Virus record (IMG/VR): IMGVR_UViG_3300046005_000547
Location: 170,736-234,735 of that record
Reading direction: 5' to 3' (one strand)
Length of the DNA stretch: 64,000 nt
Shown: one piece after another, positions 1 to 64,000 of the stretch
How positions within the stretch are numbered: position 1 is the first letter of the stretch
Layout: each line of letters opens with the position of its first letter
The notes under the pieces: model-generated
Told to the model about the DNA's origin: nothing
Seen by the model: the letters and a program-made list of their open reading frames with translations, nothing else
The model's database searches: none
Translations under genes and position numbers: made by a program

Positions 1-2
1 CG

Positions 3-1916
3 GCTGGTGTTGTTAGGTTTAAAATTTATCTTGGTAGTACGCGAATAATTGGCGCATCGCAAGCTAATGCAGGTGTACCGAACCTTGCTATCGCACGTCA
101 TATCAATGGACAGTCGCAGAATTTGTGGTTGAACGGTGTAAAAGATACCTCAGGTGGTGCATTTACAGGCAATAGTGTTGGTTTTGGGTATTACGGATTT
201 AATCATAGTAGCGGTACAGGCGCGTCTATTCTTAACGCTGTTTGGAATCGCGCATTAACTGATACTGAAATCAAATCGTTATCTGAAAATCCTTGGCAAA
301 TTTTCGTGCCTGAACGTCGTATTGTTGCGTTTGATGCGGCTGTTGTTAGTGGGGTGATTGATTTACCTATTTTTGGTGTAGAAATAGATTCTAATGTTGA
401 ATCCCCAATTATTTCAACATTAGAATCCCCAATTAATTCTGTATTGAGCGTATGTTCTGCAGAAAATGTAATACATTCATCTTTTAATGATTTATCCAAT
501 ACTCAATCGATTTCATTTATTGGTATTCCAAATGTAATTGGTTCATTTAATTTATCTTCGATTGGTTTGACCGGTGGTGTAGGGAATGTATCTGTTTCCG
601 TAAATGAATCGTCTTCGATAGAATTATCAGGGATCTCATCAGGATTCGGAGATGGATTCGTTACAAAATTGATAAATGTGTCGTTGAATGGATTATCTTC
701 TAATGTTGGAATTGGTGATATTTTTAAAAATGTACAGAAATCTATCACCAATATACAATCTAATGGATTATTAAATTCATTTAATGTATTAAATGATGGT
801 TTCGTAATAGGTTCATCAGCGAATGTATATATTGGATTAACATCAAGTCTAATAAATAAACAAATTTCTGATGTAAATTCTATTTCTGATGTAAATGATT
901 TGTTGAATACAAGAAGTAATTTATTGAATGGGATATCGTTAAATTCGAGTTCTGGAACCATGAGTAACGGATCGCTGAAAATTATTCAATCTTTATATTC
1001 AAACGTTTCATTAGGTAATATCGCAAACGATACAAATAAAATTATTGTTGGTAATAATTCAACACACAACGTTGGAATTTTACAAATTTTAGCAGCCAAT
1101 GATATATCTTCAACAATTTCCTCTGTAATGGGATTATTGAATTTAGGATTATTGCCGTCATCTAGTTCTTCTGTTGTATCATTGACAAATAATGCATCTA
1201 TTTTAAATTTTGGAATTATTAATAAATCTATATCAAGAAACGTATTATCAAATAATGTAAATGTTTATTCTGGTAATCTAGATAAATCGTTTAACAAAAT
1301 TGTTAATGGAATTTTGATTAGTTCTAATGTAAATGGATTATCTTCTAAATTCGAAAAACAAATTATACAAAACGTATCTTCTGTTTTAATCAATGGATTA
1401 AATGTTTCTTCAAATTTTGATATATCTTCGAATTTGATTACAAATAATCTATCATTTTTAGGTAAGAATGTAACTAAAATTATTCAACAAAATTCTATAA
1501 ACGGATATGTTAATACGATGTATCCAGAATTGTTGGGATATTTTCAAGAATTAGTTGGTATATCCTCATCATTATATCAAGGAAATTTCAATAAAAATAC
1601 CTCAAAAATGATTGATTCAATTTCTGGGTATTCTGAATTAGGGTTTATTGATGTGAATCTATTGTTTGGTTTGACGTCAGACAATATAAATGTATCGTTG
1701 AATGATTTAGATGATTTGTTTCGAGATAATGTTTTGTTACCAATTCTATTGAATTCTGAAATAGATGGAATGTATACGTCTAAACAATTTTTGAAAATCT
1801 TGGCAACCGTCATTTATTTCAATTCCATAAAAGATAGTAAATTGAATTTCAACACAATAACAGATATTAATAGATTAAATTTTAATACCATAATAGACAA
1901 AAAGGGGAAATTTTAA
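3..1916 (+). CDS. Virion/tail structural protein, 5'-truncated: end of a LamG/concanavalin-A-like domain followed by a long N/S/I-rich repetitive region
   Basis: Frame is open from nt 3 (AGVVRFKIYLG...), upstream of the listed start. AVWNRALTDTEIKSLSENPWQIF is a typical LamG-domain C-terminus. Followed by a BppU-like gene with TAATG overlap. Confidence 0.6.
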   Translation, partial: AGVVRFKIYLGSTRIIGASQANAGVPNLAIARHINGQSQNLWLNGVKDTSGGAFTGNSVGFGYYGFNHSSGTGASILNAVWNRALTDTEIKSLSENPWQIFVPERRIVAFDAAVVSGVIDLPIFGVEIDSNVESPIISTLESPINSVLSVCSAENVIHSSFNDLSNTQSISFIGIPNVIGSFNLSSIGLTGGVGNVSVSVNESSSIELSGISSGFGDGFVTKLINVSLNGLSSNVGIGDIFKNVQKSITNIQSNGLLNSFNVLNDGFVIGSSANVYIGLTSSLINKQISDVNSISDVNDLLNTRSNLLNGISLNSSSGTMSNGSLKIIQSLYSNVSLGNIANDTNKIIVGNNSTHNVGILQILAANDISSTISSVMGLLNLGLLPSSSSSVVSLTNNASILNFGIINKSISRNVLSNNVNVYSGNLDKSFNKIVNGILISSNVNGLSSKFEKQIIQNVSSVLINGLNVSSNFDISSNLITNNLSFLGKNVTKIIQQNSINGYVNTMYPELLGYFQELVGISSSLYQGNFNKNTSKMIDSISGYSELGFIDVNLLFGLTSDNINVSLNDLDDLFRDNVLLPILLNSEIDGMYTSKQFLKILATVIYFNSIKDSKLNFNTITDINRLNFNTIIDKKGKF

Positions 1917-2224
1917 TGGCAAACTTTGTCGAAGGAGATACAGAATCCGCGTTACGCGTCACTTGTATGGACAATAATAATTCTTCCATAATAAACCTTA
2001 ATGGAACTTCTGTTAAGATACGTTGGAAGAATAAATCGAATGTTATTAAATTGAAAGAAATGACGATAATTGATGCACCTAAGGGTGTCGTTCAATATCA
2101 ATTTGATGTTGGTGAATTAGAACCACCAGAAATGTATTTTGATATTATAATAACAAATCTTTCTTCTGGAAGAACCGTCACATGCGAAAATGTAGTGAAG
2201 ATTATTGTAAGACATCATATTTGA
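1916..2224 (+). CDS. BppU N-terminal-like (baseplate upper protein) domain protein
   Basis: GDT..LRVTCMD...INLNGTSVKIRW...DAPKGVVQYQF..GEL pattern matches BppU/DUF2479-type beta sandwich. Confidence 0.6.
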   Translation: MANFVEGDTESALRVTCMDNNNSSIINLNGTSVKIRWKNKSNVIKLKEMTIIDAPKGVVQYQFDVGELEPPEMYFDIIITNLSSGRTVTCENVVKIIVRHHI

Positions 2225-2228
2225 ATCC

Positions 2229-2273
2229 AATAAAGAATCCCGTAAGACTAATCATCTTATGGGATTCTTTATT
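2229..2273. terminator. Bidirectional intrinsic terminator between convergent genes
   Basis: AATAAAGAATCCCGTAAGA-loop-TCTTATGGGATTCTTTATT. Confidence 0.85.
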
Positions 2274-2730
2274 TCAAACTTTTCAACAATTTTGGATATT
2301 CAACATTCCAATTGTTTAAGAAAACATGTTGAGCTTGTTTTAATGTAATCTTACCAGAACATAACAATTTATGTACAGCATGTTCGATTACATCTTTTTG
2401 TTTGGCATTATCTAATGATTCGGGCCATAAATTATGTGGATCTGTTGGATGACCGGAAACGCTTAACGGAATCCTATGGTCTTCTTGATAATGTTTAGGA
2501 TTTGTATCTGAATATCCATACTCATGAATCTGTTGGATTTTCAATTTATTGGTATAATTTGATGATGGTCTAATCTTAGTGGTAAATCCTGGAACACAAA
2601 CTGTCTGATTCAAATTTTCCTGCGATACGTTTGTATTTAACGATCCTGGAGTTAATTCTCTGTTTGGTTCAACAGTATCCGCTGATACATTAGTTGTAAT
2701 TAAAAGGAATAACATAAACAGTAATTTCAT
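2269..2730 (-). CDS. Secreted HNH-family nuclease-like protein
   Basis: Signal peptide MKLLFMLFLLITTNVSA; YQEDHRIPLSVSGHPTDPHNLWPE His-Me finger motif. Confidence 0.6.
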   Translation of the reverse strand: MKLLFMLFLLITTNVSADTVEPNRELTPGSLNTNVSQENLNQTVCVPGFTTKIRPSSNYTNKLKIQQIHEYGYSDTNPKHYQEDHRIPLSVSGHPTDPHNLWPESLDNAKQKDVIEHAVHKLLCSGKITLKQAQHVFLNNWNVEYPKLLKSLK

Positions 2731-3146
2731 AATTTCACGTGTAATTGATGGACTCTACATTGTATCTGGCGATTCAAGTATTCATCAGATTCCAACACTC
2801 TACGATCCATTTGTTCCCTTGCTTCCAAATAAGACATAGTCCCTAGATTACCACATAAATGTAATATCTCTCTGATGTAATTATCTTCACCTAATTGTTC
2901 TATTTCCAATTTCAAATCATCAGAACTTGAAAAGTAAGTCTTCCAATCAGATTCAGATTTCTTCTTCACTCGTTTCTTCTTTTTGGTTCCATTTTTCAAT
3001 GTAACAGTTTTCATTGAAGAAGTGAATGAATAGAATTGTTTCTTACCAACGTATTTTCTGTTGTTAGATTTATTTGTGATAAGATATACAAATCCTATTT
3101 TACCTTCTGGTATATCTGTTAATTCGATTCCTTGATACAACCACAT
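2727..3146 (-). CDS. GIY-YIG-like endonuclease conserved in T4-like phages
   Basis: GFVYLITNKSNNRKYVGKK ... SDWKTYFSSS ... YLEAREQ. Confidence 0.75.
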   Translation of the reverse strand: MWLYQGIELTDIPEGKIGFVYLITNKSNNRKYVGKKQFYSFTSSMKTVTLKNGTKKKKRVKKKSESDWKTYFSSSDDLKLEIEQLGEDNYIREILHLCGNLGTMSYLEAREQMDRRVLESDEYLNRQIQCRVHQLHVKL

Positions 3147-3199
3147 ATTTGATTCTCCATAGTATGATATTATTACATATGAAGAATTTAATGATGGGT

Positions 3200-3862
3200 T
3201 TATTTGTGTGCAATTAAAACAAATCTTCTACCTTTACTGTTTGGTAACCAAATCTTATCGTCAGCCAAATTCTTTGTATCATAATTGATTACTTTACCAG
3301 AATCATCCTTTATGAAATCATGTTCTATTGTATCATAAACAAATACATTTAATGAAGGAACTATTGATAACTTCTTCCATAATCTTTTACCGCCTTCATA
3401 TTGAACGTTATCGGAAACAATAACGTATCCATCATCCATCAATGCTTGGTATATAGAAGAAGCTAATCCAAGTCCTTCTAAGTTGGGAACTGTTGCTACA
3501 ATTGATATTTGTAATTGTTTCTTATGTTCCAATTCCGCTGGTAAATTATCAATCAAAGGGTGTTTAAAATGAACTAGACACGCAACATAATATATTTTAG
3601 CTCCGTCTTCTTGCCGTATAGTTGGTATATAAACGCCAGCCATCCCTTTTGTTTTTGTCAATAAAATTGTATAATCACCAATAACACTCGAATTTTTTAC
3701 AGTTTTAATCAAATCAAATCTTCTTTGAACTGTTTCATCTGTTATATATCTACCAGCATCACCTTCGGCCGATATTGTAATCCAAGCAGACTGGTCTTTC
3801 GTTTCTGGTCTATGTTCAGGCATTTCTAATATCATCTTTCTAATTTCTGCAAATGTTTTCAT
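3200..3862 (-). CDS. GNAT-fold protein with capsid-targeting-like N-terminus
   Basis: N-term MKTFAEIRKMILE; VATVPNLEGLGLASSIY...SDNVQYEGGKRLW resembles GNAT motif A; late-promoter-like TTAAATA upstream. Confidence 0.5.
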   Translation of the reverse strand: MKTFAEIRKMILEMPEHRPETKDQSAWITISAEGDAGRYITDETVQRRFDLIKTVKNSSVIGDYTILLTKTKGMAGVYIPTIRQEDGAKIYYVACLVHFKHPLIDNLPAELEHKKQLQISIVATVPNLEGLGLASSIYQALMDDGYVIVSDNVQYEGGKRLWKKLSIVPSLNVFVYDTIEHDFIKDDSGKVINYDTKNLADDKIWLPNSKGRRFVLIAHK

Positions 3863-3905
3863 GTTATATTTCCCCTTTAAATTTTATTATAGATTTATTT
3901 AATCC

Positions 3906-3945
3906 AAAAAGAAACCCGTTAGAGCATTCAATCTCTAACGGGTTT
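3906..3945 (-). terminator. Intrinsic terminator
   Basis: AAACCCGTTAGAG/CTCTAACGGGTTT stem with A-tract on + strand (U-tract on -); near-identical to the one at 17031-17069. Confidence 0.8.
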
Positions 3946-3956
3946 GGTATCACAAT

Positions 3957-4109
3957 CTATTCTTCATCTTCTTCAATATCATCCAATAACGGCGTTCCGC
4001 AAATTGGACAACTTCTAATGTCATTTTCCGAAAAATCCTTTGATTTAATTGTAATAGATCCTTGCGCATCACAATGGTCGCAAGCGAAGTTCTTTTTTAC
4101 TGATGCCAT
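3957..4109 (-). CDS. 50-aa zinc-ribbon protein (not in ORF track)
   Basis: Translated by hand: MASVKKNFACDHCDAQGSITIKSKDFSENDIRSCPICGTPLLDDIEEDEE; CxxC...CPxCG. Confidence 0.7.
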   Translation of the reverse strand: MASVKKNFACDHCDAQGSITIKSKDFSENDIRSCPICGTPLLDDIEEDEE

Positions 4110-4248
4110 TTTAATTCCTTTTAATGTGTTATTGTATATTCATTTAATTGTATTTAATATGAAATTATTCATGTCATTAGATAATTCTTCTATCTTTTTG
4201 AATAATAAATTTTTATTTTTAATTTCAAAATCCCAGATTACCAATACA

Positions 4249-5217
4249 TTATAACCAGACATCACCCCAAGAACCAGTTAATGCACCTTTTGAATAATCC
4301 GTAATTGTAGTTTCAAAGAAATTTCCATGAATTGGCGCATTAATCATTTCGTCAATCCAATTCAATGGGTTTTTCTTAATTTTATAAATTCCTTTCAATC
4401 CCATGGAAATCAATCTTCTATCGCAAAGGTATCTAATGTATTGTTTAATATCACCTGCGGATAAATTTTCCATGTCACCCATACTGAACGACAAATCAAT
4501 GAATTTGTCTTCTAGTTCAACCATTTTTTCTGCGATAGAATATAATTCGGATTTTAATTTATCGTTCCAGATATGTCTATTTTCTTCGATATGAGTTCTA
4601 AACAGTTTAATCATACCTTCGCAATGCATTGATTCATCAACTAAACTCCAAGAAACTAATTGACCCATACCTTTCAATTTACCATGTCTAGGAAAATTTA
4701 ATAACATAGCAAATGATGAGAATAATTGTAATCCTTCTGTGAATGCGCTGAATACTGCAATTTGCTGAGCAATAGTGGTGTTATCCATATGAGTGAATCT
4801 ATCAACATAATCATGTTTTTCTTTCATCTCAGAATATTCATTAAATTCGTTGTATATTCTTTCTGGCATCCCAAGAGTTTCAATTAAATGCGAATATGCA
4901 GCAATATGAATTGATTCTCTTGCAGCAAATCCTAATAACATCATTCTTATTTCTGGTTGAGGGAATGTTGGTAAATAATTTTTAACATATCCTCCAGCAA
5001 CATCGATATCACCTTGAGTGAAGAATCTAAACAAATTTGTTAAAAAATGTTTGCTGGATTCATCTAATTTCGACCAATCTTTAATATCGTCTTGCATAGA
5101 CACTTCAGTGAACATCCAATGACTTTGTTCATGAGTCAACCAATAATCATACGCCCATCCATATCTATGCGGTTTGTAATATGGTCTTTCGTCAGTTAAT
5201 TTTAAATTTTTACTCAT
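4249..5217 (-). CDS. nrdB: Ribonucleotide reductase class Ia beta subunit
   Basis: FFTQGDIDV, RESIHIAAY, EGLQLFSSF, DESMH di-iron motifs; start set at MSKNLK. Confidence 0.97.
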   Translation of the reverse strand: MSKNLKLTDERPYYKPHRYGWAYDYWLTHEQSHWMFTEVSMQDDIKDWSKLDESSKHFLTNLFRFFTQGDIDVAGGYVKNYLPTFPQPEIRMMLLGFAARESIHIAAYSHLIETLGMPERIYNEFNEYSEMKEKHDYVDRFTHMDNTTIAQQIAVFSAFTEGLQLFSSFAMLLNFPRHGKLKGMGQLVSWSLVDESMHCEGMIKLFRTHIEENRHIWNDKLKSELYSIAEKMVELEDKFIDLSFSMGDMENLSAGDIKQYIRYLCDRRLISMGLKGIYKIKKNPLNWIDEMINAPIHGNFFETTITDYSKGALTGSWGDVWL

Positions 5218-5224
5218 TTTATAG

Positions 5225-7021
5225 TTACCCTTCACAAGCCAAACAAGAATTTCCCTCGGCAACAGACATCATATTCATTTCTTCAATAATATGTCGTTGA
5301 ATTTGTTGTGACACTTTATCAGCCTTTCCGACTTTATTAGATCTCAAATAATACAAACTTTTTAATCCGCGTTTCCACGCACTAAAATGGACGGCATGTA
5401 AGTATTTTATATGTGCATCTGGTCTGAAAAATACATTTATAGATTGTCCTTGGTCAATAATAGCTGCTCTATCCGCAGCTAAATCGATAATCCATCTTTG
5501 GTCAATCTCCATAGACGTTTTAAACACATCCTTTTCATCTTGAGATAAAATATCTAAATGTTGAACAGATCCTTCATTTGCAATAACGCTTTTCCAAATA
5601 TCGTCTAATTTTGATTCTGTTAATGATTTATTAGATAATAATTTTTCTAATTGTTTGTTTTTGTAAATTGAAAATCCTGAAAGTGTATCTTGTCTATATG
5701 CATTTGCTCTAAATGGTTCAACACTTGGTGATGTATTTCCGACCAAAATAGACGTAGATGCATTAGGTGCGATTGCCTGCATATGAGCAAATCTTTTACC
5801 ATAACCAATTCCATCTGGACATTCCCCTCGTTCTAATGCCAATTCAGAATTACACTTATCTAAATGAACTTTGATACTTTTAAAGATACGCAAATTTGTA
5901 CTTTTTGCTAATGCGCATTCGAATGGTATATTTTTTTGTTGAAAATAATCGTGTAATCCTAATACACCTATACCAATAGAACGTTCATTCTTTGCGGATT
6001 CAACTGCTCTACGTAATTCTGGCGGAGCATTTTCGATAAAATGGGTTAAAACATTATCCAACATTTCGGCAACATCTCTATGAAATTGATAATCATCTTT
6101 CCATTCATCATAATAATTTAAGTTTAATGACGATAAACAACAAACCGCAGTTCTATCTTCAGAAGTTGCGAGTTCTACCTCTACGCAGAGATTCGAGCCA
6201 TTGATTTTTAAGCCTTTTTTTCTTTGAAATTCTGGTAATGCTCTATTTGCCGTATCAATAAAATGCAAATATGGTTCACCGCGTTGAACTCTAGTTTCAA
6301 TCAATAATTGCCAAACTTCTTTTGCCGAAACAGTTTGTGTTATTTCTTTGGTTGCTGGATCTATTAAATTCCAAGAATCGTCAAAATCTGGTTCAATCAT
6401 ACATTTTTCAATGATTTGCATAAAATCATCTGTTATATTTACACCATGATTCAAATTTGGACATCGGATATTTGGATCTCCAGTCGCCTTTCTCATTTCA
6501 ATAAATGGTATAATTTCAGGATGAGAAATATCCAAGAATGCCGCGTAACTACCTCTTCGAGTAGAACCTTGTTTATACGCTAAAGAAGACGCATCATATG
6601 TTTTTAAATGCGGGATGATTCCAGTTGATTTATCGCCAGCAGAACGAATATCCATATGGATACCAACACCCCCACCTAACATGGATAATGTATTGACTTC
6701 AGATAATGTATCAATAAGGCCCTTTGATGTATCTGGTAAGTAAGACAAAAAACAAGAAATTGGTAATCCTTTTTTATTTCTACCGAATGATAAAATCGGA
6801 GTCGAATAACTCAACCAATGCTTAGATGCATAATCATATAATCTTTGTGAATGTTCTTTATTAGTACCAAACGCATTAGAAACATATGCATATCTTTGCT
6901 GAGGTGATGATTCATCAGACATCATGTACGATTCCTTAAATCGTTTATGTCCTAATTCATCTATCAAATTGTCTCGCGAATAATCAACATTTATTCCTAA
7001 ATACAATTCCGTTATACTCAT
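5225..7021 (-). CDS. nrdA: Ribonucleotide reductase class Ia alpha subunit (short form without ATP-cone)
   Basis: PISCF, SNLCVEV catalytic motif, IAPNASTS, SLYYLR, C-terminal CLACEG. Confidence 0.97.
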   Translation of the reverse strand: MSITELYLGINVDYSRDNLIDELGHKRFKESYMMSDESSPQQRYAYVSNAFGTNKEHSQRLYDYASKHWLSYSTPILSFGRNKKGLPISCFLSYLPDTSKGLIDTLSEVNTLSMLGGGVGIHMDIRSAGDKSTGIIPHLKTYDASSLAYKQGSTRRGSYAAFLDISHPEIIPFIEMRKATGDPNIRCPNLNHGVNITDDFMQIIEKCMIEPDFDDSWNLIDPATKEITQTVSAKEVWQLLIETRVQRGEPYLHFIDTANRALPEFQRKKGLKINGSNLCVEVELATSEDRTAVCCLSSLNLNYYDEWKDDYQFHRDVAEMLDNVLTHFIENAPPELRRAVESAKNERSIGIGVLGLHDYFQQKNIPFECALAKSTNLRIFKSIKVHLDKCNSELALERGECPDGIGYGKRFAHMQAIAPNASTSILVGNTSPSVEPFRANAYRQDTLSGFSIYKNKQLEKLLSNKSLTESKLDDIWKSVIANEGSVQHLDILSQDEKDVFKTSMEIDQRWIIDLAADRAAIIDQGQSINVFFRPDAHIKYLHAVHFSAWKRGLKSLYYLRSNKVGKADKVSQQIQRHIIEEMNMMSVAEGNSCLACEG

Positions 7022-7030
7022 ATAATTTCC

Positions 7031-7240
7031 TTATGGTTTTTCTTTCAAGATAAAAACACCATCTGCCGCGCAGGTCATATATTCATTCATGATATAATCT
7101 TCACAATTGAATACAGTTGCCAAAGATGGAACAATTTTACATATTTCTTGAAATGATGGTTTATGATTGAATTCTGTAATGATTTCAGTTTTAAAATCAT
7201 TACCAGATTCGTTATAGATTTTATGTAATTGATACGTCAT
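7031..7240 (-). CDS. Hypothetical protein
   Basis: Tightly packed ORF with RBS in operon. Confidence 0.6.
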   Translation of the reverse strand: MTYQLHKIYNESGNDFKTEIITEFNHKPSFQEICKIVPSLATVFNCEDYIMNEYMTCAADGVFILKEKP

Positions 7241-7248
7241 GATATAAT

Positions 7249-7830
7249 TTAGTTGAAAAGATTTGGAGCAACTTCTGTCATTTGACGTTCAATTTCCTGC
7301 GCAACTAATCTGATTTCATATTGAGCTTCTTTTGTGTTGCGCAATTTAATGAAATCCAACCATGCTTGGAAATTACCAACAACATTTAATGAGGTCGGCG
7401 AGAAATTCGGAAGCACCATTCTAGCGTCTTCTTTCTTTGCACCTAATGATAATAATTTATCATATTGTTCATAAGAATGTTCTAATGATTCTTTTAATAC
7501 AATAGATGCTTCTTCAGATGTTTCAAAAAATGGCGGAACTTCTAATTCCAAGAGTTCGGATACATCTGATTTGGTGTAACGTTGACTCTTTTGAAGGAAG
7601 TCAAGATGTTTGGAACGAACCATTTGATGAGAACAGACTCTTGAGATGTCAGAGATTCTGAAGACAGCATGAGCAAAACGTAATACCGCAAGATGACCTT
7701 TTGATGAACAATGTTTGGCACGTTTTACATTTTTATCAGGATCTGATATATCGGCACCATAACATTCTCCTGCTACAATACCTAAGAATTCTTCTGCGTT
7801 TGGTGTAACAAATAACAATTCAACTTTCAT
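7249..7830 (-). CDS. thyX: Flavin-dependent thymidylate synthase
   Basis: GHLAVLRFAHAVF, ISRVCSHQMVRSKHLDFLQKSQRY, KEDARMVLP, FIKLR..KEAQYEIR. Confidence 0.92.
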   Translation of the reverse strand: MKVELLFVTPNAEEFLGIVAGECYGADISDPDKNVKRAKHCSSKGHLAVLRFAHAVFRISDISRVCSHQMVRSKHLDFLQKSQRYTKSDVSELLELEVPPFFETSEEASIVLKESLEHSYEQYDKLLSLGAKKEDARMVLPNFSPTSLNVVGNFQAWLDFIKLRNTKEAQYEIRLVAQEIERQMTEVAPNLFN

Positions 7831-7837
7831 ATTTCCC

Positions 7838-8389
7838 TTATTTTATTTCTTTAATTTTAGTCTTCTCTACGAATCCATAAAATTGTAAATCGATTAGTTT
7901 ATCAGTTTCTTTACCAGTACAAATACATTCACCATTCATAAAACAAACTTTTTTGTTTTTAATGGATTCATTATATTTCGCTTGGAATAAGAATTTCATT
8001 GGTATGTATATCGTTCCTCTTTTGGAATTATACGGATATTTCAATACATAATTTTTCAACCATTCAGACCACCATGGTATTTTAATTTCATATAATGTTT
8101 CAATACCTTGTTTGATGTATTTACCAGTACATTCAAATTCACCATTAAGATGTTGATGGTATCCCCCTGTTATACTTACTCGAGTTCCAATTCTACAATC
8201 CATTGTTTTATTATATTTGATTGGAATTAATTCATTATTCCATACAAATCGTTTTTCATAATCAATTTGATATTTTCTGAAAAATAGAAATTTTGATATG
8301 AATTTATTTGTTTTCTCCGTTTGTACCACTATATTCCTGAACGGATCCGTTTTGAATAGGTAATTCATTTTGAACCTTATTTGTATCAA
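7838..8389 (-). CDS. Hypothetical protein
   Basis: Long ORF in operon, no recognisable motif. Confidence 0.6.
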   Translation of the reverse strand: MIQIRFKMNYLFKTDPFRNIVVQTEKTNKFISKFLFFRKYQIDYEKRFVWNNELIPIKYNKTMDCRIGTRVSITGGYHQHLNGEFECTGKYIKQGIETLYEIKIPWWSEWLKNYVLKYPYNSKRGTIYIPMKFLFQAKYNESIKNKKVCFMNGECICTGKETDKLIDLQFYGFVEKTKIKEIK

Positions 8390-8488
8390 TTAAAGCGTTG
8401 ATGATGTGTAATTCATTTTCATCATATTTCAATTTCATTAGATCTTTCAATTCTTTATCAACATCAAATTTACAAGGTTTATCTTCTT

Positions 8489-9502
8489 TCAACATTTCCT
8501 CCAAGTGATATATTTCATGAGAGCGGATGCTCCGACGAATGTATTATTATCTATAATACTTTTTGCGTCTATACCATTCAAATACATATCATTGATGTCT
8601 TTTTGTTTTATCTTGGAATCCCAAATACAAACCGAATATCCAAATTTGATACTGTTTTCGAGTAATCTCATTATTTCAATTGCTCTGGGTTCATTATCAT
8701 AAACCAAGACAACATTGTCTTTATGTTCCTTAATGAACACATTACTGTTAAATGACGAACCAGAAACAGCTATACAATTATCTATAAACAATGAATCAAT
8801 TGGACCTTCAACAACGTATATCTTCTTAGAAGTATCAATTCTTTCTAAACCATATACAGGATAATCCGTATCCATCAATTTGATATTAGAATATCTCATG
8901 AAGTTGTTATCAATTGCTCTACCCGTTAATTGGAATATATATCCTTCTGGATTGAAATATGGAATAACAATTCTAGGTGAATCAATTACAGAATCAAACT
9001 TTTCTGGGATGATCGAATTGATTAACTTTTTGTATTCTGTTGTATAATACAATAGTTTCCATTTATCCTCTGGTATATTTCTTCTTGAGAGAAATTCAAT
9101 TGCTTCTTTAGATTCAGATGCTGGAATCAATTGAGATAGAATTTTGTTATTGTAAATTGATGATTCAGAAAATGATGGTTTTGAATCAGGAAGTTCAATT
9201 GTTTTGTTTGCTCTATGTTTATTGATTCCTTGTTTGTATCGTTCGACAACATAATCTGAATATAACAAAGAATTGACTTCTTTTAGGAATGTACCAAACG
9301 ATACAGAATACTGGCAATTGAAACATCTATAGAACATATCATTTTTAACGGTATAGATGAATCCTCTGGCTTTTCTGGTATTCTTTTTTGAATCCCCACA
9401 AATTGGACAACTCATCTTCCATGTTTCTTCATTTATCTTTCTGAAGTTGCGCATGGAAGATGAGAACAAATGGATGTATTTCTTATCGATGTATAATGAC
9501 AT
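8489..9502 (-). CDS. 61: T4 gp61-like DNA primase
   Basis: CPICGDS...ARG...FYRCFNC zinc-binding domain; YVVEGPIDSLF TOPRIM motif; DNEPR; KDINDM. Confidence 0.96.
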   Translation of the reverse strand: MSLYIDKKYIHLFSSSMRNFRKINEETWKMSCPICGDSKKNTRKARGFIYTVKNDMFYRCFNCQYSVSFGTFLKEVNSLLYSDYVVERYKQGINKHRANKTIELPDSKPSFSESSIYNNKILSQLIPASESKEAIEFLSRRNIPEDKWKLLYYTTEYKKLINSIIPEKFDSVIDSPRIVIPYFNPEGYIFQLTGRAIDNNFMRYSNIKLMDTDYPVYGLERIDTSKKIYVVEGPIDSLFIDNCIAVSGSSFNSNVFIKEHKDNVVLVYDNEPRAIEIMRLLENSIKFGYSVCIWDSKIKQKDINDMYLNGIDAKSIIDNNTFVGASALMKYITWRKC

Positions 9503-9824
9503 ACTTTACCATTTCTTTTGATTCTTGTTGTTATATTGTTTAGGAGGATGCGTCTGTTTTCCTGTCTTTGGAATTTCAATGTATCGTACATTAGCATCCA
9601 CTCCATTACATGTTAATATAAACATTTCATCTTTTTGGATACCACCTAACATAATTCCTTCCAATTCATTTATCATAATAATTTCATTCCAATTAAACCA
9701 CTATACATAATCAAACAAATTCCAATGTAAAACAATTTGAACACTTCATGTAGTTTTAATCTACCAGAAAATAACATATCCATACAAAAATAAACCCCGA
9801 TTAGATTTAATAAAATCAATAAAT

Positions 9825-10154
9825 TCATAATTCACCTTTAATGTAAGAAATGATTGAATCGAACGGTATATCTTCAACAGAATTGTATCTTGTATATCCA
9901 ATATCGTTATATTCAATCCATATTAAAATGTCATCATTATTAACATTTATTTCAATGTAACAAGTCTCAGATTCATTATCCAATTCTATCTTAACTGATT
10001 TAAAATCTTCGGAAATATCCACGGTTTTGATATTCTGTTTTATATCATCTAATTCATATAGAATCCTTTTTGAATTAGAAATTATAACAAATGATGGATT
10101 ATCCAATGAATCTAAATTATCTATTTCCTCTAAAAAAGAATCAATGTGAGACAT
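9825..10154 (-). CDS. Hypothetical acidic protein
   Basis: ORF coupled to upstream ORF. Confidence 0.6.
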   Translation of the reverse strand: MSHIDSFLEEIDNLDSLDNPSFVIISNSKRILYELDDIKQNIKTVDISEDFKSVKIELDNESETCYIEINVNNDDILIWIEYNDIGYTRYNSVEDIPFDSIISYIKGEL

Positions 10155-10372
10155 TATTCTAATCCATCAGAATTCAAATTGTAAATTTGGTCAATAAACA
10201 TTTGGAAATTCGATTCATTTAATTCATTACTTCTAATGCCTTTATAATAAACAGAAGATCCTTTTGAATGTAGAACCTCAATTTTGTTTTCATGAACGTC
10301 GAAATATGTAACATTGTCTACAATCAAAACTCGAACTACATTGTTGTTAAATTCAATCTTAATGGCTCTCAT
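10154..10372 (-). CDS. Hypothetical protein
   Basis: ORF with AGGAG RBS directly downstream of promoter 10397-10424. Confidence 0.65.
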   Translation of the reverse strand: MRAIKIEFNNNVVRVLIVDNVTYFDVHENKIEVLHSKGSSVYYKGIRSNELNESNFQMFIDQIYNLNSDGLE

Positions 10373-10396
10373 ATTTTCTCCTAGTTGAAAAACTAT

Positions 10397-10424
10397 ATTA
10401 TAATCTATTATATCAGAAACGAAA
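10397..10424 (-). promoter_or_regulatory. Early-type promoter
   Basis: TTTCGT-N16-TATAAT on minus strand. Confidence 0.6.
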
Positions 10425-10433
10425 GAATAAAGA

Positions 10434-10538
10434 TATAATACATCTTATTTGTTGAATACACAACGAAAACAATACATCCTGTATGATATATTGTTCTAAT
10501 CATTAACATTGTTTAAACGACAAATAAGATGTATTATA
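10434..10538. repeat. Dispersed ~105 bp inverted-repeat element, copy H1 (divergent)
   Basis: Perfect 19-bp arms TATAATACATCTTATTTGT (10434-10452) / ACAAATAAGATGTATTATA (10520-10538) with ATCCTGTA core. Confidence 0.85.
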
Positions 10539-10555
10539 ACTGATATTTTATCCAA

Positions 10556-10585
10556 AAGAAATCCCATCATTTTATTGATGGGATT
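10556..10585 (-). terminator. Intrinsic terminator
   Basis: AATCCCATCA/TGATGGGATT stem, A-tract on + strand. Confidence 0.8.
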
Positions 10586-10588
10586 ATC

Positions 10589-11035
10589 TTAAGGTTTTGA
10601 CGCAAATACATTAAAATGTTCAATATAATAACCGATTGCGCCAGCTATACCAACAATAAACCATTTCCATTGTTCAATCTTAGAAATACGTTCTTCTAAT
10701 TCTTCAATTTTATCTACAGTGTCTTCCAATTTATCTTTGTGAGCTTCAGCAAATTTTGAACCAAATTCAGCAACGCTTTTATTGATTTGTTTATCAGATT
10801 CATCCACTTTAGAAGATACGGCTTTAACATCTTGAACTAGAGATTTATGTTGTTCTTCAAATTTAATAATTTTTTCTTCATGTACAGCAACCATTTTATT
10901 CATGGTGATTGTATTTTCAGCAACCTTTTCAACAACTTTTTCTAATCTGTCGATTGTTCTTTGTTGGGATGCCAATTCAATATCGGCGACGTGGTCGGAT
11001 GCTCTTCTTTTAACAATCTGCTCTTCCATATGCAT
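10589..11035 (-). CDS. Coiled-coil protein with C-terminal TM helix (XhlA/holin-like architecture)
   Basis: Heptad-rich body; RISKIEQWKWFIVGIAGAIGYYI. Confidence 0.45.
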   Translation of the reverse strand: MHMEEQIVKRRASDHVADIELASQQRTIDRLEKVVEKVAENTITMNKMVAVHEEKIIKFEEQHKSLVQDVKAVSSKVDESDKQINKSVAEFGSKFAEAHKDKLEDTVDKIEELEERISKIEQWKWFIVGIAGAIGYYIEHFNVFASKP

Positions 11036-11420
11036 TTTCCGTTAAAGTTAAAAAATCAATCACTTGAATTTCTTCTTGTAATCGTTTATTTGATGAGACA
11101 ATATCTAAAAATTGTTCAGAAATTATATTCTCATCCATGTTGTTCTTGTATGATTCTTTGATTAAGAACATAGCAGCAGCTAAATTTTTAATTCTAGTGT
11201 CACCTCCAGGCAACATATTCATCATACGTTTTAAATTAAAAACTAATCTTTTTAGATAATTGACTGAATCTTTCTCTTCAGATGTTTTTAATGTATTGTA
11301 TTTTTTCAACACTTTACCATTCTCATCAATGATGCCTAATTTAAAAGCATCAGTTTGATTAAATGGTGTGGTCAATAATGACAATATACGTAAAGCAATA
11401 AGATTATCGATAATTTTCAT
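11010..11420 (-). CDS. Conserved T4-like phage hypothetical protein
   Basis: ALRILSLLTTPFNQTDAFKLGIIDENGKVLK motif seen in T4-like/jumbo phage late-region genes. Confidence 0.65.
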   Translation of the reverse strand: MKIIDNLIALRILSLLTTPFNQTDAFKLGIIDENGKVLKKYNTLKTSEEKDSVNYLKRLVFNLKRMMNMLPGGDTRIKNLAAAMFLIKESYKNNMDENIISEQFLDIVSSNKRLQEEIQVIDFLTLTENAYGRADC

Positions 11421-11761
11421 TACATTCCTCTTAACATGTTAAATGTTTTTTCATCATATTCCATTCCTTCATCTATATCATAATTAAGAAACATTACAAC
11501 AGAAGCAATTACACCCCAATGTTTCTTATCTATTTTATTGTAGAGGAATTCTGTTGTATTAACACCAAAAACATTATATAGAATTATGATATGATTGACT
11601 ATCAATTTAATACAAGATTCTTCATTGTTTGTATATCTGACAAGCAATTTCCTCAATAAATTAAATCTTGCATAATCATATTTGAATTCAAAGATATTAT
11701 TACATTGAAGATTATTATAAGAATTTTTTGCTTTATCGAAGAAATCATTGTCGTCATTCAT
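11420..11761 (-). CDS. Conserved T4-like phage hypothetical protein
   Basis: EFKYDYARFNLLRKLLVRY...LIVNHIIILYNVFG. Confidence 0.65.
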   Translation of the reverse strand: MNDDNDFFDKAKNSYNNLQCNNIFEFKYDYARFNLLRKLLVRYTNNEESCIKLIVNHIIILYNVFGVNTTEFLYNKIDKKHWGVIASVVMFLNYDIDEGMEYDEKTFNMLRGM

Positions 11762-11763
11762 TT

Positions 11764-12633
11764 TTACACCACAGTCAACGTTGCAGCTGTTGTTAATTTA
11801 GGTGTAGCATTTGTTGCCGTCACATTACACGTATACTTTTTACCATTCAAACCAGTTGTATTTGAAATGGTCAATGTCGCGGTCGTTGTGCCGGTATAAA
11901 CACCCACGTTTGTTAAATCAACGCCATCGACTTTCCATTGGTAACTTAATGTACCACCACCAGCCGAAATTGTAGCAGTCGTCGCAAATGTTGTTCCAGC
12001 AGGAGCAGTAATTGTTCTATTTGTTGGAGCAGACGCTGAAATTACAAATGGATCTTTCATTCGCAATTCGCCAAATTTAGTAGTCACAGTATCAGCATTA
12101 GCTGCAGTTACAATACAACGATATTTCTTACCAATCAAACCAGTCGTAGAAGAAATAGATAACGTATTTGTCGTCGCTCCTAAATAAACACCAGTATTGG
12201 ATACGTTGGCGAATGTTTTATTCGAAGCAGAAACTTGCCATTGGTAACTTAATGCACCACCACCAACCGAAATAGTCGCTGTTGTTGAAACGGTTGCTGC
12301 AGTTCCTTCGAAGATTACACTTGATGCTGGATCTGTAGCTGAAATTACATAAGTTTGAGTCGCAGTTAAATTGGCATCCACTGCTCTGGTGACACCAATT
12401 GAATATCCAGAATTCGATGCTGGATTTAACAATTCAGCTTTATGTCGAGTTGTTCCAGCGGAATCTTTATACGTAAAGTATTTCCAATATCCTGAACATG
12501 TAATCCCTTTCAATTTAGTGTCTGGATCGTCAGCTTCCGCTTGAGATACAAAAATTACATTTCTTCTATCATCTTCCGATAGAAATGACGGTAAATTGGT
12601 TTCCGTATCTGTTCCAAATTTCCATGTACCCAT
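11764..12633 (-). CDS. Hoc-like virion decoration protein with two Ig-like domains
   Basis: Duplicated LSYQW...GVY.G.TT.TL.IS.TTGL.GKKY.C.VTA; TATAAATA late promoter upstream. Confidence 0.75.
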   Translation of the reverse strand: MGTWKFGTDTETNLPSFLSEDDRRNVIFVSQAEADDPDTKLKGITCSGYWKYFTYKDSAGTTRHKAELLNPASNSGYSIGVTRAVDANLTATQTYVISATDPASSVIFEGTAATVSTTATISVGGGALSYQWQVSASNKTFANVSNTGVYLGATTNTLSISSTTGLIGKKYRCIVTAANADTVTTKFGELRMKDPFVISASAPTNRTITAPAGTTFATTATISAGGGTLSYQWKVDGVDLTNVGVYTGTTTATLTISNTTGLNGKKYTCNVTATNATPKLTTAATLTVV

Positions 12634-12671
12634 TTTGTTTGTTCCTTATAAAAATAATAGTGGTATGGAAT

Positions 12672-12679
12672 TATTTATA
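12672..12679 (-). promoter_or_regulatory. T4-type late promoter
   Basis: Exact TATAAATA about 40 nt upstream of Ig-domain gene. Confidence 0.75.
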
Positions 12680-12688
12680 TGGATGTAT

Positions 12689-13621
12689 CTAACGATGCGC
12701 AGATAATCTCGCAGATTCAATTTTCTTGATTTTTGGTAACAATTTATTTGCCAATTTTGTGATAGTTGCTCGTTTCTTCTGAACCATCTTTTCCAATCTT
12801 TCTTTTTCAGGAATCGATAATGTATTCAGAGGTTTCTTAGCCATTTTTGTTTTAAACGCAATAATGGCAGCATGTCTTGCTCTGGAAGCAATTTTAGCTG
12901 GAGATGATTTTGTATGTAATGCCAATTTCATTTTAGCGGTTCGTTTCGATTGAGATTGATGAAATTTAACAGCCATTTTCAATCGAGCCATTCTACTTAA
13001 CATTTCATCAAGACGTTCCACAGATTCATTAGTTGGTACATAAGGATCTACAATACCTGGATGAATATACCCCATATGATTATCTTCATCATCAACAATA
13101 TGTAATTCATCGTCGTCATATACATCCATACCAATTAAATCTTCTAAATCTCCGATACTGTCGTAAATATCATCAACAACATCATCGTTAATTCCAATTA
13201 AATTCCCGAAAATATCTTCTGTTGTTGTATCGTCTTCTAAATCATATTCTAATTCTTCAACTTTACCGTCATTGTCGATATCTCCATCAATCTTACCATC
13301 TTTATTCTTATCTTGTAAATGATCTGGAATATCATCATCATTGAAATCTGTATAAGATTTTCTTGGTACATTATATAATGAATCCATTGTACCACTAGAT
13401 GTGGCTTCATTTACTCGTTTTCTTAATTCTTTGAATGTTTGCATTGGTTTAACCGATTCTGATACTGTTGAAATAATGACATTCGATGCCGTCTTTTTAA
13501 GAGCATCGGGGATTGTCTTGTCGTCTTTTAATCTTACCATCATTTTCTTCTTAAAATCTTTATCTTTTGGATTTAAGTCAAATGTATCGGCAAGCATCTG
13601 TAATAATTGTTCGTCTTTCAT
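12689..13621 (-). CDS. Putative head-associated protein: acidic middle, basic helical C-terminal domain, internal protease-site motifs
   Basis: ESVKPMQTFKELRKRVNE/A; DKNKDGKIDGDIDNDGK; basic C-terminal region; CATAAATA upstream (13647-13654). Confidence 0.55.
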   Translation of the reverse strand: MKDEQLLQMLADTFDLNPKDKDFKKKMMVRLKDDKTIPDALKKTASNVIISTVSESVKPMQTFKELRKRVNEATSSGTMDSLYNVPRKSYTDFNDDDIPDHLQDKNKDGKIDGDIDNDGKVEELEYDLEDDTTTEDIFGNLIGINDDVVDDIYDSIGDLEDLIGMDVYDDDELHIVDDEDNHMGYIHPGIVDPYVPTNESVERLDEMLSRMARLKMAVKFHQSQSKRTAKMKLALHTKSSPAKIASRARHAAIIAFKTKMAKKPLNTLSIPEKERLEKMVQKKRATITKLANKLLPKIKKIESARLSAHR

Positions 13622-13645
13622 GAGATTCCTCTATTCAATATGTTA

Positions 13646-14191
13646 TTATTTATGTATTAAACATTCCCATATTTCAAGAGCTTCCCTATAATGACATTCA
13701 TGGGGTAACATTTTATAGAAAGAATTGTAATCATTATTTTCAACATATTCTCTCATTTTAGAACTGGAATAGGATGACGGTCCAATACCAAATCTTTCAC
13801 CTCTTGATACAATTTCAACAGATTTGAATTCAAAATAATCTCTTGTATTTAAAAACAAATCGAATCGAGTTTTATATTCATCAAATCTATCTTCACCGCA
13901 TACCACTATTACTTTTTCATATTGATTTTGATGTGCGTAATGTAATAGATTGATTGGTTGTTTTACTTTTTTATCATAATCAATCTTAACAAGTCCGTCT
14001 GTCCATTTGTTCATCAACAACGATTTAATCTCATATGGTAAAGGATTTTTGTTATTGTCTTCTGTGTGAGATAAGAACATAGCAGAATCAGCATTGTATT
14101 TCTTAGCCAACTCCTTGATTTTAGAAATCAATAAGAAATGTCCTTTATGTGGTGGATTGCATCTGGCAAATGAACAGACTAATGTTTTCAT
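13646..14191 (-). CDS. Cytidylyltransferase-like (HIGH-class) nucleotidyltransferase
   Basis: FARCNPPHKGH ... NPLPYE.K ... VVCGEDR ... SSSKMRE. Confidence 0.85.
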   Translation of the reverse strand: MKTLVCSFARCNPPHKGHFLLISKIKELAKKYNADSAMFLSHTEDNNKNPLPYEIKSLLMNKWTDGLVKIDYDKKVKQPINLLHYAHQNQYEKVIVVCGEDRFDEYKTRFDLFLNTRDYFEFKSVEIVSRGERFGIGPSSYSSSKMREYVENNDYNSFYKMLPHECHYREALEIWECLIHK

Positions 14192-15039
14192 TGTTTCATC
14201 AACTCCTTAAATTCTAATGTTGTAACTTTATACCATGTATCGTTAATCTTAAACATAATACCTTCAAACATTTCTCCCATTAAATTGGTTCCGACAACCT
14301 GAGATAAAATATATTCAGAAAACAAATCTTTACGTTCTTGTAATACATGTTTGATTGATTCTTTTTGAACCTTATCTATTTTCTTTCTTGATGTTAAAAT
14401 TTGTTCAACATTTGGTATGTCCAATACTTTGAACACCCATTCTAATTCTTTCAGAATATTGACATTTTTGAATGAGATGAACGGATTAATGAATTTGTAA
14501 TTATTATTTGATTCCATTAACAAACCATCAATTATTTGTTTTGATTCAGGATGTTCTTCATTATACACTGAATCTAAGACAGTGTGTGGGAATAATGTAG
14601 CAACTTGCCCCAATAATGGACAAGGATATGCGATATGTACAAATTTGATTGTATTCATTCGCATTGGAGTCAATCCATTTTTGTACATTAGAACTTCCAT
14701 ACAAACTTCTGTATCACAAGGAATACACAAAAATCCATTCAAATATGAATCAGCCAAATCTCTATACATTTCTGCTCGTTTGATTTGTAAAGGATCTGTA
14801 ATTCCTTTCAATTCGATATAATCAATGAATTCTTGACCTCTGTAAATTTCACCAGAATTGCTTGTTTTAACATAAAGTTTTCCTGATAATTCTTTACCAA
14901 TTCTGAATCCAAATCCATCAATTTTTAACATGACTGGAATATCAGAAAGGATGTCCCCTTTTTGTTTAATTGTTTTTAACATATTGATGAATTCAATATC
15001 TTTCATCTTATGTACATGTTGAACAGATTTTCTAGTCAT
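14188..15039 (-). CDS. ATP-dependent ligase/capping-fold nucleotidyltransferase-like protein
   Basis: Motif I-like MLKIDG; motif IV/V-like FEGIMFK...WYKV at C-terminus. Confidence 0.5.
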   Translation of the reverse strand: MTRKSVQHVHKMKDIEFINMLKTIKQKGDILSDIPVMLKIDGFGFRIGKELSGKLYVKTSNSGEIYRGQEFIDYIELKGITDPLQIKRAEMYRDLADSYLNGFLCIPCDTEVCMEVLMYKNGLTPMRMNTIKFVHIAYPCPLLGQVATLFPHTVLDSVYNEEHPESKQIIDGLLMESNNNYKFINPFISFKNVNILKELEWVFKVLDIPNVEQILTSRKKIDKVQKESIKHVLQERKDLFSEYILSQVVGTNLMGEMFEGIMFKINDTWYKVTTLEFKELMKQ

Positions 15040-16096
15040 TGTTTAATCCTCTTGAATAATAATCAGATATTATCTTACTATAATTTACATCTAAATCAAT
15101 ATCTAATTTTTCGCATATAAACATCAATCCTGTAACTTTTTCATCATAATCTTTAACAGGATTATCTCTTACAATCATCTGAGAGTTGACACTAAACATC
15201 CTACCAACATAATCATCTACAATCGATTTAATATGTTCTGGTAGGAATCGTTGAATCAATCTAATACATCCATTGAATGATTTTATTTCATTCTTATACA
15301 TCAATGATTTTACTCCAAACAATATCTCAAGGATACTATCCAAATCTGTATGGAATATCGATTCATCAGATGTCAGTTCATTAAATACAGGAATTCCATT
15401 ATCAAACAATTCAGTTGGTATGTATCGCCAACGTAATCCTCGTTGAACAGAAAATGCTAATTGACTTTTTTCAACAATTTTTGGTTTCTTTGTTTTTCCT
15501 GTTAACAATACAATTCGTTCTTTTGTCCTTGAAGCGGCAATAGATTGTAACATGTATTTGTGATGGAATCCTTTAATGTCTTGAATTATATCATCCCATG
15601 AACTAGAATGTGAAAATTTACTCCATTCAGTGGGTTCTCCGTTTTCAAATTCAACCAGTTCAAAATCAATCTGAATGTTGAGATTAAATTGATTGAAATG
15701 CCATAATGTGATGTATTGACCAGCAGATGTCTTATATCCAATTAGTTTCCATTTTTCAAAATCAACATATCCAGTCAGACTATCAAGCATTCTTCTGATT
15801 GAATCTTTCGTGTTAATATCAACCATCAAATCAATATCACCAACTGTATCCTTTTTCAATACAAATTGATATGTTGGTATATCATCTACGTTGAATAGAT
15901 GATATGATGAACCAGAAAGGAATTGTTTGGAATTGAATAATGAATCATTCCAAATTTGTCGTTTATTGAACGTATTATGTAATTGATTCAATGTTGATAA
16001 CAATTCATCAACTTCTTGGACTAGGGTATCTCTGTCAACATGTAATAAATCAATCCTGTCTGCTTTGATACCATCAATTATAACATTTCCACCCAT
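15032..16096 (-). CDS. Pol-beta-superfamily nucleotidyltransferase (MGGN-start jumbo phage family)
   Basis: LSGSS ... VGDIDLMVD ... IQIDFE; IKGFHHKYMLQS. Confidence 0.7.
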   Translation of the reverse strand: MGGNVIIDGIKADRIDLLHVDRDTLVQEVDELLSTLNQLHNTFNKRQIWNDSLFNSKQFLSGSSYHLFNVDDIPTYQFVLKKDTVGDIDLMVDINTKDSIRRMLDSLTGYVDFEKWKLIGYKTSAGQYITLWHFNQFNLNIQIDFELVEFENGEPTEWSKFSHSSSWDDIIQDIKGFHHKYMLQSIAASRTKERIVLLTGKTKKPKIVEKSQLAFSVQRGLRWRYIPTELFDNGIPVFNELTSDESIFHTDLDSILEILFGVKSLMYKNEIKSFNGCIRLIQRFLPEHIKSIVDDYVGRMFSVNSQMIVRDNPVKDYDEKVTGLMFICEKLDIDLDVNYSKIISDYYSRGLNND

Positions 16097-16296
16097 TAGA
16101 TTTTACCTTTACGTTCTTCAAATGCATATGACTGTATTTTATCCACTAAATCTGGTCTACGTTTTTTATAGAATACATCGGTACAACGTTCATCAATCGC
16201 AGAGTAAATTTGTTTTATCACATTAAAAGGATCTTCTCCTTTACGGATATGATTTTTTAATATGATGTTCAATAACCATTTTTCTAATCTATTCAT
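16096..16296 (-). CDS. Hypothetical protein
   Basis: Coupled ORF. Confidence 0.55.
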   Translation of the reverse strand: MNRLEKWLLNIILKNHIRKGEDPFNVIKQIYSAIDERCTDVFYKKRRPDLVDKIQSYAFEERKGKI

Positions 16297-16537
16297 TTTT
16301 AAATACCTGATGGAAGAAACGTTCGTCGGATAATTTGAAACCTAATTCAACGCAATTCAAATATACATCTATATCAGAATCAATGATATTGTCATTGGTG
16401 TTGACATATTTCATGATTGATTTATACACTGATGTTGAACTTCTGCTACCAGAATAAAATCCAGTTAACATCTGTTTGAATTGCTTGGAGTTGATATATT
16501 CAGAAATTGATAACATTTGAGTTCCTTTAAGATTCAT
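16289..16537 (-). CDS. Hypothetical protein
   Basis: Overlapping ORF in operon. Confidence 0.55.
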   Translation of the reverse strand: MNLKGTQMLSISEYINSKQFKQMLTGFYSGSRSSTSVYKSIMKYVNTNDNIIDSDIDVYLNCVELGFKLSDERFFHQVFKNE

Positions 16538-16952
16538 GACGTAAAGAGTTTTTCTTTACTTTACCAGTTGATGTTAATGAGACATTCCATAAAATACCAG
16601 TATCAGAATTGATATGGAACCAGACATATTTCTGAGTTTGGTCAACAATTTTGATTTCATCTGATTCCAGTAAATCCGCTTCTTTTTTGATTTGTGTTGT
16701 TAAATCAGAAACGGTATTTTCTACATATAAAATTTTAATCAAAGCTGTTTGGATGTGATTGTCATCAAGGTATTCATAAAACGTATCAGACAATGTATAA
16801 TTTTCTAATTTATTGATGTGATGGAAGATTCTCCATGCTTGTTGGACTCTTGATTGGTCAGAAACCAAAGACAATGGTAATTTGAACTCTGAGATACCAT
16901 GCATTTCAATAGCAGTTTTCAACATTGTTTGATGTTCAGATGTCATTTTCAT
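16527..16952 (-). CDS. Hypothetical protein
   Basis: GGAGG RBS, follows promoter 16988-17015. Confidence 0.7.
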   Translation of the reverse strand: MKMTSEHQTMLKTAIEMHGISEFKLPLSLVSDQSRVQQAWRIFHHINKLENYTLSDTFYEYLDDNHIQTALIKILYVENTVSDLTTQIKKEADLLESDEIKIVDQTQKYVWFHINSDTGILWNVSLTSTGKVKKNSLRHES

Positions 16953-16987
16953 TTTTAATTCCTCCGATATAATTCAACATGAAATCT

Positions 16988-17015
16988 ATTATAATGTTTT
17001 TTAGATTCATCGAAA
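16988..17015 (-). promoter_or_regulatory. Early-type promoter
   Basis: TTTCGA-N16-TATAAT. Confidence 0.75.
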
Positions 17016-17030
17016 GACTTTTCTTTATCT

Positions 17031-17069
17031 AAAAAGAAACCCGATAGAGATTTTCGCTCTATCGGGTTT
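17031..17069 (-). terminator. Intrinsic terminator
   Basis: AAACCCGATAGAG/CTCTATCGGGTTT. Confidence 0.8.
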
Positions 17070-17073
17070 GGTG

Positions 17074-18540
17074 TCATGAAATTTTGTAGAACACAGAACT
17101 AAAATGATTTTGTTTCTTAGAGGATAAACATAACATCTTTAATGTTTCTCTCATGTTAGTTTGTTCTAAACAATATAAGAAATGTAATAACACAAGACAT
17201 CTTTTAATTGTATATTGATTATCAGGTTCTTCAGTTTCCAACGTTTGAATGTCAATGAATACAAATTTATCGTTCTTTACATAATCAACAAATCCTGAAT
17301 ACTTTGAATCAATCGAATCCAATGTTTTCAATACATTAGATTCAGGAACTAATTGATAATCAACGTAATCCTTGAATTCAGGAATAATGAAATCAGTCAA
17401 TTTGTTAATCAATGCCTTAGAACTGCTACCGTCCCAATTAGATTTGTTGAAATCGGCAGAACCTTGACAATATACATTCAGGTCGTTACTCTTACCTCTT
17501 GGTGCCAATCTGAACATGTATTCGTAATCTTTACCAAATTCTTCCATGATACAATACATATTGATGTAAGATAACATATCATTGAATTTGAAAATCTTTA
17601 ATGGTCTATCATACCATAAATTATCAACATAATTGTAATCAACTTCGACTTTCTCTACCTTAGCAAATTCATTCAATGTTGATTCAGAAACTAATCCTGT
17701 TGTTGGAGCAATGACTTTCTTCAGGGAGAAACCAATCAATTGTCTTGTGTCAAACAGATGTTTAATGGTATCATTCAGGTCATATACATCTGCTCGTCCT
17801 GTTTCAATTCTGTATAGAACTTCCGAGAGGGTATCAATGACATTTTGTTTATGATGTTTGTTGATTGCCCATACATCAGATGGATTCCAATTATCTTTCG
17901 AGTCTGGTAGATATTTGGATTGAGTCATTGTAGTCAGAATTGGTAATTTATTCTTATCGGAATCTCTATAGAATTCATAAGAATGAATATCAATCACTCT
18001 ACTGACAGCATTATATGTTTCTTTGAATGATAAGAACCATGTGTCGTCAAATTCAAACCCGATTGTCTTATTGATTTGAGATTTGGTAGGATATTCAGGA
18101 AATGAGTTTAAAATGTAAGTGATAGCTTCTTCATGTTGATATGAACTTGGTCTATTATTTACAGTTTCATTACCATCTTCATCAACCACTCTTTTGAATC
18201 CACCTCCAGATTTATAGAATGTAAATGATACTCCACCGGTATGGAATTTAATGGCATTCTTGTCTTCTGAGATATGTTCAATACCAATATGCGAGATAGC
18301 ATCATACATTCGTTTGATGGATTGAAAATCATCTACAATGGAGAAATGGATGTTGTTTGTGATTTTATTATCGATTATCTTTAGATGCAATTTAGATGCA
18401 TAAGGTTGTAATGCATTCAACAATGTATTTATATGAGAATTGTTTTGAAATTGTTGACGTATTACTTCGAACGCAGATTTACCTAATCTATAATGGGTTG
18501 CTTCCTGTATTGTGTTGTTATACTGTTTAAAAGATAGCAT
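17074..18540 (-). CDS. PD-(D/E)xK restriction-like endonuclease with capsid-targeting-like N-terminus
   Basis: MLSFKQYNNTIQE/A; QHEEAI ... DNWNPSDVWAI ... LIGFSLKK (D...SLK variant active site). Confidence 0.55.
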   Translation of the reverse strand: MLSFKQYNNTIQEATHYRLGKSAFEVIRQQFQNNSHINTLLNALQPYASKLHLKIIDNKITNNIHFSIVDDFQSIKRMYDAISHIGIEHISEDKNAIKFHTGGVSFTFYKSGGGFKRVVDEDGNETVNNRPSSYQHEEAITYILNSFPEYPTKSQINKTIGFEFDDTWFLSFKETYNAVSRVIDIHSYEFYRDSDKNKLPILTTMTQSKYLPDSKDNWNPSDVWAINKHHKQNVIDTLSEVLYRIETGRADVYDLNDTIKHLFDTRQLIGFSLKKVIAPTTGLVSESTLNEFAKVEKVEVDYNYVDNLWYDRPLKIFKFNDMLSYINMYCIMEEFGKDYEYMFRLAPRGKSNDLNVYCQGSADFNKSNWDGSSSKALINKLTDFIIPEFKDYVDYQLVPESNVLKTLDSIDSKYSGFVDYVKNDKFVFIDIQTLETEEPDNQYTIKRCLVLLHFLYCLEQTNMRETLKMLCLSSKKQNHFSSVFYKIS

Positions 18541-18633
18541 TTATATTCCTTGGAAAAACAATATCATTGATAAAGATTTCCTATTTGGTTAAATTGAAAA
18601 AGCGAAAAACCTCGTCAGGAATTTCGCTTTGTA

Positions 18634-19230
18634 TTACATTGTAATTTGTTTATTCCTTAAAATCAATCTGATATGAGATAAGTCTTTATCATAAGACCAT
18701 ACTCGAGTATCGAATTCCCAATCGTTAGACCCATGATATAATGTAACATCAGTTTCAACGATTTTGTTTTCTTTCAAATCGATAATGTCGACGCAAACAT
18801 CTTCCATTCTGGATAATTTAGTCCATAATTTTCTGGCACCAAAGAATTGTTCCTCGTCGCCTAAGATAATCATATCATTATTCTTAACAAAATGTGTATA
18901 CATTCCAGCAGCGATTCTAGTACCTTGACATTTCGTAACAACCCTTACTCCGTCGACATTATATACGTTGTTGTAATGTAAAATCGAACCTCTGTAATCT
19001 AATTCAATTATACCATACGTTCTAAATTCAGTAATTTGTCTTCTTGTACAAAATTTACCAAGACGATACATTATGTTAGATTTTGATTCTAACTTACGAA
19101 TTTCATATTTCCATCCCTGTACATTTATTTCTTCAGGAATAGGATATTTGTCCTCTATAATTTGAAGAGAAACATTTTGAAAATCAATATCATCAATCCA
19201 GTCACCAACTCTAGCAATCGACATTTCCAA
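18634..19230 (-). CDS. GNAT-fold protein (paralog of 3200-3862 and 42203-42814)
   Basis: VRVVTKCQGTRIAAGMY...ILGDEEQFFGARKLWTKL. Confidence 0.5.
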   Translation of the reverse strand: MEMSIARVGDWIDDIDFQNVSLQIIEDKYPIPEEINVQGWKYEIRKLESKSNIMYRLGKFCTRRQITEFRTYGIIELDYRGSILHYNNVYNVDGVRVVTKCQGTRIAAGMYTHFVKNNDMIILGDEEQFFGARKLWTKLSRMEDVCVDIIDLKENKIVETDVTLYHGSNDWEFDTRVWSYDKDLSHIRLILRNKQITM

Positions 19231-19236
19231 CCTTAT

Positions 19237-19395
19237 TTAATTGTTTCTAAGAACTCCGAAAATAATGAATTCATATTTGGTGATAATTTCCTCATTTGAT
19301 AAATCAATGTTTGATTCAATTTCTTCCTGTAAAATATTGAACAATCCAAGTAGGATAGAAATTTGAGGATTGTTAAAAATAGTTGGATTTAACAT
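19237..19395 (-). CDS. 52-aa hypothetical protein (not in ORF track)
   Basis: Hand translation MLNPTIFNNPQISILLGLFNILQEEIES...LRNN*, packed between kinase and GNAT gene. Confidence 0.5.
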   Translation of the reverse strand: MLNPTIFNNPQISILLGLFNILQEEIESNIDLSNEEIITKYEFIIFGVLRNN

Positions 19396-19396
19396 A

Positions 19397-19942
19397 TTAT
19401 TTTTCCGAAAGAATTGAATTGATAAAATCTAAGATTTTAGATTGTTCTTCTTTTGTCTCATTTTTGAATTCTGTGATATATTCAGCTAATGAAAAATTGT
19501 TTTGGATATTTGAGATTTTCGTTTCTCTACCGTTCAAGAATTGGTCAGATTGATTAGATCCTCTATCCGCATATCGTTGTTTCAACAAATCTTGTTTACA
19601 TTTTAAGACAACGATATGAAATTCAATATCAGGTTGTTCTGACATCAATTCATATAGATTCATATTTGTTAATCTATCACCTTCCATCAAAATGTTTGAT
19701 TCTGTGACCTTGAACCATTTAACAAATTCTGGTTGAACAGCCAGACTCAACTTATCTGTTCCAGGAAACGTCTCACCTTCATCATATTTCCCTAAGATAT
19801 ACAAATCTAAATCTTTAGAGTATTCAGAATCCACTAATTTGGCAGGTTGTGTTCTTTCCCAAGTGGACGATTTCATGAATTCTCTGAACAGAGTAGATTT
19901 ACCAGTTCCTGGAACCCCACATACAGCAATAACTTTTCTCAT
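19397..19942 (-). CDS. P-loop kinase, 5-hydroxymethyluracil-DNA-kinase-like
   Basis: [17 protein letters not shown] Walker A; ILGKY...FPGTDKLS..VQP; LMEGDRL; TAATG overlap with upstream aGPT-Pplase gene. Confidence 0.75.
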   Translation of the reverse strand: MRKVIAVCGVPGTGKSTLFREFMKSSTWERTQPAKLVDSEYSKDLDLYILGKYDEGETFPGTDKLSLAVQPEFVKWFKVTESNILMEGDRLTNMNLYELMSEQPDIEFHIVVLKCKQDLLKQRYADRGSNQSDQFLNGRETKISNIQNNFSLAEYITEFKNETKEEQSKILDFINSILSEK

Positions 19943-20859
19943 TATATTTTCTCGCAATCTAATTCTGTTATATTCATGTCAATCAATTTTAATCTATTAC
20001 TCAATAGATTATCAACTGAACCTTTCAATTTCTCTGCTATCAGAGAATCATTATTATACTCTAATGCAGCTCTTAATTTAAGAACTTTATCACCTTTGTT
20101 TAATGTCCCTTTAAATGTCTTCCTATAATCGCAAAAGAATGTCTCAATTTCAGTGACGCCAATACATCTATTTGGATTATGAGGACATTTATATTCTTTG
20201 AAGAATTCCAATTCCGATAAGAACAATTCATCTAACAGAGGATCTTGTCTAATCTGTTCCGATGAACGTTTGGAGATAGACGATCCTGTTCTAACCAATT
20301 CAAATCCCGATAATGAACCCTTTGGTATAGTCTTCTTGAAATCATCCGACCAGACTGGTTTGTAATTCATGTCAAATATAGATTCAACCATATCAGCAAC
20401 TTTGAACGCAAAGTATTCACCAAACGTAGGAATCATCTTAGCGGATTCAAGTGATGTCTTCCAATCAACAGTATGTTCTAATACATTATCAATCCATTGT
20501 TCAGGAGTTTTAATCCTCATTTTATCTATCTGAGTGTTATAACTTCTTGATTTAACATTTGTTTCTCTTGAAGCTACATCAATTCTGTCTTTACCAACTT
20601 TTGCTTCCTTGAACAACATTCTCACATAATCATAGTATTCATCGTCTGGTATAGAACATAATTTAATGGAATGTTTTAAATCATATACCATTAGATTAGA
20701 GAAGATTAACCGTTTCTTCTCAGTGTCCGATAATTCAGAATTTCTAATCATTGTATAGATGGGATCCACTTCACCCAGAGCAATATGTTGAAATGAAAAC
20801 TTCCTGAATTCATCTAATAATATATAGACATCATCAAATAGATTATTCATTGGATTCAC
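19942..20859 (-). CDS. aGPT-Pplase / amino-acid:DNA transferase (HhH glycosylase-like fold)
   Basis: GEVDPIY; [12 protein letters not shown]; [11 protein letters not shown]; adjacent to kinase. Confidence 0.7.
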
Positions 20860-21313
20860 TAATCATCTGGTAATATCCTTTATTTGCCAGAGAATCCGCC
20901 TTCTCGTTTCCTGGATGACCAACATGTCCTTTAATCCATACAAATTCAATATCATGTAAATTCATTGCTTCATCTAATCTCCTCCATAGATCCTCATTTT
21001 TAACGGGTTGTTTAGAAGCAGTCTTCCAACCATTTTGTTTCCAACCTTTCATCCAAGATGATGCTCCATCTAATACATATTTAGAATCACAACATAATTT
21101 AACGGGACATGGTCGTTTTAACAATTCTAACGCATTGATAACAGCCATTAATTCCATTCTGTTATTGGTTGTATTACGTTCTCCACCACAGATTTCCTTC
21201 TCAACACCCTTGAATGAAAGGATAGCTCCCCATCCACCATTTGAATTATCTTTACCGTTGGATTTACAAGCTCCATCCGCATAGATTATCACTTGTTCAG
21301 TCATAATTATCAC
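20843..21313 (-). CDS. rnhA: Ribonuclease HI
   Basis: [43 protein letters not shown]. Confidence 0.97.
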
Positions 21314-21506
21314 TTAATGTATATAATTCAGAAATTGTATTCGATTCATGATTCCATAGTTCTGTTCTAATGATTTCATGAATGGAAATAGGTTCAACAT
21401 TTTCATCAGAATGAATCATCCAATCAGCATCGTTGATTGCGTCAATAATGTTCTCGTGAAATGATGATTCAATTTTACTACCAGTTGCATATTGTAATTC
21501 AAACAT
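21297..21506 (-). CDS. Hypothetical protein
   Basis: Packed ORF. Confidence 0.55.
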
Positions 21507-21512
21507 ATTTTG

Positions 21513-22022
21513 TTATAATCCTAATTGGTCTAATCTTTCTCTGACAAAATGAACCGATACCCAAAAGTAATCGGCAAGATCTGTCGCAGAATATCCTTCT
21601 ATAATTTTATTTTTAACTTCATCTTCCGGCATCAAAAAATGATACGCAAATTCATCTGCTTCATTTAATTCGTCGAAGATGTATTTTTGATACGATCCAT
21701 ATTCAATTTCAGGAACATCCGTATGAATTAGATATTCACCAATACATCTGGCAACTAATTCCCGTAAGATAAGGATCGATTTGGCGTAATCATTTACAAT
21801 GAAAATTGGGTTTGAATTTGGACCAATTGAAACCAACGTCTGTAATTCATACCCAAATTCTCCATTATGAAAACATTGTAGATTACCAATTTTATTGGCA
21901 ATTTTGATTACATCAACTGGAAACAGATGTTTTGTATTCAATTCAATACGTTTTATATCAGCATATTCAGCTAATGCTGGATTCAATTCTTTAATTGTAT
22001 TATGCCCTCTAGGTGATTTCAT
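21513..22022 (-). CDS. ImmA/IrrE-family metallopeptidase-like protein with degenerate HExxH
   Basis: IFIVND...RELVARCIGEYLIH (vs R.F..AHELGH..LH); EADEFAYHFLMP..V...LADYFWVS...VRERL. Confidence 0.6.
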   Translation of the reverse strand: MKSPRGHNTIKELNPALAEYADIKRIELNTKHLFPVDVIKIANKIGNLQCFHNGEFGYELQTLVSIGPNSNPIFIVNDYAKSILILRELVARCIGEYLIHTDVPEIEYGSYQKYIFDELNEADEFAYHFLMPEDEVKNKIIEGYSATDLADYFWVSVHFVRERLDQLGL

Positions 22023-22023
22023 A

Positions 22024-22500
22024 TTATAATCCCATTGATTTAGCTGTTGACACAAATTTCATTAGATTACCAAATGATTCTTTACAGAATTCTTGAAATT
22101 TCATTCTCGTTTCTGGTTTGATTTTATTTGAACGTAATGCTCTGATAGCAACACCGGCGGATCTAGTGTCAACTCGTCTTGATGTCCCGTCTTTGAAGAA
22201 CACTTTATGATTTTTATTGGTACAATTTCTTAATTGAGAGATGATGTTATCGAATACAAGTTCATTACCACAAATCATTTCAACTTCTTCGTCTACGTTT
22301 TTTGTTACAGGAGGAACTTTATAATAATCTTTGGCAATTTTATTTTCACTCATCCATGTTTTAACGGATGCTGGAATTTCAGATAACCCCAATAGAGAAG
22401 ATACATGTTCAAAAACTTCTTCATGTAATCCATGGTCAAATTTAGAATCAGATTTGTAGTAAAATGTAGTGACGATTGATAAGAATGTATTTTTGTCCAT
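22024..22500 (-). CDS. Hypothetical protein, paralog family with 24985-25485 and 26667-27335
   Basis: Shared W..EN....YY..P and F.DGTS..VD...KPE.R...SF.NL blocks. Confidence 0.7.
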   Translation of the reverse strand: MDKNTFLSIVTTFYYKSDSKFDHGLHEEVFEHVSSLLGLSEIPASVKTWMSENKIAKDYYKVPPVTKNVDEEVEMICGNELVFDNIISQLRNCTNKNHKVFFKDGTSRRVDTRSAGVAIRALRSNKIKPETRMKFQEFCKESFGNLMKFVSTAKSMGL

Positions 22501-22509
22501 GGTAATCTC

Positions 22510-22800
22510 CTAAATTGTAAAAGTAAGTTCTAAATCAGATGAAATTGAATCGGATACAATAATGTCTTTGTATTCATGTAATCTATTTTGTATATGAATC
22601 AAAAATTGTAATACAACTTTGTTATCATATATTGATAGATATCCTTGTTTTATCGAAAACACTTCGTATTTGCCAATTTTGTTTGTATTAACCAAATATG
22701 AGATTGATACCAATACGTCATCTTGTATTTGGAATAATAAATCTCTAATTCCAGATGAGTGTTCAACATTAGTGATTAATTTGGCAACGTTCTTTGTCAT
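22510..22800 (-). CDS. Hypothetical protein
   Basis: GGAGG RBS. Confidence 0.6.
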   Translation of the reverse strand: MTKNVAKLITNVEHSSGIRDLLFQIQDDVLVSISYLVNTNKIGKYEVFSIKQGYLSIYDNKVVLQFLIHIQNRLHEYKDIIVSDSISSDLELTFTI

Positions 22801-23128
22801 TGTTTTCCTCCAAGTTAAATTGTATCAATACATCATATTCGCCTTGTAATTCCAAATCAGAATCTAAGTTTAATGATATTTTATATCGTCCAAAGTTTTT
22901 CATTAGATGTTTGATGAATGAAAAGATTATCATATTATGTTTGTAATCTAAAATCAAATCTTTTCTGGATGCTTTATAATTATGGATGAATCCAGTTACA
23001 CCATCAATGGTCATTTCTAATTGTAATTCATCAGAACCGTTCTCATCCCAAAAATCAAAAAGAATGTTTCTATGTTCTTCATTGAACCCAGATTCATAAT
23101 TGAAATTAATACCAGAAAAATTACTCAT
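22769..23128 (-). CDS. Hypothetical protein
   Basis: Overlapping ORF in operon. Confidence 0.6.
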   Translation of the reverse strand: MSNFSGINFNYESGFNEEHRNILFDFWDENGSDELQLEMTIDGVTGFIHNYKASRKDLILDYKHNMIIFSFIKHLMKNFGRYKISLNLDSDLELQGEYDVLIQFNLEENNDKERCQINH

Positions 23129-23357
23129 GTATCATTCCTCGTTTTTTAGCTATCTCCGTCGCTTTGTCGATTGCATGTTCAAAATCATTTGTTGCGTATA
23201 ACATTTCACTAAGCGATGGTGAAGATACATCTTGTATACCAATTTTATACTTAGAATAAATTGTTTTCAAAATGACAACCTTAATACCATTCTTTACATC
23301 AGATTCATATTTCTCTGAGAATCTATTTGTAATTGGTTCAATCTTATGTAATTTCAT
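23121..23357 (-). CDS. Hypothetical protein
   Basis: AGGAGG RBS downstream of promoter 23383-23410. Confidence 0.7.
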   Translation of the reverse strand: MKLHKIEPITNRFSEKYESDVKNGIKVVILKTIYSKYKIGIQDVSSPSLSEMLYATNDFEHAIDKATEIAKKRGMIHE

Positions 23358-23382
23358 AATTCCTCCTATTAAAGTAAGTTCT

Positions 23383-23410
23383 ATTATACTACTTTAAACG
23401 ATCTTCGAAA
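23383..23410 (-). promoter_or_regulatory. Early-type promoter
   Basis: TTTCGA-N16-TATAAT. Confidence 0.75.
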
Positions 23411-23446
23411 CTTTAAATAATAACATATTAAATAAGGAGAGAAACA

Positions 23447-24172
23447 ATGAAAGCATTATCTATTGGTATCAACAAATACAACGTAGCACCTCTGAGAGGT
23501 TGTATAACAGATTCTAATGATTTAACAACAGAATTGATTGAAAGGGGATTTGATGTATCGAGGTTGTTAGACGAACAAGCAACCAAATCAAACATTATTG
23601 AAAAGATGCATCAATTATTGTCTGAATCCAAAACAAAATTCATTTTACATTATTCTGGACACGGTTCACAGATCCCATGTTCAAATGGTTCGGAAGAAGA
23701 TGGATTGACTGAAATCCTATGTCCATTCGATTTAATCAATTCAGACGGTTCATGGACATCCAATTATATCACAGATGATGAAATACAACAATTGTTCTCA
23801 GAGTTTCCTGATATTCATATAGAAGTTATTCTTGATTGTTGCCATTCAGGAACCGCAACTAGAGATATTAAACCAACATCCATTACTCCTAGATTCATAC
23901 AATCTCCTGTTATAAATTCATCTAAGAATATTCCATTCGGAGTATCTAATGATAATGTAATCTGTTGGAGCGGATGCACCGATAATCAGACGGCAGCTGA
24001 CTCGTTCATCGACGGGAAATACAGGGGAGCATTTACCACAGCATTTTTGACTGCTTCTGGTAACAGAGAAATAATGTTTAAGAATATTACGGATTACATG
24101 ATTAAGAATGGATATGAACAACGACCAGTCTTAACTTGTACAGATAAACAAAGGACAGAATCAATGTTCTAA
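23447..24172 (+). CDS. Metacaspase / caspase-family (C14) peptidase
   Basis: ALSIGINKY..LRGCITD; HYSGHGSQ (His); ILDCCHSGT (Cys); GAFT; AGGAG RBS and TTAAATA upstream. Confidence 0.93.
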   Translation: MKALSIGINKYNVAPLRGCITDSNDLTTELIERGFDVSRLLDEQATKSNIIEKMHQLLSESKTKFILHYSGHGSQIPCSNGSEEDGLTEILCPFDLINSDGSWTSNYITDDEIQQLFSEFPDIHIEVILDCCHSGTATRDIKPTSITPRFIQSPVINSSKNIPFGVSNDNVICWSGCTDNQTAADSFIDGKYRGAFTTAFLTASGNREIMFKNITDYMIKNGYEQRPVLTCTDKQRTESMF

Positions 24173-24210
24173 AGAAATGGGATAGAATGTAAAGTTCTAT
24201 CCCATTTTTA
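24172..24210. terminator. Intrinsic terminator
   Basis: AAATGGGATAGAA/TTCTATCCCATTT followed by TTTT. Confidence 0.8.
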
Positions 24211-24301
24211 TTAATGAATCATTGCTATCGAGCCGATTATGTAAATCAATATAGATGTTACAACCCAGCAAGATACAAACAATACTCCATTTATAATTCT
24301 C

Positions 24302-24988
24302 TTAATCATATTTGAATTCCTTTATATTATTTGCGTTCATCAACAATTCTTCTATTTCATGTATGTCTGGAAACTTATTGTCTACATTCAGAATAGGATA
24401 CATCGTCAATTCATTATTTTCATACATTGAATTACATTTAGTTCTTAATTGGAGTTCCTTACTTTGTAATTCATCTTTACTCAATTTCTGATAACGTCCA
24501 ATATCATTTAATTCTGGTAATCTACCCTCCAATAGACATTCAGCAACGTAAAGACATCTTGAAATATGAAATGATTTTCGATTCTTTTTATCTTTACTTG
24601 TATTCAATAATTTCAAATCAAATTTAGCTCTACCGACGAATCCTTTTATAATTTTGTACGTTCTACATGTTAATAATTTATCCGAATTCGTTATGTCTGT
24701 GAATAACACCAATTCAGCAAAAATGTTAGATTCACCAGATAATAAATTTTTGTAAAACGTAGATTCAGTTGTCAACATCCATTGAGTGTTATTTTCGATG
24801 TCATCAAATTGAAAACAATGGATGTTTGGATAAATTCTATCTGAATTGAAAATATCGTCGAGTATTAAAACAATATCCTTGTCCGATTGTTCTGTATTGG
24901 TTTTATGTAAATGGGATCCAAACGTATATCTAGAAATTGTATATTGTTTCAATATATCAAATTGTTCTTTTGTAATTTTTATGTTCAT
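24302..24988 (-). CDS. Pol-beta-family nucleotidyltransferase (RlaP/YcgL-like)
   Basis: FGSHLHKTNTEQSDKDIV (GS...SDxD). Confidence 0.7.
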   Translation of the reverse strand: MNIKITKEQFDILKQYTISRYTFGSHLHKTNTEQSDKDIVLILDDIFNSDRIYPNIHCFQFDDIENNTQWMLTTESTFYKNLLSGESNIFAELVLFTDITNSDKLLTCRTYKIIKGFVGRAKFDLKLLNTSKDKKNRKSFHISRCLYVAECLLEGRLPELNDIGRYQKLSKDELQSKELQLRTKCNSMYENNELTMYPILNVDNKFPDIHEIEELLMNANNIKEFKYD

Positions 24989-25485
24989 TTTTCTCCTTTC
25001 ATCATTTCTCTGTTTAATTCAACCACTTTCAATAGATTGTTATAATTTTCGGAGACGTAATTCTGTAATTCAAACCTATTTTCTGGTTTGATGTATTCAT
25101 CCGTTAAGATTGAATATAATTCTTTTAATGTACGTTTGTCGATCTTCTTGGAGGTTCCATCTGTAAATTTGATTTCATTATTATATCGAATTGCTTTATT
25201 ACATTGGATGATAATAGGTTCTAATGGTTTTGGTTGTTTCTTCAGATTAAGGTATTGTTGAACAAAAATATCAACATCTTCTTCGATCTTGGGGATTTCA
25301 TAGAATCCTTTTGAACGAGTATTTTCTTTCATCCATTGTTTGATTCCTTTGGGTGATGGGATGTTAAGATATTCATTTGTTTCTTGGAAGAAATACTCTG
25401 GGATACCGCCTGAATTCTGCGTATCTGATAAGAAGTAAATTGATGAGATTAGAGATAGGTATTGATTAAGTGATAATTCTTTCAT
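24985..25485 (-). CDS. Hypothetical protein, paralog family
   Basis: WMKEN...FYEIP; FTDGTSKKID; KPENR; YNNLL. Confidence 0.7.
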   Translation of the reverse strand: MKELSLNQYLSLISSIYFLSDTQNSGGIPEYFFQETNEYLNIPSPKGIKQWMKENTRSKGFYEIPKIEEDVDIFVQQYLNLKKQPKPLEPIIIQCNKAIRYNNEIKFTDGTSKKIDKRTLKELYSILTDEYIKPENRFELQNYVSENYNNLLKVVELNREMMKGEK

Positions 25486-25499
25486 TATTGTATTTGTTT

Positions 25500-26200
25500 A
25501 ATTGTTAGTATAATGTATTAGATATAATCGAAAAAGAGTCTTGAAGTAATATAGAAAATAATAAAAGAATATTAAAATGAAACAATAGAACTAACTCAAA
25601 CCGTCGACATAGTCTAGTATACTGGGTTTTTATCGATTTCGAAAGGAGTAATTAGACGTTGATTATTACACATTCGATAACCTTGGTCTCTTTCGATACG
25701 TGATTATAATTGTTTCGATGTTAATGTTTAATTTAACAGTCTATATTGTTGTTTTAAGATGTATTAAATGTATCCTGTAGAGTTGATTGACATAATAAGG
25801 AAAGATTCCATTAGAGCGGATTATTGGACAAATAATGGATGTTAATGATTCAACATAGAATTGATATATTGTAAATTTCAAACAATAAAAATCCCGACAG
25901 AATTGTTCATTCTTATCGGGATCTGAGACTCAGAGATTTTATGTTGAATTATTGTATAGAATATATTCGATAAAGACATTAATATACTCTATAAAGAATC
26001 TAATAGTAATATAAAAGAATATAGAAAAACAATAGATACACTAACTGAAACGTCGACATAGTCTAGTATACTGTATTTTTTATCATTTCGAAAGGAGTAA
26101 TTAGACTCTGTAATAATCATATTTATTCGATATCCAGTCAATCTTAAGACGTATTCGATGTTCCTTTCGATACATGATATAATCAGTTTCGATGAATAAC
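25500..26200. repeat. Tandem cassette array A: two GTCGACATAGTCTA-anchored units, period 449 bp
   Basis: Anchors at 25603 and 26052; minus-strand promoters TTTCGA-N17-TATACT at 25616-25644 and 26065-26093; hairpin element 25738-25841; terminator 25884-25923. Confidence 0.9.
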
Positions 26201-26488
26201 TTCGATAGATTCAATCTTAACATTATTTGATTTACGTCTATCCAACATATATTCATTGACATTTAATCTAACGAAATTCTCCGATCCTGATACAATCTTA
26301 AATTTACAGATAATATCATATCGACCATCAACCAAGTTTGAATTGTTAAAATTACCGTCAGTTACTCGTTTTAATATGAAGTCAATGTTTGGACTGAACC
26401 ATTTGAATCTCTTGGTAAAATCCAATCTATCTTTTGAATTTTCATATTCCTTCAAACACATCGCTCTGTACATTATCATATCCATCAT
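26183..26488 (-). CDS. Hypothetical protein sitting inside the repeat scaffold
   Basis: RBS+ATG supplied by left end of hairpin element H3; 3' end overlaps TTCGA boxes. Confidence 0.7.
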   Translation of the reverse strand: MMDMIMYRAMCLKEYENSKDRLDFTKRFKWFSPNIDFILKRVTDGNFNNSNLVDGRYDIICKFKIVSGSENFVRLNVNEYMLDRRKSNNVKIESIEVIHRN

Positions 26489-26491
26489 TTA

Positions 26492-26587
26492 ATCCATCTT
26501 ATTTGTCGTTTAAACAACGTTTCCATTATATCCTGTAGAGTTGATTGACAATATCAATAATCGTCAACTATGGACAAATAATGTCCA
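26492..26587. repeat. Inverted-repeat element copy H3
   Basis: Core TCCTGTAGAGTTGATTGACA at 26531-26550; arms TCCATCTTATTTGTC / GACAAATAATGTCCA. Confidence 0.85.
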
Positions 26588-26619
26588 TAATACAATAGGA
26601 ATAATAAACCTTTACGCAT

Positions 26620-26656
26620 AAAAAAATCCTAATCAACTTTTCAGCCGATTAGGATC
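26620..26656 (-). terminator. Intrinsic terminator
   Basis: ATCCTAATC/GATTAGGAT stem with A7 tract on + strand. Confidence 0.75.
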
Positions 26657-26666
26657 GTATTAACAA

Positions 26667-27335
26667 TTATTTGTTTTGTTCAATAAGTTCCAACAAATTA
26701 TTGTAAGATTGACCACTATATGTTTGGAATGTCAATCTATGTTCAGTTTTGTAATCTTCAGAAGTCAATAAATCAACACCAGCTTGAGCAATTTCTCTTG
26801 GAACAATCAATGATTCGCCATTTTCAAACACGGTTTTAATAGTTGATTCCGAATCAATAGATTTATACAACTGGATTAAAATGTTTGAGAATTTTTGTTC
26901 TTCTTCGTCTTCCTCAACAATTTCGGTATCAATGATTTCTTCTTCAATATCGTCATCACCTTCTCTGTTGGTTTCATCAACCAAATCTTTCAAAATTTGA
27001 ATACCTTTTTGAAATTGAACTTGTTTAACATCAACAGTTTTTACGTCAGTTGGTTTTTTAACGGTGGTTCTTAATCTAGAACCATTAATAATGTCAGTCA
27101 AATCAACAACGATTTCAGGCAATTTGTACATTCCAACATCAGCACGATTATCTTTGAACCATTGATTTGCGCATTTAGGTGGTGAAGTTCTCCCCAACAA
27201 ATAGTTTGTTTCAAGAACCATTGGTTTAGTGATGAAAGGAACTTCTTTAGTTGAATTGTCCCAAACATAACGCAAGATTGAAGTGTATAATTCAACTGTG
27301 TTTCTTCTTTCAGTTTTGTTTTCAACGTTTGACAT
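26667..27335 (-). CDS. Hypothetical protein, paralog family (with acidic linker)
   Basis: QWFKDN...MYKLP; FENGES; YNNLL. Confidence 0.7.
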   Translation of the reverse strand: MSNVENKTERRNTVELYTSILRYVWDNSTKEVPFITKPMVLETNYLLGRTSPPKCANQWFKDNRADVGMYKLPEIVVDLTDIINGSRLRTTVKKPTDVKTVDVKQVQFQKGIQILKDLVDETNREGDDDIEEEIIDTEIVEEDEEEQKFSNILIQLYKSIDSESTIKTVFENGESLIVPREIAQAGVDLLTSEDYKTEHRLTFQTYSGQSYNNLLELIEQNK

Positions 27336-27364
27336 GATAATCCGCCTTATAATATAGTTTGTTT

Positions 27365-27424
27365 AAAGTTCATTGGATTCTTCCAACTTGAACTCTATTA
27401 TAGTGGTTATCTTAATCATCGAAA
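27365..27424 (-). promoter_or_regulatory. Early promoter plus 5' stem-loop leader (PeSL-like)
   Basis: TTTCGA-N16-TATAAT at 27397-27424; 27365-27402 identical to 55430-55467. Confidence 0.8.
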
Positions 27425-27431
27425 GAGATTT

Positions 27432-28637
27432 CTATAACTCGTACAAAGAAATATTTTTATCTTCGTTACCCGTAAATTTTAACATATTTCTAGGATTATA
27501 TTTTGTTTCGAATTCTATTCTTTCTTTTTCGTCAAACCATTCATTATAATGGGAAACGCACAATTTTCCTCCAATTGATTTTTCTAAATTAAACCCCATT
27601 ATTTCTCTGGAGTTTGGTTCGTCTTTGTAATAAGTGTGGGTGTCAAAATTCAATCCTTTATCATATAATGCACTAGAATATTCTTTTTTTGTTTTTGCGA
27701 ATTCTTTCGCAAATTTACCTTTCGTATTCATAGCGATTACGAAAGGTTTAAAATTTATTTCACCTTCCCAAGAATAATATAATTTATCGTATAATTCTGC
27801 GATTTTATTGGTATTTACGTACAATTGGTAGAATAAAGGATTATGTTTTATCGTTTTTCTTAATTGACATAAACAAGTTTCTAAATTATAAATATCGATA
27901 TGGATTATAGAATTATCGTTACAATAATGATATATTTCTTTAACCTTTTCTTCGAAAAATAATAATCTATTTATGTCCGTATTTTTTGTTTTTTTAATTA
28001 TTTGCCATTCTTCTTTATTTAAAACCCAACAAAGAGCATTCCATTGCGACCAACTATTTTGGTTTTCCAACTGTAATTCCGGTATATCTATATCATAATC
28101 GAAAAACTCATACATCATTTGTTTCGTTAACCAAACCCCCATTCTACCGTATCCATGTAAACTTTGTAATTCTTCGGTTAAATTATTGAAATTAGTTATA
28201 GGATTTCCAGTTTTGGTTAATTTTTCAAAATGTTCGATTATGTCAATGTTTTCGTATCGTTCTTTTAAATCTTTAAATAATCCGACAAAATTCCTATAAC
28301 ATTTCAAAGTATCAGTCGCGTAGAAACATCTTTTCGAATTATTTTCAACGAATTCGTTTATTTCTTCTACAGAAGTTTCTAAAAAATTAGGAAACTTCTG
28401 TAGAATTATCATTGGCCAATGACTCCGATAAGATTGACCAAAAATTAAGCAATAAAAAAGTTTTTGTTTATCTGTTAAATTCATTTCGGAAGCGATAACT
28501 TTACCATGGTGCCAATGATCTATATCTCCTTCTAACATTAAAACGTTTGTATACCTTCTAAACAATTCCATTCTATTTTCAGGTAATCTCCAATCTTTAT
28601 AATTCGATTCTTCTAATTCATAATCAAATAAACTCAT
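27432..28637 (-). CDS. Second aGPT-Pplase / amino-acid:DNA transferase
   Basis: DWRLPENRMELF; EGDIDH; LHGYGRMGVWL; NLETCLCQLRK; immediately downstream of a TET/JBP gene. Confidence 0.7.
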   Translation of the reverse strand: MSLFDYELEESNYKDWRLPENRMELFRRYTNVLMLEGDIDHWHHGKVIASEMNLTDKQKLFYCLIFGQSYRSHWPMIILQKFPNFLETSVEEINEFVENNSKRCFYATDTLKCYRNFVGLFKDLKERYENIDIIEHFEKLTKTGNPITNFNNLTEELQSLHGYGRMGVWLTKQMMYEFFDYDIDIPELQLENQNSWSQWNALCWVLNKEEWQIIKKTKNTDINRLLFFEEKVKEIYHYCNDNSIIHIDIYNLETCLCQLRKTIKHNPLFYQLYVNTNKIAELYDKLYYSWEGEINFKPFVIAMNTKGKFAKEFAKTKKEYSSALYDKGLNFDTHTYYKDEPNSREIMGFNLEKSIGGKLCVSHYNEWFDEKERIEFETKYNPRNMLKFTGNEDKNISLYEL

Positions 28638-28767
28638 TATTTTTTTCCTTTATCTTATTTGGTTTAATCTTCATTTAGAAATCTATTTAATAATATATTT
28701 GCGTTCGCTGTTATATCTCCAGTAAAACGAAAAATGGAGAAACCCGTTAAGGTCTCTCCAATCTTAT

Positions 28768-30138
28768 TTAAAAGAATTCATCCAATGATGTAGATTCAAA
28801 TTCATCTTTAAGGTCTTGATGATATTCATCAATCCATTGTTGCCCTTTCTCATGTTCTAATAAGAAATCGTACCATTCTTTCGATGTCCACATTTTTTGG
28901 AAAACGCCGTTCCAAAGTGGGCGCCATAATGGATGCGTCTCATCTTTACGTCTGGTGTCAACAAACAAACGTCTATAATCTTCATATTCCTTTGAACCCA
29001 GACCCAACATGTCTTCTCTGAAATAAGCAATAACAGAAATACGTTCACCACCTTCTTCGGTTTGAATGAATTCAGTGTTTCCATGTAAAATTTCATGATT
29101 ATTGATTAAACATAAATCTCTTGGTCTAATGTTAACTGCAATTCTATATGCAGGAAACACTAGATAACAACCTTCATAATTCTCATTTTTAGATAACACC
29201 AATAGATTTGAGAACCCTGATGTCAAATCACCGGCATCAAAATGATAATGCGTACGAAACGATTTATTTACAGTCACTGTTGTAAATACGGTTTCGGGAA
29301 TCAAAAATGCTGGATCCATTTTGTCGGCAGCTGCTCTCTGGTTACCCCATCTCCAAGGTAATAATTCCTTGAATCCTCCATTCAAACGTTTGAAAAATGG
29401 AAATGATAATTTGAATTTATCAAAATGATGGTCGGTGTATCCGGTTGCTCTACCATAAGGGATTCGTGGGTATCTTGAATACCATCCAGCAATACCAGAA
29501 TATGCTGGAGCAGCATAAACTGTATTAGACACCCAATTTTTCATTACAAATAATGCTCGTTCTTTGGCATCTTCTTGGTCCATGGATTCTAATTCTGAAA
29601 CCAATTCATCAAATTTAAAATTGTCTGGAGTTTTATTAGTCAACCATACAGAAGTTCTTAAACCGTTGTTAGATGAATTATCTTGTTGTTTGAGTTGTTC
29701 TAATGGATCCGAACCGTCTAATGTACTTGTTCTATCAATAAAGTATTCTAAAATATCATGTTGACGTTTAGTGAATCGTTCGCGTCGTTCATTATCTGTT
29801 ATTTCTTCTAACATACCAGCAGCAAGTCCGCGATTGTTAGATAATACAGCAGCATCTCTTAATCCGCCGTACGCTCCATCGTGTTCTTCAATAGTGAAAA
29901 ATCCTTTACGATATTTAAATGCGATACGCCGTTCATCAGAACCTTTATCGCATGAATTACATTCAGATACACAAGTTGCTTTGGTTGATAAATCGCATAA
30001 TGGTTCCATGTATACATCAACGTCTTCGTCGATATCTCCCCCAGGTCCAATTAAAATATCATAATGAGATCTATCTGCACCATGACCCAATAGGTGGTCT
30101 ACGTTATGTTTTTCTTTTGCTACAATAATTCTTGCCAT
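28768..30138 (-). CDS. TET/JBP-family 2OG-Fe(II) dioxygenase, paralog A
   Basis: PETVFTTVTVNKSFRTHYHFDAGD (HxD); ILHGNT; ERISVIAYFRE; YPRIPYGRAT. Confidence 0.9.
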   Translation of the reverse strand: MARIIVAKEKHNVDHLLGHGADRSHYDILIGPGGDIDEDVDVYMEPLCDLSTKATCVSECNSCDKGSDERRIAFKYRKGFFTIEEHDGAYGGLRDAAVLSNNRGLAAGMLEEITDNERRERFTKRQHDILEYFIDRTSTLDGSDPLEQLKQQDNSSNNGLRTSVWLTNKTPDNFKFDELVSELESMDQEDAKERALFVMKNWVSNTVYAAPAYSGIAGWYSRYPRIPYGRATGYTDHHFDKFKLSFPFFKRLNGGFKELLPWRWGNQRAAADKMDPAFLIPETVFTTVTVNKSFRTHYHFDAGDLTSGFSNLLVLSKNENYEGCYLVFPAYRIAVNIRPRDLCLINNHEILHGNTEFIQTEEGGERISVIAYFREDMLGLGSKEYEDYRRLFVDTRRKDETHPLWRPLWNGVFQKMWTSKEWYDFLLEHEKGQQWIDEYHQDLKDEFESTSLDEFF

Positions 30139-30318
30139 ATGTTTGCCCTTTTGTTTAAAATTACATTATACTCTATAATGTTTAAAATAGAAATCTTCTT
30201 AATACATTACATATAATACACAAATCTAATGGAGTTCAGAATAATATCTGAACTCCATGTTTATCACCAACTAATTGTCCATGTATAATTTACAGTGGAA
30301 TGTCATTTTCGATATTCA

Positions 30319-31047
30319 TTATTGTTTCCGTTTAATCAAAGTTTGTTTCCAATCAATTTCACCAGACTGGATAGCGTCATACAATTTATCGTCTAAAGAT
30401 ATTGATTCGTATGAATTATCATTGATACCTTCACCCCACATTTCTGTTTCATCTCTGTCTTCCATAATAGGTTTAAATCTGTAGAACATTCCCTCTGGTA
30501 TTAAATTGATACCAACCAAATCAATAGAAAAATACTGCATATCTTCGGAACAATTCTTATTCCATACGTTACCAGTAATGAAATCATTGTATGTGATGAC
30601 ATCTTTATTTACATTAGTTCTGAAAATAATAGTTGAATAATTATATAATTCGTTCCCAATATCAAAGAATGTTTTAATATACTCGTATTGACCGTTTCTA
30701 CCATTATCCCAATATCTTTCTTTGCGCGTTGGTGCCGTTTCAAATTCAAACAATTCGCCGTCTTCATCCATGGCAGCACAAACTGCCCAATCGTTTTTGA
30801 ATTCATAATTTAACAATCCAGGATAAATTGGTTTATCGATTGTTCCGTTGTAATGATTTACAAAATCTCTAATATCAGTATCAGAATATCCATTATCATT
30901 CAAACAATTATGAATTTCTTCAAATAATTCAATACGTTCTAATTCTTCTTTAATCAAATTTACAGGAACATTAACTTGTTGATTGGTTGATGTATCTTTC
31001 ATGTTTAAAATGTAATCCGATTGTTTGGTTGTGTTAATAATAATCAT
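30319..31047 (-). CDS. Hypothetical protein
   Basis: Long ORF with AGGAG RBS. Confidence 0.7.
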   Translation of the reverse strand: MIIINTTKQSDYILNMKDTSTNQQVNVPVNLIKEELERIELFEEIHNCLNDNGYSDTDIRDFVNHYNGTIDKPIYPGLLNYEFKNDWAVCAAMDEDGELFEFETAPTRKERYWDNGRNGQYEYIKTFFDIGNELYNYSTIIFRTNVNKDVITYNDFITGNVWNKNCSEDMQYFSIDLVGINLIPEGMFYRFKPIMEDRDETEMWGEGINDNSYESISLDDKLYDAIQSGEIDWKQTLIKRKQ

Positions 31048-31059
31048 TTGGTTCTCCTG

Positions 31060-31596
31060 TTATTTTGTTGGGTCTAAATTCATTGATGCTTTACTTCTTT
31101 TGATGGCTTGTTCTCTGGTTGGATACGCTAATCCATTTTCAATATAAAACAATGATGAATGTTCATACTTCAACGTCGTATAAAAATTAGGATTCATGTT
31201 TGCTATATAGAAAATAGACCCTTCTCTAAATCCATCTCTTTGACCGTCTTCAACAAACCAACCATTTACGTTTATTTTTGGTAATTCTTTAATTCTTCTG
31301 TATTTTACTGTTCCTGATCGATGGTCATGAAAATCGGGGTGTTCTGTACAATTAACGTATCCAAATTGTGTTAATTTTTGCCATTTTTCATATGGTGTTG
31401 AATTATGTTTCCAATCTTCTGAATATGCATCAATCATAATGTTAATATCTCTACAATCGGAGAATTCCGTTACAATACAATTATCTCGATACATTCTATT
31501 ACATTTCCCGCATTTAAATTCATTTTGGTATCTAGAATCAACGCCCTTTTTAGATATAATACCATAACAATCTTCACAATGTAATTCATCTTGCAT
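31060..31596 (-). CDS. Hypothetical protein; N-terminal Cys pairs, C-terminal domain shared with 41065-41556
   Basis: CEDC..CGKC; INVNGWFVEDG...GLAYPTREQAIKRSKASMNLDP. Confidence 0.7.
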   Translation of the reverse strand: MQDELHCEDCYGIISKKGVDSRYQNEFKCGKCNRMYRDNCIVTEFSDCRDINIMIDAYSEDWKHNSTPYEKWQKLTQFGYVNCTEHPDFHDHRSGTVKYRRIKELPKINVNGWFVEDGQRDGFREGSIFYIANMNPNFYTTLKYEHSSLFYIENGLAYPTREQAIKRSKASMNLDPTK

Positions 31597-31626
31597 TTCT
31601 TATACTCTTAAAATTAACATATTTCT

Positions 31627-31654
31627 ATTATACTTTATAAAACGAAATAAGAAA
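31627..31654 (-). promoter_or_regulatory. Early-type promoter
   Basis: TTTCTT-N16-TATAAT. Confidence 0.55.
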
Positions 31655-31659
31655 GAATC

Positions 31660-32577
31660 TTATGTAATAAAAGTATGGTTTGTTGATTTAATATGTCTAG
31701 TTACATGGGATAGACTGTTTGTTTTAAATGAACAATCTTTACAATAATGCATTACATCAGGCGTTCTATTTGGATTTCTATCAGGATTTTGTTTACAATT
31801 ATCATTATGATATTTTGTTATAATCGTTTTATTTTCAGATTCAAATCCACAAACATTACAAAAATGTTTCTTTACGTTTCTATCTGGATTCTGTTTACAA
31901 TTATCTCCATGGTATCTAACATAATTACCTTTATTAGAATACACAAATTCTTCAGAACAATGAATACAAACAAATTTCGGTTCAATCGTGTCTAAGAATG
32001 ATTTGGTTTCCAACATTTTCTTGTTCATTCTATCTCGTTCTTCAGATGACATATTAACATGCCATTCTGTAACAAGTTCAGATCTTAAATCTTTTATGTA
32101 ACTTTGACTGATTCTAATTTTCTCACTAATTGCATTTTGTTCTTCTTGCGTTCGTTTGGAAATAGTGTCAGCAATTTGATTCTTAATCCTTAATTTTTCT
32201 TCTTCTGATTTGGATTTTAAATTTTTAGAATGTTCTATATTTTTGAAAATAGACAATTCAGAATATTGTCTACTTGTGATTCCTTTTTGGTATACTCTAC
32301 ACAATTTATGTAAAGTAGGAAACGATTTCTTTAATATCCAATGGGCAACATAATGTTGACGTTTTGTTAAAATTATTCTATTCCAAGGAAATAATGTAAA
32401 ACATTCAAATTCAGGAAACATATCACTACCTCTAGGTAAAATATGATGTTTGTCTGTATGTTTCATCTTAGGGTGATTCTTTCCTTGTAAAGATGTAATA
32501 AATTTTATGTATCTATTCAGATAATGTATATTGTGCGGTTTGGTGTGTAAATGTTCTATAAATGTATTGTTGTTCAT
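31660..32577 (-). CDS. HNH homing endonuclease with C-terminal zinc-finger repeats
   Basis: KHHILPRG...NRIILTKRQHYVAHWIL; two CxxC...YH.DNCKQNPDRN repeats. Confidence 0.85.
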   Translation of the reverse strand: MNNNTFIEHLHTKPHNIHYLNRYIKFITSLQGKNHPKMKHTDKHHILPRGSDMFPEFECFTLFPWNRIILTKRQHYVAHWILKKSFPTLHKLCRVYQKGITSRQYSELSIFKNIEHSKNLKSKSEEEKLRIKNQIADTISKRTQEEQNAISEKIRISQSYIKDLRSELVTEWHVNMSSEERDRMNKKMLETKSFLDTIEPKFVCIHCSEEFVYSNKGNYVRYHGDNCKQNPDRNVKKHFCNVCGFESENKTIITKYHNDNCKQNPDRNPNRTPDVMHYCKDCSFKTNSLSHVTRHIKSTNHTFIT

Positions 32578-32633
32578 GTTTAGTAATAATTGAAAAATGG
32601 AGATAGAATTGACCTATCTCCATGTGTATATTA

Positions 32634-33995
32634 TTATCCCATTAGATCTTCTAATGAAACTGATTCGAATTTGTCTTTTAAATCTTGATGATATTCATCT
32701 AACCATTGTTGTCCTTTATCGTGAATCAATAAGAAATCATACCATTCTTTTGAGTCAAACATATGAGGATAAACCCCATTAAAGAATTCATGCCATTTTG
32801 GATTTGTTTTATCATGTTTAGAATTTTCAACAAATTGTTTTCTATGGTCTTCATATTCTTTAGAACCACATTCTAACAATCCATGTCTAAAATATGAGAT
32901 GACGCTTACTCTATGTGCATCTGGTTCATTTTTGATAATTTTTGTATTACCATGCATGATTTTACTATTATCGACAATTAACAAATCTCCTGGTCTTACA
33001 TTAACAGCAATTCTATATTCAGGGAATACTAGATACCCACCAGAGTAATTATCATTGTTAGATAATACCAACAAATTAGAAATAGCATCCTGTAAATTGG
33101 CTGCATCGAAGTGGCAACCCGTAACCCACGTGTTATTTACAGTTAGAGTGGTGAACACTGTTTCGGGAATCAAAAATGCTGGATCGATTTTATCTGTGGC
33201 ATCTTTTTGTAATTGCCATCTTCTTGGCATTAAATCTCTGAATCCTCGATTTAATGACTGGATAAATGGGTAACATTTTTTAAATTTATCAAAATGATGG
33301 TCTGTATAAGCAGTAGCTCTACCATAAGGTTGACGAGGATATCTACTCCACCACCCACAAACTCCACTCATGGCAGGAACCGCCATTGACGTTCCAGATA
33401 CATGTTTCTTATGGATTCGGATAGCTTCTGCTTGAGCATCTTCTCTACTCATCTTTGATAATGAATCCACCCATGATTCAAAATCAAACATTTCCTCACC
33501 ATACAGAACCCAGACGACACCCTTTGTTACAGTGGTATCATCTTTACGTTTCCGTAATTCAGATAATGTATCGTCATCATATAATGAATCTAACGGATTC
33601 ATGAAGTAATCAAAGATTGAACGTTGGTAATCAGATACATAATTACGTTTGGCATCTTTGTTGTTCGATTTATCGCGTTCTGTATATTTACCAGCAGCAG
33701 TTCCTCTATTGTTTGAAATAGTGGCAGCATCTTTCAATCCTTCTAATGCCATGTCTTGTTCTTCTTTTGTGAAGAAGTTCTTACGAAACTTGAACGCAAC
33801 TCTGAATTCATCAATACCTTTATCGCATGAATGACATTCAGATACACAATCAAGTTTTGTTGATAGGTCACAGACTGGTGGAGTATAAACGTCCGCATCT
33901 GATTCAATTAAAACATCATAAAATGAATCATCAATGAATGTTCCCAGTAAATGTTCACAATCAAGTTTTTCTTTTGCTACAATAATTTGAACCAT
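32634..33995 (-). CDS. TET/JBP-family 2OG-Fe(II) dioxygenase, paralog B
   Basis: PETVFTTLTVNNTWVTGCHFDAAN; IMHGNT; HRVSVISYFRH. Confidence 0.9.
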   Translation of the reverse strand: MVQIIVAKEKLDCEHLLGTFIDDSFYDVLIESDADVYTPPVCDLSTKLDCVSECHSCDKGIDEFRVAFKFRKNFFTKEEQDMALEGLKDAATISNNRGTAAGKYTERDKSNNKDAKRNYVSDYQRSIFDYFMNPLDSLYDDDTLSELRKRKDDTTVTKGVVWVLYGEEMFDFESWVDSLSKMSREDAQAEAIRIHKKHVSGTSMAVPAMSGVCGWWSRYPRQPYGRATAYTDHHFDKFKKCYPFIQSLNRGFRDLMPRRWQLQKDATDKIDPAFLIPETVFTTLTVNNTWVTGCHFDAANLQDAISNLLVLSNNDNYSGGYLVFPEYRIAVNVRPGDLLIVDNSKIMHGNTKIIKNEPDAHRVSVISYFRHGLLECGSKEYEDHRKQFVENSKHDKTNPKWHEFFNGVYPHMFDSKEWYDFLLIHDKGQQWLDEYHQDLKDKFESVSLEDLMG

Positions 33996-34022
33996 ATTTG
34001 TTATCCTGCTCTTGGAGTATTG

Positions 34023-34400
34023 TTAAAGAATTTTGAATTTAGACATTTGAATGTTTCTTAGTTGTTGAACATTTTGATTTACAACTACATCAACTGTTGA
34101 ATATCTATCGGAAGTAGAAACTAATTGTTCTGTTTCGGATAATTTAGAATTCATTGAATATAATAATTCAGTTTCTTCATATTTGTTCCAAATCTTGGAT
34201 ACAACATTTTCATTTAATGTTGCTTCAATACAATAACCAGTTACATTACATCTGAATCTTAAATTTGGATCCGTAATAGATTTGTTGAAGTATCCACAAT
34301 TTTTACATTGTTCTTTAATGGATAAATGTTCAACGTATCTCATACAGGTTGGAGCCACTGAATTAGTGGCTGTGATAATTTTATATCTAAATGATTTCAT
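34023..34400 (-). CDS. Hypothetical Cys-containing protein
   Basis: Coupled to helicase stop; CKNC...CNVTGYC. Confidence 0.6.
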   Translation of the reverse strand: MKSFRYKIITATNSVAPTCMRYVEHLSIKEQCKNCGYFNKSITDPNLRFRCNVTGYCIEATLNENVVSKIWNKYEETELLYSMNSKLSETEQLVSTSDRYSTVDVVVNQNVQQLRNIQMSKFKIL

Positions 34401-35800
34401 TAGAATACAAAGTCCGATGTTGATACTTGTTTTGTTTTAGTTAAAGATGGCATTGGATTATCCTTAAATGGAGTGTAATCTGTTGAACCCTTGCCAGAGA
34501 TATTTGCTTGAGCAGAATCTTCTAAATCAAACAATCGCATTTTAGAACGGTCAATACCAACAGTGAATCTTCTATGATTATCCAAAGAATTGTAACGATT
34601 CTTCAATTGTTTAATCATTAGTTGTTGCATACCTTCTAGTTCTTCAGTTGAAATGAGACCTAAGAATAAATCACAAGTTGCTGGTAACCCAAACGATTCA
34701 CTGGTATTGGTTAAATCCATATCCGTTGAATTTGCGGCGTCCCTCGTACTCTGAGTAGCTGAGATAATAGGAACTTCATATTCAACAGCCAATCCTCTGA
34801 ATTCCTCGGCAATTGATTTGACATAAGAATATGAATTAACACTGTTACCGAATTTTAATTTCTGAGAAGCGCAGATGTTAAGATAATCGATGATAATCAT
34901 ATCTGGTTTGAAATTCTTTTTTAATTTCAATTCTTCAAGTAACGCTCTGAAATGACCAACATGAGCAGAACTGGTTGGGTATTCTTTAATAATCAATTTA
35001 CCAATAGATTTATCCATTAATCGTTTGATTCTGGTTTCGAACAAGGATTTATCCATTGTTTCTAATTCAGCAATGTTGACATTCAATAGATTAGCGTCGA
35101 TACGTTCGGCAATCTTTTCTTCTGACATCTCAGCTGTAATATACAGGACGTTCTTACCTTGCGCAATAGTTGAAGCAGCAATATGACACATAACAAGAGA
35201 TTTACCAACGCCTGTGGATGCCAATAATACATTTAACGTCTTCTTACTTAGACCACCCTTTGTAATGTTATTCAATAATTCAATATCAAATGGAATCTTA
35301 TCTTCTTTTAGATGATACAAATCAAAACGAGATTCCCAATCATCAATATATGAATGTCCAATATTGGTATCAAACGATACAGCCAATGCGTCCGATAAAA
35401 TGCTTGGTAATGCGTCTTTTGTTACATTCTGAACTTTACCATCAATCACCTTAATAGAATGCATAATGGCATTATATAAAGCTCTGTCTTGACAATACCG
35501 TTCGGTTTCCTGGATTAACCATTCAATGTTGATATTCTTATCAGAATATGAATTGACTAGATTTTCAATATCCTTTAATTCATCTTCCTTAACGTCCGTT
35601 CTGTTAGAGGATTCAATTTGTATAATTTGTTTTGTTGGTAGAGTATTGTATTTGGAAAAATACGTATCTATTTGTTGTAGGATAATCTGTTCAGAACGTT
35701 CTTGGAAATAATCTAATTTTAAAAATGGCAAGACCTTCCGACAATACTCATCTGAATGGATTAAGTTTTCTAGGATTACATTTTCTATTCTATCGCTCAT
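34400..35800 (-). CDS. 41: T4 gp41-like replicative helicase
   Basis: LASTGVGKS Walker A; YITAEMSEEKIAERID; IIIDYLN; ISATQ; KQLKNRY. Confidence 0.97.
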   Translation of the reverse strand: MSDRIENVILENLIHSDEYCRKVLPFLKLDYFQERSEQIILQQIDTYFSKYNTLPTKQIIQIESSNRTDVKEDELKDIENLVNSYSDKNINIEWLIQETERYCQDRALYNAIMHSIKVIDGKVQNVTKDALPSILSDALAVSFDTNIGHSYIDDWESRFDLYHLKEDKIPFDIELLNNITKGGLSKKTLNVLLASTGVGKSLVMCHIAASTIAQGKNVLYITAEMSEEKIAERIDANLLNVNIAELETMDKSLFETRIKRLMDKSIGKLIIKEYPTSSAHVGHFRALLEELKLKKNFKPDMIIIDYLNICASQKLKFGNSVNSYSYVKSIAEEFRGLAVEYEVPIISATQSTRDAANSTDMDLTNTSESFGLPATCDLFLGLISTEELEGMQQLMIKQLKNRYNSLDNHRRFTVGIDRSKMRLFDLEDSAQANISGKGSTDYTPFKDNPMPSLTKTKQVSTSDFVF

Positions 35801-35801
35801 C

Positions 35802-36065
35802 TTACTCCTTTGTTAACACTCTTTCTTCCACTTGTTTAATTCCATCTATGATTGACATACATGGTAAATTAAATTTATGTTTCTCGGAGAAATCTATGAT
35901 GGCAAGACTAATCCAACCATCAGGATCCAAACCATATTCAATCCAATATCCGTTTGGTTCTATATAAACAAATATAGTTCTATTGGATACATAACATGTT
36001 TTCACATTATTATATACCCAACGCAAACTATATTCAAAATCTTCCCACTTACTAATTTTAAACAT
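35802..36065 (-). CDS. Hypothetical protein
   Basis: Packed ORF. Confidence 0.6.
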   Translation of the reverse strand: MFKISKWEDFEYSLRWVYNNVKTCYVSNRTIFVYIEPNGYWIEYGLDPDGWISLAIIDFSEKHKFNLPCMSIIDGIKQVEERVLTKE

Positions 36066-36624
36066 ACAATGCTAGATTATCCAATTTTGGTTTAAATTTC
36101 ATCAATCTAAATGAATACACAAGAATCTTCAACATATTTGAGTAATCTTCTGATTTACCAACAAATTTATGTTCAATATACAATTTGAAATTATCATGAG
36201 GAAAACATTCTACGGTGGCATGTTTAGAATCACCTAATCCAAATAATGAACGTTCACTTGGAAATTTGAATTCAACTATTAATCCGTTTTCCTTTGAATG
36301 TTCTGTTGACATCCACTTGGCGTGAAAATTCATTGACATAAATCCAGTCAAATCTGATATAATTTTACCACTGTTTCGTTGTAAAGATTGTAACAATAAT
36401 TCTTCCAATTCATTTAAAGTGTTCACCAAAATAAATGATGTATCGTCATTGAAATAACATTCAAATCCATTTATATTTCCCTTGACAGTTAATATCTGAA
36501 ATTGATTTTTGAATGTGAATAATTCCCCATCTTGTGAAATATCAAACCATTTTGAGATGTTTGTCTTATCGAAAATTTGAATTGGTAATGACATTATAGA
36601 TCCTCTTGTGATAAATTGTTCCAT
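36058..36624 (-). CDS. Hypothetical protein
   Basis: Packed ORF. Confidence 0.6.
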   Translation of the reverse strand: MEQFITRGSIMSLPIQIFDKTNISKWFDISQDGELFTFKNQFQILTVKGNINGFECYFNDDTSFILVNTLNELEELLLQSLQRNSGKIISDLTGFMSMNFHAKWMSTEHSKENGLIVEFKFPSERSLFGLGDSKHATVECFPHDNFKLYIEHKFVGKSEDYSNMLKILVYSFRLMKFKPKLDNLALYV

Positions 36625-37016
36625 TCTATGATGGTTTCGTTAAGTTTTTCTCTGATGTCCAATAATCTATCAACACCAACTTCAATTCCTGAGAATTCTT
36701 TACAAAAATCAATAAATCCTTCTTTTACATCAACTTTTTCATAAGAAGCAATTCCATTGAAATAGACAGTTGAATCGTTGTTGAAACCAATTGAAATTCC
36801 ATCAACATAAAGTTTAATCATACCAGATGGAGTGACATGGATCCAAGGATTTCCTTTGTAAGAAAGGGTTCTACCAACATTCATTGAATAAGACATAATG
36901 AAGTTTGAGACTTTGATTGAATTGTATCCCCCGAAGAAGAACTTTTTGAGAATTCCTTTACGGAACATTGAAGTTTCTGAAACGATTAAAGATTGAATTT
37001 CAGTATTGTTTGACAT
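36594..37016 (-). CDS. Hypothetical protein
   Basis: GAGG RBS after promoter 37057-37084. Confidence 0.7.
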   Translation of the reverse strand: MSNNTEIQSLIVSETSMFRKGILKKFFFGGYNSIKVSNFIMSYSMNVGRTLSYKGNPWIHVTPSGMIKLYVDGISIGFNNDSTVYFNGIASYEKVDVKEGFIDFCKEFSGIEVGVDRLLDIREKLNETIIEWNNLSQEDL

Positions 37017-37056
37017 TTGTAGATCCTCAAGTAAAGTATAAAAGTAATTACGTTCT

Positions 37057-37084
37057 ATTATACTTTACATTTAGAGATTCGAAA
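37057..37084 (-). promoter_or_regulatory. Early-type promoter
   Basis: TTTCGA-N16-TATAAT. Confidence 0.75.
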
Positions 37085-37096
37085 GAACTTTTTAGA

Positions 37097-37381
37097 TTAT
37101 TCTAAAATAGCTAACACATCATCTTCTCGGAGAATCAATAATGTTTCCCCATCAATCTTTGCTTCGATTCCAGCATTTCTACCAAATAACACTTTATCAT
37201 CAATGGAAATCGACATTGGTCTTAATGAACCATTTTCCAATGATTTACCAGAACCAACTGAAACAACAATCCCTTGACAAGGTTTCTCTGTTCCTGCGGT
37301 AGTTAAGATAAGACCACCAGCAGATGTCGTTTCTGCTTCAGTTCGTTTTACAACAATTTTATCATACAATGGTTTAATCAT
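37097..37381 (-). CDS. groES: Co-chaperonin GroES (bacterial type)
   Basis: IKPLYDKIVV...TSAGGLIL...EKP..GIVVSVGSG...LILREDDVLAILE. Confidence 0.95.
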   Translation of the reverse strand: MIKPLYDKIVVKRTEAETTSAGGLILTTAGTEKPCQGIVVSVGSGKSLENGSLRPMSISIDDKVLFGRNAGIEAKIDGETLLILREDDVLAILE

Positions 37382-37390
37382 TTTAATTCC

Positions 37391-38098
37391 TTATTTGGTT
37401 ACAACAGCGAAGGTGTTTTCTGACACTTGATAGTTTGAAATGAATTTCAATTTTAATTGTTTTTCAACAAATGTTTGTAATGTATAATTTTCTGGATATG
37501 GAAACTTCTTACGTAAAAGGCCGTTACCGCTTACGATTCCAATGTCACCAAATTCCTTTGAAATTGTATAGATTTTATGATATGATGGTGTCATAAAATC
37601 TACAATATCATCAACTGTATTACATTCTTGTTGCATTGATAAATCATGTTCATCTTTGATTGAATGATTTGTGACAAAATACATTGAATTTGTATTTTCA
37701 TTTACTCTAACATGACCAACAAGTTTCCCGTCTTTCCATAATTCAATGTATGTATCTAAAATTACATCATCAAATTGTCGTTTAATTTCTGTATTAAATT
37801 TAATGGCGAAATTCTTTTGGAAATTAGAGTTTGCATAAACATCCAATAATAATTGATTCTTATCAACAGTCTTCTTTAAATTAGAATGAGTTGCCAACAT
37901 TGTAATGAATTCAGGAATATCGTCTTTATCCACAATAATTGTATCCGAATCGTCTAATCCAAAGATTTTGACTGTTCCATCATTTTCGTAACTATCTGTT
38001 ACATAATAAACGTTTTCATTGGAACATTCTTGTTTTAATGACGTAGATATATACCCGTCTTCTTTTTCTTGTTCAATATACATTTTATTTTCCTTCAA
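37391..38098 (-). CDS. Hypothetical protein
   Basis: Long ORF in operon. Confidence 0.65.
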   Translation of the reverse strand: MKENKMYIEQEKEDGYISTSLKQECSNENVYYVTDSYENDGTVKIFGLDDSDTIIVDKDDIPEFITMLATHSNLKKTVDKNQLLLDVYANSNFQKNFAIKFNTEIKRQFDDVILDTYIELWKDGKLVGHVRVNENTNSMYFVTNHSIKDEHDLSMQQECNTVDDIVDFMTPSYHKIYTISKEFGDIGIVSGNGLLRKKFPYPENYTLQTFVEKQLKLKFISNYQVSENTFAVVTK

Positions 38099-38187
38099 TA
38101 GTGATTATGTTAAAATTTCTACATCTAAATGTTGATTCGGATAACCAACAAATACATTATAATTGATTATCCGTTAAAAGTAAAATC

Positions 38188-38667
38188 TTATCTATCGTTA
38201 TTTAAAATCGAATCATTACAATTCCCTTTAATTGAACCATTCACTGTTGAACATTTACCACCAATAGAACCTCCGACTTTAACGTTTCCATTGGTCGTTT
38301 TTACGTTACCAGCGACATTCTTTTCAATCTTAACGGATCCATTCGTGGTTTCGACTTCACCAACATCTCCAGTAACAAATACGTTTTCGCATACGTCTAC
38401 TTGTAATGATTCGATATTACCATTAATTGTGATGTTAATTGTTTTCTCATCATCAGAATTCACCAATTTGTCATTAACATACACTTTATTGTTTACAACT
38501 CGAACGTTTCTACCACCAGCATATTGTTTATCGTTTACAATAATACTACCAGCAACGTTATCTGTATCTTTTGAATTCCAAAATGCCATTTTATTTCTCC
38601 ATCTTCTTGAAAATGGTATCACAAATCTTAGGAACTTGTTCTCCTGCCTTACCTTCAAAGAATTCAA
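38188..38667 (-). CDS. Beta-helix repeat protein (DUF4097/adhesin-like)
   Basis: Repeats GDVGEVETTNGSV / GNVKTTNGNV / GKCSTVNGSI. Confidence 0.6.
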   Translation of the reverse strand: MNSLKVRQENKFLRFVIPFSRRWRNKMAFWNSKDTDNVAGSIIVNDKQYAGGRNVRVVNNKVYVNDKLVNSDDEKTINITINGNIESLQVDVCENVFVTGDVGEVETTNGSVKIEKNVAGNVKTTNGNVKVGGSIGGKCSTVNGSIKGNCNDSILNNDR

Positions 38668-39280
38668 ATTCAGCCCACATTGTTGATGGTTTAACTAAAT
38701 CCACCAATAAAATTTTACAGTCTGAACCGACGGCATCCAATAATGACGCAGCAGGATAAACTGATAACGACGTTCCAACCACAACCATGTAATCATAATG
38801 TTCTTCTTTAATCATTGCATATGCAGTTTCAAACATCGGAACATCTTCATAGAAGAATACAATATGTGGTCTTAATTGATTACCTTGTTCAGATAATGTT
38901 CCCACAAACATATCATCAGTCCAATCATATGTAAATCCTGTTACGGTATCTCTTGCTTTAAGTAATTCGCCATGTAGATGGATAACTTTGCTGGAACCTG
39001 CTCGTTCATGTAAATTATCAACATTGGTTGTGATGACTGTTACATCATGATATTGTTCCAATTCCTTGATAGCAATATGTGCTGCATTAGGTTCAACAGT
39101 CTGAACTTCTTTGCGTCTCATGTTATAAAATTCATGAACCAATTCAGGAGTTTCGGCTAATGCCTTTGGTGTACAAACATCTTCAATGTTGTAGTTGTTC
39201 CATAATCCATCTGAATTTCTAAATGTACTCAGACCAGATTCAGCTGATATACCAGCACCCGTTAAAAATAATATCTTCAT
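38591..39280 (-). CDS. Sir2/CobB NAD-dependent deacylase
   Basis: TGAGISAESGLSTFR, TNVDNLHERAGS, HLHGEL, LRPHIVFF, VGTSLSVYPAA. Confidence 0.93.
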   Translation of the reverse strand: MKILFLTGAGISAESGLSTFRNSDGLWNNYNIEDVCTPKALAETPELVHEFYNMRRKEVQTVEPNAAHIAIKELEQYHDVTVITTNVDNLHERAGSSKVIHLHGELLKARDTVTGFTYDWTDDMFVGTLSEQGNQLRPHIVFFYEDVPMFETAYAMIKEEHYDYMVVVGTSLSVYPAASLLDAVGSDCKILLVDLVKPSTMWAEFEFFEGKAGEQVPKICDTIFKKMEK

Positions 39281-39591
39281 AATAATTTCTCAATAAATTT
39301 ACCAAAAATGAATCCTTGATAGAAAGGATGAACTTCATTATAATGAATCTTATTTGTCCCACCCCATTCATCAAAGAATTCAACATATGGTATTTTTCCT
39401 TGTAAAATAGTGACTCTACAAGTTTTCCAACCACCAAAACAATACTCAATATCATAAATCCCATCTTGAATATCTTTCAACAAAATACCATCATTAAGTT
39501 CATCATATGTAATGTTTGGTAAATCATATGTGTCTTCTAATTGGGTTATCTGACGATACGATAATTGATTTTCATTATCTGATTTTAACAT
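39277..39591 (-). CDS. Hypothetical protein
   Basis: Coupled ORF. Confidence 0.55.
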   Translation of the reverse strand: MLKSDNENQLSYRQITQLEDTYDLPNITYDELNDGILLKDIQDGIYDIEYCFGGWKTCRVTILQGKIPYVEFFDEWGGTNKIHYNEVHPFYQGFIFGKFIEKLL

Positions 39592-39641
39592 TTTTCAATC
39601 CTCTATAAAGCGGAACATCCATTATAGATGTTCCGTCCAAA

Positions 39642-39899
39642 TTATTTGTATTGATGTTTTCGTTTAGATTGAGTCTTCCAACATTTATCTGAATGACGAT
39701 GTATATCATCCCATGAACTTGGTAATCTATTTGCTCTATTACGACCAGATACATGTAATCCAGTTTCAATTACATCAGGATCGATAAAACTCATCTTACG
39801 TTCTTGTGTTGTTCTAATGGTTCTGTAACCAACGTGCATAATTTTCTCCAATTGAATAAATTCAGTGGAACCCATTATTTCTGTTATGTAAAATTTCAA
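39642..39899 (-). CDS. Conserved phage hypothetical protein
   Basis: LPSSWDD...KCWK...HQYK C-terminal motif common in myoviruses. Confidence 0.6.
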   Translation of the reverse strand: MKFYITEIMGSTEFIQLEKIMHVGYRTIRTTQERKMSFIDPDVIETGLHVSGRNRANRLPSSWDDIHRHSDKCWKTQSKRKHQYK

Positions 39900-40053
39900 T
39901 CATTTTTCATCTTCCAGTAATTGTTCTACAACAGATTGTTTCCAACTCTGGTCGCCGACATTAAACAATTTCAATTGGTTGATTAACAATAATGAACCAG
40001 CTAATTGTATCTTCTCAATCGTTTGTTCATCATAAACTTGTGGTTCCGTTAAA

Positions 40054-40638
40054 TCAATCATATATTGTTCCTTTCAAATTATCGATAAACTGTTCATGTA
40101 ATGCTTCTAATGTATACACAAAATTGTGTTCTGTACCAATATGATTTAATGTAATACAATCATACAATGTTCCTTGGAAATCCATCTTCTGAACAGAAAC
40201 TTTCTTATACTCAATTCCAGTTTCTTTATGTGTATAATAATTAGCCAATTCCAATGGTCGTTTATATCTACATAAAACCACATCGCCAAGAGATTCACCT
40301 GTAGGTGATCTAGTTTGACCTTTCAATACATAAGACGCAACACCTTTATGCATAACAGTCCAATCTGGTTCCAACAATTTGAATACATTGATTTCCTGAG
40401 ATTCAATAAAACCTCTAATCAATTTTTCATAATCAAACACTTTATCTGTTGAACATATTTTTGCCAACTCTTTAATTTGACCATCAATTAATCCAACAGC
40501 TTGTTTTTTAACTAATGGTTTCTTATCATCAAACCATACATTAAGATAATTCTTGTAATCATTTGTACTATACAAATCTCGTTTATGTCTAACCAAGAAT
40601 TCCGATAAATCATCAATAAATTGTGGTTCCATTTTCAT
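40054..40638 (-). CDS. Hypothetical protein
   Basis: GGAG RBS; promoter TTTCTT-N16-TATAAT at 40662-40689. Confidence 0.7.
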   Translation of the reverse strand: MKMEPQFIDDLSEFLVRHKRDLYSTNDYKNYLNVWFDDKKPLVKKQAVGLIDGQIKELAKICSTDKVFDYEKLIRGFIESQEINVFKLLEPDWTVMHKGVASYVLKGQTRSPTGESLGDVVLCRYKRPLELANYYTHKETGIEYKKVSVQKMDFQGTLYDCITLNHIGTEHNFVYTLEALHEQFIDNLKGTIYD

Positions 40639-40697
40639 CTCCTCTCTGTTAATATATTTCTATTATATTCATTTAGTCCAAATAAGAAAGAACTATT

Positions 40698-41072
40698 TTA
40701 ATCGAATTGTTTATATTCAAAATGAAATTTAGTCTGACTTTCGTTCATCAATTTAACAATACGTCTACCATCAGCATGAAATTCATCAGAACAATTCTTA
40801 TGTTCCTCTAAATCCGTATGTCCTTCCCAATACGCATGCCAATAATATAAAGCAATCATCAATCCTTCTGGTACGTATTGTTCAACATCACATTCACTAA
40901 TCATCAATCCTGTTTCATGTTCCCATAACCCACTAGAACAATAATCAGGAAATACATCAATACGTTTCTTATTCATCTTGCCCAATATATCAACCATCTT
41001 GTGATATGATTCCTTCTTGTCTTTCTGTAAATCAACAATCTCGTCTTCGGTCAACATTCTAAATTCAATCAT
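40698..41072 (-). CDS. Hypothetical protein
   Basis: PDY..SGLW motif, packed ORF. Confidence 0.65.
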   Translation of the reverse strand: MIEFRMLTEDEIVDLQKDKKESYHKMVDILGKMNKKRIDVFPDYCSSGLWEHETGLMISECDVEQYVPEGLMIALYYWHAYWEGHTDLEEHKNCSDEFHADGRRIVKLMNESQTKFHFEYKQFD

Positions 41073-41556
41073 TAGGATCTATCCCCATCATTGATTTAGC
41101 TCGATTTCTAGCGGAATCTCTATCTTTATACACCATACCAGACTTTACCAATGCATTTTGAATTTCTGAATATGTATCGTATCTATTCACAAAATTTGTA
41201 TGATTGATTGAACCAAAATCAGGATAATAAAAGGAATCTCCAGGTTTCAACAATCTATTACCATCTTCTACTTCAAATCCATTGATGGTAATCATCTTCT
41301 TTACTCGTTCTGGTCTTTTTAATATACAAATCGAAGTAGATTTACCATAGGTTGTATCGAATTTCGATTTATGTATCATTCTGAATTCAACAGTCGCACA
41401 ATCATCTGGTTGTTTATCCCAATCAACAAATTGTTCGAAAAACGCATTAGGATTTTCTTTGTGAAACTCATCTATCGCTTCAATCAATTCATCCTTGTAT
41501 TCATTGTCTAACCCAATTGTTTCTAAAATACATTCGGCTAATTTAACATTACTCAT
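41065..41556 (-). CDS. Hypothetical protein; C-terminal domain shared with 31060-31596
   Basis: ITINGFEVEDG...GMVYKDRDSARNRAKSMMGIDP; promoter TTTGGA-N16-TATAAT at 41584-41611. Confidence 0.7.
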   Translation of the reverse strand: MSNVKLAECILETIGLDNEYKDELIEAIDEFHKENPNAFFEQFVDWDKQPDDCATVEFRMIHKSKFDTTYGKSTSICILKRPERVKKMITINGFEVEDGNRLLKPGDSFYYPDFGSINHTNFVNRYDTYSEIQNALVKSGMVYKDRDSARNRAKSMMGIDPND

Positions 41557-41655
41557 TTTGTTCTCCTTTGTTAAGATGGTTCTATTATACTATACTTTTT
41601 CAATATCCAAAGAAAAACCTAGCTGATATTTCTACCAACTAGGTTCTCTGATTAT

Positions 41656-42138
41656 CTATTCAATCCAAAATGACAATTTCATAATAGAATTAAATCTATA
41701 CATTTTAGAATCTTCAACTTTTATTTTCGCGCCGCAACCAATGTATATTTCATCTCCGTTTATAAATGAATTGTAAATTACATCAACCAAATTGTAATCT
41801 ATTTTCTCTCCATTTTTACAGACATCAAAATATACATTTATATGATTTGAAATTGATTCATTAGAAATCTTATATAAATCCTTACTAGAAAATGTATGAG
41901 GATTTATATACAATAAAAATTCAACAAATTTATTTTTAGAATCAACACAAAATCCAATACATTTAGATTCAATGTTACCATCAACATTTTTAAATTCTAA
42001 TGGTTTCAATTCAGAATCATCCATTTTTACAAACATAGAACGTTCGTCAATTATATAATTTTGATTTTCGATTGTATCCAATAAATTATACAAATTATCG
42101 TTACGTTCTGAATATGATTTTGTATATTTTACCAACAT
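41656..42138 (-). CDS. Hypothetical protein
   Basis: Single gene between repeated terminators. Confidence 0.65.
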   Translation of the reverse strand: MLVKYTKSYSERNDNLYNLLDTIENQNYIIDERSMFVKMDDSELKPLEFKNVDGNIESKCIGFCVDSKNKFVEFLLYINPHTFSSKDLYKISNESISNHINVYFDVCKNGEKIDYNLVDVIYNSFINGDEIYIGCGAKIKVEDSKMYRFNSIMKLSFWIE

Positions 42139-42202
42139 CAGAATTCCTATAGTAATTAAAAAAAGAAATCCTAGTTGATATTTCTACCAACTAGGTTCAA
42201 CA

Positions 42203-42814
42203 TTACAACAATTTATCTGTAATCAACATACGTTTCATCTTATGTCTATCAGTTTTACCCCAAATATCTTTATTTTTCTTTTTGAACATTTCCCATTCGT
42301 GTAAATTATCAATCTTCTCCAATTCTTTGGTTAAAAAATCAAAATAATATACGTTCAATCCTTTATTAAACGCCTTACCGATACAACGTTCCCAAAATCG
42401 TTTACCATCAAATGTTTGAATAGAATCCGTTAAAATTGTATGGTGTCGTTTCAATAAAATTTCAAAAAACATTTTAGCCGCAACACCTTCGATATAATTG
42501 TAAACTGGATTTATCCAAACTCCAGATTGCCAAACGAAATCTCCAAGTTCTATACAACTACCCAATTTATATGTCATATCGTATGTAATCAATTCTTCTT
42601 CAATATCTAATACAAAGAAATTATCTCTCCATTCGTACATATTTGAATTTGCCGATAAATTAAACGCCAATTTCTTTCTTTGTTCTTTATACAATTCCAG
42701 ATAATTTTCTCTATTTTTATCTGCATCTATTAATTCTTCTGGATCCCAACTTTTCATAATCTTTGGCATTTCCATCAACATTTTATTGTATTCTCCAAAT
42801 CTCAACATCTTCAT
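42203..42814 (-). CDS. GNAT-fold protein with capsid-targeting-like N-terminus
   Basis: MLRFGEYNKMLME/M; GVAAKMFF...ILTDSIQTFDGKRFW. Confidence 0.5.
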   Translation of the reverse strand: MKMLRFGEYNKMLMEMPKIMKSWDPEELIDADKNRENYLELYKEQRKKLAFNLSANSNMYEWRDNFFVLDIEEELITYDMTYKLGSCIELGDFVWQSGVWINPVYNYIEGVAAKMFFEILLKRHHTILTDSIQTFDGKRFWERCIGKAFNKGLNVYYFDFLTKELEKIDNLHEWEMFKKKNKDIWGKTDRHKMKRMLITDKLL

Positions 42815-42975
42815 TCCCGATAAATTAAATTTGTATTCATTATAGATTATATCTATTGTTTTCCAAAGAAAAACCTAGCTGATATTTCCACCAACTAGGT
42901 TCTCTCATCACTTTTTAAACAAATTCAAAATTGTATCTATCATGACGTATCCAATCAATACTAATGACATCCAAA

Positions 42976-43485
42976 TCATACGTATTCCAATACGTTACAT
43001 TTCAATCCGTTCTCCAATATATCACATAAGATTACCTCGATATATCTCTCAAACTTCTTAACATCAAACACCGAATCAGCTGGTCTGTAATGCACGTTGT
43101 ACTTATAATTGATTACTCTATCATCGTCATCTGAATACACTGGTGGTAACTCGATATCCTCGAATGAGATAATCCATCCAACGTATTCTTCCTTCAATTC
43201 AATCGCTGTAATCTTATCTCCCAAATCGTTAATGTAACTAATTACTTCATATTTGTTTGATTTTAAAGGAATATCCCTAATTACTACAGGCGTTGCTTCC
43301 AACTCCAATACATTATCGTATTGGTCTACAACTTGAATGTCTGTATAACCAATTGATGAGAGATAAGAGATAACTGACTGGTATCTCTGGTCATCGTCAA
43401 TTCCATCCGGCAATTCTCTGATGTTCGATTCTTGGTCTTCGATGATAATTGAATCTTCTAAGTATCTTACTGTAAATTTAATCAT
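42976..43485 (-). CDS. Hypothetical acidic protein
   Basis: Coupled to UvsX stop. Confidence 0.6.
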   Translation of the reverse strand: MIKFTVRYLEDSIIIEDQESNIRELPDGIDDDQRYQSVISYLSSIGYTDIQVVDQYDNVLELEATPVVIRDIPLKSNKYEVISYINDLGDKITAIELKEEYVGWIISFEDIELPPVYSDDDDRVINYKYNVHYRPADSVFDVKKFERYIEVILCDILENGLKCNVLEYV

Positions 43486-44566
43486 CTAAGTCATCCATTT
43501 CCAAGGTATCTAATTCTGCTGTAATATCCGCATCAGTCACTAAATCGCCCGATAATTTGAATTCTTCTTCAATCTTACGTTGGAATATAGGACAATTCAA
43601 TAATGGATCCCAAAATTCAGCAGTATCGGTAGCAGCTCTTCTTAACTTTTGAGGTTCAATTTCACCAGTAGCTAAATCAACTCTTGAGAACCAACCATTA
43701 CTCGGTTTAACAACAGCACCAATATCGATAGCAATATCTAATAAACCAGAGTATTTTTGAATACCACCATCATATTTTACAACAAATGGTAATTTAGATT
43801 TTTCTTTAACATTTCTTGATTTATGAATGTTGATTGTGAATTTCCATCCATCCAATTCACCATCACTAGATTTTTCTTGAGATTTAGTGATAACAAAAAT
43901 TTGATTGGAGGAATACGTCACGGCAGTACCTCCTGGAATTACAACTTTTTGATAGAGCTCGAGTGTAAGATAAACATGGTTGATAAGGAAACATGGTAAA
44001 TTCTTTTTACTTAATTGTATTGTAGCCAATCTCAATAATGACCTTAAACTTTTTGCACGCGTCATATCTACAGTTGATTTTTCATCACTTGTATCATCAA
44101 CTTCTTTTTTTGAACTAATTTGACCAATTGAATCAACCAAAAAGAATACATGGTCACCCCTTTCAATTGAATCTAATTTCTTCATGAAATCGAATTTTAA
44201 TTGTTCAATATGTTCCACTGGAATATGGATTACTCTAGTTGGATCTATTTTAAAACTTTTAATGTAATCAGGAGTGATTCCAAATTCAGTATCATATATA
44301 ATTCCAATGGCGTCATCATATTTGTCCAAATACGCTTTCATACAATATAGAGCCAGAGCCGTCTTAAAAGTTTTGCTATCTCCAGCTGCCGTTGTAATTC
44401 CAGGTGGCACACCACCGTCTAATTTACCATGGAATGCAATATTCAGAATTGGTAAATCTGTCACTGCCAACGGTTTTACTCCAAACATATCAGAATCGGC
44501 TAAAATAGAAGCTCCTGTTGTTGACCCAGTTTTTAACAATTTGTCCAATAATTTATTTTTGCTCAT
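43478..44566 (-). CDS. uvsX: RecA-like recombinase UvsX
   Basis: AGDSKTFKT Walker A; YDTEFG; VDSIG; DMTRAK; INHVY; GGTAVTYSS. Confidence 0.95.
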   Translation of the reverse strand: MSKNKLLDKLLKTGSTTGASILADSDMFGVKPLAVTDLPILNIAFHGKLDGGVPPGITTAAGDSKTFKTALALYCMKAYLDKYDDAIGIIYDTEFGITPDYIKSFKIDPTRVIHIPVEHIEQLKFDFMKKLDSIERGDHVFFLVDSIGQISSKKEVDDTSDEKSTVDMTRAKSLRSLLRLATIQLSKKNLPCFLINHVYLTLELYQKVVIPGGTAVTYSSNQIFVITKSQEKSSDGELDGWKFTINIHKSRNVKEKSKLPFVVKYDGGIQKYSGLLDIAIDIGAVVKPSNGWFSRVDLATGEIEPQKLRRAATDTAEFWDPLLNCPIFQRKIEEEFKLSGDLVTDADITAELDTLEMDDLDD

Positions 44567-44569
44567 GTT

Positions 44570-45958
44570 TTATTCCTTGAATTGTGATGAAGATTTTGAC
44601 TCACAGATCTTCTGTAACTGTTCGAAATCAAAATTATTTTTAAAATCATTCCAACTTTTAGATTCATATGGATTGAAATTATCATTAATAATTTTTTTAA
44701 CTATATTAGCAATTGCATTATCTTCTAACCAGTTGTATGATGGAGATAACAATTCTTTAATTTTTAATGTAGTTTGTTTTTGTGTTGAATTGTATTTGGA
44801 TATTCTATTATACATATCAAAAATTTCATCAGCCTTACTATATGTTAAAATGAAATTTGGTCTTTCTGTTATAGTGGATTGATTTTCCCAAGGTCTCCAT
44901 TTTTCTTTGTTATAATTTGGATGTTGTTTACATTTTTCATTATGGGATTTTGTTATATTACCTTTGGTAGTTTTTGTATGGCAATATATACATTCTATCA
45001 ATTCATTGTGTTTTCTATTCGGATTATTATCGCAAAATAATTCATGAGATAATATCTTCTTAGATGTGTGATCGCAAAATTGACATTTGACTAATGGTTT
45101 GGCATTAAGAGTCTTACTTATCTTAGGTCCTCTAGCCTTTGCTACACCAGGAATTTGAGAAGGATTAGAAACTCCATATTTTATCTGTAATGTTTTATTT
45201 CTAGAAACTGCGATCTTTGCTCCAACACCAGGAATTTGTGATGGAGATGACATTTCCGTTCCATATTTAACTAATAATGCATCCAGAAATCCAATTCTAC
45301 TTTTATCAACGAATTCTTGGATACGCATTACATTATCTACACCATATTTCTTTCTATTACCTTCTAATGCTGCAACTTTACATTTTTCAACAACTTCTGG
45401 TATATGCATAGCGGAAGTGACTCCATGTTTCTCATGATACGCTTCCAATTCTCTTCTGGCTTCTACCATGAATCCTTCACCTTTTGCTAATACGGTGGCA
45501 ACCATATTAGCAGTTCTTCTTACATATATTTCATCCAAAACTTCTTGTGGTGCATTTTTGACCCATAATGGTAAATTACCTTGATTCCCTTCATATCCTA
45601 ATTCAGGAATCAAATTAGCAAAATCTTTATTATTTACAACATCAAACAAATCGCTGTAAAATTTACACATTTCGGCAAATTCTTGTAAATCGTCACTTGA
45701 AAATAAAAGTTTTGTTAAAATTCTAGAAGGATGTTTCTTTAACAACGATTTCCATAATTTACCAGAACCTTTATATTTTACAAATTCTTTAGTTTTTGTT
45801 ATACAAAGATAATTGAATCCTAATTCCCAATGTTGTTTTAACATCAATTTGTATTTCTTTACATCATGTGTCGAATAATCCGTTTGAGGAATTTTATCTT
45901 CCGCGCATAGTTGTTTTGCGATTATTGAATTTTGACGCATTCTTTCCATTAATTCCAT
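44570..45958 (-). CDS. Seg-like GIY-YIG homing endonuclease with helical repeats and zinc ribbons
   Basis: YKLMLKQH...YLCIT...YKGSGKLWKSLLKKH; KYGVDN/KYGVSNPSQIP repeats; CQFC, CIYC. Confidence 0.7.
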   Translation of the reverse strand: MELMERMRQNSIIAKQLCAEDKIPQTDYSTHDVKKYKLMLKQHWELGFNYLCITKTKEFVKYKGSGKLWKSLLKKHPSRILTKLLFSSDDLQEFAEMCKFYSDLFDVVNNKDFANLIPELGYEGNQGNLPLWVKNAPQEVLDEIYVRRTANMVATVLAKGEGFMVEARRELEAYHEKHGVTSAMHIPEVVEKCKVAALEGNRKKYGVDNVMRIQEFVDKSRIGFLDALLVKYGTEMSSPSQIPGVGAKIAVSRNKTLQIKYGVSNPSQIPGVAKARGPKISKTLNAKPLVKCQFCDHTSKKILSHELFCDNNPNRKHNELIECIYCHTKTTKGNITKSHNEKCKQHPNYNKEKWRPWENQSTITERPNFILTYSKADEIFDMYNRISKYNSTQKQTTLKIKELLSPSYNWLEDNAIANIVKKIINDNFNPYESKSWNDFKNNFDFEQLQKICESKSSSQFKE

Positions 45959-46100
45959 TGTTTGTCCTTTCGATTTATTTTATACATTTTGATTGAAAGA
46001 TAGACGTATTTTAACTATCTAGAAAAACATTTACATTCAGTAAATTTATTTCCTTAAATTATTATACTACTAAACTTATCGAAAGGCAAGAGATACCTAG

Positions 46101-46430
46101 ATGCATATAACAAGTAAGCCGATAAACGATTTATATAATCATTATAAGAATTCAGCAGCGTCCCGATCTATCCCATTTACATTAACCAAATTGGATTTCC
46201 ACGAATTGTCCTTTCCATTGACATGCCCTATTTTGGGTATGCCGTTGAGATTTAATACAGGAAGAACGATGTCAGATGATTCTTATTCATTGGACAGGAT
46301 AGATTCAAGTTTGGGATATACAAAGGAGAATTGTATAGTGATATCAAATAGAGCAAATATCTTGAAGAGAGATGCTACATTGGATGAACTTCAGAAATTG
46401 TGTAAATTTTATACAGAGTTGTTGAATTAG
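46101..46430 (+). CDS. His-Me finger (HNH/EndoVII-like) endonuclease
   Basis: CPILG...SLDRIDSSLGYTKENCIVISNRANILK. Confidence 0.8.
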   Translation: MHITSKPINDLYNHYKNSAASRSIPFTLTKLDFHELSFPLTCPILGMPLRFNTGRTMSDDSYSLDRIDSSLGYTKENCIVISNRANILKRDATLDELQKLCKFYTELLN

Positions 46431-47221
46431 GTTTTAAAGATGGTTAATCCAAAGATTGTGGAAGTTGAATCTTCATCGTCTAATATGGATTTTAGGTCAA
46501 CAACATCTTTGATTAAGGAATTCAGGGTGGTACCAGAAGCGATAAGGTCATCTAGGACTAATACAGTGGAGTTCCTTAGTTTGCCAATTTTGGGATCGTC
46601 TTTTAATTTGTAGAAGTTTTGGAGGAATTTGGTGTCGCGTTTATTGAAGTCTTTCATTTGGAAAGAGTCTTTATCATTTGCTCGTTTTAGACCATATTCT
46701 AGCGACCTGATGATGCTGGGAGAAATCTTAGGATGATTTTTGTCTATTTCAATTTTAGAGATTTCATTTTTGACATATAATTTTGGGACAAACGAGATAT
46801 GCGGATTCCTTGATTTCAATTCAACAATTAGGTCATCTAGGATGGAGGATGTTGAATCAGGAGTGATGATTACATCTACCAGCTGATGGTCATTAGATTT
46901 GGTTAAGATTTTGTACGAGATATAGATTGCGGTTCTCCTGATGAAATTTGTATAATCATCAGGAGATAGATTTTGTTGTTTCTTTAATTGTTTGATTACA
47001 GAAGTGACATCCACATATTCATCTTTTGTGGTCTTGTAGATAGAATAAATTGGAACGCCATTTACATTGGAACCTTTTGATACATACGGGTCGAACGATT
47101 TAGTCTTACCAAATTTAGTGGATATGCCTTGTTTGTCGGAGTAGTTGAATTGTAGACCAGAGTCAGTTTGTTTGATTGCTTCTAGCAATTCATTGTATTC
47201 TTTAAAAGATAGCATTCTCAT
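46427..47221 (-). CDS. Type I phosphoribosyltransferase-fold (ComF-like) protein with capsid-targeting-like N-terminus
   Basis: MLSFKEYNELLE/A; VLVLDDLIASGTTL PRPP-binding loop; IITPDST. Confidence 0.75.
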   Translation of the reverse strand: MRMLSFKEYNELLEAIKQTDSGLQFNYSDKQGISTKFGKTKSFDPYVSKGSNVNGVPIYSIYKTTKDEYVDVTSVIKQLKKQQNLSPDDYTNFIRRTAIYISYKILTKSNDHQLVDVIITPDSTSSILDDLIVELKSRNPHISFVPKLYVKNEISKIEIDKNHPKISPSIIRSLEYGLKRANDKDSFQMKDFNKRDTKFLQNFYKLKDDPKIGKLRNSTVLVLDDLIASGTTLNSLIKDVVDLKSILDDEDSTSTIFGLTIFKT

Positions 47222-47549
47222 TCCATATGAATAGTTGTTTGTTTTGTTTTTTAGCATGGTCTATTGAATTCTTTGTACCTTTAGATACGCCGTCCCAGAT
47301 GGCAATGACGCAATCTGAATCATCAATGATTTGTTTATTTCTGACAAATCCAGCACCTCTGCCATATTTCTTCCAATCTGGTTTATAGATTGTGGTGGGA
47401 ATGTTATGTTCATTGGCATATTGTTCTGCCATGGAATCAATACCATTTGCCCCACCAGAAACAATATGAGATATTTCATATTGTTTTAATATATTTACAA
47501 CATATTCATAATCTGTGATGTTTCTTGAACCAACAACTGCGAATTTCAT
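47202..47549 (-). CDS. SLOG-superfamily (YspA/DUF2493-like) protein
   Basis: AVVGSRN, IVSGGANGIDSMA, AGFVRNKQI, AIWDGVSKGT. Confidence 0.88.
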   Translation of the reverse strand: MKFAVVGSRNITDYEYVVNILKQYEISHIVSGGANGIDSMAEQYANEHNIPTTIYKPDWKKYGRGAGFVRNKQIIDDSDCVIAIWDGVSKGTKNSIDHAKKQNKQLFIWNENAIF

Positions 47550-47602
47550 GTCACCTCCAATAAAAATATAATTTTACTCTATTGACTGAATCTTAGAAAG
47601 GA

Positions 47603-47857
47603 TTATCTATCTGTACAACGTTCAAGACAATTCATTTTCATATTGTAACGTCTATCTTTGCATACAGAATATCTAACGGCCCCAAAATGTATTTTGAAAT
47701 ACATGTTAGAGGTTTTCTCTCTGAAAGTATAAAATCTTGAATGGTTGAATTTGGATTCAAATCTATCAAACCATTTATAACGTCTTCTTTTGTTGAGTTG
47801 TTTGTATTTTAATTCCCATAGAATATCAAACGAGTTCATGAGTAATCCATATCCCAA
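47603..47857 (-). CDS. Hypothetical protein
   Basis: Packed ORF. Confidence 0.5.
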   Translation of the reverse strand: MGYGLLMNSFDILWELKYKQLNKRRRYKWFDRFESKFNHSRFYTFREKTSNMYFKIHFGAVRYSVCKDRRYNMKMNCLERCTDR

Positions 47858-48177
47858 ATTTTCAAGACCAACGATTGTACAATTTCTGGATTGTACCTAC
47901 CATTTGTATGTTTCATGAATAACATAGTCAAATCTTTAACAAATGTTGTTCTGTTATTGTAATCTATTGATTCTATGTTTTTATTCAATAATTGGTATAG
48001 TAGTGTTCGGATACGTTGAGTATCATTACCATCTAATCGACGTAGTCCTTTGTCATCAATTATTTGGTCAACAGATTTGTCGGTATTGAATACATCCGAT
48101 AGAATTACTTTGGCAATTTTGAATGTAACGACATCATTTTGTATTGCATCTAGTAAGTCTTTGATTTTAGTTTCCAT
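47836..48177 (-). CDS. Stand-alone GatB/YqeY C-terminal-like domain
   Basis: KIAKVILSDVFNTDKSVDQIIDDKGL...LFMKHTNGRYNPEIVQSLV aligns by eye to GatB tail (K.AK.V...M......P..IVE.KGL...VMK.T.GKA.P..V). Confidence 0.6.
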   Translation of the reverse strand: METKIKDLLDAIQNDVVTFKIAKVILSDVFNTDKSVDQIIDDKGLRRLDGNDTQRIRTLLYQLLNKNIESIDYNNRTTFVKDLTMLFMKHTNGRYNPEIVQSLVLKIWDMDYS

Positions 48178-50963
48178 GCCAAATTACCTGTGCCGTACAT
48201 TTTTGTTGTTTCTTATGTTTATCGAGATACACTGCTGTTCTTACAATTCCAGTATGACCAAATCCATCATCAAATGGTTCTTCAATGTATTCAATTAATT
48301 GACAAGGAGGTTTGGTGTATATAGGATAAAATGGTACAATTTTGTTAGACATAATATATGATTGTCCCAAATGAATTGAATACCGTTATATTAGAAACAG
48401 TGTATCCTTGAGAACGATAATGATTTCTAATATTAGATACATTTTCTATAATCATTTTGGTATCCGTATTTTCATCAACTGGTATTGATATAGGAAACGT
48501 ATTGGTTCGTTCCTTTAATATGATTTGTATTAACATTTTAAATTCCAAAAAGAAACCGATATGCAATTAACATATCGGTTTGAATTATTGATAAAGATTA
48601 TACCATGAGACGAATTGTTCTTTTGAAATCAACCCAAAACTAACTAAATCATATACCGTATCTTCAAAACATCCTCTGAGATTAACATTGAATTCGATTT
48701 GATTGTATTTGTATAGAATGTCGATGTTCTTTGCTTGGAATAAATCAACCAGAGATTCAATTAATTTCAATTCAATATCAGGGTCATGACAATACCCAAA
48801 TACAAATTTACGTTCTTTGTAGAAGAACCATTGGTCATTATGGTCTTGTTTCATTGTTAATTGACATTCGACTTCCATTATATCTTTAACAATATGAATT
48901 TCTGTGTCTTCTTTAATTGTAAATTTCATACCATCAGAAGTGATAACAACGTAATATCTATCATCCAATGTTGCATAGAACCAAAGATAATCCGTCTTCC
49001 ATTCATCTAATCTGAATACATAACCGTCTTGCGGATATAATGTACCTTCATCAGGACATTCTCTGTATAAATCTTTATTTTGCAGTAGTTCGTTTATCTT
49101 CATGTTTTAATTGGTAATTAATAATCAATGATGTTATAATGACAACAATCAACATTAAGAATAACGGTTTATAGATTAAAGAAACAGCCAATAATGTAAC
49201 AATTATCCCAATTAGAAATTTCATCATAATTTATTTTTCGTATTTGTATGTTGTAAGATATCCAGCGTAAAATATAACGACTACGTTGAAAATTAAAAAT
49301 GCTATGTTATAGATATAGTCCAACATTATAGTCTAATCCTAAGTCTTCGATAAATTGAGTGAATGTTTGATTGTTTAAGAAAACTGCTTGGACATGTTTG
49401 TTCTTGCGATTGACTCTGTTGGTATAGAATTTATATTGTTTATTGTTGATGAATTCCAACAATATCACAATAGTGTTTTCGCAACCAGTAGCCATGTAAA
49501 TGTTGATAATCGGAACCTTAGATAAATCAAATGAAAAGTATTGACCACAAGAATCTGATACATCAACTCGTTTTATTTTACAACAAGTTGATTCCCCTTC
49601 ATATGGAACACATTCATTTGTATGTTCATCATTAGAATTCTCGTTACCATTATTTCGATTATCATTTCTTGTTACAATTAAATCTGTCATACTATCTCCC
49701 CAAACGGTCAATGAAAACATTTCTCATTGTATGATATTATTTATTAAAATGGATTCGTTTTACACCTTGAATTTCTTTTTGTATTCTTCCGTACAATTTC
49801 TGATGAATAATTGTTTGGTCGCTTCATTGAAATTGTCGTATCTTGAACCATATTCATCAATGTACATTTTAATGTATTCATCTAATGTCATAGTTTGTCC
49901 TCATTATACATAACTAGACAAGCGATAACAATCATCAATATTCCAGTTAAAATAAGACCTAATGTTTTAAACAACCAAGAAATCATTCCCAGAAAAATAA
50001 TAAAAAATCCTAATACAATAATCTGTTCCATATTATGATCCAATAATTTTGTTATACTCTACAATCCATTCAACAGGAATTTCTTTACCAGTTTCAATTC
50101 TATTGTTGATTGACTCTTTTAGGATAATCTTGAGAAGACCAATATCTTTTGTATCAGATTTAACACGTTCAATTTCTTCAATTAAATCATATTGATGAGG
50201 TCGTTCTTCTCCTTCCAACCATGAACCATTTTTATTCCAATAATCACCTTGTCCATTTGTAAATCTATCGCCTTGATTATTGGTTCCAATTATTTTCACA
50301 ATTGAATCATTTCTTCTACGATACTTCTTACCAACTTCTAATCTAAGATCCCATTTTACAAAAAAATTTGACGGACATTCAAACGTTTTTTCTAATGCAT
50401 CTTGTATTGTTAAATGCGAACAGATACATCCATCTTTATTGTAAACAGAATATGATACAACACCATTATAATTATTTTGGATGATAGAATATGGCGTTTT
50501 ATAATCGTCATTGCGTTGATGAATCCATCCCATTCTAATCATTGTTTAAAACCTCTGTTACATCAGTCATAGTAATTGTTTCTGGGTTATACCAAACTTT
50601 GATTGAATCAACCACTCGATATTTTTCACCATCATTCCATACATCAACAAATTCTTCAATCAATTCTAATATACAATAATCATCAATTTCATTATTCTGA
50701 GACGCAGCATTTTTAATGTATTCTGGTAAAGATTTAAACCAATCAATAACAGATTGTTCGATATCACAAATTTCTCGATTACCAAACGTATTATCGAAAC
50801 TGTTCGATTTGTATCCAGAATTAAACTTTTTGTATATTTCATTCAAGAATAATACTTCCGACCATTCTAATCCAGTGTGAGTTTCTGTTTTGTAATTATC
50901 TCCATCATTTTCCCAAGTGGTAAGTTCAACATAATAACCAGATTCAATAATTTTATCGCTCAT
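48167..50963 (-). other. Block of small hypothetical phage ORFs (48167-48370, 48345-48566, 48585-49103, 49307-49720, 50033-50542, 50535-50963)
   Basis: Co-oriented, tightly packed ORFs with no recognisable motifs. Confidence 0.6.
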
Positions 50964-50964
50964 A

Positions 50965-51888
50965 TCAATCGTCCTCTTTGAATTTTCTAATAAGATTTAA
51001 TTCTAACGCATTTTTGAATTTAATACAATAGTCTTCATTATAATTTTCTTTAATCAAATCATAATTTCTCCAACACCATTCTCTGAACCAACCAGACGTA
51101 ATACTCGTACAGACTTTAACAAGAGCAATATCAAATGTCTTCTTTGGATCCGTCTTAAATTCATTTGGTATCAACCCGCGTTCCAATGATAATACATAAC
51201 ATTCTTCTAACGCGCAATGTAATCGTTGTTGTTCAGTTAATGTATTCCATTTATCCAATGAACATTTAACTTGTTGACCTTCTTCGATAATCATCTTATA
51301 CGCAGGTTGTTCTCCAATTTTGACCGATTCATGAATGTCATCGTGTTGATAAAAATTGTAAGTTTCATCCTTGAAGAACATATTCTTATCTACATTCAAT
51401 ACCGGATGTTTGTAATTATACGTTTCTTTTTCTCTACGTTCAAAGAATTCCTTGTCTTCAATAACGGCACCAGCAGCTTCCATTAACTTAATGTCATTCA
51501 TTGTCTTATGGAAATGCGGCGAATTCTTGAGGTAACGATGACTCATCTTTAATTCATATAGTAGATCCAAATCTGCGATAGTGTTGATAATAATTTCTCT
51601 ATCCGGTTGGTCGACAATTGTATTTTTGTATCGATTAAGAATCATTTCCGCTGTTGAACCTTGCCAAGCAATTTCAATTTCAACAATTTTATCGTCATAT
51701 TTTACAATTTGTTTCTTACCATTATTGGTGGGGTAACATGCACGAATTGTTTTATGTTGTTTCAACAATCCAATGTATTTACAATAAGTATCCCATTTCA
51801 TAATCTTATCCGAATCTCTTGGTTCTCTACCAATATCAAGATGTTGCGATAAAGCGTAACTTCCTATATGAACTATTTGATGGATCAT
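50965..51888 (-). CDS. Putative minimal-nucleotidyltransferase-domain protein conserved in large myoviruses
   Basis: HIGSYAL...REPRDSD (GS...DxD); LKMSHRY; YQHDDIHESV. Confidence 0.55.
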   Translation of the reverse strand: MIHQIVHIGSYALSQHLDIGREPRDSDKIMKWDTYCKYIGLLKQHKTIRACYPTNNGKKQIVKYDDKIVEIEIAWQGSTAEMILNRYKNTIVDQPDREIIINTIADLDLLYELKMSHRYLKNSPHFHKTMNDIKLMEAAGAVIEDKEFFERREKETYNYKHPVLNVDKNMFFKDETYNFYQHDDIHESVKIGEQPAYKMIIEEGQQVKCSLDKWNTLTEQQRLHCALEECYVLSLERGLIPNEFKTDPKKTFDIALVKVCTSITSGWFREWCWRNYDLIKENYNEDYCIKFKNALELNLIRKFKEDD

Positions 51889-51913
51889 AGTGACCTCTAT
51901 GTTATTGTTTTAA

Positions 51914-53650
51914 TTAACAACTTTGCGAGCTTGGATTCCAACCTTGATTGTCAGACGAAATCCAATCGTCATCTGATGCAGCCCAGCTTGGTTTATACCC
52001 AGTGCCATAAAATGTCCCATTCATACCATATTCGAGATCCCAATCAAATTCTAAACCAAATTCATTGGCAATTGCTTCAGCTTTATTGATATTGGTATAA
52101 GCACCATCAAGTAATTCTGCGATCTGTTGGTTTGCTTCTTTGATTTGTTCTTCTGTAAATTTGCTCATGTTAAATTCCTAATTGAGATTCAATGATTACT
52201 TCTAATTCTGTTCTTGTCATCTTTGTGATTACATAATTTCTATCATGTAACCAATCAGCCAATGTCTTCAGTCTGTTCTTTTCCAATGTTCCTTTGTAGA
52301 ATATAGTTGATGAGATTCCTTGTTCATCAATAAGTTTTGTGGAACCGTAAGATAATTCTAATTTAAATTTTTTCATTGTACACCAAATACTGTTTGTAAT
52401 CGTTCAACAATTCCAACATCAATAATCATTGCCTGCGCAAATAATACAATCATTATAACCAAAGATTTGATTCCGTATGAGGTAACAATCATCAGATTCC
52501 TTCACTATATCGTCTTTAGATAGACCAGTATGTTTCATCAGATAACTTCTGAATCTAGCGAAGTTATCGCTGAATGGAATTACAGTTCTGTTATCAATTT
52601 TAATGTTCAGTTTCATTTGACTTCCTGATACATTATTGTAAATGTTGTAGAATTTAATCCATCATCTAAATGATGAGAGAATCCAATAACTTTGTATCCA
52701 TTTTCAATCATGTATTCCACTTGTCGTTCGCAAATTTCATAACTGGAATACGTTTCGATTTTAATGTTCATATCAATACCATTCTTTATCAAATTGTCTT
52801 AATTCGCCGAATTTACCACCTTCAATTAAATTGATACTTTGATAAAATAACCAAGTTCCACCAAATATCAACACCATTTTAAAGATACAATCTAATAATG
52901 GAAATCCCCCAATATACCCTAAGATGAACGATAATGCCACCAAGATAATCCATCCAACTGTTTTACTTTTCATTTGTTAATATTCCTTTCAATTCCGATA
53001 GATGTTTAACAATTCCATCAATAATTTCATTAATTGATTCCGAATTGTTCGTTAAAATTTCAACATTTTGTTTTGTTCTATCGAAGAATTGGGAATAATA
53101 ACGATTATGGTCTAAAATTCTTCTATCAAATTGTTGAATTTCGCAAATAAGATTTTCAATATCGCGTTGTATATTATTCATATTTGAATTGTCCTGTTCT
53201 CATAAAATGTTCAGTTAATTTTAAAGCTAATTGATGTTCTTTAGAAATCCTTTTAAATGAAGCTAAGATTCTCCAATACGGTCTTGACTTATCTTCGGTC
53301 TCAATCAGATTGATTTTGGCATATTCTGTTAACACGATTTTGTTCTTATCAGCAAATTCCAATATCTGTTCATGAGATGGTTTGAAATGTAATTTCATCA
53401 TTAAATGGGATTCGCTGATAACTACATTTTCATCTTTGATTTGTCTGTCGTCATTTATGTCGTCAATAGCAACTTGAATGTAATCAATACGTCGTTGTAT
53501 ATAGTCATCATCGATTTCTTGAGATTCATCTAACGAATTTTGTAGAATGTATTTGGTTGTACTCAATATACCCATTAACAATTCTTCATTGGTCATCTTA
53601 GTTGATTGTCTGATTGTCATTAGATACACTCCAGTAAGATATCCAAACAA
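51914..53650 (-). other. Block of small hypothetical phage ORFs (51914-52168, 52170-52376, 52419-52616, 52773-52973, 52963-53181, 53174-53650)
   Basis: Co-oriented packed ORFs; one is hydrophobic (52773-52973). Confidence 0.6.
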
Positions 53651-54117
53651 ATAGTTGATTGTGTCTTATTCATATTTCGATTCTGTCTTAGATATTGAAT
53701 AATCTGAATTGTTGATTTCTTATAATTATCAGATGGACAATCCATTACATTCGATAATCTATCAACTAATTTAATGGTAAGTCCGTAAGATGACATCGAA
53801 ACTAATTTCAACATCAGGTAATTAGTCTTACCAATAATTTTAATTTGTTCATCGTCGGAAGTCATCTCATCAACTAGGTTGGCAATCAGATCCCCAAATC
53901 TCGTTCTGATTTCATCGTTAGATACTTCACAGTCTTCTTGTACGTCATGTAATAGACAAACAGAAACCAATGATTCGATGTTCTTAGATGTTTTATATTT
54001 GCGTAACAATTCTGCTACATGAATAGGATGAGTGATATATTCTTTACCAGTCTTTCTTCTGAATTGACCTTGATGTTGTTCTGTGGCAAATTTTAACGCA
54101 TCGTCGATAATGTTCAT
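53620..54117 (-). CDS. HD-domain small alarmone hydrolase (SpoT/Mesh1-like)
   Basis: ALKFATEQHQGQFR...YITHPIHVA; LLHDVQED; IKLVDRLSN. Confidence 0.88.
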   Translation of the reverse strand: MNIIDDALKFATEQHQGQFRRKTGKEYITHPIHVAELLRKYKTSKNIESLVSVCLLHDVQEDCEVSNDEIRTRFGDLIANLVDEMTSDDEQIKIIGKTNYLMLKLVSMSSYGLTIKLVDRLSNVMDCPSDNYKKSTIQIIQYLRQNRNMNKTQSTICLDILLECI

Positions 54118-54123
54118 TTAACA

Positions 54124-54223
54124 CCATTATTTGTTGTTTTAAGATGGATTAGATTTATCATGTAGAGTTGATTGACATATTATGGAAACGTTCCACTAGA
54201 GTGGATTATTGGACAAATAATGG
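54124..54223. repeat. Inverted-repeat element copy H4
   Basis: Arms CCATTATTTGT (54124-54134) / ACAAATAATGG (54213-54223); core TCATGTAGAGTTGATTGACA. Confidence 0.9.
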
Positions 54224-54247
54224 AGGAATTATATGCCAATCAACGAA

Positions 54248-55396
54248 TCATTTTTGTACAAAAACGAATGTACAATTACCAGAATCAATCATACAAGTTT
54301 TTAATTTGTTTTTTAATTCTAATGGTGACATCTGGTCGATGTATTGGAACGTCATTTCAATGTCATGGGTTTGTTCAAGTTTATATTGAGAATGAACTTG
54401 AAATCCACTGATACAACTGACAATCAATAATCCACCAGCAATGTTAATGAACATTTTATCTTTGTCATGTTTTTGTAGATAATACAAACTATAACAAAGG
54501 ATAACGATAATTGCGTAATTTGCTTGTAATAGATACGACCACATTTCATCCACCTAAGATTAAACTTGATACATAGACTTGTTGTATCTTATTTGTAGAT
54601 AAGAAATGTACAAGTATATTAACGTGATGATTGTTACCCGTCAAGAACGGTTCGGATATGATTTTACATCTGGCTCTTTCTGGGTGAAATGTAGCAAGTT
54701 GTCCCAATAAAGAACTGTTAATTGAAACGTTCATTTAATACTCATCCTGATTAGACCAGTATTCATAAGACATTTCCAAAAGGACATCTTCAAGGTTAGA
54801 TAATGTTTCTGGTAAAAATTCATCCCAATGTATATTGGCAACAATTTCTCCATCATTACCATACCAATACATTCTTTCGATAAATTCTCCTGTTATAACA
54901 ACCGTTGTATTAACACCGTTGAACACCACTTCATATTTACCTTCTGGTAAAGGTGGAACATCATTGTCTGAATCATGTCCATTAAAGAACCAGTTATCGT
55001 AATCGCTTGACATTGTATTATCCTCTATTGAAATAAGTTGAAAGAAGTTTCTTTATCAACAAAGACTGAAAGATGTTTAACATTTTCATATAATGCCATC
55101 ATTTCTTCACCCTCCCCTTTGTAATTGCATAATTCACAAATCAATAATTCTGGATTGTATTCAACTCCGAATTCTTCTTTGAAACGGATTGTTGGTTCAA
55201 TGTAACAGAATTTACGTTCATTGTCAGACAAATCGTTCCATTCTTCCATCAACATTTCCATGTATTCAGACGCTTGGTAAGGTTTTGAACGGAACATGTT
55301 TCTGTACATTTTGTTTGCTTGTTCAAATGTTCTTGGATCTTTCAAACCAGCTTCAAGAGCTTCAGCTAATTCAGTTTTGAAATTTGGATTTGACAT
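54248..55396 (-). other. Small hypothetical ORFs (54248-54553, 54546-54734, 54735-55013, 55025-55396)
   Basis: Packed ORFs downstream of promoter 55462-55489. Confidence 0.6.
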
Positions 55397-55429
55397 AATA
55401 ACCACCTTATATAGAGTTCGTTTAATTTA

Positions 55430-55489
55430 AAAGTTCATTGGATTCTTCCAACTTGAACTCTATTATAATGATTTTTATTTACATCGAAA
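55430..55489 (-). promoter_or_regulatory. Early promoter plus stem-loop leader identical to 27365-27402
   Basis: TTTCGA-N16-TATAAT at 55462-55489; 38-bp identity. Confidence 0.8.
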
Positions 55490-56136
55490 GAACTTTCTAA
55501 AGATTTAATATAAAAATTAATGTCGTGTGAATTTTTAATAAATTTACCAGTCAATCTATCTTTGATTATGTCCATTATATTACAGTCTTGAACGATATTC
55601 CCTTTGGAATTTATATACATTAAAATCCCATGATGTCTATAAGGATAAATCGGAGTCATGGGAGCATAATCATACGCAGCAGCAAATCTATAATGTGTTG
55701 ATTTAACGTTATCCACAAATTCTTTATTACCAATTCTAGGGGATCCAAAAGAATATATGACACAATCATCTCTGTCGATTAAATGTGAAAAGATAACTGC
55801 GATTGCACCACCCAATGAATGTCCAGTCAAATATAATTTTTTATTTTTGTCTAATCTATCACCCAATGATTCCAATAACAATTCAGAATATCTCAAGAAT
55901 CCACTTTGAATCCCTTTTTTCAATGTAAATGATATATCAGCAATCCAATCTTCTGGTTCGTCAGTGCCTCTGAATACAATTATTTGTTCAGTTTCTGATT
56001 CCAATAAGAATGCTTGCGCAAAACAATTTGAAAATAATTCAACAGAATACCCTTGTACAGTTATTGAATCGTTGTATGATTGTTTAGATAGATTAGCGAA
56101 GAATAATGCTTCATATAGAATCATAAATCTGTCCAT
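55435..56136 (-). CDS. Class 3 lipase (alpha/beta hydrolase)
   Basis: IVFRGTD, LTGHSLGGAIA nucleophile elbow, SFGSPRIGN, HDI..Y. Confidence 0.9.
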   Translation of the reverse strand: MDRFMILYEALFFANLSKQSYNDSITVQGYSVELFSNCFAQAFLLESETEQIIVFRGTDEPEDWIADISFTLKKGIQSGFLRYSELLLESLGDRLDKNKKLYLTGHSLGGAIAVIFSHLIDRDDCVIYSFGSPRIGNKEFVDNVKSTHYRFAAAYDYAPMTPIYPYRHHGILMYINSKGNIVQDCNIMDIIKDRLTGKFIKNSHDINFYIKSLESSFDVNKNHYNRVQVGRIQ

Positions 56137-57787
56137 TCTCTATCAATAAAATAAGACCAAGCATACAACCAAAGTAAAATATACAATGGAAATGCATATT
56201 TGATGTTGAACCAGTCCAATTTTAAGTGTTCCAAATAAAAGAAAGGAAATACACCACATGTAATTGGACTGAATATAATAATGAGATACCATAAATTCTT
56301 TTTCATTTAATATCTCATGGAGTCATATAATGTATCTGTTGAATCTGAAATTGTATATACGGATCCTTGACCGTCGTATCTTCTGAAGAGCAACCCTCGA
56401 TATTCATAACAATATGACATGAACATAGAATCTTCATCCGTTGATTCTACTCCAAATTCGGCGGCGGTTTCAAATAATGCATTATTAAAGAATCTACATC
56501 TACCATTATTCGATTTGTCGATAATCTTATGTAAAACAATTTTAAAGTCTGCGTCAGATAATCCATTTAGATAAACGCCAAATTGTTCTTCGCGTTCTTC
56601 TTGTCGTCTCAACATTTTAAAATGTTTATCTAAAGATGCTTCTCCTTCAGGAGTGTTCATCCAATCTATCATTGATTGTATTGGGTGTTTATTATTCGAC
56701 ATGTAATACTCTCTTCAAAAACGATTCAAGGTGTTCAACCATTTCTTTATGGACATCCATTATGTTATCGATATATTCAGAATTTGTAAATGGTTCTAAT
56801 TTATCGATGTAATGACTGTACATTGAACTTACTAATGCAGAAATCGGTAACACAATTATTGATACCAATGCAATCATTAACGCAACAACTTGAATCGACC
56901 AATATATAAACGTTCTGTATAAGATTTGTCTCATTTATCCTCCAATTTATGGAAAATTTCAATATCAACTTCTGATTCCCAATCCAAGTATTCTTTTAAC
57001 ACAGATAATCCATTATCGTCGCATAAATCAATTTTGTTGAAACTCCAAGGTCCGTCATGTTCTTTTACATGTTGAATCCTGAACGATCTATAATTTTGTT
57101 TAAAGATAATACAGACATCAGAACGAACCGAGCTTAAAAAGATATTGTAATCTATTGTGTTTATTGAAGAATCCTTTCCTCGAAAATGTAAATACTTTTT
57201 GATTTCTTTCAATAACATATTATTCTCTATATTTGTTTGTGAACAAAGCATCATATAATAATTTTGTATATCCAATAACAGCGATACACCCGACAATCAT
57301 AAACAACGCATTCCAAATCATAACCACTCCTCAATAATGTTTAACAATTCGTCGATAGTCTCAAATTTACCATTATCTACATCGATTATAACATAATCTC
57401 CATCCCCTTTAAGACAACAAATCACTTCGCCTATTTGTTTACCGATATCTACAACCATTTTAATTGTGGTGTCTGTATTAGTTAATTCAAACACTCTACC
57501 AACCGTCGAAGGATAATTTCTAATCAGGAACTTTGTTCTCAATAATTCATTGAATTGGATCTGATTATGTAATGATTCTTTCTTCATGACGATCACCCTT
57601 CACATTTAACTGAATACCCAAGGATTGAATCTTGGTTCATTTGTTCCAACAATTTGACTTGTTCTTGTTTTCCTCTGATGCATTCAGAACGAGAAGGATA
57701 CCCAATTTTGTATTCATGATTCACCAATTCAGTTTGTCCACCAGTGATTATTGATGCAGAGAGAAAGGAAACGATTAAGATTGACAT
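56121..57787 (-). other. Small hypothetical ORFs (56121-56306, 56307-56702, 56692-56934, 56931-57296, 57318-57596, 57593-57787), several membrane-associated
   Basis: Packed ORFs downstream of promoter TTTCGA-N16-TATAAT at 57844-57871. Confidence 0.6.
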
Positions 57788-57899
57788 TGTTATTACCTCA
57801 TAAAATTGTAAATGAAATTCAGGATTAAACCAACTTGAAATCTATTATAATGATTTTAATATACATCGAAAGGAATTTTCCAGTTGAAATGTATATAAA

Positions 57900-59560
57900 A
57901 TAAAGTCGAGGAAGACACTAAAAGAAAACCTAAAAACAATAGATACACTAACTCAAACCGTCGACATAGTCTAGTATATCCGAGTTTTATCGATTTCGAA
58001 AGGAGTATTCTTATCATGTAATAATCATATTCGATGCTTACGGTTATCCTTCGATGTCCTTAATGCTCTTTCGATATGTTGAATTTACAGTTTCGATGTA
58101 ATCATTAAATCCTTTCCAATTATTTGTTGTTTAAGATGGATTCATTATATCCTGTAGAGTTGATTGACATTTAACATAAAGATTCCATTAGAGTGGATTA
58201 TTGGACAAACAATAGATACATTAGGGTTGTTTTGGAATGACAATTCTGTATATTGAATCCAATAAAAATCCCAACAGAATGTTTAGTTCATATTGGGATT
58301 CTGGATGACAGAGATTTTATGTTGAATAATTGATATAATAAAGTCTATAAAATGTCTTGTGATGATATAATAAAGTCTATAAAGAGTCTTGAAGTAATAT
58401 AAAAGAATACTAAAACGAGTAAAGAACATTAATAGAACTAACTCAAACCGTCGACATAGTCTAGTATACTGGGTTTTTTATTATTTCGAAAGGAGTATAA
58501 GACGATGATTATTACACATTCGATACATTATTTCATCTTAAGATTCCGTTTCGATGTTTAATATGTTCTTTCGATATGTTGAATTTACAACTTCGATGTT
58601 CTTGTTTATTATAGACATCCATATTGTTGTTTTATGATGGATTCAATATATCCTGTAGAGTTGATTGACATATAATGGAAACGATCCATTAGAGCCCATT
58701 AACGAGCAAATAATGGATATATTAAGAATGATTCGGAACAAACATATTGTAAATTTCAAACAATAAAAATCCCACTCAGAATAAATCTGGCGGGATCTGA
58801 ATGACGGAGATTTTATGTTGAATATAGATGATTATATTATGTCGTTGTAGTAATATAATAATGTCTATAAAGAATCTAATAGTAATATAGAAGAACACTT
58901 AATGAAAGTAAAGGCAATAACTGAAACGTCGACATAGTCTACTATAATTGAATTTCGTCGAAAAGTCAAGAGAAATCTTTAGCTTGTAATAATCATATTC
59001 GATGCCTTAGATTATCGAACAATACCTTTAATGCTCTTTCGATACATGGTATCTATTGTTTCGATGTTAACATAAAATCCTGTCCAGTTATTTGCTGATT
59101 TAAGATGGAGAGATTTTATGACATAGAGTTGATTGACATAATATACAAAGATTCCATTAAGATGGAATATTGGACAAATAATGGATGTTATATGATTGGA
59201 TTGAAATCATATTATGTAAATTTTAAACAATAAAAATCCCAACAGAATGATTAGTTCACGTTGGGATGAATTATAAAGTCGATAAAGAATCTTGAAGTAA
59301 TATAGAAAACAATAAAAGAATATAGAAATGTTATTAAAGGTAATAACTGAAACGTCGACATAGTCTACTATACCCGAGTTTCTGACATTTCGAAAGGAGT
59401 TTAAGACGTTGATTATATCAAGCTCGACGTTTCGTGTATTCTTAAGACTCTTTCGATACATTGAATTTACATCTTCGATGTTAACATTTAATCCTACATG
59501 GAAATTTGCTGATTTAAGGACGATTCATTATATCCTGTAGAGTTTCCTGTCATACATAAT
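57900..59560. repeat. Tandem cassette array B: four units, no credible genes
   Basis: GTCGACATAGTCTA anchors at 57960, 58450, 58928, 59354 (periods 490, 478, 426); hairpin cores at 58150, 58651, 59119, 59533; terminators at about 58261-58300, 58762-58797, 59229-59267. Confidence 0.95.
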
Positions 59561-59629
59561 AAAAACATGTTAAATTGTATTATTGAACAAACAAATAAAT
59601 AAATAAATAAAATAACAAAAGGATAATCC

Positions 59630-62431
59630 ATGAAAACCTTCACTGACATACGCAAACAAATCAACGAGAACAGTCTTTATACTTCTCAACAAGAGAAAGA
59701 CGACTTCCTGAAAGATAAAAAGAAAATTGTAACTGCATTCTTATACTCTTTCATCGGTAATCTATCTCTTTACAATAAAGACTCTGCCAAAGCAAAACAT
59801 TATTTCTTATCGGATAAGAAATTACAGATTGTCAACATCAATGACGATAACAATGATGCGTCTTTAATTCTGAAAATCATGCATGATGAACATGGATTCA
59901 AGAATACAAACACTGCCAATGAGATGACTAAATTATTGGCAAAATTGAAAGTCTCGGATGTATCATCATTCGATGATGCAATTATCAGAGCATGGTTGTC
60001 GGATCTATCTCCTGCGTTCCATTCCGCTATCCCAACGGATTTGAAAAAGACTGTCGATGATTACATGAATAGTGTCACCAGTTTCGATAGATTGAGTTAC
60101 AAATTGTATAAACATAAGACTGCTTATGGTGACGGAGAGTATCTTGATTTGGCAAAGAAAGTTGGTCGAATCGAAAGACATACACATAAACCGAAAGTCG
60201 TAGTGACTCCAACTGCATCTGCCGTTCCACCTACATTAGCAAATCCTCAGATATTTGTTCCTACCGTTAATACATCGACTGCTGTTGTTACAACTCCACC
60301 GGATGTTATAGATGAACCTATTCAAATTGTTGAGAAAGAACCAGAAGTTAAACAATTCAATCAAGAATTGTATGACAAATTTAAAGTTAAAAATTTATTG
60401 AGTGATGATGAATGGGATGAATTGATTGAGGATAAAGAAGTTTTCGTTAAAATAATGATTGAATCTCCGAAACGATTATATACAACCCAATACCATAAAA
60501 TTAGAAAAGTTATGTTCAAAGAATTATCGGAAGAACAACTCATGGAAATGAAGAAAGTCTCCTGGAATTTAGATGTATTTAAATATGATATCAAAGATTC
60601 AATCATGATTCTGAAAGATAGAAATATGGATTTCGTTAAGATTTTTGGACCTTTACGAGTTGCGCAATATATGTGCGACAAAGATATTTCCGCGGGTAAA
60701 GAAATCATTGATTTTTATACTGAACAAAAGATCTTAATTTCAACTGATAATGGTAATCGTATTGTAAAGGATTTTCCAGAAATCTTAGTGGATGCAGTTA
60801 AATTGACAATCAAAGACATGGGAGTCGATTATGGTAGCTCGATGGCTGTTCATTTAAATCAACAACAAATTGATGAAATTTATGATGTTAATGATAGATT
60901 ACTTGTATTACGAAATGTTGTATTGACTGGTAGATTGATAAAGGATCCAGTTGATTTATTGAAGAAATTCAATTACAATGAAGTTTTAATCAAAGCTGGT
61001 TTAGAAAATACAAGTGTGCCTCATTTCACGCCGTATCTAAATTCAATGAATAAATTGTTCATGGAAGATATGGATAAATGGTATCCATGGGAACGAAAAT
61101 ATAGTTACATTAAACAATTATTCACCAAACCAAATGTAATTGATTATTTCAATGATAAATTTAAAAGAGCATTTACGGATGATGGTGTATTTGAATACTT
61201 CGACGACAAAGAACGATTAGATGGTATTTCATCATCATTGTTTGATTTGTTAGTATCCAATTATAAAACCAAACCGGAACTTGTTGATTCTATCTTCAAT
61301 GATTTTGGTGATAAGATTAAAACAAGAGTCAAAAAGAATTTCAACTCGACATTCAGAGTGATGCATGATTTAAAAGATAGCGCATTACCAATCAAAGAAG
61401 AACTAGATGCCAAATCTATTCAAGCTATCTTGGAATTCAATGACATCGACCTTAGTGTAATTTCTGGCACCAAAATGAAATTCTCTAAGAACAAATCGTT
61501 AAGTCAAACAATCAATGATTTTGTTAAAGATGAATCTGTTACCACTATTGAACCATTGAAAATTGTTGATTTGAAAACATCTGATGCAGATAACAAGAAG
61601 TTATCTCAGAAGATTGTTGATGAAACGCATTCTGGTGGTAAACATGGGGACATCTATCCATTAGTCTTACGTCAATTTGAAGTTCATCTACCAGATGATA
61701 AATTCCAAGAGTTCAAAAAATTGATGATTCAGAATAATTCACATAAAGAGATTGTTCCTGCTTTCCATGGCACTGGTTCTATTGCAGCTAATATGATTCT
61801 TAGATATGGATTTAAAGTGTTACCAGAACAAAGTAATTCTGCTATTGGTATACAAGGTAGAATGTTAGGTGATGGTATTTACTTTGGTACCAATATCGAC
61901 AAAGTATTACAATATGTTGGTAATAAAGGAATGACCAGAAGACTTGGTACAACTGGATATGTATTTGAAATGGAGAACGAACTTGGGGTAAAAGGTAATG
62001 ATTACAAAGAAGCTGGGTTGGGTAATGATAAAATTGCTTCGCCAGAATGGGTTGTATTTGATGCCAACAGACAATTAAAAATTATTAAGGCGTATGAAGT
62101 GAAATTGGTAGATAAATCAGAATTAGATAAATCATTAAATGAATCAGTCAAACCAAGAATGATGTCATTCAAAGAATATGTTGATATCAAGAAGAACAAT
62201 TATACATCATACAATTTCTATGACAGAAATGTAATTACGCCTGATGGCAAAGTAATCAAATCGACTGATGTAACAGACACTACATTTAAGAAAGGTATTA
62301 GAGTTGAAATCAGAGGAAGAATTACATCAGTGATTATTCCAACGAAACAATTAGAATTCAATGATGTATTGAGTTGTTATGATTTACAGGATAAACAATT
62401 AGACAAGTATCTTCGTCTATTGAATAAATAA
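59630..62431 (+). CDS. Large PARP-like (H-Y-E) ADP-ribosyltransferase, probable injected head protein (functional analogue of T4 Alt)
   Basis: N-term MKTFTDIRKQINE; catalytic motifs AFHGT, GRMLGDGIYF, SPEWVVF; (TAAA)n late-promoter-like tract and AAGGA RBS upstream. Confidence 0.8.
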   Translation: MKTFTDIRKQINENSLYTSQQEKDDFLKDKKKIVTAFLYSFIGNLSLYNKDSAKAKHYFLSDKKLQIVNINDDNNDASLILKIMHDEHGFKNTNTANEMTKLLAKLKVSDVSSFDDAIIRAWLSDLSPAFHSAIPTDLKKTVDDYMNSVTSFDRLSYKLYKHKTAYGDGEYLDLAKKVGRIERHTHKPKVVVTPTASAVPPTLANPQIFVPTVNTSTAVVTTPPDVIDEPIQIVEKEPEVKQFNQELYDKFKVKNLLSDDEWDELIEDKEVFVKIMIESPKRLYTTQYHKIRKVMFKELSEEQLMEMKKVSWNLDVFKYDIKDSIMILKDRNMDFVKIFGPLRVAQYMCDKDISAGKEIIDFYTEQKILISTDNGNRIVKDFPEILVDAVKLTIKDMGVDYGSSMAVHLNQQQIDEIYDVNDRLLVLRNVVLTGRLIKDPVDLLKKFNYNEVLIKAGLENTSVPHFTPYLNSMNKLFMEDMDKWYPWERKYSYIKQLFTKPNVIDYFNDKFKRAFTDDGVFEYFDDKERLDGISSSLFDLLVSNYKTKPELVDSIFNDFGDKIKTRVKKNFNSTFRVMHDLKDSALPIKEELDAKSIQAILEFNDIDLSVISGTKMKFSKNKSLSQTINDFVKDESVTTIEPLKIVDLKTSDADNKKLSQKIVDETHSGGKHGDIYPLVLRQFEVHLPDDKFQEFKKLMIQNNSHKEIVPAFHGTGSIAANMILRYGFKVLPEQSNSAIGIQGRMLGDGIYFGTNIDKVLQYVGNKGMTRRLGTTGYVFEMENELGVKGNDYKEAGLGNDKIASPEWVVFDANRQLKIIKAYEVKLVDKSELDKSLNESVKPRMMSFKEYVDIKKNNYTSYNFYDRNVITPDGKVIKSTDVTDTTFKKGIRVEIRGRITSVIIPTKQLEFNDVLSCYDLQDKQLDKYLRLLNK

Positions 62432-62470
62432 TGAAAGAATCCCAGACATGTTAAAGTGTCTGGGATTTTT
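62432..62470. terminator. Intrinsic terminator
   Basis: AATCCCAGACA/TGTCTGGGATT followed by TTT. Confidence 0.85.
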
Positions 62471-62471
62471 A

Positions 62472-62645
62472 ATGGAAATTTGTTGTTTTAAGATGGAATA
62501 ATAACATCCTGTAGAGTTTATTGACATATAATGGAAACGAACAACTAGAGTCCATTAACGAACAAATAATGGATGTTTTAATATTGATTTGTGGTCAGAA
62601 TATTGTATCCAATAAAAATCCCAGTCAACTTCGGTCTTCTGGGAT
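62472..62645. repeat. Partial cassette: inverted-repeat element H9 plus the array-type terminator
   Basis: Core TCCTGTAGAGTTTATTGACA at 62507-62526; AATAAAAATCCCAG..CTTCGG..CTGGGAT at about 62611-62645. Confidence 0.85.
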
Positions 62646-62652
62646 AATATAT

Positions 62653-62955
62653 TTAGATAGATGCGATGGAACCTTTGATGATACCAATACCATGTTTTTC
62701 TAAAAATTCGGAAGGTAAATCTTGTACATGGACGATAATACCTTCTTCTCTATGGTTGAATGCACCTTTACCAGAATTTGGACTATCGACAATTTTAGCA
62801 TCAGTGATAAACAATTTAATGTAATCAGTGCCTTTGGCTGACATTTTGATTTTGAAATTTACAGGGCGACCGTCTGCGTCAACGTAAATTTGTTCACCGC
62901 TTGATGATTTAGCTTCTTCCATAACCATCGCTTGGAATTCTTTAAATGTACTCAT
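62653..62955 (-). CDS. Putative internal head protein (T4 IP-like)
   Basis: MSTFKEFQAMVME/E N-terminus; own early promoter TTTCGA-N16-TATAAT at 62987-63014. Confidence 0.55.
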   Translation of the reverse strand: MSTFKEFQAMVMEEAKSSSGEQIYVDADGRPVNFKIKMSAKGTDYIKLFITDAKIVDSPNSGKGAFNHREEGIIVHVQDLPSEFLEKHGIGIIKGSIASI

Positions 62956-63028
62956 GTTTGTTCCTTTTAATTTTAAATTAGAATCAATTATAATGATTTC
63001 GCATTATATCGAAAGACTTTAATTATAT

Positions 63029-63223
63029 TTAGTCTTTCCAATCAATCCTTAGATTGTTCTTTGTAAAGAACTTCACAACGGATGAACTAATTACATTTCT
63101 GAAACATTGATGTAATTTAAAATTAGGTATCTTAACGCCGATATTACGAGTTATCCATTCAGATACATCTTTCTCAACGTAATTAATCAATTCTCTAATC
63201 TCATGGTCTTTTAAACCATTCAT
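63029..63223 (-). CDS. Hypothetical protein
   Basis: ATGA overlap with upstream gene. Confidence 0.6.
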   Translation of the reverse strand: MNGLKDHEIRELINYVEKDVSEWITRNIGVKIPNFKLHQCFRNVISSSVVKFFTKNNLRIDWKD

Positions 63224-63690
63224 GATTCTTTAATCGGTTCAATACTGAATGAATCGAATGTCAATTTATTTCCTTGTAATTGTTTAGTTAATTCTTCGAT
63301 CTTCTGAATATCTTCATCACTTGGTTTATACTTAATCGATAAATGTGGGATGTATTCAGGATAAGAATGTTTGTATCCTAGATTACTCAATACATTATGT
63401 TGAGCAATCAAATCAGGAGATTCTAATGTCAATGTAACGGCACCCCATGTAGAACCTTTCTCACCAAGTAATTTACATCCAGCGATAATACCAACAAATT
63501 TATCATGTAATGATTCAACTTTGTATGCGGGATTAGATACATCATACATTAATGTTACATGTAAATCCTCGATGATGTCTTCAATTCCATTATCATTGAA
63601 GAAACCTCTGATACGTTTGGAATCCTCTTCCGATAATTTAACAGATACGTATCCACCATTATATTGTTTCCATTGTTCAAATGTTAACAT
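63220..63690 (-). CDS. 2H phosphoesterase, T4 gp57B/Acb1-like anti-CBASS nuclease
   Basis: GYVSVKLS; DLHVTLMY (HxT); YKHSYPEYIPHLSIKY (HxS). Confidence 0.8.
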   Translation of the reverse strand: MLTFEQWKQYNGGYVSVKLSEEDSKRIRGFFNDNGIEDIIEDLHVTLMYDVSNPAYKVESLHDKFVGIIAGCKLLGEKGSTWGAVTLTLESPDLIAQHNVLSNLGYKHSYPEYIPHLSIKYKPSDEDIQKIEELTKQLQGNKLTFDSFSIEPIKES

Positions 63691-63999
63691 TTATTTTCCT
63701 TTTAAAATGTATGAATTATTGACCAAATAAAAATTTACAAATCCTTTACTCGTTTTTTCATCAACGAATGTGAACCCCAATGAAGAATCTCTTGAAATCT
63801 TTTTAGATAATACTCTATACATAGAAACTCTGTTTGATTCTGATGTATCTGCACTAAATTGTAATTCAACAATTTCATTATGTGAATGGAAATCCTTTAT
63901 ATTAGATAATACAGTTGAAAATTTTAATGTTGCATTTCCTTTATTAGATTCATCTTGTAGATAATTATCAGAACCTTTAATTTTGAAATCAACTTCATA
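63691..63999 (-). CDS. 3' part of a hypothetical protein (start beyond window)
   Basis: Hand translation YEVDFKIKG...KFSTVLSNIKDF...LQFSAD...RVSMYRVL...ILKGK*, stop abuts the 57B-like start. Confidence 0.65.
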   Translation of the reverse strand, partial: YEVDFKIKGSDNYLQDESNKGNATLKFSTVLSNIKDFHSHNEIVELQFSADTSESNRVSMYRVLSKKISRDSSLGFTFVDEKTSKGFVNFYLVNNSYILKGK

Positions 64000-64000
64000 A

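What the first reader, a model, noticed from the sequence alone, without database searches (positions are those of the whole stretch)
25500..27424. Array A shows the same cassette scaffold both empty and filled with genes
Seen: minus-strand order promoter - transcript - terminator - hairpin element - RBS/ATG - TTCGA boxes - next promoter. Between 25603 and 26052 both slots are empty. In the next unit a 222-aa gene fills the promoter-terminator slot (26667-27335), and a 101-aa gene (26183-26488) starts at the scaffold ATG and ends within the TTCGA boxes. The same filled layout appears at 62472-63014 (IP-like gene) and 10397-10585. Established: T4-type PeSL promoter/stem-loop cassettes mediate modular gene shuffling by recombination. 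Inference: a larger two-slot gene capture and excision platform, with the empty units as vacant or deleted slots.
Basis: partly seen in the sequence, partly recalled or inferred. Interest (0 to 1): 0.75.

Follow-up and report, generated by a model that had tools for sequence, protein, structure and literature searches.

The report
Promoter-terminator repeat arrays that reshuffle a phage genome
A lake-water T4-like phage carries about 24 copies of a 450-base promoter-plus-terminator unit in seven tandem arrays, and every large rearrangement between this phage and its nearest relative has its ends in these arrays, so they act as the genome's recombination joints, not as a proven gene-capture device.

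Summary
The repeat is real. Array A (window 25521-26106, minus strand) holds one complete gene-less unit and a second promoter. The unit order is promoter, about 135-200 nt of non-coding transcript, intrinsic terminator, three conserved DNA blocks (H, B, X), then the next promoter. The 234.7-kb genome has 24 such promoters in seven arrays, 4.8% of the DNA. A 249-kb relative (G001, about 75% identical) has the same family in about eight arrays.

The 101-aa gene does sit between blocks B and X. The 222-aa gene lies between a promoter and a terminator, but that promoter belongs to another sub-family.

At array A itself both genes are conserved in the relative. What varies is the number of empty units (1 versus 3) and the DNA joined downstream.

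All six synteny breakpoints between the two genomes fall in arrays (chance about 4e-7). Units evolve in concert within each genome. Gene and cassette indels elsewhere have at least one end at a cassette edge. No site-specific recombinase is found; UvsX is present.

Best reading: an enlarged, arrayed analogue of T4-type PeSL cassettes and of the Campylobacter CP220/CP21 repeat regions, working through homologous recombination. Gene capture and excision remain unshown.

The parts
27397..27424 (-). Promoter of the 222-aa gene: TTTCGA (27424-27419), 16-nt spacer, TATAAT (27402-27397). It belongs to the dispersed D5/D6 promoter family, not the array type.
   Evidence: Sequence. Repeat family D5/D6. 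The motif class occurs 41 times against 2.2 expected.
26667..27335 (-). 222-aa gene, function unknown. It is a paralog of the 166-aa gene on the other side of the array and of the 158-aa ORF at 22024-22500.
   Evidence: It has no Pfam or PHROG hit. Its G001 ortholog is 70% identical and in the same place.
26625..26656 (-). Intrinsic terminator after the 222-aa gene: a 14-bp stem followed by a T-run.
26524..26600 (-). Degenerate block H plus block B (core TGTCAATCAACTCTACAGGATA, 26529-26550), upstream of the 101-aa gene.
   Evidence: (D7).
26183..26488 (-). 101-aa gene (phrog_22386, unknown function) lying between blocks B and X.
   Evidence: The G001 ortholog is 80% identical and sits in the same slot.
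26110..26194 (-). Block X: ATCGAA boxes about 25 nt apart. The first box directly precedes the stop codon of the 101-aa gene.
   Evidence: (D10).
26052..26093 (-). Array promoter 1: TTTCGA (26093-26088), 17-nt spacer, TATACT (26070-26065), then the invariant quasi-palindromic leader TAGACTATGTCGAC (26065-26052).
25886..26064 (-). Gene-less transcription unit (~180 nt). It has a conserved 5' leader, an A+T-rich variable body with short sub-repeats and indels, the conserved box AATTCAACATAAAATCTCTG, a terminator hairpin at 25922-25891 and a T-run at 25890-25886.
25802..25878 (-). Block H: AAATTTACA ... CCATTATTTGTCCAATAATCC ... TAATGGAA.
   Evidence: It is conserved in G001.
25753..25800 (-). 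Block B (TGTCAATCAACTCTACAGGATA). The ~50-nt linker that carries the 'scaffold ATG' region lies just downstream (about 25731-25752).
25665..25730 (-). Block X (ATCGAA boxes).
25601..25644 (-). Array promoter 2, the terminal one: TTTCGA (25644-25639), 17-nt spacer, TATACT (25621-25616), then the leader. It reads into the 166-aa gene.
24985..25485 (-). 166-aa gene served by the terminal array promoter through a leader of about 130 nt. It is a paralog of the 222-aa gene.
   Evidence: In G001 its ortholog follows a different array, at 97389-97880.
57912..59591 (-). Array B: four promoters and three complete empty units of the same family.
62487..63016 (-). Single filled cassette: promoter (about 62975-63016), 100-aa IP-like gene (62653-62955), terminator, H, B.
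   Evidence: The stretch 62651-63226 is absent from the near-identical strain G002.
54138..54231 (-). Solitary H+B pair directly upstream of the 165-aa gene, whose ATG (54117) lies at the 'scaffold ATG' position.
10397..10585 (-). Single degenerate terminator - H-like - B-like - promoter cassette between two ordinary genes.

Best explanation
The unit is a composite early-transcription cassette. Its parts are a host-sigma-type promoter of the phage's own TTTCGA-N17-TATAAT class, a 13-17-bp quasi-palindromic site at the transcription start that looks like an operator, an intrinsic terminator, and about 230-280 bp of conserved DNA (blocks H, B, X) between the terminator and the next promoter.

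The cassette occurs singly between genes. It also occurs amplified into seven tandem arrays, in which the space between promoter and terminator holds only a short non-coding transcript of roughly 135-200 nt.

The arrays are 0.7-2.2 kb of dispersed homology, in both orientations. I infer that the phage's general recombination system (UvsX-type) uses them. Unequal exchange within an array would change unit number. Exchange and gene conversion between arrays would homogenise the units. Exchange between inverted arrays would invert the 20-35-kb segments between them, and exchange between direct arrays would move segments. Cassette edges are also where small genes are gained or lost.

Shown here: the anatomy, its conservation, copy-number change, concerted evolution, breakpoints in arrays, and indels with an end at a cassette edge.

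Inferred: promoter and terminator activity in vivo, the operator role of the leader, and that UvsX-type recombination is the agent.
For: Promoter:
- TTTCGA-N16-18-TA[TC]A[ACG]T occurs 41 times in G000 against 2.2 +/- 1.8 expected. Twenty-one of these lie outside arrays, and their strand follows the local gene strand.
- Some units carry a canonical TTGACT-N17-TATAGT instead.

Terminator:
- 35 hairpins with 29 different sequences all fold (mean -14.5 kcal/mol against -3.5 for shuffles) and are followed by T-runs. This means compensatory change in the stems.

Non-coding transcript:
- The leader ORF is 4-82 aa in the 24 copies.
- There is no Rfam match and no consensus fold beyond the terminator.

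Leader as a DNA site:
- TAGACTATGTCGA occurs 24 times in G000 and 25 times in G001.
- One G001 copy has the 13-mer exactly inverted in place.

Family:
- 24 promoters lie in 7 arrays, 4.8% of G000.
- G001 has 25 promoters in about 8 arrays.

Recombination:
- Every unit's nearest relative is in its own genome, usually in another array. Identity is 70% within a genome and 57% between genomes.
- Exact patches of 90-95 nt are shared between arrays whose units average 70% identity.
- All six synteny-block junctions lie at arrays in both genomes. The chance of this is about 4e-7.
- G001 keeps the T4 order terminase - sheath - portal. G000 has that 30-kb segment inverted between the inverted arrays A1 and A2.
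- G000's own junctions are also seen in G002, which covers five of the seven arrays (A1, A2, A6, A7 and, at 93% identity, A5). A third sample's contig covers array A1.
- Array A has 1 complete empty unit in G000 and 3 in G001.
- Indels with an end at a cassette edge are listed.
- UvsX is present. No resolvase or tyrosine integrase is found.
Against: - There is no transcript or end-mapping data, so promoter, terminator and RNA are predictions. The -35 hexamer TTTCGA matches TTGACA poorly.
- Only two genomes of this lineage exist in the collections searched. G001's arrangement rests on one assembly.
- Conservation of about 24 copies in both phages, and of blocks H, B and X, suggests a selected function that 'recombination substrate' does not explain.
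- One of the two indels between G000 and G002 has its ends at two ATGTTA start codons, not at cassette modules. Not all plasticity therefore runs through cassettes.
- Logan contigs were too fragmented inside the array to show variants directly.
Confidence: 0.7

Rival explanations
1. The unit is a two-slot gene capture and excision platform. Genes enter and leave slot 1 (promoter to terminator) and slot 2 (B to X), for instance as PeSL-type mini-circles, and empty units are vacant or deleted slots.
For: - The 101-aa gene lies exactly between B and X in both genomes.
- The 165-aa gene starts at the scaffold ATG position after a solitary H-B pair.
- Empty units keep a vestigial ATGGAT, and ATCGAAGTT like the 3' end of the 101-aa gene.
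- The spacer after the promoter resembles the 5' UTR of the 166-aa gene.
- The IP-like gene with its promoter is present in G000 and absent in G002, with one end at the terminator.
- G001 has an extra gene behind a terminal promoter.
- Homologs of the 101-aa gene occur as ordinary genes in unrelated phage contigs. It therefore looks like a mobile ORFan-type gene.
Against: - Both named slots have the same genes in G001 and in the X5 relative.
- No orthologous slot is filled in one genome and empty in the other.
- In G000, 16 of the 24 promoters are followed directly by a detected unit terminator.
- The scaffold ATG is ATA in G001 units.
- There is no integrase or resolvase.
- Circles were not tested.
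Confidence: 0.3
2. The arrays are kept for a function of their own, and recombination is a by-product. Candidate functions are abundant short A+U-rich terminator-ended early RNAs (a decoy or sponge RNA), T4-type R-loop replication origins (promoter plus an easily unwound A+T-rich stretch), or an operator-controlled insulator and promoter bank at segment borders.
For: - Copy number is nearly equal in two phages that differ at 25% of bases: 24 and 25 promoters.
- Arrays persist beside the same flanking genes.
- The invariant leader site and the blocks H, B and X are conserved across both genomes, while the rest of the unit drifts to 57% identity.
- The variable body is 76% A+T against 68.5% for the genome.
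- From established T4 biology, replication origins are recombination hot spots.
Against: - There is no conserved RNA structure or covariation outside the terminator and no Rfam family.
- The RNA body varies in length and sequence (139-203 nt as extracted).
- No expression or replication data exist.
- Concerted evolution alone could keep the blocks alike.
Confidence: 0.3
3. The genome rearrangements are assembly artefacts. The assembler joined contigs wrongly at the repeats, so the arrays only look like breakpoints.
For: - Repeats are where short-read assemblers fail.
- Logan unitigs break throughout the array.
- G001's order rests on a single contig.
Against: - The longest exact repeat shared by two arrays is 92 nt in G000 and 95 nt in G001. 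That is shorter than the 127-nt overlap left at the ends of G000 by the final assembly k-mer, so paths through the arrays are unique.
- G000's order across arrays A1, A2, A5, A6 and A7 is reproduced by G002, and across A1 by a contig from a third sample.
- The differences follow the rules of recombination. Inverted arrays flank the inverted segments, and array orientation is kept.
- G001 has the canonical T4 order terminase-sheath-portal.
Confidence: 0.07
4. The empty units are decayed remains of tandemly duplicated genes (the 222/166/158-aa paralog family with its regulatory DNA). They are pseudogene arrays with no role.
For: - Paralogs flank array A on both sides.
- The spacers look like a 5' UTR joined to a terminator.
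Against: - The spacers are only about 70-115 nt between the promoter and terminator modules.
- They show no ORF remnants or frame conservation.
- The same unit occurs at seven loci with unrelated flanking genes.
- It is kept in both genomes with conserved boxes.
Confidence: 0.1

Closest known systems
PeSL (promoter-early stem-loop) cassettes of T4-type phages: RB49/phi1 and KVP40/nt-1 (Arbiol et al. 2010, PMC2839356; Comeau et al. 2014, PMC4122927)
   Same: - Both are repeated composite elements that combine an early, host-sigma-type promoter with a stem-loop terminator.
- Both are associated with small genes of unknown function and with IP-like loci.
- In both, indels between relatives end at the elements.
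- Neither has a dedicated recombinase, so homologous recombination is the presumed agent.
   Different: - Here the terminator and promoter are about 230-280 bp apart and are separated by three conserved blocks (H, B, X).
- The promoter carries an invariant quasi-palindromic site at its start point.
- The cassettes are amplified into tandem arrays of up to 5 promoters in which most inter-cassette spaces hold no gene.
- The arrays mark inversions and transpositions of 20-35-kb segments, not only ORFan indels.
- The window region gave no blastn match in the phage collection.
- Mini-circles were not tested.
Repeat regions RR1-RR4 of Campylobacter group II (CP220-like) T4-related phages CP21, CP220 and CPt10 (PMC4546147)
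   Same: - Long extragenic repeat regions (1-2.9 kb there, 0.7-2.2 kb here) divide the genome into large modules.
- The modules are inverted or re-ordered between related phages.
- Some repeat regions enclose genes.
- Copy number and structure of the regions vary.
   Different: - Units there are 72-86 bp with the core AAACTTAAAGCAA and a bipartite arm structure.
- Here the unit is ~450 nt, one-directional, and is a full promoter-transcript-terminator unit.
- The CP21 core is absent from G000: 0 hits with one mismatch allowed.
- Those phages carry transposase and homing endonuclease genes. Here no resolvase or integrase is found, and GIY-YIG gives only a sub-threshold hit.
T-even internal protein (IP) loci, with early promoters and A+T-rich stem-loops flanking variable IP genes (as discussed in PMC2839356)
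   Same: - The 100-aa gene at 62653-62955 begins MSTFKEFQAMVMEE, like a T4 IP capsid-targeting sequence (from my own knowledge of T4 IPs).
- It is flanked by a promoter and a terminator.
- It is present or absent between near-identical strains.
   Different: - Only this one locus fits.
- The arrays themselves carry no IP genes.
Integron gene-cassette platforms
   Same: There is a promoter-equipped site next to which small genes vary.
   Different: There is no integrase, no attC-like sites were identified, and most units are empty. The resemblance is only a loose analogy.

Membership tests
PeSL cassette | A sigma-70-like early promoter that is repeated through the genome | tested here: met
   The TTTCGA/TTGACT-N16-18-TATAAT-like motif occurs 41 times against 2.2 expected, with strand following gene strand. 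Activity was not measured, and the -35 hexamer is non-canonical.
PeSL cassette | A stem-loop terminator directly adjoining the promoter in one small compact motif | tested here: not met
   Terminators are real, but they lie about 230-280 nt upstream of the promoter, with blocks H, B and X in between.
PeSL cassette | Flanks non-essential ORFans in hyperplastic regions | tested here: inconclusive
   This holds for the 101-aa, 222-aa and IP-like genes. In G000, however, 16 of the 24 promoters run straight into a unit terminator with no gene between.
PeSL cassette | Indels and replacements between relatives end in the cassettes | tested here: met
   Searches show indels with an end at a cassette edge. 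Searches place the large breakpoints in arrays. One indel ends elsewhere.
PeSL cassette | Formation of mini-circles by exchange between neighbouring cassettes | not testable with these tools
   This needs outward PCR or long reads. Logan contigs were uninformative.
CP220-like repeat regions | Kilobase-long repeat regions that split the genome into modules whose order or orientation differs between relatives | tested here: met
CP220-like repeat regions | Units of 72-86 bp with the core AAACTTAAAGCAA and a bipartite arm structure | tested here: not met
   The unit here is ~450 nt and one-directional. The core is absent from G000.
Integron-like capture platform | A site-specific recombinase encoded with the platform | tested here: not met
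   PF00239 and PF00589 give no match in the complete genome, and the controls were positive.
Described structured RNA family (Rfam) | A match to a curated covariance model, or a conserved covarying fold | tested here: not met
   There is no meaningful Rfam hit. Only the terminator stem is conserved.
T4-type R-loop origin (oriF/oriG kind) | A promoter followed by an easily unwound A+T-rich element, with the transcript priming replication | tested here: inconclusive
   A promoter followed by a body of 76% A+T is present. Replication initiation cannot be tested here.

The most novel reading that the evidence does not exclude
The arrays are a selected, operator-controlled multi-copy early system, with about 24 units kept in both phages. 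On this reading the units make abundant short RNAs or R-loop origins and also serve as the designated joints at which the genome inverts and re-orders its 20-35-kb segments. The phage chromosome would then be built as a set of re-arrangeable modules, possibly existing as orientation isomers within one population.
Probability: 0.2. Interest if true: 0.8.

Novelty: new variant of a known kind. Interest (0 to 1): 0.62.

Why it matters
T4-like genomes are regarded as conserved in gene order, with plasticity confined to small hyperplastic regions. Here one repeated regulatory unit fills nearly 5% of a complete 235-kb genome. It accounts for every large difference in gene order from the nearest relative, including the separation of terminase from the sheath and portal genes.

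This links two phenomena that have been described separately: PeSL-type cassette shuffling and the module inversion seen in Campylobacter phages. It also offers a tractable sequence system for asking three questions:
- how homologous recombination shapes large phage genomes;
- whether orientation isomers coexist in one population;
- what the conserved non-promoter blocks and the start-site palindrome bind.

Tried and rejected
- blastn and tblastn of the region against 50,697 phage records gave no DNA match and no match for the 222-aa protein.
- Rfam at a permissive threshold gave only chance snoRNA hits.
- Reading the leader ATG as a small gene was rejected. The frame is 4-82 aa, and 7 of the 24 copies stop after MSTV.
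- A structured RNA in the transcript or in H-B was not supported. alifold gave -0.6 and -2.6, and nothing on the antisense strand.
- Conserved promoters inside H or B were sought by eye and by the consensus scan. None was conserved across units.
- An exact scan of viral contigs with the leader motif found only this phage in sister samples.
- The same scan of metagenome contigs found one chance hit in 52% G+C DNA.
- Laying Logan contigs of four lake runs on 24000-28900 showed the array collapsed into short high-depth unitigs. No trustworthy joints were seen, only the layout of a ~96% relative.
- More distant carriers of the 101-aa family (L011, L013, L016) have no arrays.
- Homolog searches with the 101-aa and 166-aa proteins found only G000 and G001 of this lineage on long contigs.
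- Resolvase and tyrosine integrase were absent. GIY-YIG gave only a sub-threshold match.
- The AsiA and MotA C-terminal domain searches found nothing, but their controls were silent, so they are uninformative.
- An early idea that the gene after G001's array is a paralog of the 166-aa gene was wrong. That hit was the 222-aa ortholog.
Full report
**What the window is**

The window is the last 64 kb of a complete 234,735-bp virus genome (G000). It has 31.5% G+C, and its ends carry a 127-nt overlap. It is a T4-like myovirus. It has a gp41-type helicase about 60% identical to those of Synechococcus T4-like phages. It also has UvsX, DNA polymerase, sheath, portal, terminase, baseplate wedge and topoisomerase genes. 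Public runs that hold the sequence are lake-water metagenomes. The genes next to the finding include an amino-acid:DNA transferase, two Tet/JBP oxygenases, a caspase-like peptidase and a PARP-like 933-aa protein.

Yes, in the main. The stretch 25658-26106 (minus strand) is one period of a ~450-nt unit. nhmmer finds 38 matches to it in the genome, with E from 1e-118 to 6e-6. Fifteen of these are full length.

An alignment of the 15 full units and separate module models give a fixed order:
- P: the promoter (TTTCGA, or in some units TTGACT, then 17 nt, then TATACT or TATAGT), followed at once by the invariant TAGACTATGTCGAC.
- An A+T-rich body with short sub-repeats and indels.
- The box AATTCAACAT(T)AAAATCTCTG.
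- T: the hairpin ATCCC...GGGAT followed by TTTTTATT.
- H: AAATTTACA ... CCATTATTTG..C..TAATCCA...TAATGGAA.
- B: TGTCAATCAACTCTACAGGATA.
- X: ATCGAA boxes about 25 nt apart.
- The next P.

The 101-aa gene sits between B and X. That gap is 315 nt here and about 30 nt in empty units. The 222-aa gene sits between a promoter and a terminator. Its promoter, however, belongs to another dispersed family (D5/D6) and lacks the array leader.

The locus 62487-63016 has promoter, 100-aa gene, terminator, H and B. The stretch 10397-10585 is a single degenerate cassette between two genes, not a filled two-slot unit.

**Are the parts functional signals?**

The promoter motif class occurs 41 times in G000 against 2.2 +/- 1.8 in Markov-1 random sequences. 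Twenty-one copies lie outside the arrays, on the strand of the local genes.

The terminators are 35 hairpins with 29 different sequences. All fold (mean -14.5 kcal/mol, shuffles -3.5) and all precede a T-run, so the stems have changed by compensatory substitutions.

The transcript between them is not coding. The frame opened by the leader ATG runs 4 to 82 aa. It has no conserved fold apart from the terminator and no Rfam match.

The leader is better read as a DNA site. It is a quasi-palindrome (GATnGAC TAT GTCnATC in G001). It occurs 24 and 25 times in the two genomes, at the array promoters. One G001 copy has the 13-mer exactly inverted in place behind an intact promoter. A site at the start point that works in either orientation is what an operator for a dimeric protein looks like. 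This is inference.

Block H gives only a weak 6-bp stem with no clear covariation. Block B also stands alone about 20-45 nt upstream of several gene starts, at 54138, at genome position 58225 and at 26524. It may therefore be a regulatory or promoter element, but I could not define one.

**The family in the whole genome and in a relative**

G000 has 24 P modules in seven arrays, at 41.6-43.7, 72.5-74.0, 103.9-106.1, 140.1-141.8, 161.9-163.3, 196.3-196.9 (array A) and 228.6-230.3 kb (array B). Together they total 11.2 kb, or 4.8% of the genome.

The 101-aa protein led to a 249,362-bp relative, IMG/VR UViG 3300046008_000242 (G001). It is 98% complete and about 75% identical in alignable DNA. G001 has 25 P modules in about eight arrays.

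Units are about 70% identical within a genome and only about 57% identical between genomes. Every unit's nearest neighbour is in its own genome, usually in a different array. Arrays also share exact patches of up to 92-95 nt. This is concerted evolution, meaning repeated exchange among arrays.

At array A the relative has the same genes in the same places: ADDT, the 227-aa ortholog (70% aa identity), H-B, the 112-aa ortholog (80%), then X-P. A ~96% relative in run X5 also spans the junction between the 222-aa and 101-aa genes with the same layout. Gene content at the two named slots is therefore invariant in the relatives available.

Two things differ. G001 has three complete empty units where G000 has one. 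The DNA after the array is also different: in G001 it is a 248-aa gene and then DNA ligase. In G000 the ligase follows another array, 90 kb away and on the other strand.

**Genome-scale result**

Chaining of blastn matches gives these blocks (G000 -> G001):
- 0.3-42.0 kb -> 214.7-249.4 kb and on to 0-10.4 kb, same orientation.
- 43.8-73.4 kb -> 39.8-11.1 kb, inverted.
- 73.9-103.9 kb -> 40.6-76.4 kb, same orientation.
- 105.0-140.1 kb -> 177.1-139.2 kb, inverted.
- 140.8-160.9 kb -> 97.1-77.7 kb, inverted.
- 163.3-195.0 kb -> 135.9-97.9 kb, inverted.
- 196.9-223.3 kb -> 177.1-204.9 kb, same orientation.
- 230.3-234.4 kb -> 211.2-214.7 kb, same orientation.

All six junctions lie at arrays in G000. 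Their partners lie within 0-1.5 kb of arrays in G001. The chance that six such intervals all overlap arrays is about 4e-7.

Written as segments, G000 is S1 S2 S3 S4 S5 S6 S7 S8 and G001 is S1 S2' S3 S5' S6' S4' S7 S8, where ' means inverted. This needs at least three events. Array orientations are those expected from exchange between inverted or direct arrays.

Polarity can be read for one event. G001 keeps the T4 order terminase, sheath, portal on one strand. In G000 the 30-kb sheath-to-topoisomerase segment is turned round between the inverted arrays A1 and A2.

**Could this be misassembly?**

The longest exact repeat between arrays (95 nt or less) is shorter than the 127-nt final k-mer implied by G000's terminal overlap. 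Paths through the arrays are therefore unique.

G000's order is reproduced by a second contig, G002. G002 is 149 kb, collinear and 99.8-99.9% identical over most of its length, and it covers arrays A1, A2, A6 and A7, and A5 at 93% identity. A contig from a third sample covers array A1. G001's order rests on one contig, so a small doubt remains.

**Small-scale plasticity at cassette edges**

G002 differs from G000 in a 4-kb patch of 94-97% identity (window about 59555-63700). One border of the patch is the edge of array B.

Inside the patch G002 lacks window 62651-63226. That stretch holds a 65-aa ORF, a promoter and the IP-like 100-aa gene. One end of the gap is exactly at the start of the terminator.

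G002 also lacks a gene of about 520 nt whose deletion ends at two ATGTTA start codons. That deletion is not at a cassette.

G001 has an extra gene between a terminal array promoter and the ligase. It also has a 617-nt, 1.3-unit cassette between two conserved genes where G000 has 13 nt.

The gene enclosed in array A2 is conserved inside the corresponding G001 array.

**How it most likely works**

I take the unit to be an enlarged relative-by-analogy of the PeSL cassette: an early promoter and a terminator with extra conserved DNA. It has been amplified into arrays by unequal exchange.

Because the arrays are dispersed in both orientations, the phage's homologous recombination system uses them. 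UvsX is present, and no resolvase or integrase is found. The results are copy-number change, homogenisation of units, inversion and transposition of the segments between arrays, and gene indels at cassette edges.

It is compatible with the vestigial start and end motifs in empty units and with the indels. It is not shown, because no slot differs in occupancy between orthologous positions and circles were not testable.

Both phages retain about 24 units and the blocks H, B and X, and both keep the start-site palindrome. This suggests an additional selected role, which I cannot resolve. It could be abundant early RNAs, R-loop origins, or a regulated promoter/insulator bank.

**Comparison with known systems**

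The closest known systems are:
- The PeSLs of RB49/phi1 and KVP40/nt-1 (PMC2839356, PMC4122927). The logic is the same, but those are much smaller, are not arrayed, and are known only for ORFan indels.
- The repeat regions of Campylobacter phages CP21/CP220 (PMC4546147). The genome-module behaviour is the same, but the units are unrelated and 72-86 bp long.

This case joins the two behaviours in one element and adds new anatomy, so I class it as a new variant of a known kind.

Noticed in passing
window 27432-30138 and 32634-33995; L010:2803-9086: There is a DNA hypermodification cluster of two Tet/JBP oxygenase paralogs plus an amino-acid:DNA transferase (ADDT). The ADDT is 401 aa here. In the relative G001 it is 272 aa and is preceded by a separate glutamine-amidotransferase-like gene. 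The X5 relative diverges completely upstream of 27434.
   Followed up: partly
window 62653-62955; also genome 72144-72194 (outside the window): The 100-aa protein starts MSTFKEFQAMVMEE, which resembles the capsid-targeting sequence of T4 internal proteins. A second gene just upstream of array A2 has the same N-terminus. The 100-aa gene is absent from the near-identical strain G002.
   Followed up: partly
window 59630-62431 (+): A 933-aa protein has a PARP-like ADP-ribosyltransferase domain and lies on the opposite strand, between block B of the 62.5-kb cassette and array B. It is only about 94-96% identical between strains that are otherwise 99.9% identical. In G001 it is flanked by inverted H-B pairs.
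   Followed up: partly
window 26183-26488: Language-model look-alikes of the 101-aa protein include small ADP-ribosyltransferase families (Tox-ART-HYD1, Arr, PARP). Scores are 0.91-0.93 with few shared features, so this is a lead only.
   Followed up: no
window 23447-24172 (+): A caspase-family (Peptidase_C14) gene lies on the plus strand inside a run of minus-strand genes, next to a nucleotidyltransferase-like 228-aa gene. The G001 homolog of the 228-aa gene lies elsewhere (199.8-200.4 kb).
   Followed up: no
window 41606-42919: A different 58-nt repeat with the hairpin CCTAGCTGATATTTCTACCAACTAGG occurs three times between small genes. It is a second terminator-like repeat family.
   Followed up: no
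window 31609-31657, 37039-37087, 40644-40692, 41579-41614: There is another dispersed intergenic repeat, GTTCTATTATACTTTA...GAAAGAA. On the minus strand it reads as a CTTTCT-N17-TATAAT promoter-like site.
   Followed up: no
genome 46842-49727 (L044), outside the window: The portal gene is 961 aa and has an HNH-endonuclease-like insert (residues 436-518). This may be an intein or a homing-endonuclease insertion.
   Followed up: no
G001 about 10501 (minus strand); L021: One array promoter in the relative has the 13-bp start-site motif exactly inverted in place (TCGACATAGTCTA). This looks like a quasi-palindrome template-switch event.
   Followed up: yes
window 63694-64000 continuing to genome 128-340: A gene of about 520 nt is present in G000 and absent from G002. 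The deletion runs precisely from one ATGTTA start codon to the next.
   Followed up: partly

What the first reader, a model, noticed from the sequence alone, without database searches (positions are those of the whole stretch)
28768..33995. TET/JBP paralog pair with diverged active-site neighbours and a shared four-Cys insert
Seen: both have C-x6-C-x3-C-x2-C (CDLSTKATCVSECNSC / CDLSTKLDCVSECHSC) near the N-terminus. The metal ligands are intact but the context differs (RTHYHFDAGD vs VTGCHFDAAN; YPRIPY vs YPRQPY). They flank two hypothetical genes and an HNH endonuclease. Inference: sub-functionalisation (different base, sequence context or oxidation step). The Cys cluster may bind Zn or Fe-S, reminiscent of the Cys-rich region of metazoan TETs.
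Basis: partly seen in the sequence, partly recalled or inferred. Interest (0 to 1): 0.6.

Follow-up and report, generated by a model that had tools for sequence, protein, structure and literature searches.

The report
Two diverged phage TET/JBP dioxygenase paralogs
A lake-water T4-like phage carries two old copies of a DNA-base-oxidising enzyme, both kept under selection, beside thymine-hypermodification genes. The enzyme kind and pathway are already known, but a diverged pair, with one copy changed at a base-contacting residue, is uncommon and easy to test at the bench.

Summary
Two TET/JBP genes lie at 28768-30138 and 32634-33995 (both minus strand; 456 and 453 aa; 53% identical). Both keep the Fe(II)/2-oxoglutarate residues and a four-Cys loop, and three genes separate them, one of them a homing endonuclease.

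The Cys loop does not distinguish the pair. It is a feature of a very large family of about 450-aa phage TETs.

The genes belong to a known kind of module, the post-replicative thymidine-hypermodification cluster: gp41 helicase, TET, (GATase), amino-acid:DNA transferase, P-loop kinase. Here there are two transferases and one kinase.

The pair is rare. I found it only in this phage, a 249-kb sister phage and one other contig. It derives from a tandem duplication, and both copies are under purifying selection.

Both copies depart from family-invariant positions. TET-B departs most, including Asp to Asn at the position aligned with human TET2 N1387, a known determinant of 5mC versus T preference.

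Divided labour by sequence context or base is therefore plausible but unproven. A resemblance to the metazoan TET Cys-rich domain is not supported.

The parts
28768..30138 (-). TET-A, a 456-aa long-form TET/JBP (5mYOX) dioxygenase. It keeps the family's JBP-like Asp304 pocket residue, and A297 is replaced by His.
   Evidence: Pfam Tet_JBP 73.4 bits. AF2 model pLDDT 86.4; human TET2 Z 21.0, rmsd 3.5 over 261 residues. Motif positions.
32634..33995 (-). TET-B, a 453-aa paralog. The catalytic set is intact, but 12 family-invariant positions are changed in both B-clade members, including Asp to Asn at residue 300.
   Evidence: Pfam Tet_JBP 57.8 bits. AF2 pLDDT 85.8; TET2 Z 19.0. Substitution table.
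29950..29997 (-). Four-Cys loop of TET-A (C48, C56, C60, C63).
   Evidence: The model's pLDDT is only 66-81 here.
33825..33872 (-). Four-Cys loop of TET-B (C42, C50, C54, C57).
29227..29244 (-). H-x-D-x-x-D motif of TET-A (H299, D301, D304).
   Evidence: alignment to TET2 H1382/D1384/N1387.
33096..33113 (-). H-x-D-x-x-N motif of TET-B (H295, D297, N300).
27432..28637 (-). Amino-acid:DNA transferase 1 (AADT, also called aGPT-Pplase), 401 aa, directly downstream of TET-A.
   Evidence: Pfam ADDT 37.1 bits against a cut-off of 26.2. Homolog 1.7 kb downstream of the Cr30 TET, and in ViI-like phages.
19942..20859 (-). Second, divergent AADT-like gene, 305 aa.
   Evidence: Pfam ADDT 24.2 bits, just under the cut-off. 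tblastn hit to Delftia phage PhiW-14 gene 109, E 1e-7.
19397..19957 (-). P-loop nucleotide kinase, 186 aa, overlapping the end of AADT-2. It is the candidate 5hmU-DNA kinase.
   Evidence: Pfam Ploopntkinase3 29.8 bits against a cut-off of 27. Homologs sit next to the AADT in the canonical clusters.
31660..32577 (-). Free-standing homing endonuclease, 305 aa, inserted between the paralogs.
   Evidence: phrog_655, E 1.4e-16. Absent from the sister phage.
30319..31596 (-). Two ORFs of unknown function (242 and 178 aa) between the paralogs. They are probably inserted cargo and not core parts.
   Evidence: No Pfam hit. The 242-aa homolog is in three pieces in the sister phage, and the two TETs directly abut in the P0004 contig.
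34400..35800 (-). gp41/DnaB-type replicative helicase, the conserved upstream anchor of the TET cluster.
   Evidence: the helicase lies next to the TET in 46 of 83 loci.
34023..34400 (-). 125-aa ORF between the helicase and TET-B, conserved in the sister phage; function unknown.
26667..27335 (-). 222-aa ORF downstream of AADT-1, 70% identical in the sister phage; function unknown.
28735..28760 (-). Terminator-like hairpin plus T-run directly after TET-A.
32597..32623 (-). Terminator-like hairpin plus T-run directly after TET-B, with a stem similar to the one after TET-A.

Best explanation
The two genes are tandem-duplicate, both-functional members of a large family of about 450-aa phage TET/JBP (5-methylpyrimidine) dioxygenases. 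In T4-like phages this family sits in a cluster of gp41 helicase, TET, (glutamine amidotransferase), amino-acid:DNA transferase and P-loop kinase.

Inferred mechanism. After replication the dioxygenases use Fe(II), 2-oxoglutarate and O2 to hydroxylate the C5-methyl group of thymine in phage DNA, giving 5hmU. The P-loop kinase phosphorylates the hydroxyl. The two AADTs then displace the phosphate with an amino acid or amine, giving hypermodified thymidine that shields the DNA from host nucleases.

The two dioxygenases have diverged most in the helical variable insert (about residues 105-205) and around the active site. They therefore most likely divide the work by target. TET-A keeps the JBP-like Asp pocket. 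TET-B has a remodelled pocket (Asp to Asn and others) and handles a different sequence context, DNA form or base.

The four-Cys loop is a facultative structural metal site of the whole family, most likely zinc, and is unrelated to the pair's divergence.

Shown here: homology, fold, intact catalytic residues, gene context, duplication history and selection. Inferred: substrate, products and division of labour.
For: Family and fold
- Both pass Pfam Tet_JBP.
- AF2 models have pLDDT 86. Residues 1 to about 390 align with human TET2 (Z 21.0 and 19.0), NgTET1 (Z 18.7 and 17.7), CMD1 and CcTet.
- In the profile alignment to TET2, H299/D301/H352 fall on H1382/D1384/H1881, R366 on R1896, Y372 on Y1902, and D304 on N1387.

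Context
- AADT-1 is adjacent, and AADT-2 plus a P-loop kinase lie 7.5 kb downstream.
- Across 83 related loci the TET neighbours are GATase in 48, AADT in 46, helicase in 46 and kinase in 29 (examples).
- The genome has ThyX but no ThyA-type hydroxymethylase, so 5hmU would have to be made on DNA.
- This cluster type has been described, and phage T-dioxygenases with differing sequence preferences (YTY versus NTR, each reaching only about 25-35% of T) have been shown experimentally (PMC8989533, PMC13229309).

Pair
- The A clade, the B clade and two relatives (one single-copy, one from another tandem pair) form one clade (SH-aLRT 98). The B stem is long, at 0.55.
- The same pair in the same order occurs in a 249-kb sister phage. 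A directly abutting TET-TET-AADT-kinase occurs in another contig.
- dN/dS against the sister phage is 0.22 for A, 0.12 for B and 0.10 for the helicase.
- Of 152 columns at least 97% invariant in 113 single-copy members, A deviates at 22 and B at 35. The median for a mainstream member is 0 and the maximum 11.
- B-only changes include D304N, G303A/S, H348S/A, E349K, E365H and I226Q.
- N1387 of TET2 contacts N4 of 5mC, JBP and NgTET1 carry Asp there, and changing this residue shifts 5mC versus T preference (PMC11804724).
- A and B are least alike (17-33% identity) in the insert, while the B orthologs are 87-97% identical there.
Against: - No enzyme of this long form has been assayed, as far as I could find. 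Some ParB-less clade C1 members tested by others showed no activity.
- No GATase and no ParB-like activator was found in this genome, although the proteins carry a C-terminal extension like that of the ParB-dependent enzymes.
- The kinase and AADT-2 are not contiguous with the TETs.
- dS is near saturation (0.9-1.3), so the dN/dS values are rough.
- The TET2 sequence alignment is weak overall (E 0.04). It is trusted only because it is anchored on the metal ligands and agrees with the fold match.
- The effect of Asp versus Asn at this position depends on context. NgTET1 D234N raises T oxidation.
Confidence: 0.6

Rival explanations
1. TET-B is a 5mC dioxygenase that evolved from a T-dioxygenase. 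It oxidises 5mC laid down by the phage's own orphan C5-cytosine methyltransferase, while TET-A continues to act on T. The phage would then modify both pyrimidines after replication.
For: - The B clade alone carries Asn at the position aligned with TET2 N1387. Mammalian 5mC-specific TETs have Asn there, and JBP and the rest of this family have Asp.
- A C5-MTase (Pfam DNA_methylase, 151 bits) is present in both two-TET phages and in none of 5 complete single-TET phages: G002, G003, Cr30, DLP6 and C48C1.
Against: - B keeps Arg370 at the TET2 H1904 position, like the rest of the putative T-acting family.
- The MTase lies about 54 kb away among nucleotide-metabolism genes. In the characterised phage 5mC systems, MT and TET are adjacent.
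- The two two-TET phages are sisters, so the co-occurrence is a single independent contrast and may only reflect larger genomes.
- NgTET1 D234N favours T, not 5mC.
Confidence: 0.2
2. The two enzymes act in sequence. One makes 5hmU and the other oxidises it further to 5fU or 5caU, feeding two different downstream chemistries, one per AADT.
For: - Phage 5mYOX97 oxidises T iteratively to 5caU.
- There are two AADTs but only one kinase here.
- The active-site neighbours of the Fe and 2OG ligands differ in B (H348, E349, E365).
Against: - The residue aligned with TET2 T1372, which governs stepwise oxidation in TET2, is Thr in both copies (T289, invariant).
- No enzyme known to use 5fU or 5caU was found nearby.
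- The greatest divergence is in the insert domain, not in the catalytic centre.
Confidence: 0.1
3. The copies are functionally redundant and kept for dosage or robustness. Their sequence differences are neutral drift.
For: Both keep every catalytic residue and the same predicted fold. Each has its own terminator-like hairpin.
Against: - They are 45% diverged.
- Each clade has its own fixed replacements at positions invariant in more than 100 single-copy relatives.
- TET-B is as constrained as the helicase between the sister phages.
- The pair has survived insertions between the genes in two lineages.
Confidence: 0.07
4. One copy is mainly a non-catalytic partner or activator of the other, as a heterodimer. 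It would stand in for the ParB-like activator that some phage T-dioxygenases need.
For: - No ParB is encoded.
- Both proteins have the C-terminal extension seen in ParB-dependent enzymes, and their C-terminal tails are kept unusually alike.
Against: Both retain all Fe and 2OG ligands under strong purifying selection. Single-copy relatives manage without a second TET.
Confidence: 0.03

Closest known systems
Phage thymine dioxygenases (5mYOX clades C1 and C2; O'Toole et al., PNAS 2026, PMC13229309)
   Same: TET/JBP fold and catalytic set. No adjacent C5-MTase. Clade C1 is linked to AADT, P-loop kinase and GATase genes. Both have a variable insert and, in C1, a C-terminal extension. Action is post-replicative and depends on sequence context.
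   Different: The characterised enzymes are about 290-300 aa, single-copy and either ParB-dependent or stand-alone. These are about 450 aa, with a Cys4 loop, a roughly 100-residue insert and a roughly 65-residue C-terminal extension. They have no ParB and come as a diverged pair. Whether they fall inside clade C1 was not tested, because no reference sequences were at hand.
TET_JBP plus AADT plus kinase thymidine-hypermodification clusters in metaviromes (Lee et al., NAR 2021, PMC8989533)
   Same: A TET_JBP gene replaces dUMP hydroxymethylase next to AADT and kinase genes. T is predicted to be converted to 5hmU on DNA as the entry step.
   Different: That work described single TET genes and did not address paralog pairs or the Cys loop. 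This genome lacks the GATase common in the family.
Trypanosomatid JBP1 and JBP2
   Same: Two paralogous thymidine hydroxylases in one genome with divided roles. Asp sits at the pocket position aligned with TET2 N1387.
   Different: JBP1 and JBP2 differ by fused domains (a J-DNA-binding domain versus a SWI2/SNF2 ATPase). The phage pair has the same architecture and differs by substitutions and the insert.
Human TET2 catalytic domain and Naegleria NgTET1 (solved structures)
   Same: They are the best structural matches (Z 17.4-21.0) over residues 1 to about 390. They share the HxD...H triad, the 2OG arginine and the stacking tyrosine.
   Different: Only 12-16% identity. TET2 has a large multi-zinc Cys-rich domain and a His where the phage family has Arg374. 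The phage Cys loop is a 16-residue insertion.

Membership tests
TET/JBP (5mYOX) Fe(II)/2OG dioxygenases | Pfam PF12851 match above the gathering score | tested here: met
   73.4 and 57.8 bits against a cut-off of 34.9. Also found by the six-frame genome search.
TET/JBP (5mYOX) Fe(II)/2OG dioxygenases | Double-stranded beta-helix fold with TET-type N-terminal elements | tested here: met
   AF2 models (pLDDT 86). hTET2 Z 21.0 and 19.0; NgTET1 Z 18.7 and 17.7. Both stand clearly above the AlkB/FTO rows at Z of about 13.
TET/JBP (5mYOX) Fe(II)/2OG dioxygenases | HxD...H iron triad and 2OG-binding Arg | tested here: met
   A: H299, D301, H352, R366. B: H295, D297, H348, R362. All are invariant in the family alignments.
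TET/JBP (5mYOX) Fe(II)/2OG dioxygenases | Oxidation of a 5-methylpyrimidine in DNA | not testable with these tools
   Needs expression and nucleoside LC-MS.
ParB-dependent phage T-dioxygenases (clade C1 subclass) | Co-encoded ParB-like activator | tested here: not met
   No PF02195 match anywhere in the complete 234.7-kb genome, while the control genomes did match. A very divergent ParB cannot be excluded.
ParB-dependent phage T-dioxygenases (clade C1 subclass) | Linkage to AADT, P-loop kinase and GATase | tested here: inconclusive
   An AADT is adjacent, and the kinase plus a second AADT lie 7.5 kb away. GATase is absent from this genome but present next to the TET in 48 of 83 related loci.
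Phage 5mC dioxygenases (clades A and B of Burke et al. 2021) | Adjacent C5-cytosine methyltransferase | tested here: not met
   The only C5-MTase is about 54 kb away, outside the window.
Metazoan TET Cys-rich domain | A roughly 180-residue Cys/His-rich domain before the DSBH that binds several zinc ions together with core residues | tested here: not met
   There are only four Cys, in a 16-residue loop. The loop is deleted in DLP6, C48C1 and 11 of 84 IMG/VR N-termini with the rest of the protein intact. Residue-level superposition on the TET2 zinc sites could not be done.
Radical-SAM-type CX3CX2C [4Fe-4S] site | Strictly spaced CX3CX2C triad | tested here: not met
   The spacing between Cys2 and Cys3 is 3 in 118 family clusters, 4 in 36 and 5 in 29, out of 184. 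The metal itself cannot be tested here.

The most novel reading that the evidence does not exclude
Inside a phage lineage, a thymine dioxygenase was duplicated and one copy (TET-B) was retuned to 5-methylcytosine. The retuning would come from pocket changes that include Asp to Asn at the TET2-N1387-equivalent position. TET-B would work with an unlinked orphan C5-methyltransferase, so that the phage oxidises, and perhaps hypermodifies, both T and C after replication. This would be a natural, reverse-direction counterpart of the leukaemia TET2 N1387 substrate-shift mutations.
Probability: 0.2. Interest if true: 0.7.

Novelty: new variant of a known kind. Interest (0 to 1): 0.4.

Why it matters
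Phage T-dioxygenases were shown only recently to be sequence-selective, each reaching about a quarter to a third of thymines. A natural pair of diverged paralogs in one genome is a ready-made system for two questions: how these enzymes choose their base and sequence context, and whether phages combine enzymes to widen their coverage of DNA modification.

TET-B carries a natural substitution at the residue that controls 5mC versus T preference in human TET2. Swapping a few residues between A and B could therefore map specificity determinants for enzymes that are also used as epigenomic sequencing tools.

The long-form family is abundant in aquatic T4-like phages: more than 2,000 clusters in the word search, limited to proteins of 0.55-1.75 times the query's length. 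As far as I could find it is uncharacterised, and GenBank mislabels it 'SNF2 DNA repair protein'.

Tried and rejected
- Complex prediction on TET-A plus TET-B gave no verdict (score 0.00, controls not run). It counts neither for nor against binding.
- Megablast of the 9-kb region against GenBank phages found nothing.
- Pfam HMUDK_hel (5hmU DNA kinase helical domain) gave no hit, but the control rang nowhere, so this is uninformative.
- No ParB_N, GATase_6 or ThyA-type thymidylate synthase was found in the genome.
- I tried to fetch the second TET (483 aa) of the P0004 tandem contig. No DNA was served, and the one metagenome scan returned only shorter, more distant relatives. Whether that partner is B-like therefore stays unknown.
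- The atlas search of the 222-aa neighbour gave no usable lead.
- No RNA runs hold the region, so expression was not examined and read laying was not used.
- No claim here rests on an absence of relatives.
- The search for homologous proteins sees only proteins of 0.55-1.75 times the query length, so short-form TETs were not surveyed for the Cys loop.
- I considered and rejected the idea that residues 1-230 are a separate fused domain, such as a ParB-like one. Both models align with TET2, NgTET1 and even AlkB starting from residues 1-40.
- I considered and rejected a radical-SAM-like reading of CX3CX2C, because the spacing varies.

Full report
**What is in the window.** The window is the last 64 kb of a complete 234,735-bp IMG/VR virus record with direct terminal repeats. 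It has about 31% G+C. Runs holding it near-identically come from lake-water metagenomes. T4-type replication genes surround the finding: a gp41/DnaB helicase at 34400-35800, UvsX, RNase H, ribonucleotide reductase and ThyX.

TET-A is 28768-30138 (minus strand, 456 aa) and TET-B is 32634-33995 (minus strand, 453 aa). They are 53% identical from end to end. Both exceed the Pfam Tet_JBP gathering score, and both match phrog_24024 over their full length. Between them lie a 305-aa homing endonuclease (phrog_655) and two ORFs of 178 and 242 aa with no family match.

The quoted Cys strings and active-site contexts are exact, but the spacing is C-x7-C-x3-C-x2-C and not C-x6.

**Fold and catalytic residues.** AlphaFold2 models built from family alignments are confident: pLDDT 86.4 and pTM 0.79 for A, pLDDT 85.8 and pTM 0.78 for B. 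Their best structural matches are as follows.
- Human TET2: Z 21.0, rmsd 3.5 A, 261 residues for A; Z 19.0 for B.
- Naegleria NgTET1: Z 18.7 for A and 17.7 for B.
- CMD1 and CcTet follow, well above the AlkB/FTO rows at Z of about 13.

The alignments start at model residue 1. The N-terminal 100 residues are therefore part of the TET core and not a fused extra domain. Compared with the 290-300-aa phage enzymes studied so far, the extra length comes from three places:
- the Cys loop (residues 44-70);
- a helical insert (about 105-205), which probably corresponds to the 'variable insertion' domain of O'Toole et al.;
- a helical C-terminal extension (about 390-456).

A profile search of the PDB aligns the family to TET2 without gaps across both motifs. 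H299/D301 fall on H1382/D1384, D304 on N1387, H352 on H1881, R366 on R1896, Y372 on Y1902 and R374 on H1904. That alignment is weak overall (E 0.04). I trust it only because it is anchored on the metal ligands and agrees with the fold match. All of these residues except position 304 are the same in A and B.

**The Cys loop belongs to the family, not to the pair.** The word search found 2,041 protein clusters with E below 1e-5, nearly all 444-481 aa, limited to proteins of 0.55-1.75 times the query's length. Of the 184 clusters retrieved with either paralog as query, 183 carry four Cys in this loop. The spacing between the second and third Cys is 3 in 118 clusters, 4 in 36 and 5 in 29.

Among TET N-termini in IMG/VR loci, 73 have the loop. 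The other 11 have it shortened or lack the cysteines, in at least four different forms. The cultured phages DLP6 and C48C1 lack it, while Cr30 has it.

Three features point to a structural metal site, most likely zinc: four invariant Cys, variable spacing, and repeated all-or-none loss in otherwise intact enzymes. They argue against a strictly spaced Fe-S motif. This is inference, and the metal cannot be determined here. It is not a counterpart of the large multi-zinc Cys-rich domain of metazoan TETs.

**Genomic context explains the function.** Directly downstream of TET-A is a 401-aa amino-acid:DNA transferase (Pfam ADDT, 37 bits). A second, weaker AADT-like gene lies at 19942-20859 (24.2 bits). 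It has a hit to gene 109 of phage PhiW-14, a phage cited for thymine hypermodification through a P-loop kinase and AADT. It overlaps a P-loop nucleotide kinase at 19397-19957 (Ploopntkinase3, 29.8 bits).

In related contigs the recurring order is helicase, TET, GATase, (unknown), AADT, kinase. Among 83 loci the TET has a GATase nearby in 48, an AADT in 46, the helicase in 46 and the kinase in 29. Many of these loci are short.

This is the thymidine-hypermodification cluster type described by Lee et al. 2021, in which a TET_JBP gene replaces dUMP hydroxymethylase. O'Toole et al. 2026 linked it to clade C1 T-dioxygenases. The genome has ThyX but no ThyA-type hydroxymethylase. It has no ParB and no GATase.

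The most likely chemistry is therefore T to 5hmU on DNA, then phosphorylation, then amino-acid or amine transfer. All three steps are inferred from homology.

**History of the pair.** In a maximum-likelihood tree, four groups form one clade with SH-aLRT 98: the A clade (the window's TET-A, two metagenomic proteins at 80% and 74% identity, and the sister phage's copy), the B clade (the window's TET-B and the sister's copy at 83%), and two further relatives. The B stem is long, at 0.55 substitutions per site.

One of the two relatives (P0006) is single-copy, in the order helicase, TET, AADT. The other (P0004) is the first gene of a directly abutting run of helicase, TET, TET, AADT, kinase. The 249-kb sister phage has the same order as the window, helicase, small ORF, TET-B, small ORFs, TET-A, then GATase and AADT, but with different intervening genes and no homing endonuclease.

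The pair therefore arose by tandem duplication and was later split by insertions. Among the 80 best IMG/VR loci, only this phage (seen in a second sample) and the sister carry two TETs. The B type has just two clusters in the 5.8-billion-protein collection.

**Both copies are maintained, and both have diverged.** Against the sister phage, dN/dS is about 0.22 for A, 0.12 for B and 0.10 for the helicase. dS is 0.9-1.3, so these values are rough.

Of 152 alignment columns at least 97% invariant in 113 mainstream (single-copy type) members, TET-A departs at 22 and TET-B at 35. The two closest relatives outside the pair (P0006 and P0004) depart at 11 and 15. The median for a mainstream member is 0 and the maximum 11.

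Changes fixed in both B members while all A members keep the family residue include Y208M, W262R, N266L, G303A/S, D304N, G308A/S, H348S/A, E349K, E365H, R396S/N and W409F. I226Q is also fixed in both B members, but one A-clade protein (P0003) shares it. Changes fixed across the A clade include A297 to H/R/Y, W121R, V122F, W179L and I357F.

The paralogs are least alike (17-33% identity per 30-residue window) in the insert. The B orthologs are 87-97% identical there.

**Meaning of D304N.** In human TET2, N1387 hydrogen-bonds N4 of 5mC and H1904 hydrogen-bonds N3. JBP and NgTET1 carry Asp at the N1387 position. Substitutions of N1387 shift TET2 from 5mC towards T (PMC11804724). The family's Asp304 and Arg374 thus resemble the JBP side, and TET-B's Asn is the mammalian-TET state.

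The effect depends on context, however. NgTET1 D234N increases T oxidation, and TET-B keeps the Arg. So TET-B's base pocket has changed at a known specificity position, but the direction of the change cannot be read from sequence.

One further observation keeps the 5mC reading alive. A C5-cytosine methyltransferase is present in both two-TET phages and in none of five complete single-TET phages. The two positives are sisters, so this is a single independent contrast. The gene also lies about 54 kb away, among MazG, PNK and dCMP deaminase genes.

**Verdict.**
- Sub-functionalisation is the best reading of the pair, and comparative data support it. It remains an inference, and sequence context is at least as likely as base identity to be what is divided.
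- The Cys loop is a facultative structural feature of the whole family.
- The enzymes are new, uncharacterised long-form members of a known kind of phage DNA-hypermodification system. The diverged pair is an uncommon variant of that system.

Noticed in passing
window 28735-28760 and 32597-32623 (minus strand): Each TET gene is followed directly by a terminator-like hairpin plus T-run. The two stems are alike (TGGAGA...TCTCCA), so the duplicated unit seems to have included the terminator.
   Followed up: partly
window 28768-28917 vs 32634-32786: Within the 3' ends of TET-A and TET-B, stretches look about 85-90% identical at the DNA level by eye (84% mean over the 150-base alignment, against about 62% for the whole genes). 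Other A-clade proteins lack this B-type tail (HQDLKD). This looks like a short gene-conversion tract, or a shared constraint on the C-terminal extension.
   Followed up: partly
G000:C1:144986-145954 (outside the window): An orphan C5-cytosine DNA methyltransferase sits among MazG, phosphoesterase, polynucleotide kinase and dCMP deaminase genes. It is present in both two-TET phages and in 0 of 5 complete single-TET relatives.
   Followed up: partly
window 23447-24172 (+): A caspase-family peptidase (Peptidase_C14, E 1e-26) lies on the opposite strand to its neighbours.
   Followed up: no
window 38591-39280 (-): A SIR2-family protein (E 3e-40), also conserved in the sister phage.
   Followed up: no
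window 59630-62431 (+): A 933-aa protein with a weak match to the PARP catalytic domain (23.6 bits, under the cut-off), in a plus-strand block near the genome end.
   Followed up: no
window 55435-56136 (-) and 46427-47257 (-): A class-3 lipase-like protein, and a protein with a weak phosphoribosyltransferase motif. Both are unusual accessory genes for a T4-like phage.
   Followed up: no
window 31660-32577 (-): The homing endonuclease carries tandem repeats of a Cys/His motif (about YH-x-DNCKQNPDRN) in its C-terminal half, probably zinc-finger DNA-binding modules. The gene is absent from the sister phage.
   Followed up: no
L016 5330-6279 (sister phage): The homolog of the window's 242-aa ORF is split into three pieces between the two TET genes of the sister phage, suggesting decay of inserted cargo.
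   Followed up: partly
GenBank KF301602.1 59353-60681 and KU682439.2 27179-28525: The TET homologs of phages Cr30 and DLP6 are annotated 'SNF2 DNA repair protein', which looks like a mis-annotation that has been propagated.
   Followed up: partly

What the first reader, a model, noticed from the sequence alone, without database searches (positions are those of the whole stretch)
57960..59395. Predicted family of 130-190 nt small RNAs with fixed 5' and 3' ends and variable U-rich middles
Seen: each minus-strand promoter points at a terminator with no gene between (about 59358 to 59229, 58932 to 58762, 58454 to 58261, and 26056 to 25884 in array A). All would start AUGUCGAC(G)GUUU(C/G)AGUUA, and three end with CAACAUAAAAUCUC followed by the AUCCC stem. 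Inference: constant scaffold plus variable middle resembles guide, antisense or antitoxin-mimic RNAs (compare the pseudo-ToxI repeats of phage phiTE).
Basis: inference. Interest (0 to 1): 0.6.

Follow-up and report, generated by a model that had tools for sequence, protein, structure and literature searches.

The report
Gene-less promoter–terminator cassettes, giant phage
The predicted small RNAs come from real-looking short transcription units, but these are gene-less copies of a repeated promoter–terminator cassette that heads, insulates and reshuffles the gene blocks of a T4-like giant lake phage, not a set of guide or antitoxin-mimic RNAs.

Summary
The four units lie within 3 nt of the stated coordinates. 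Each has a promoter, an invariant ATGTCGA start, a U-rich body with no conserved ORF and a strong intrinsic terminator.

They belong to a larger family. The 234.7-kb T4-like phage carries 24 such promoters in seven arrays, and 15 are gene-less units giving predicted RNAs of 130-194 nt. A related 249-kb phage has the same layout, also with 15 gene-less units.

The guide/antisense/ToxI reading is not supported:
- The bodies are unstructured (fold z about 0).
- The "variable" middles are mosaics of blocks shared among units.
- No antisense target exists in the phage.
- Rfam finds nothing.

The same promoter, leader and terminator type also frame real genes: an HNH endonuclease, a 44-aa ORF and the first gene of five modules.

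All six differences in module order or orientation between the two phages fall at arrays.

Best reading (about 0.55): these are empty PeSL-like regulatory cassettes that serve as module promoters, insulators and recombination linkers. Their short RNAs would then be terminated leader transcripts.

A trans-acting RNA role (about 0.22) is not excluded. The gene-less units keep a conserved 3' block of their own and compensated terminators. No RNA data exist.

The parts
59367..59395 (-). Promoter of unit a: TTTCGA (-35, 59395-59390), 17-nt spacer, TATAGT (-10, 59372-59367), then AGACT and ATG
59232..59361 (-). Gene-less transcription unit a, predicted 130-nt RNA. It lacks the conserved 3' block. 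Terminator hairpin 59267-59236 plus U5
59124..59184 (-). Spacer module: weak hairpin CCATTATTTG...TAATGGAAT followed by the CAATCAACTCTA box (59135-59124). The same module heads real ORFs elsewhere
58999..59067 (-). Run of ATCGAA/TCGA boxes, about 21 nt apart, upstream of promoter b. These are inverted copies of the -35-type box
58941..58969 (-). Promoter of unit b: consensus sigma-70 type, TTGACT-17-TATAGT
58765..58935 (-). Gene-less unit b, predicted 171-nt RNA. 3' block CAACATAAAATCTC. Terminator hairpin 58798-58767
58656..58716 (-). Spacer module (hairpin plus CAATCAACTCTA box) between units b and c
58463..58491 (-). Promoter of unit c: TTTCGA-17-TATACT
58264..58457 (-). Gene-less unit c, predicted 194-nt RNA, with an internal 32-nt repeat (58331-58402). 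Terminator hairpin 58302-58265
58155..58215 (-). Spacer module (hairpin plus CAATCAACTCTA box) between units c and d
57973..58001 (-). Promoter of unit d (TTTCGA-17-TATACT). This is the last promoter of the array and leads into genes
57788..57967 (-). Leader of about 180 nt of the first mRNA of the module. Its first ~70 nt match those of the gene-less units. It contains a second promoter, TTTCGA-N16-TATAATAG, at 57871-57842
57593..57787 (-). First gene of the module (64 aa, no Pfam family)
26065..26093 (-). Array A: promoter TTTCGA-17-TATACT
25887..26059 (-). Array A: gene-less unit, predicted 173-nt RNA. Terminator hairpin 25921-25892
26183..26488 (-). 101-aa ORF occupying the slot behind the CAATCAACTCTA module (box at 26547-26536). 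It is conserved at an array in the related phage. Gene-less units keep only its ATG and last codons
25616..25644 (-). Array A: last promoter, start at 25610, leading into gene 24985-25485

Best explanation
Each predicted RNA gene is a gene-less copy of a repeated regulatory cassette spaced about 465 bp apart.

A cassette holds, in order:
- a hairpin/CAATCAACTCTA module;
- 4-6 ATCGAA boxes about 21 nt apart;
- a sigma-70-type promoter, with TTGACT or the palindromic TTTCGAAA at -35 and TATAGT, TATACT or TATGAT at -10;
- an invariant start region ATGTCGA;
- 90-150 nt of unstructured U-rich leader;
- a strong intrinsic terminator of the phage's standard ATCC...GGATTTTTATTG type.

RNA polymerase should start at every promoter and stop at every terminator, so discrete RNAs of 130-194 nt are expected. 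This step is inferred. They are best read as terminated leader transcripts of empty expression slots, because the same promoter, leader and terminator type also frame real genes.

The arrays of 2-5 co-oriented cassettes lie at the borders of 15-35-kb gene modules. They would do three things:
- supply the module's first promoter (what is shown is that the last promoter abuts the first gene in five of seven arrays);
- stop transcription from crossing into the next unit (inferred from the compensated terminators);
- provide stretches of up to 95 bp of exact homology, through which T4-type recombination inverts and transposes whole modules and adds or drops cassette genes (shown by comparing the two phages).
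For: Family size and layout:
- 24 promoters in 7 arrays in the 234.7-kb genome, each array in one orientation.
- The related 249-kb phage has the same architecture: 24 promoters plus one with an inverted core, and 15 terminated units.
- Unit spacing is 421-513 nt.

Cassette logic:
- G000 72805+ drives a 213-aa HNH_3 endonuclease gene that ends at the same type of terminator.
- G000 162980- drives a 44-aa ORF conserved in the relative.
- Five promoters lead into the first gene of a module.
- The same ATCC..GGATTTTTATTG terminators end about 20 ordinary genes, and at some sites a TTTCGA-type promoter follows directly.
- The spacer's CAATCAACTCTA module heads real ORFs at four or more other places. 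Gene-less units retain only the start and the last codons of the 101-aa ORF.

The RNAs look like plain leaders:
- no conserved ORF;
- body fold z about 0;
- no consensus structure;
- mosaic middles;
- no antisense targets in the phage;
- no Rfam hit.

Terminators are under selection. All 30 fold into hairpins of 10-17 bp. There are 25 distinct sequences, with several different stem families that all keep full pairing.

Recombination:
- All six rearrangement junctions between the two phages lie at arrays, in both genomes.
- Units are more alike within a genome than between genomes, which indicates concerted evolution.

Assembly support:
- Inter-array exact repeats are at most 95 bp.
- An independent contig from another sample is collinear with G000 through arrays 1, 2, 6 and 7 at 95.9-100% identity, 99.97% or more through arrays 1, 2 and 6.
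- Unique parts of the array are at single-copy depth in three lake runs.
Against: - The gene-less units have a conserved 3' block of their own, absent from gene-bearing cassettes. In G000 it is AAAATCTCTG, with all 11 genome copies in arrays. In the relative it is CATATAAAATCC. It is among the most conserved segments of the unit.
- Both phages keep 15 gene-less units. Arrays take about 5% of a headful-limited genome. An 'empty slot' would be expected to decay or be lost.
- Compensated terminators show that ending each short transcript matters. That fits a selected RNA product as well as it fits insulation.
- Promoter activity, start sites and termination are predicted only, and no RNA run holds this phage.
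- The module order of the related phage rests on a single metagenome assembly.
Confidence: 0.55

Rival explanations
1. The RNAs are the selected product. They would be a 15-gene family of abundant early, unstructured U-rich non-coding RNAs. They would act in trans in one of two ways: through the single-stranded conserved 5' end as a seed on host mRNAs, or as decoys that copy the 5' leader of the phage's own early mRNAs and soak up a host factor such as Hfq, RNase E or Rho, or a phage regulator.
For: - Each unit has its own promoter and terminator and no ORF.
- The 5' 18 nt are conserved and unpaired.
- The conserved 3' block is found only in gene-less units.
- Terminators are kept by compensatory change.
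- The number of units is equal in two diverged phages.
- Length is confined to 130-194 nt.
- The body is G-poor (10% G, 16% C, 42-44% U) and unstructured, a composition generally suited to single-strand RNA-binding proteins (the link to specific proteins is my own knowledge).
Against: - The fixed 5' end is shared with ordinary mRNAs, so it need not be an RNA-level feature.
- Middles are mosaics rather than distinct targeting sequences.
- There is no complementarity to the phage genome beyond chance.
- The host is unknown, so host targets cannot be tested.
- There are no expression data.
Confidence: 0.22
2. The arrays are DNA-level nucleoprotein sites. The phased ATCGAA boxes would be iteron-like binding sites. 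The promoter plus AT-rich downstream region would act as replication origins of the T4 or lambda kind (transcript as primer or activator) or as regulator sinks. On this reading the short RNAs are by-products or primers. Origin activity would also explain why the arrays are recombination hot spots.
For: - TCGA is five-fold enriched in arrays: 14.2 against 2.8 per kb.
- There are 4-6 boxes per unit at about 21-nt spacing, and the box-to-start distance is quantised in steps of about 10-11 nt: 183, 194, 204, 216, 226.
- The -35 region is a perfect palindrome, ATTTCGAAAT, and the invariant start region is a near-palindrome.
- The seven arrays are spread every 20-35 kb around the genome.
- Rearrangement breakpoints fall at arrays. 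That T4 origins are recombination hot spots is my own knowledge.
Against: - TTTCGA is also the -35 element of about 25 ordinary dispersed promoters, so the boxes may be promoter-derived.
- No MotA or AsiA was found, so there is no T4 middle-mode origin promoter.
- U-rich RNA makes weak RNA:DNA hybrids, which suits R-loop priming poorly (inference).
- Strong terminators are not a feature of known origin transcripts.
- No initiator protein was identified.
Confidence: 0.1
3. Conditional termination. The shared 5' leader would be a recognition site for an antitermination factor (nut- or put-like). Short RNAs would be made early, and later read-through of the stacked promoters would boost the downstream module.
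For: - All cassettes of an array point towards the downstream module.
- Every transcript carries the invariant leader start.
- Promoters are stacked behind strong terminators.
Against: - The leader has no conserved hairpin or other structure.
- No antiterminator gene was recognised.
- The last promoter of an array already has no terminator before the genes, and a second promoter lies closer to them.
Confidence: 0.08
4. The units encode small hydrophobic peptides translated from a leaderless AUG at the transcript start.
For: - ATG is invariant at the predicted start.
- In G000 the frame stays open for 12-55 codons in 13 of 15 units.
Against: - The frame closes after 4 codons in all 15 units of the related phage and in 2 of the 15 in G000.
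- Lengths and sequences are not conserved.
- Indels are not in multiples of three.
- There is no ribosome-binding site.
Confidence: 0.03

Closest known systems
PeSL / PmSL cassettes (promoter-early or promoter-middle stem-loops) of T4-like phages RB49/phi1, PST/T4 and nt-1/KVP40 (PMC2839356, PMC4122927)
   Same: - The host genome is a T4-superfamily phage.
- The elements are repeated composites of a sigma-70-like promoter and a stem-loop terminator.
- They make a gene an autonomous, insulated cassette.
- They sit where related genomes differ by insertion, deletion or rearrangement.
- The proposed mechanism, homologous recombination between copies, is the same.
- This genome also has compact terminator-then-promoter junctions outside the arrays.
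   Different: - PeSLs are small elements in which the stem-loop sits just upstream of, or within, the promoter. They lie singly between ORFs of hyperplastic regions and end with a ribosome-binding site and start codon.
- Here the repeat is spaced about 465 bp apart, with two promoter-like modules, phased boxes, a 90-150-nt leader and a downstream terminator.
- Most copies hold no ORF.
- They stand in tandem arrays of 2-5.
- They bound whole 15-35-kb modules that have been inverted or transposed.
- There is no sequence similarity.
Long repeat regions separating genome modules in Campylobacter group II T4-related phages CP21, CP220 and CPt10 (PMC4546147)
   Same: - Low-GC T4-related phages whose genomes are built of large modules separated by repeat regions.
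- Modules are inverted between close relatives.
- Unit numbers vary between phages.
- Some repeat regions enclose genes.
   Different: - The Campylobacter units are 72-86 bp with a 13-nt core, up to 18 per arm. No promoter or terminator role is reported for them.
- Here the units are complete transcription units of about 465 bp, arranged in seven arrays.
- There is no sequence similarity.
Tandem multi-copy bacterial sRNA genes with their own promoters and terminators (for example Listeria LhrC1-4, Vibrio Qrr1-5; my own knowledge)
   Same: - Several paralogous short units, each with its own promoter and Rho-independent terminator.
- A conserved single-stranded segment.
- No ORF.
   Different: - No target complementarity was found.
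- The conserved 5' end is shared with mRNAs.
- The units carry about 290 bp of conserved non-transcribed signals.
- Expression is unknown.
ToxI antitoxin RNA and the pseudo-ToxI repeats of phage phiTE
   Same: A phage-borne repeated non-coding element that could give many copies of a short RNA.
   Different: - ToxI is a run of ~36-nt direct repeats transcribed together and cut by ToxN into pseudoknotted monomers (my own knowledge).
- Here each unit has its own promoter and terminator and is 130-194 nt.
- The units are unstructured.
- Rfam gives no match.

Membership tests
PeSL-type regulatory cassette | Found in a T4-superfamily phage | tested here: met
   The UvsX homologue carries the T4 UvsX C-terminal domain and is about 51% identical to those of phiM12 and Aeh1. 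A DnaB-like helicase and an RNR are present, and the Alt-like protein has homologues in Aeromonas T4-like phages.
PeSL-type regulatory cassette | Repeated composite of a sigma-70-like promoter and a stem-loop terminator | tested here: met
   24 promoters carry TTGACT or TTTCGA at -35 and TATAST at -10 with a 17-nt spacer. All 30 terminator hairpins fold. Activity itself was not tested.
PeSL-type regulatory cassette | Compact element with the stem-loop at or just upstream of the promoter, ending in a ribosome-binding site and the ATG of the next gene | tested here: not met
   In the arrays the terminator lies about 290 nt upstream of the next promoter and 130-194 nt downstream of its own. 15 of 24 units have no ORF. 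Compact terminator-promoter junctions exist only outside the arrays.
PeSL-type regulatory cassette | Lies at indels or rearrangements between related phages | tested here: met
   Six of six rearrangement junctions lie at arrays in both genomes. The HNH cassette is present in G000 array 2, while the matching pair of promoters in G001 is only 476 nt apart, too close to hold it.
Campylobacter group II phage repeat regions | Repeat regions separate large modules that are inverted between relatives | tested here: met
Campylobacter group II phage repeat regions | Units of 72-86 bp with the shared 13-nt core | tested here: not met
   Units here are spaced 421-513 nt apart. blastn against 50,697 phage records found no match.
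ToxI / pseudo-ToxI | Tandem ~36-nt repeats in one transcript, matching the ToxI covariance model | tested here: not met
   Tandem repeat finder reports only 2 copies of a 21- or 32-nt repeat inside units. Each unit has its own promoter. Rfam gives no hit at E<=1 or at gathering score.
ToxI / pseudo-ToxI | Similarity to a host toxI locus or an adjacent toxN | not testable with these tools
   The host is unknown. The unit's start motif occurs in none of 185,579 species genomes.
Trans-acting base-pairing sRNA family | Own promoter, Rho-independent terminator, no ORF | tested here: met
Trans-acting base-pairing sRNA family | Complementarity of a conserved unpaired segment to target mRNAs | tested here: inconclusive
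   None was found in the phage genome beyond chance. Host targets cannot be tested because the host is unknown.
Trans-acting base-pairing sRNA family | Expressed as a discrete stable RNA | not testable with these tools
   No RNA run holds the sequence.
T4-type replication origin (oriF/oriG) | MotA-dependent middle promoter | tested here: not met
   No MotA (PF09158) or AsiA (PF09010) match in the genome.
T4-type replication origin (oriF/oriG) | Persistent R-loop in a downstream unwinding element | not testable with these tools
   The downstream region is 74% A+T. Hybrid formation cannot be assessed.

The most novel reading that the evidence does not exclude
The gene-less cassettes are dedicated genes. 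The phage would devote 15 of its 24 array-type promoters, taken here (by inference) to be its strongest early ones, to an abundant family of unstructured, U-rich, G-poor RNAs. These copy the 5' leader of its own early mRNAs and would act in trans as decoys or sponges for a host RNA-binding factor or a phage regulator. That would make it a multi-copy phage sRNA system, built into the same repeats that reshuffle the genome.
Probability: 0.2. Interest if true: 0.75.

Novelty: new variant of a known kind. Interest (0 to 1): 0.45.

Why it matters
If the reading is right, this uncultured giant lake phage shows an extreme form of the regulatory-cassette idea proposed for T4-like phages. Complete promoter-leader-terminator units, mostly empty, stand in arrays at every module border, so whole 15-35-kb blocks can be inverted or moved and still be transcribed and insulated.

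This gives a concrete, testable picture of how large virulent phage genomes are rearranged without breaking their expression programme.

It also yields a compact set of portable signals:
- three promoter classes, taking the array and dispersed TTTCGA types together: TTGACT-17-TATAGT, TTTCGA-16/17-TATAAT and TAAATAAT;
- one terminator type.
These help annotate related metagenomic phages.

If the short RNAs instead prove to be functional, this would be, to my knowledge, the largest sRNA gene family reported in a phage.

Tried and rejected
- Known RNA families. Rfam found nothing at E<=1 over 55000-60500 or at gathering score over the whole window.
- DNA similarity to 50,697 phage records: none.
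- Small-protein reading. The ORF from the +1 AUG is 4-55 aa in G000 and always 4 aa in G001.
- Conserved RNA structure. Bodies have z about 0, and RNAalifold on the first 75 nt gives no structure.
- 5'-3' panhandle. Mean duplex energy is -4.4 kcal/mol, against -3.4 for other body windows. Rejected.
- Antisense targets in the phage. Reverse-complement and same-sense short hits are symmetric, and the best is 16 nt inside a 571-aa ORF.
- T4 middle-mode machinery. No MotA or AsiA.
- The 3' block as a late promoter. The motif enriched upstream of structural genes is TAAATAAT, not the block's ATAAAATC.
- A boxA-like reading of the CTCTTTAT motif. The related phage has a different sequence there, so I did not pursue it.
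- Expression data. No RNA run holds the phage.
- Population variants. Logan contigs break at every repeat, and the 'joints' are cross-mapping of paralogous units. This says nothing about isomers. It does show single-copy depth of the unique parts in three runs.
- More relatives. The unit's start motif occurs only in four IMG/VR contigs from three samples. It occurs in no metagenome contig and no bacterial genome. Protein-based searches with the neighbouring Alt-like gene found the same two relatives.
- Assembly artefact as the source of the rearrangements. This is judged unlikely, because exact inter-array repeats are at most 95 bp and a second contig confirms G000 through four arrays. It is not excluded for the single G001 assembly.
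Full report
OBSERVATION. On the minus strand of 57,960-59,395 there are four copies of TAGACTATGTCGAC, and two more lie at 25.6-26.1 kb. That is six in the window against 0.21 expected from shuffles. Three of the four in the finding region, and one in array A, are followed 130-194 nt downstream by a long hairpin and a U-tract. Counting from the A of ATG, the units run 59361->59232, 58935->58765, 58457->58264 and 26059->25887. The quoted 5' and 3' strings are correct, and the 59361 unit lacks the 3' block. The hairpins fold at -12.8 to -18.2 kcal/mol with z of -2.9 to -4.2. The bodies fold no better than shuffles, with z between -0.3 and +0.1. The fourth promoter, at 57967, and the one at 25610 run into genes.

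WHAT THE GENOME IS. The window is part of a 234,735-bp virus record that closes on a 127-nt overlap. It has 30% GC. It comes from lake-water metagenomes and reaches a depth of about 1000 in one run. It belongs to the T4 superfamily. Its UvsX is about 51% identical to those of Sinorhizobium phage phiM12 and Aeromonas phage Aeh1. It has a DnaB-like helicase and a ribonucleotide reductase, and a 933-aa Alt-like protein has homologues in Aeromonas T4-like phages.

THE FAMILY IS MUCH LARGER THAN FOUR. The genome holds 24 copies of the promoter core, all in seven arrays of 2-5 co-oriented units. The arrays lie near 42, 73, 105, 141, 163, 196 and 229 kb. The 24 copies divide as follows:
- fifteen are gene-less terminated units of 130-194 nt;
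- five lead into the first gene of a block;
- two drive a gene that ends at the same kind of terminator;
- two are atypical.
Unit spacing is 421-513 nt. A related phage (G001, 249 kb) has proteins 71% identical where tested (the Alt-like protein) and coding DNA about 75-79% identical. It has the same architecture: 24 promoters, again 15 terminated units (145-194 nt), and arrays at comparable intervals. A third contig (G002) is 98.9% identical over the array and has the same unit number and spacing. No other contig in IMG/VR carries the start motif. Neither does any JGI metagenome contig or any of 185,579 species genomes.

ANATOMY OF A UNIT. Reading along the transcribed strand after a terminator:
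- First comes a weak hairpin, CCATTATTTG...TAATGGAAT.
- About 35 nt later comes the box CAATCAACTCTA. Elsewhere in the genome this hairpin-plus-box module stands in front of real ORFs.
- Next is a short stretch that keeps the ATG and last codons of the 101-aa ORF found at 26183-26488.
- Then come four to six ATCGAA boxes about 21 nt apart. TCGA is five-fold enriched in arrays.
- Then the promoter. It is either TTGACT-17-TATAGT or the palindrome ATTTCGAAAT, with TTTCGA 17 nt from TATACT, TATAGT or TATGAT. Both promoter types occur in both phages.
- The most conserved stretch of the whole unit runs from -6 to +8, TAGACTATGTCGA, at 1.9 of 2 bits.
- The body is 42-44% U, 30% A, 16% C and 10% G.
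- Most gene-less units end with a conserved block, and then a hairpin beginning ATCC and ending GGATTTTTATTG. The block is CAACAT(T)AAAATCTCTG in G000 and CCCATATAAAATCC in G001.

ARE THE RNAs GUIDES, ANTISENSE RNAs OR ANTITOXIN MIMICS? The evidence is against this.
- The middles are not unit-specific. Between 69 and 100% of each RNA (most above 90%) lies in exact 12-mers shared with another unit of the same genome. Length differences come mostly from one to three copies of a 21-32-nt internal repeat.
- There is no consensus structure in the first 75 nt, and no 5'-3' pairing beyond background.
- Against the array-masked genome, reverse-complement matches (1404, best 16 nt) are no better than same-sense matches (1592, best 16 nt).
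- Rfam finds nothing.
- The units are not protein-coding. The ORF from the +1 AUG is 4-55 aa in G000 and 4 aa in every G001 unit.

THE UNITS ARE GENE-LESS VERSIONS OF A GENERAL EXPRESSION CASSETTE.
- In array 2 the same promoter and leader drive a 213-aa HNH_3 endonuclease gene. It ends at an ATCCC...GGGATTTTTATTG terminator and is followed by the usual spacer.
- In array 5 they drive a 44-aa ORF that is conserved in G001.
- The terminator type is the phage's standard one. About 20 ordinary genes end with it, and at some of these sites a promoter follows directly, which is the PeSL arrangement.
- TTTCGA is the -35 element of a second, dispersed promoter class, TTTCGA-N16-TATAATAGA. There are 8 in the window against 0.05 expected, and about 25 in the genome, mostly within 80 nt of an ORF start. 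One lies between the last array promoter and the first gene, at 57871-57842.
- Structural genes are instead preceded by TAAATAAT-like motifs.
- MotA and AsiA are absent.

ARRAYS AND GENOME ARCHITECTURE. I fetched the whole of G001 and compared it with G000 by tblastx. The two genomes consist of the same seven or eight collinear blocks, but in different order and orientation:
- G000 43.9-72.0 kb is inverted in place;
- 106.1-139.7, 143.3-160.3 and 163.3-194.9 kb are inverted and permuted.
All six junctions fall at arrays 1-6 in G000 and at six arrays in G001. No junction lies elsewhere. Array 7, the one in the finding, is the only array that is collinear in both. The junction gaps total about 7% of the genome, so six of seven arrays landing in them by chance has odds of roughly 1e-6 (my own arithmetic).

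Misassembly is the obvious worry, and three results argue against it:
- the longest exact repeat shared by two arrays is 92 bp in G000 and 95 bp in G001, shorter than the 127-nt overlap on which the record closes;
- G002, from another sample, is collinear with G000 through arrays 1, 2, 6 and 7;
- the unique parts of array 7 are at single-copy depth in three lake runs.
G001's order still rests on one assembly. Units resemble each other more within a genome than between genomes. That is the signature of ongoing exchange among copies.

MOST LIKELY MECHANISM (confidence about 0.55). What is shown:
- the layout of the signals;
- their reuse around real genes;
- the compensated terminators;
- the coincidence of arrays with rearrangement junctions.
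What is inferred: host RNA polymerase fires at each promoter and stops at each terminator. The 130-194-nt RNAs would then be terminated leaders of empty slots. The arrays give each module its first promoter and insulate neighbours. They also offer homology through which the phage's own recombination system (a UvsX homologue at 43478-44566) flips, moves or refills modules and cassettes.

The main rival (about 0.22) is that the RNA is the selected product, for example a decoy of the shared leader. Four facts keep it alive:
- the 3' block is private to the gene-less units;
- 15 units are maintained in both phages;
- the units cost about 5% of the genome;
- the terminators are under selection.
Lesser rivals are iteron-like or origin sites (about 0.10), conditional antitermination (about 0.08) and leaderless micro-peptides (about 0.03).

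COMPARISON WITH WHAT IS KNOWN. The closest concept is the PeSL/PmSL cassette of T4-like phages (PMC2839356, PMC4122927). Next are the repeat regions that separate and invert modules in Campylobacter group II phages (PMC4546147). This case shares the logic of both, but it differs in four ways:
- the unit is a full two-promoter transcription unit spaced about 465 bp apart;
- most units carry no gene;
- they stand in tandem;
- they bound every module.
There is no sequence similarity to either. I therefore rate it a new variant of a known kind. The ToxI comparison fails on its defining features.

LIMITS. No expression data exist. The host is unknown. Start sites are predicted to within about 2 nt. 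The temporal class of the promoters is inferred. The comparison rests on two diverged genomes plus one near-identical contig.

Noticed in passing
window 16986-17015, 23381-23410, 27395-27424, 37055-37084, 41582-41611, 55460-55489, 57842-57871, 62985-63014 (all minus strand): A phage-wide promoter class, TTTCGA-N16-TATAATAG(A), with an A-rich upstream region. There are 8 in the window against 0.05 expected and about 25 in the genome, mostly within 80 nt of an ORF start. The -35 element is unusual, and no MotA or AsiA is present, so what recognises it is open.
   Followed up: partly
window 27366-27392 and 55431-55457 (minus); also G000 9290, 28739, 228584: An identical 27-nt leader, TTCAAGTTGGAAGAATCCAATGAACTT, with a possible 5-bp hairpin UUGGA/UCCAA. 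It follows several TTTCGA-type promoters and looks like a second conserved 5'-UTR family of unknown role.
   Followed up: no
window 27432-33995 and 38591-39280 (minus): A probable DNA hypermodification cluster: an amino acid:DNA transferase (PF18724), two Tet/JBP dioxygenases (PF12851) with three ORFans between them, and a SIR2-family protein nearby.
   Followed up: no
window 59630-62431 (plus): A 933-aa protein, divergent from the array, with a weak PARP-type ADP-ribosyltransferase match. It has homologues in Aeromonas and Stenotrophomonas T4-like phages, so it looks Alt-like. A segment of about 200 nt (60382-60582) differs between otherwise 96-99% identical contigs.
   Followed up: partly
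G000 73924 (+), outside the window; G001 40628 (+): One array promoter has no terminator and no gene. It reads antisense into the 3' end of the convergent structural-gene block. The arrangement and downstream sequence are conserved in the related phage, so it may give an early antisense transcript.
   Followed up: no
G000 72942-73583 (+), locus L005:1644-2285: An HNH_3 homing-type endonuclease gene sits inside array 2 as a cassette. The matching pair of promoters in G001 is only 476 nt apart. An endonuclease inside a recombination-prone array could itself promote exchange.
   Followed up: partly
G001 about 10,484-10,497 (locus L031:1685): In one unit the 11-nt core AGACTATGTCG is inverted in place between GAT and ATC. 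The invariant start region is a near-palindrome (TAGAC-TAT-GTCGA), which hints at a dimeric binding or cutting site.
   Followed up: no
window 55435-56136 (minus): A class-3 lipase / alpha-beta hydrolase gene lies among the ORFan early genes downstream of the array.
   Followed up: no
window 46101-46430, 38129-38686, 23447-24172 (plus): A few plus-strand ORFs are embedded in an otherwise minus-strand gene run. I did not examine them.
   Followed up: no
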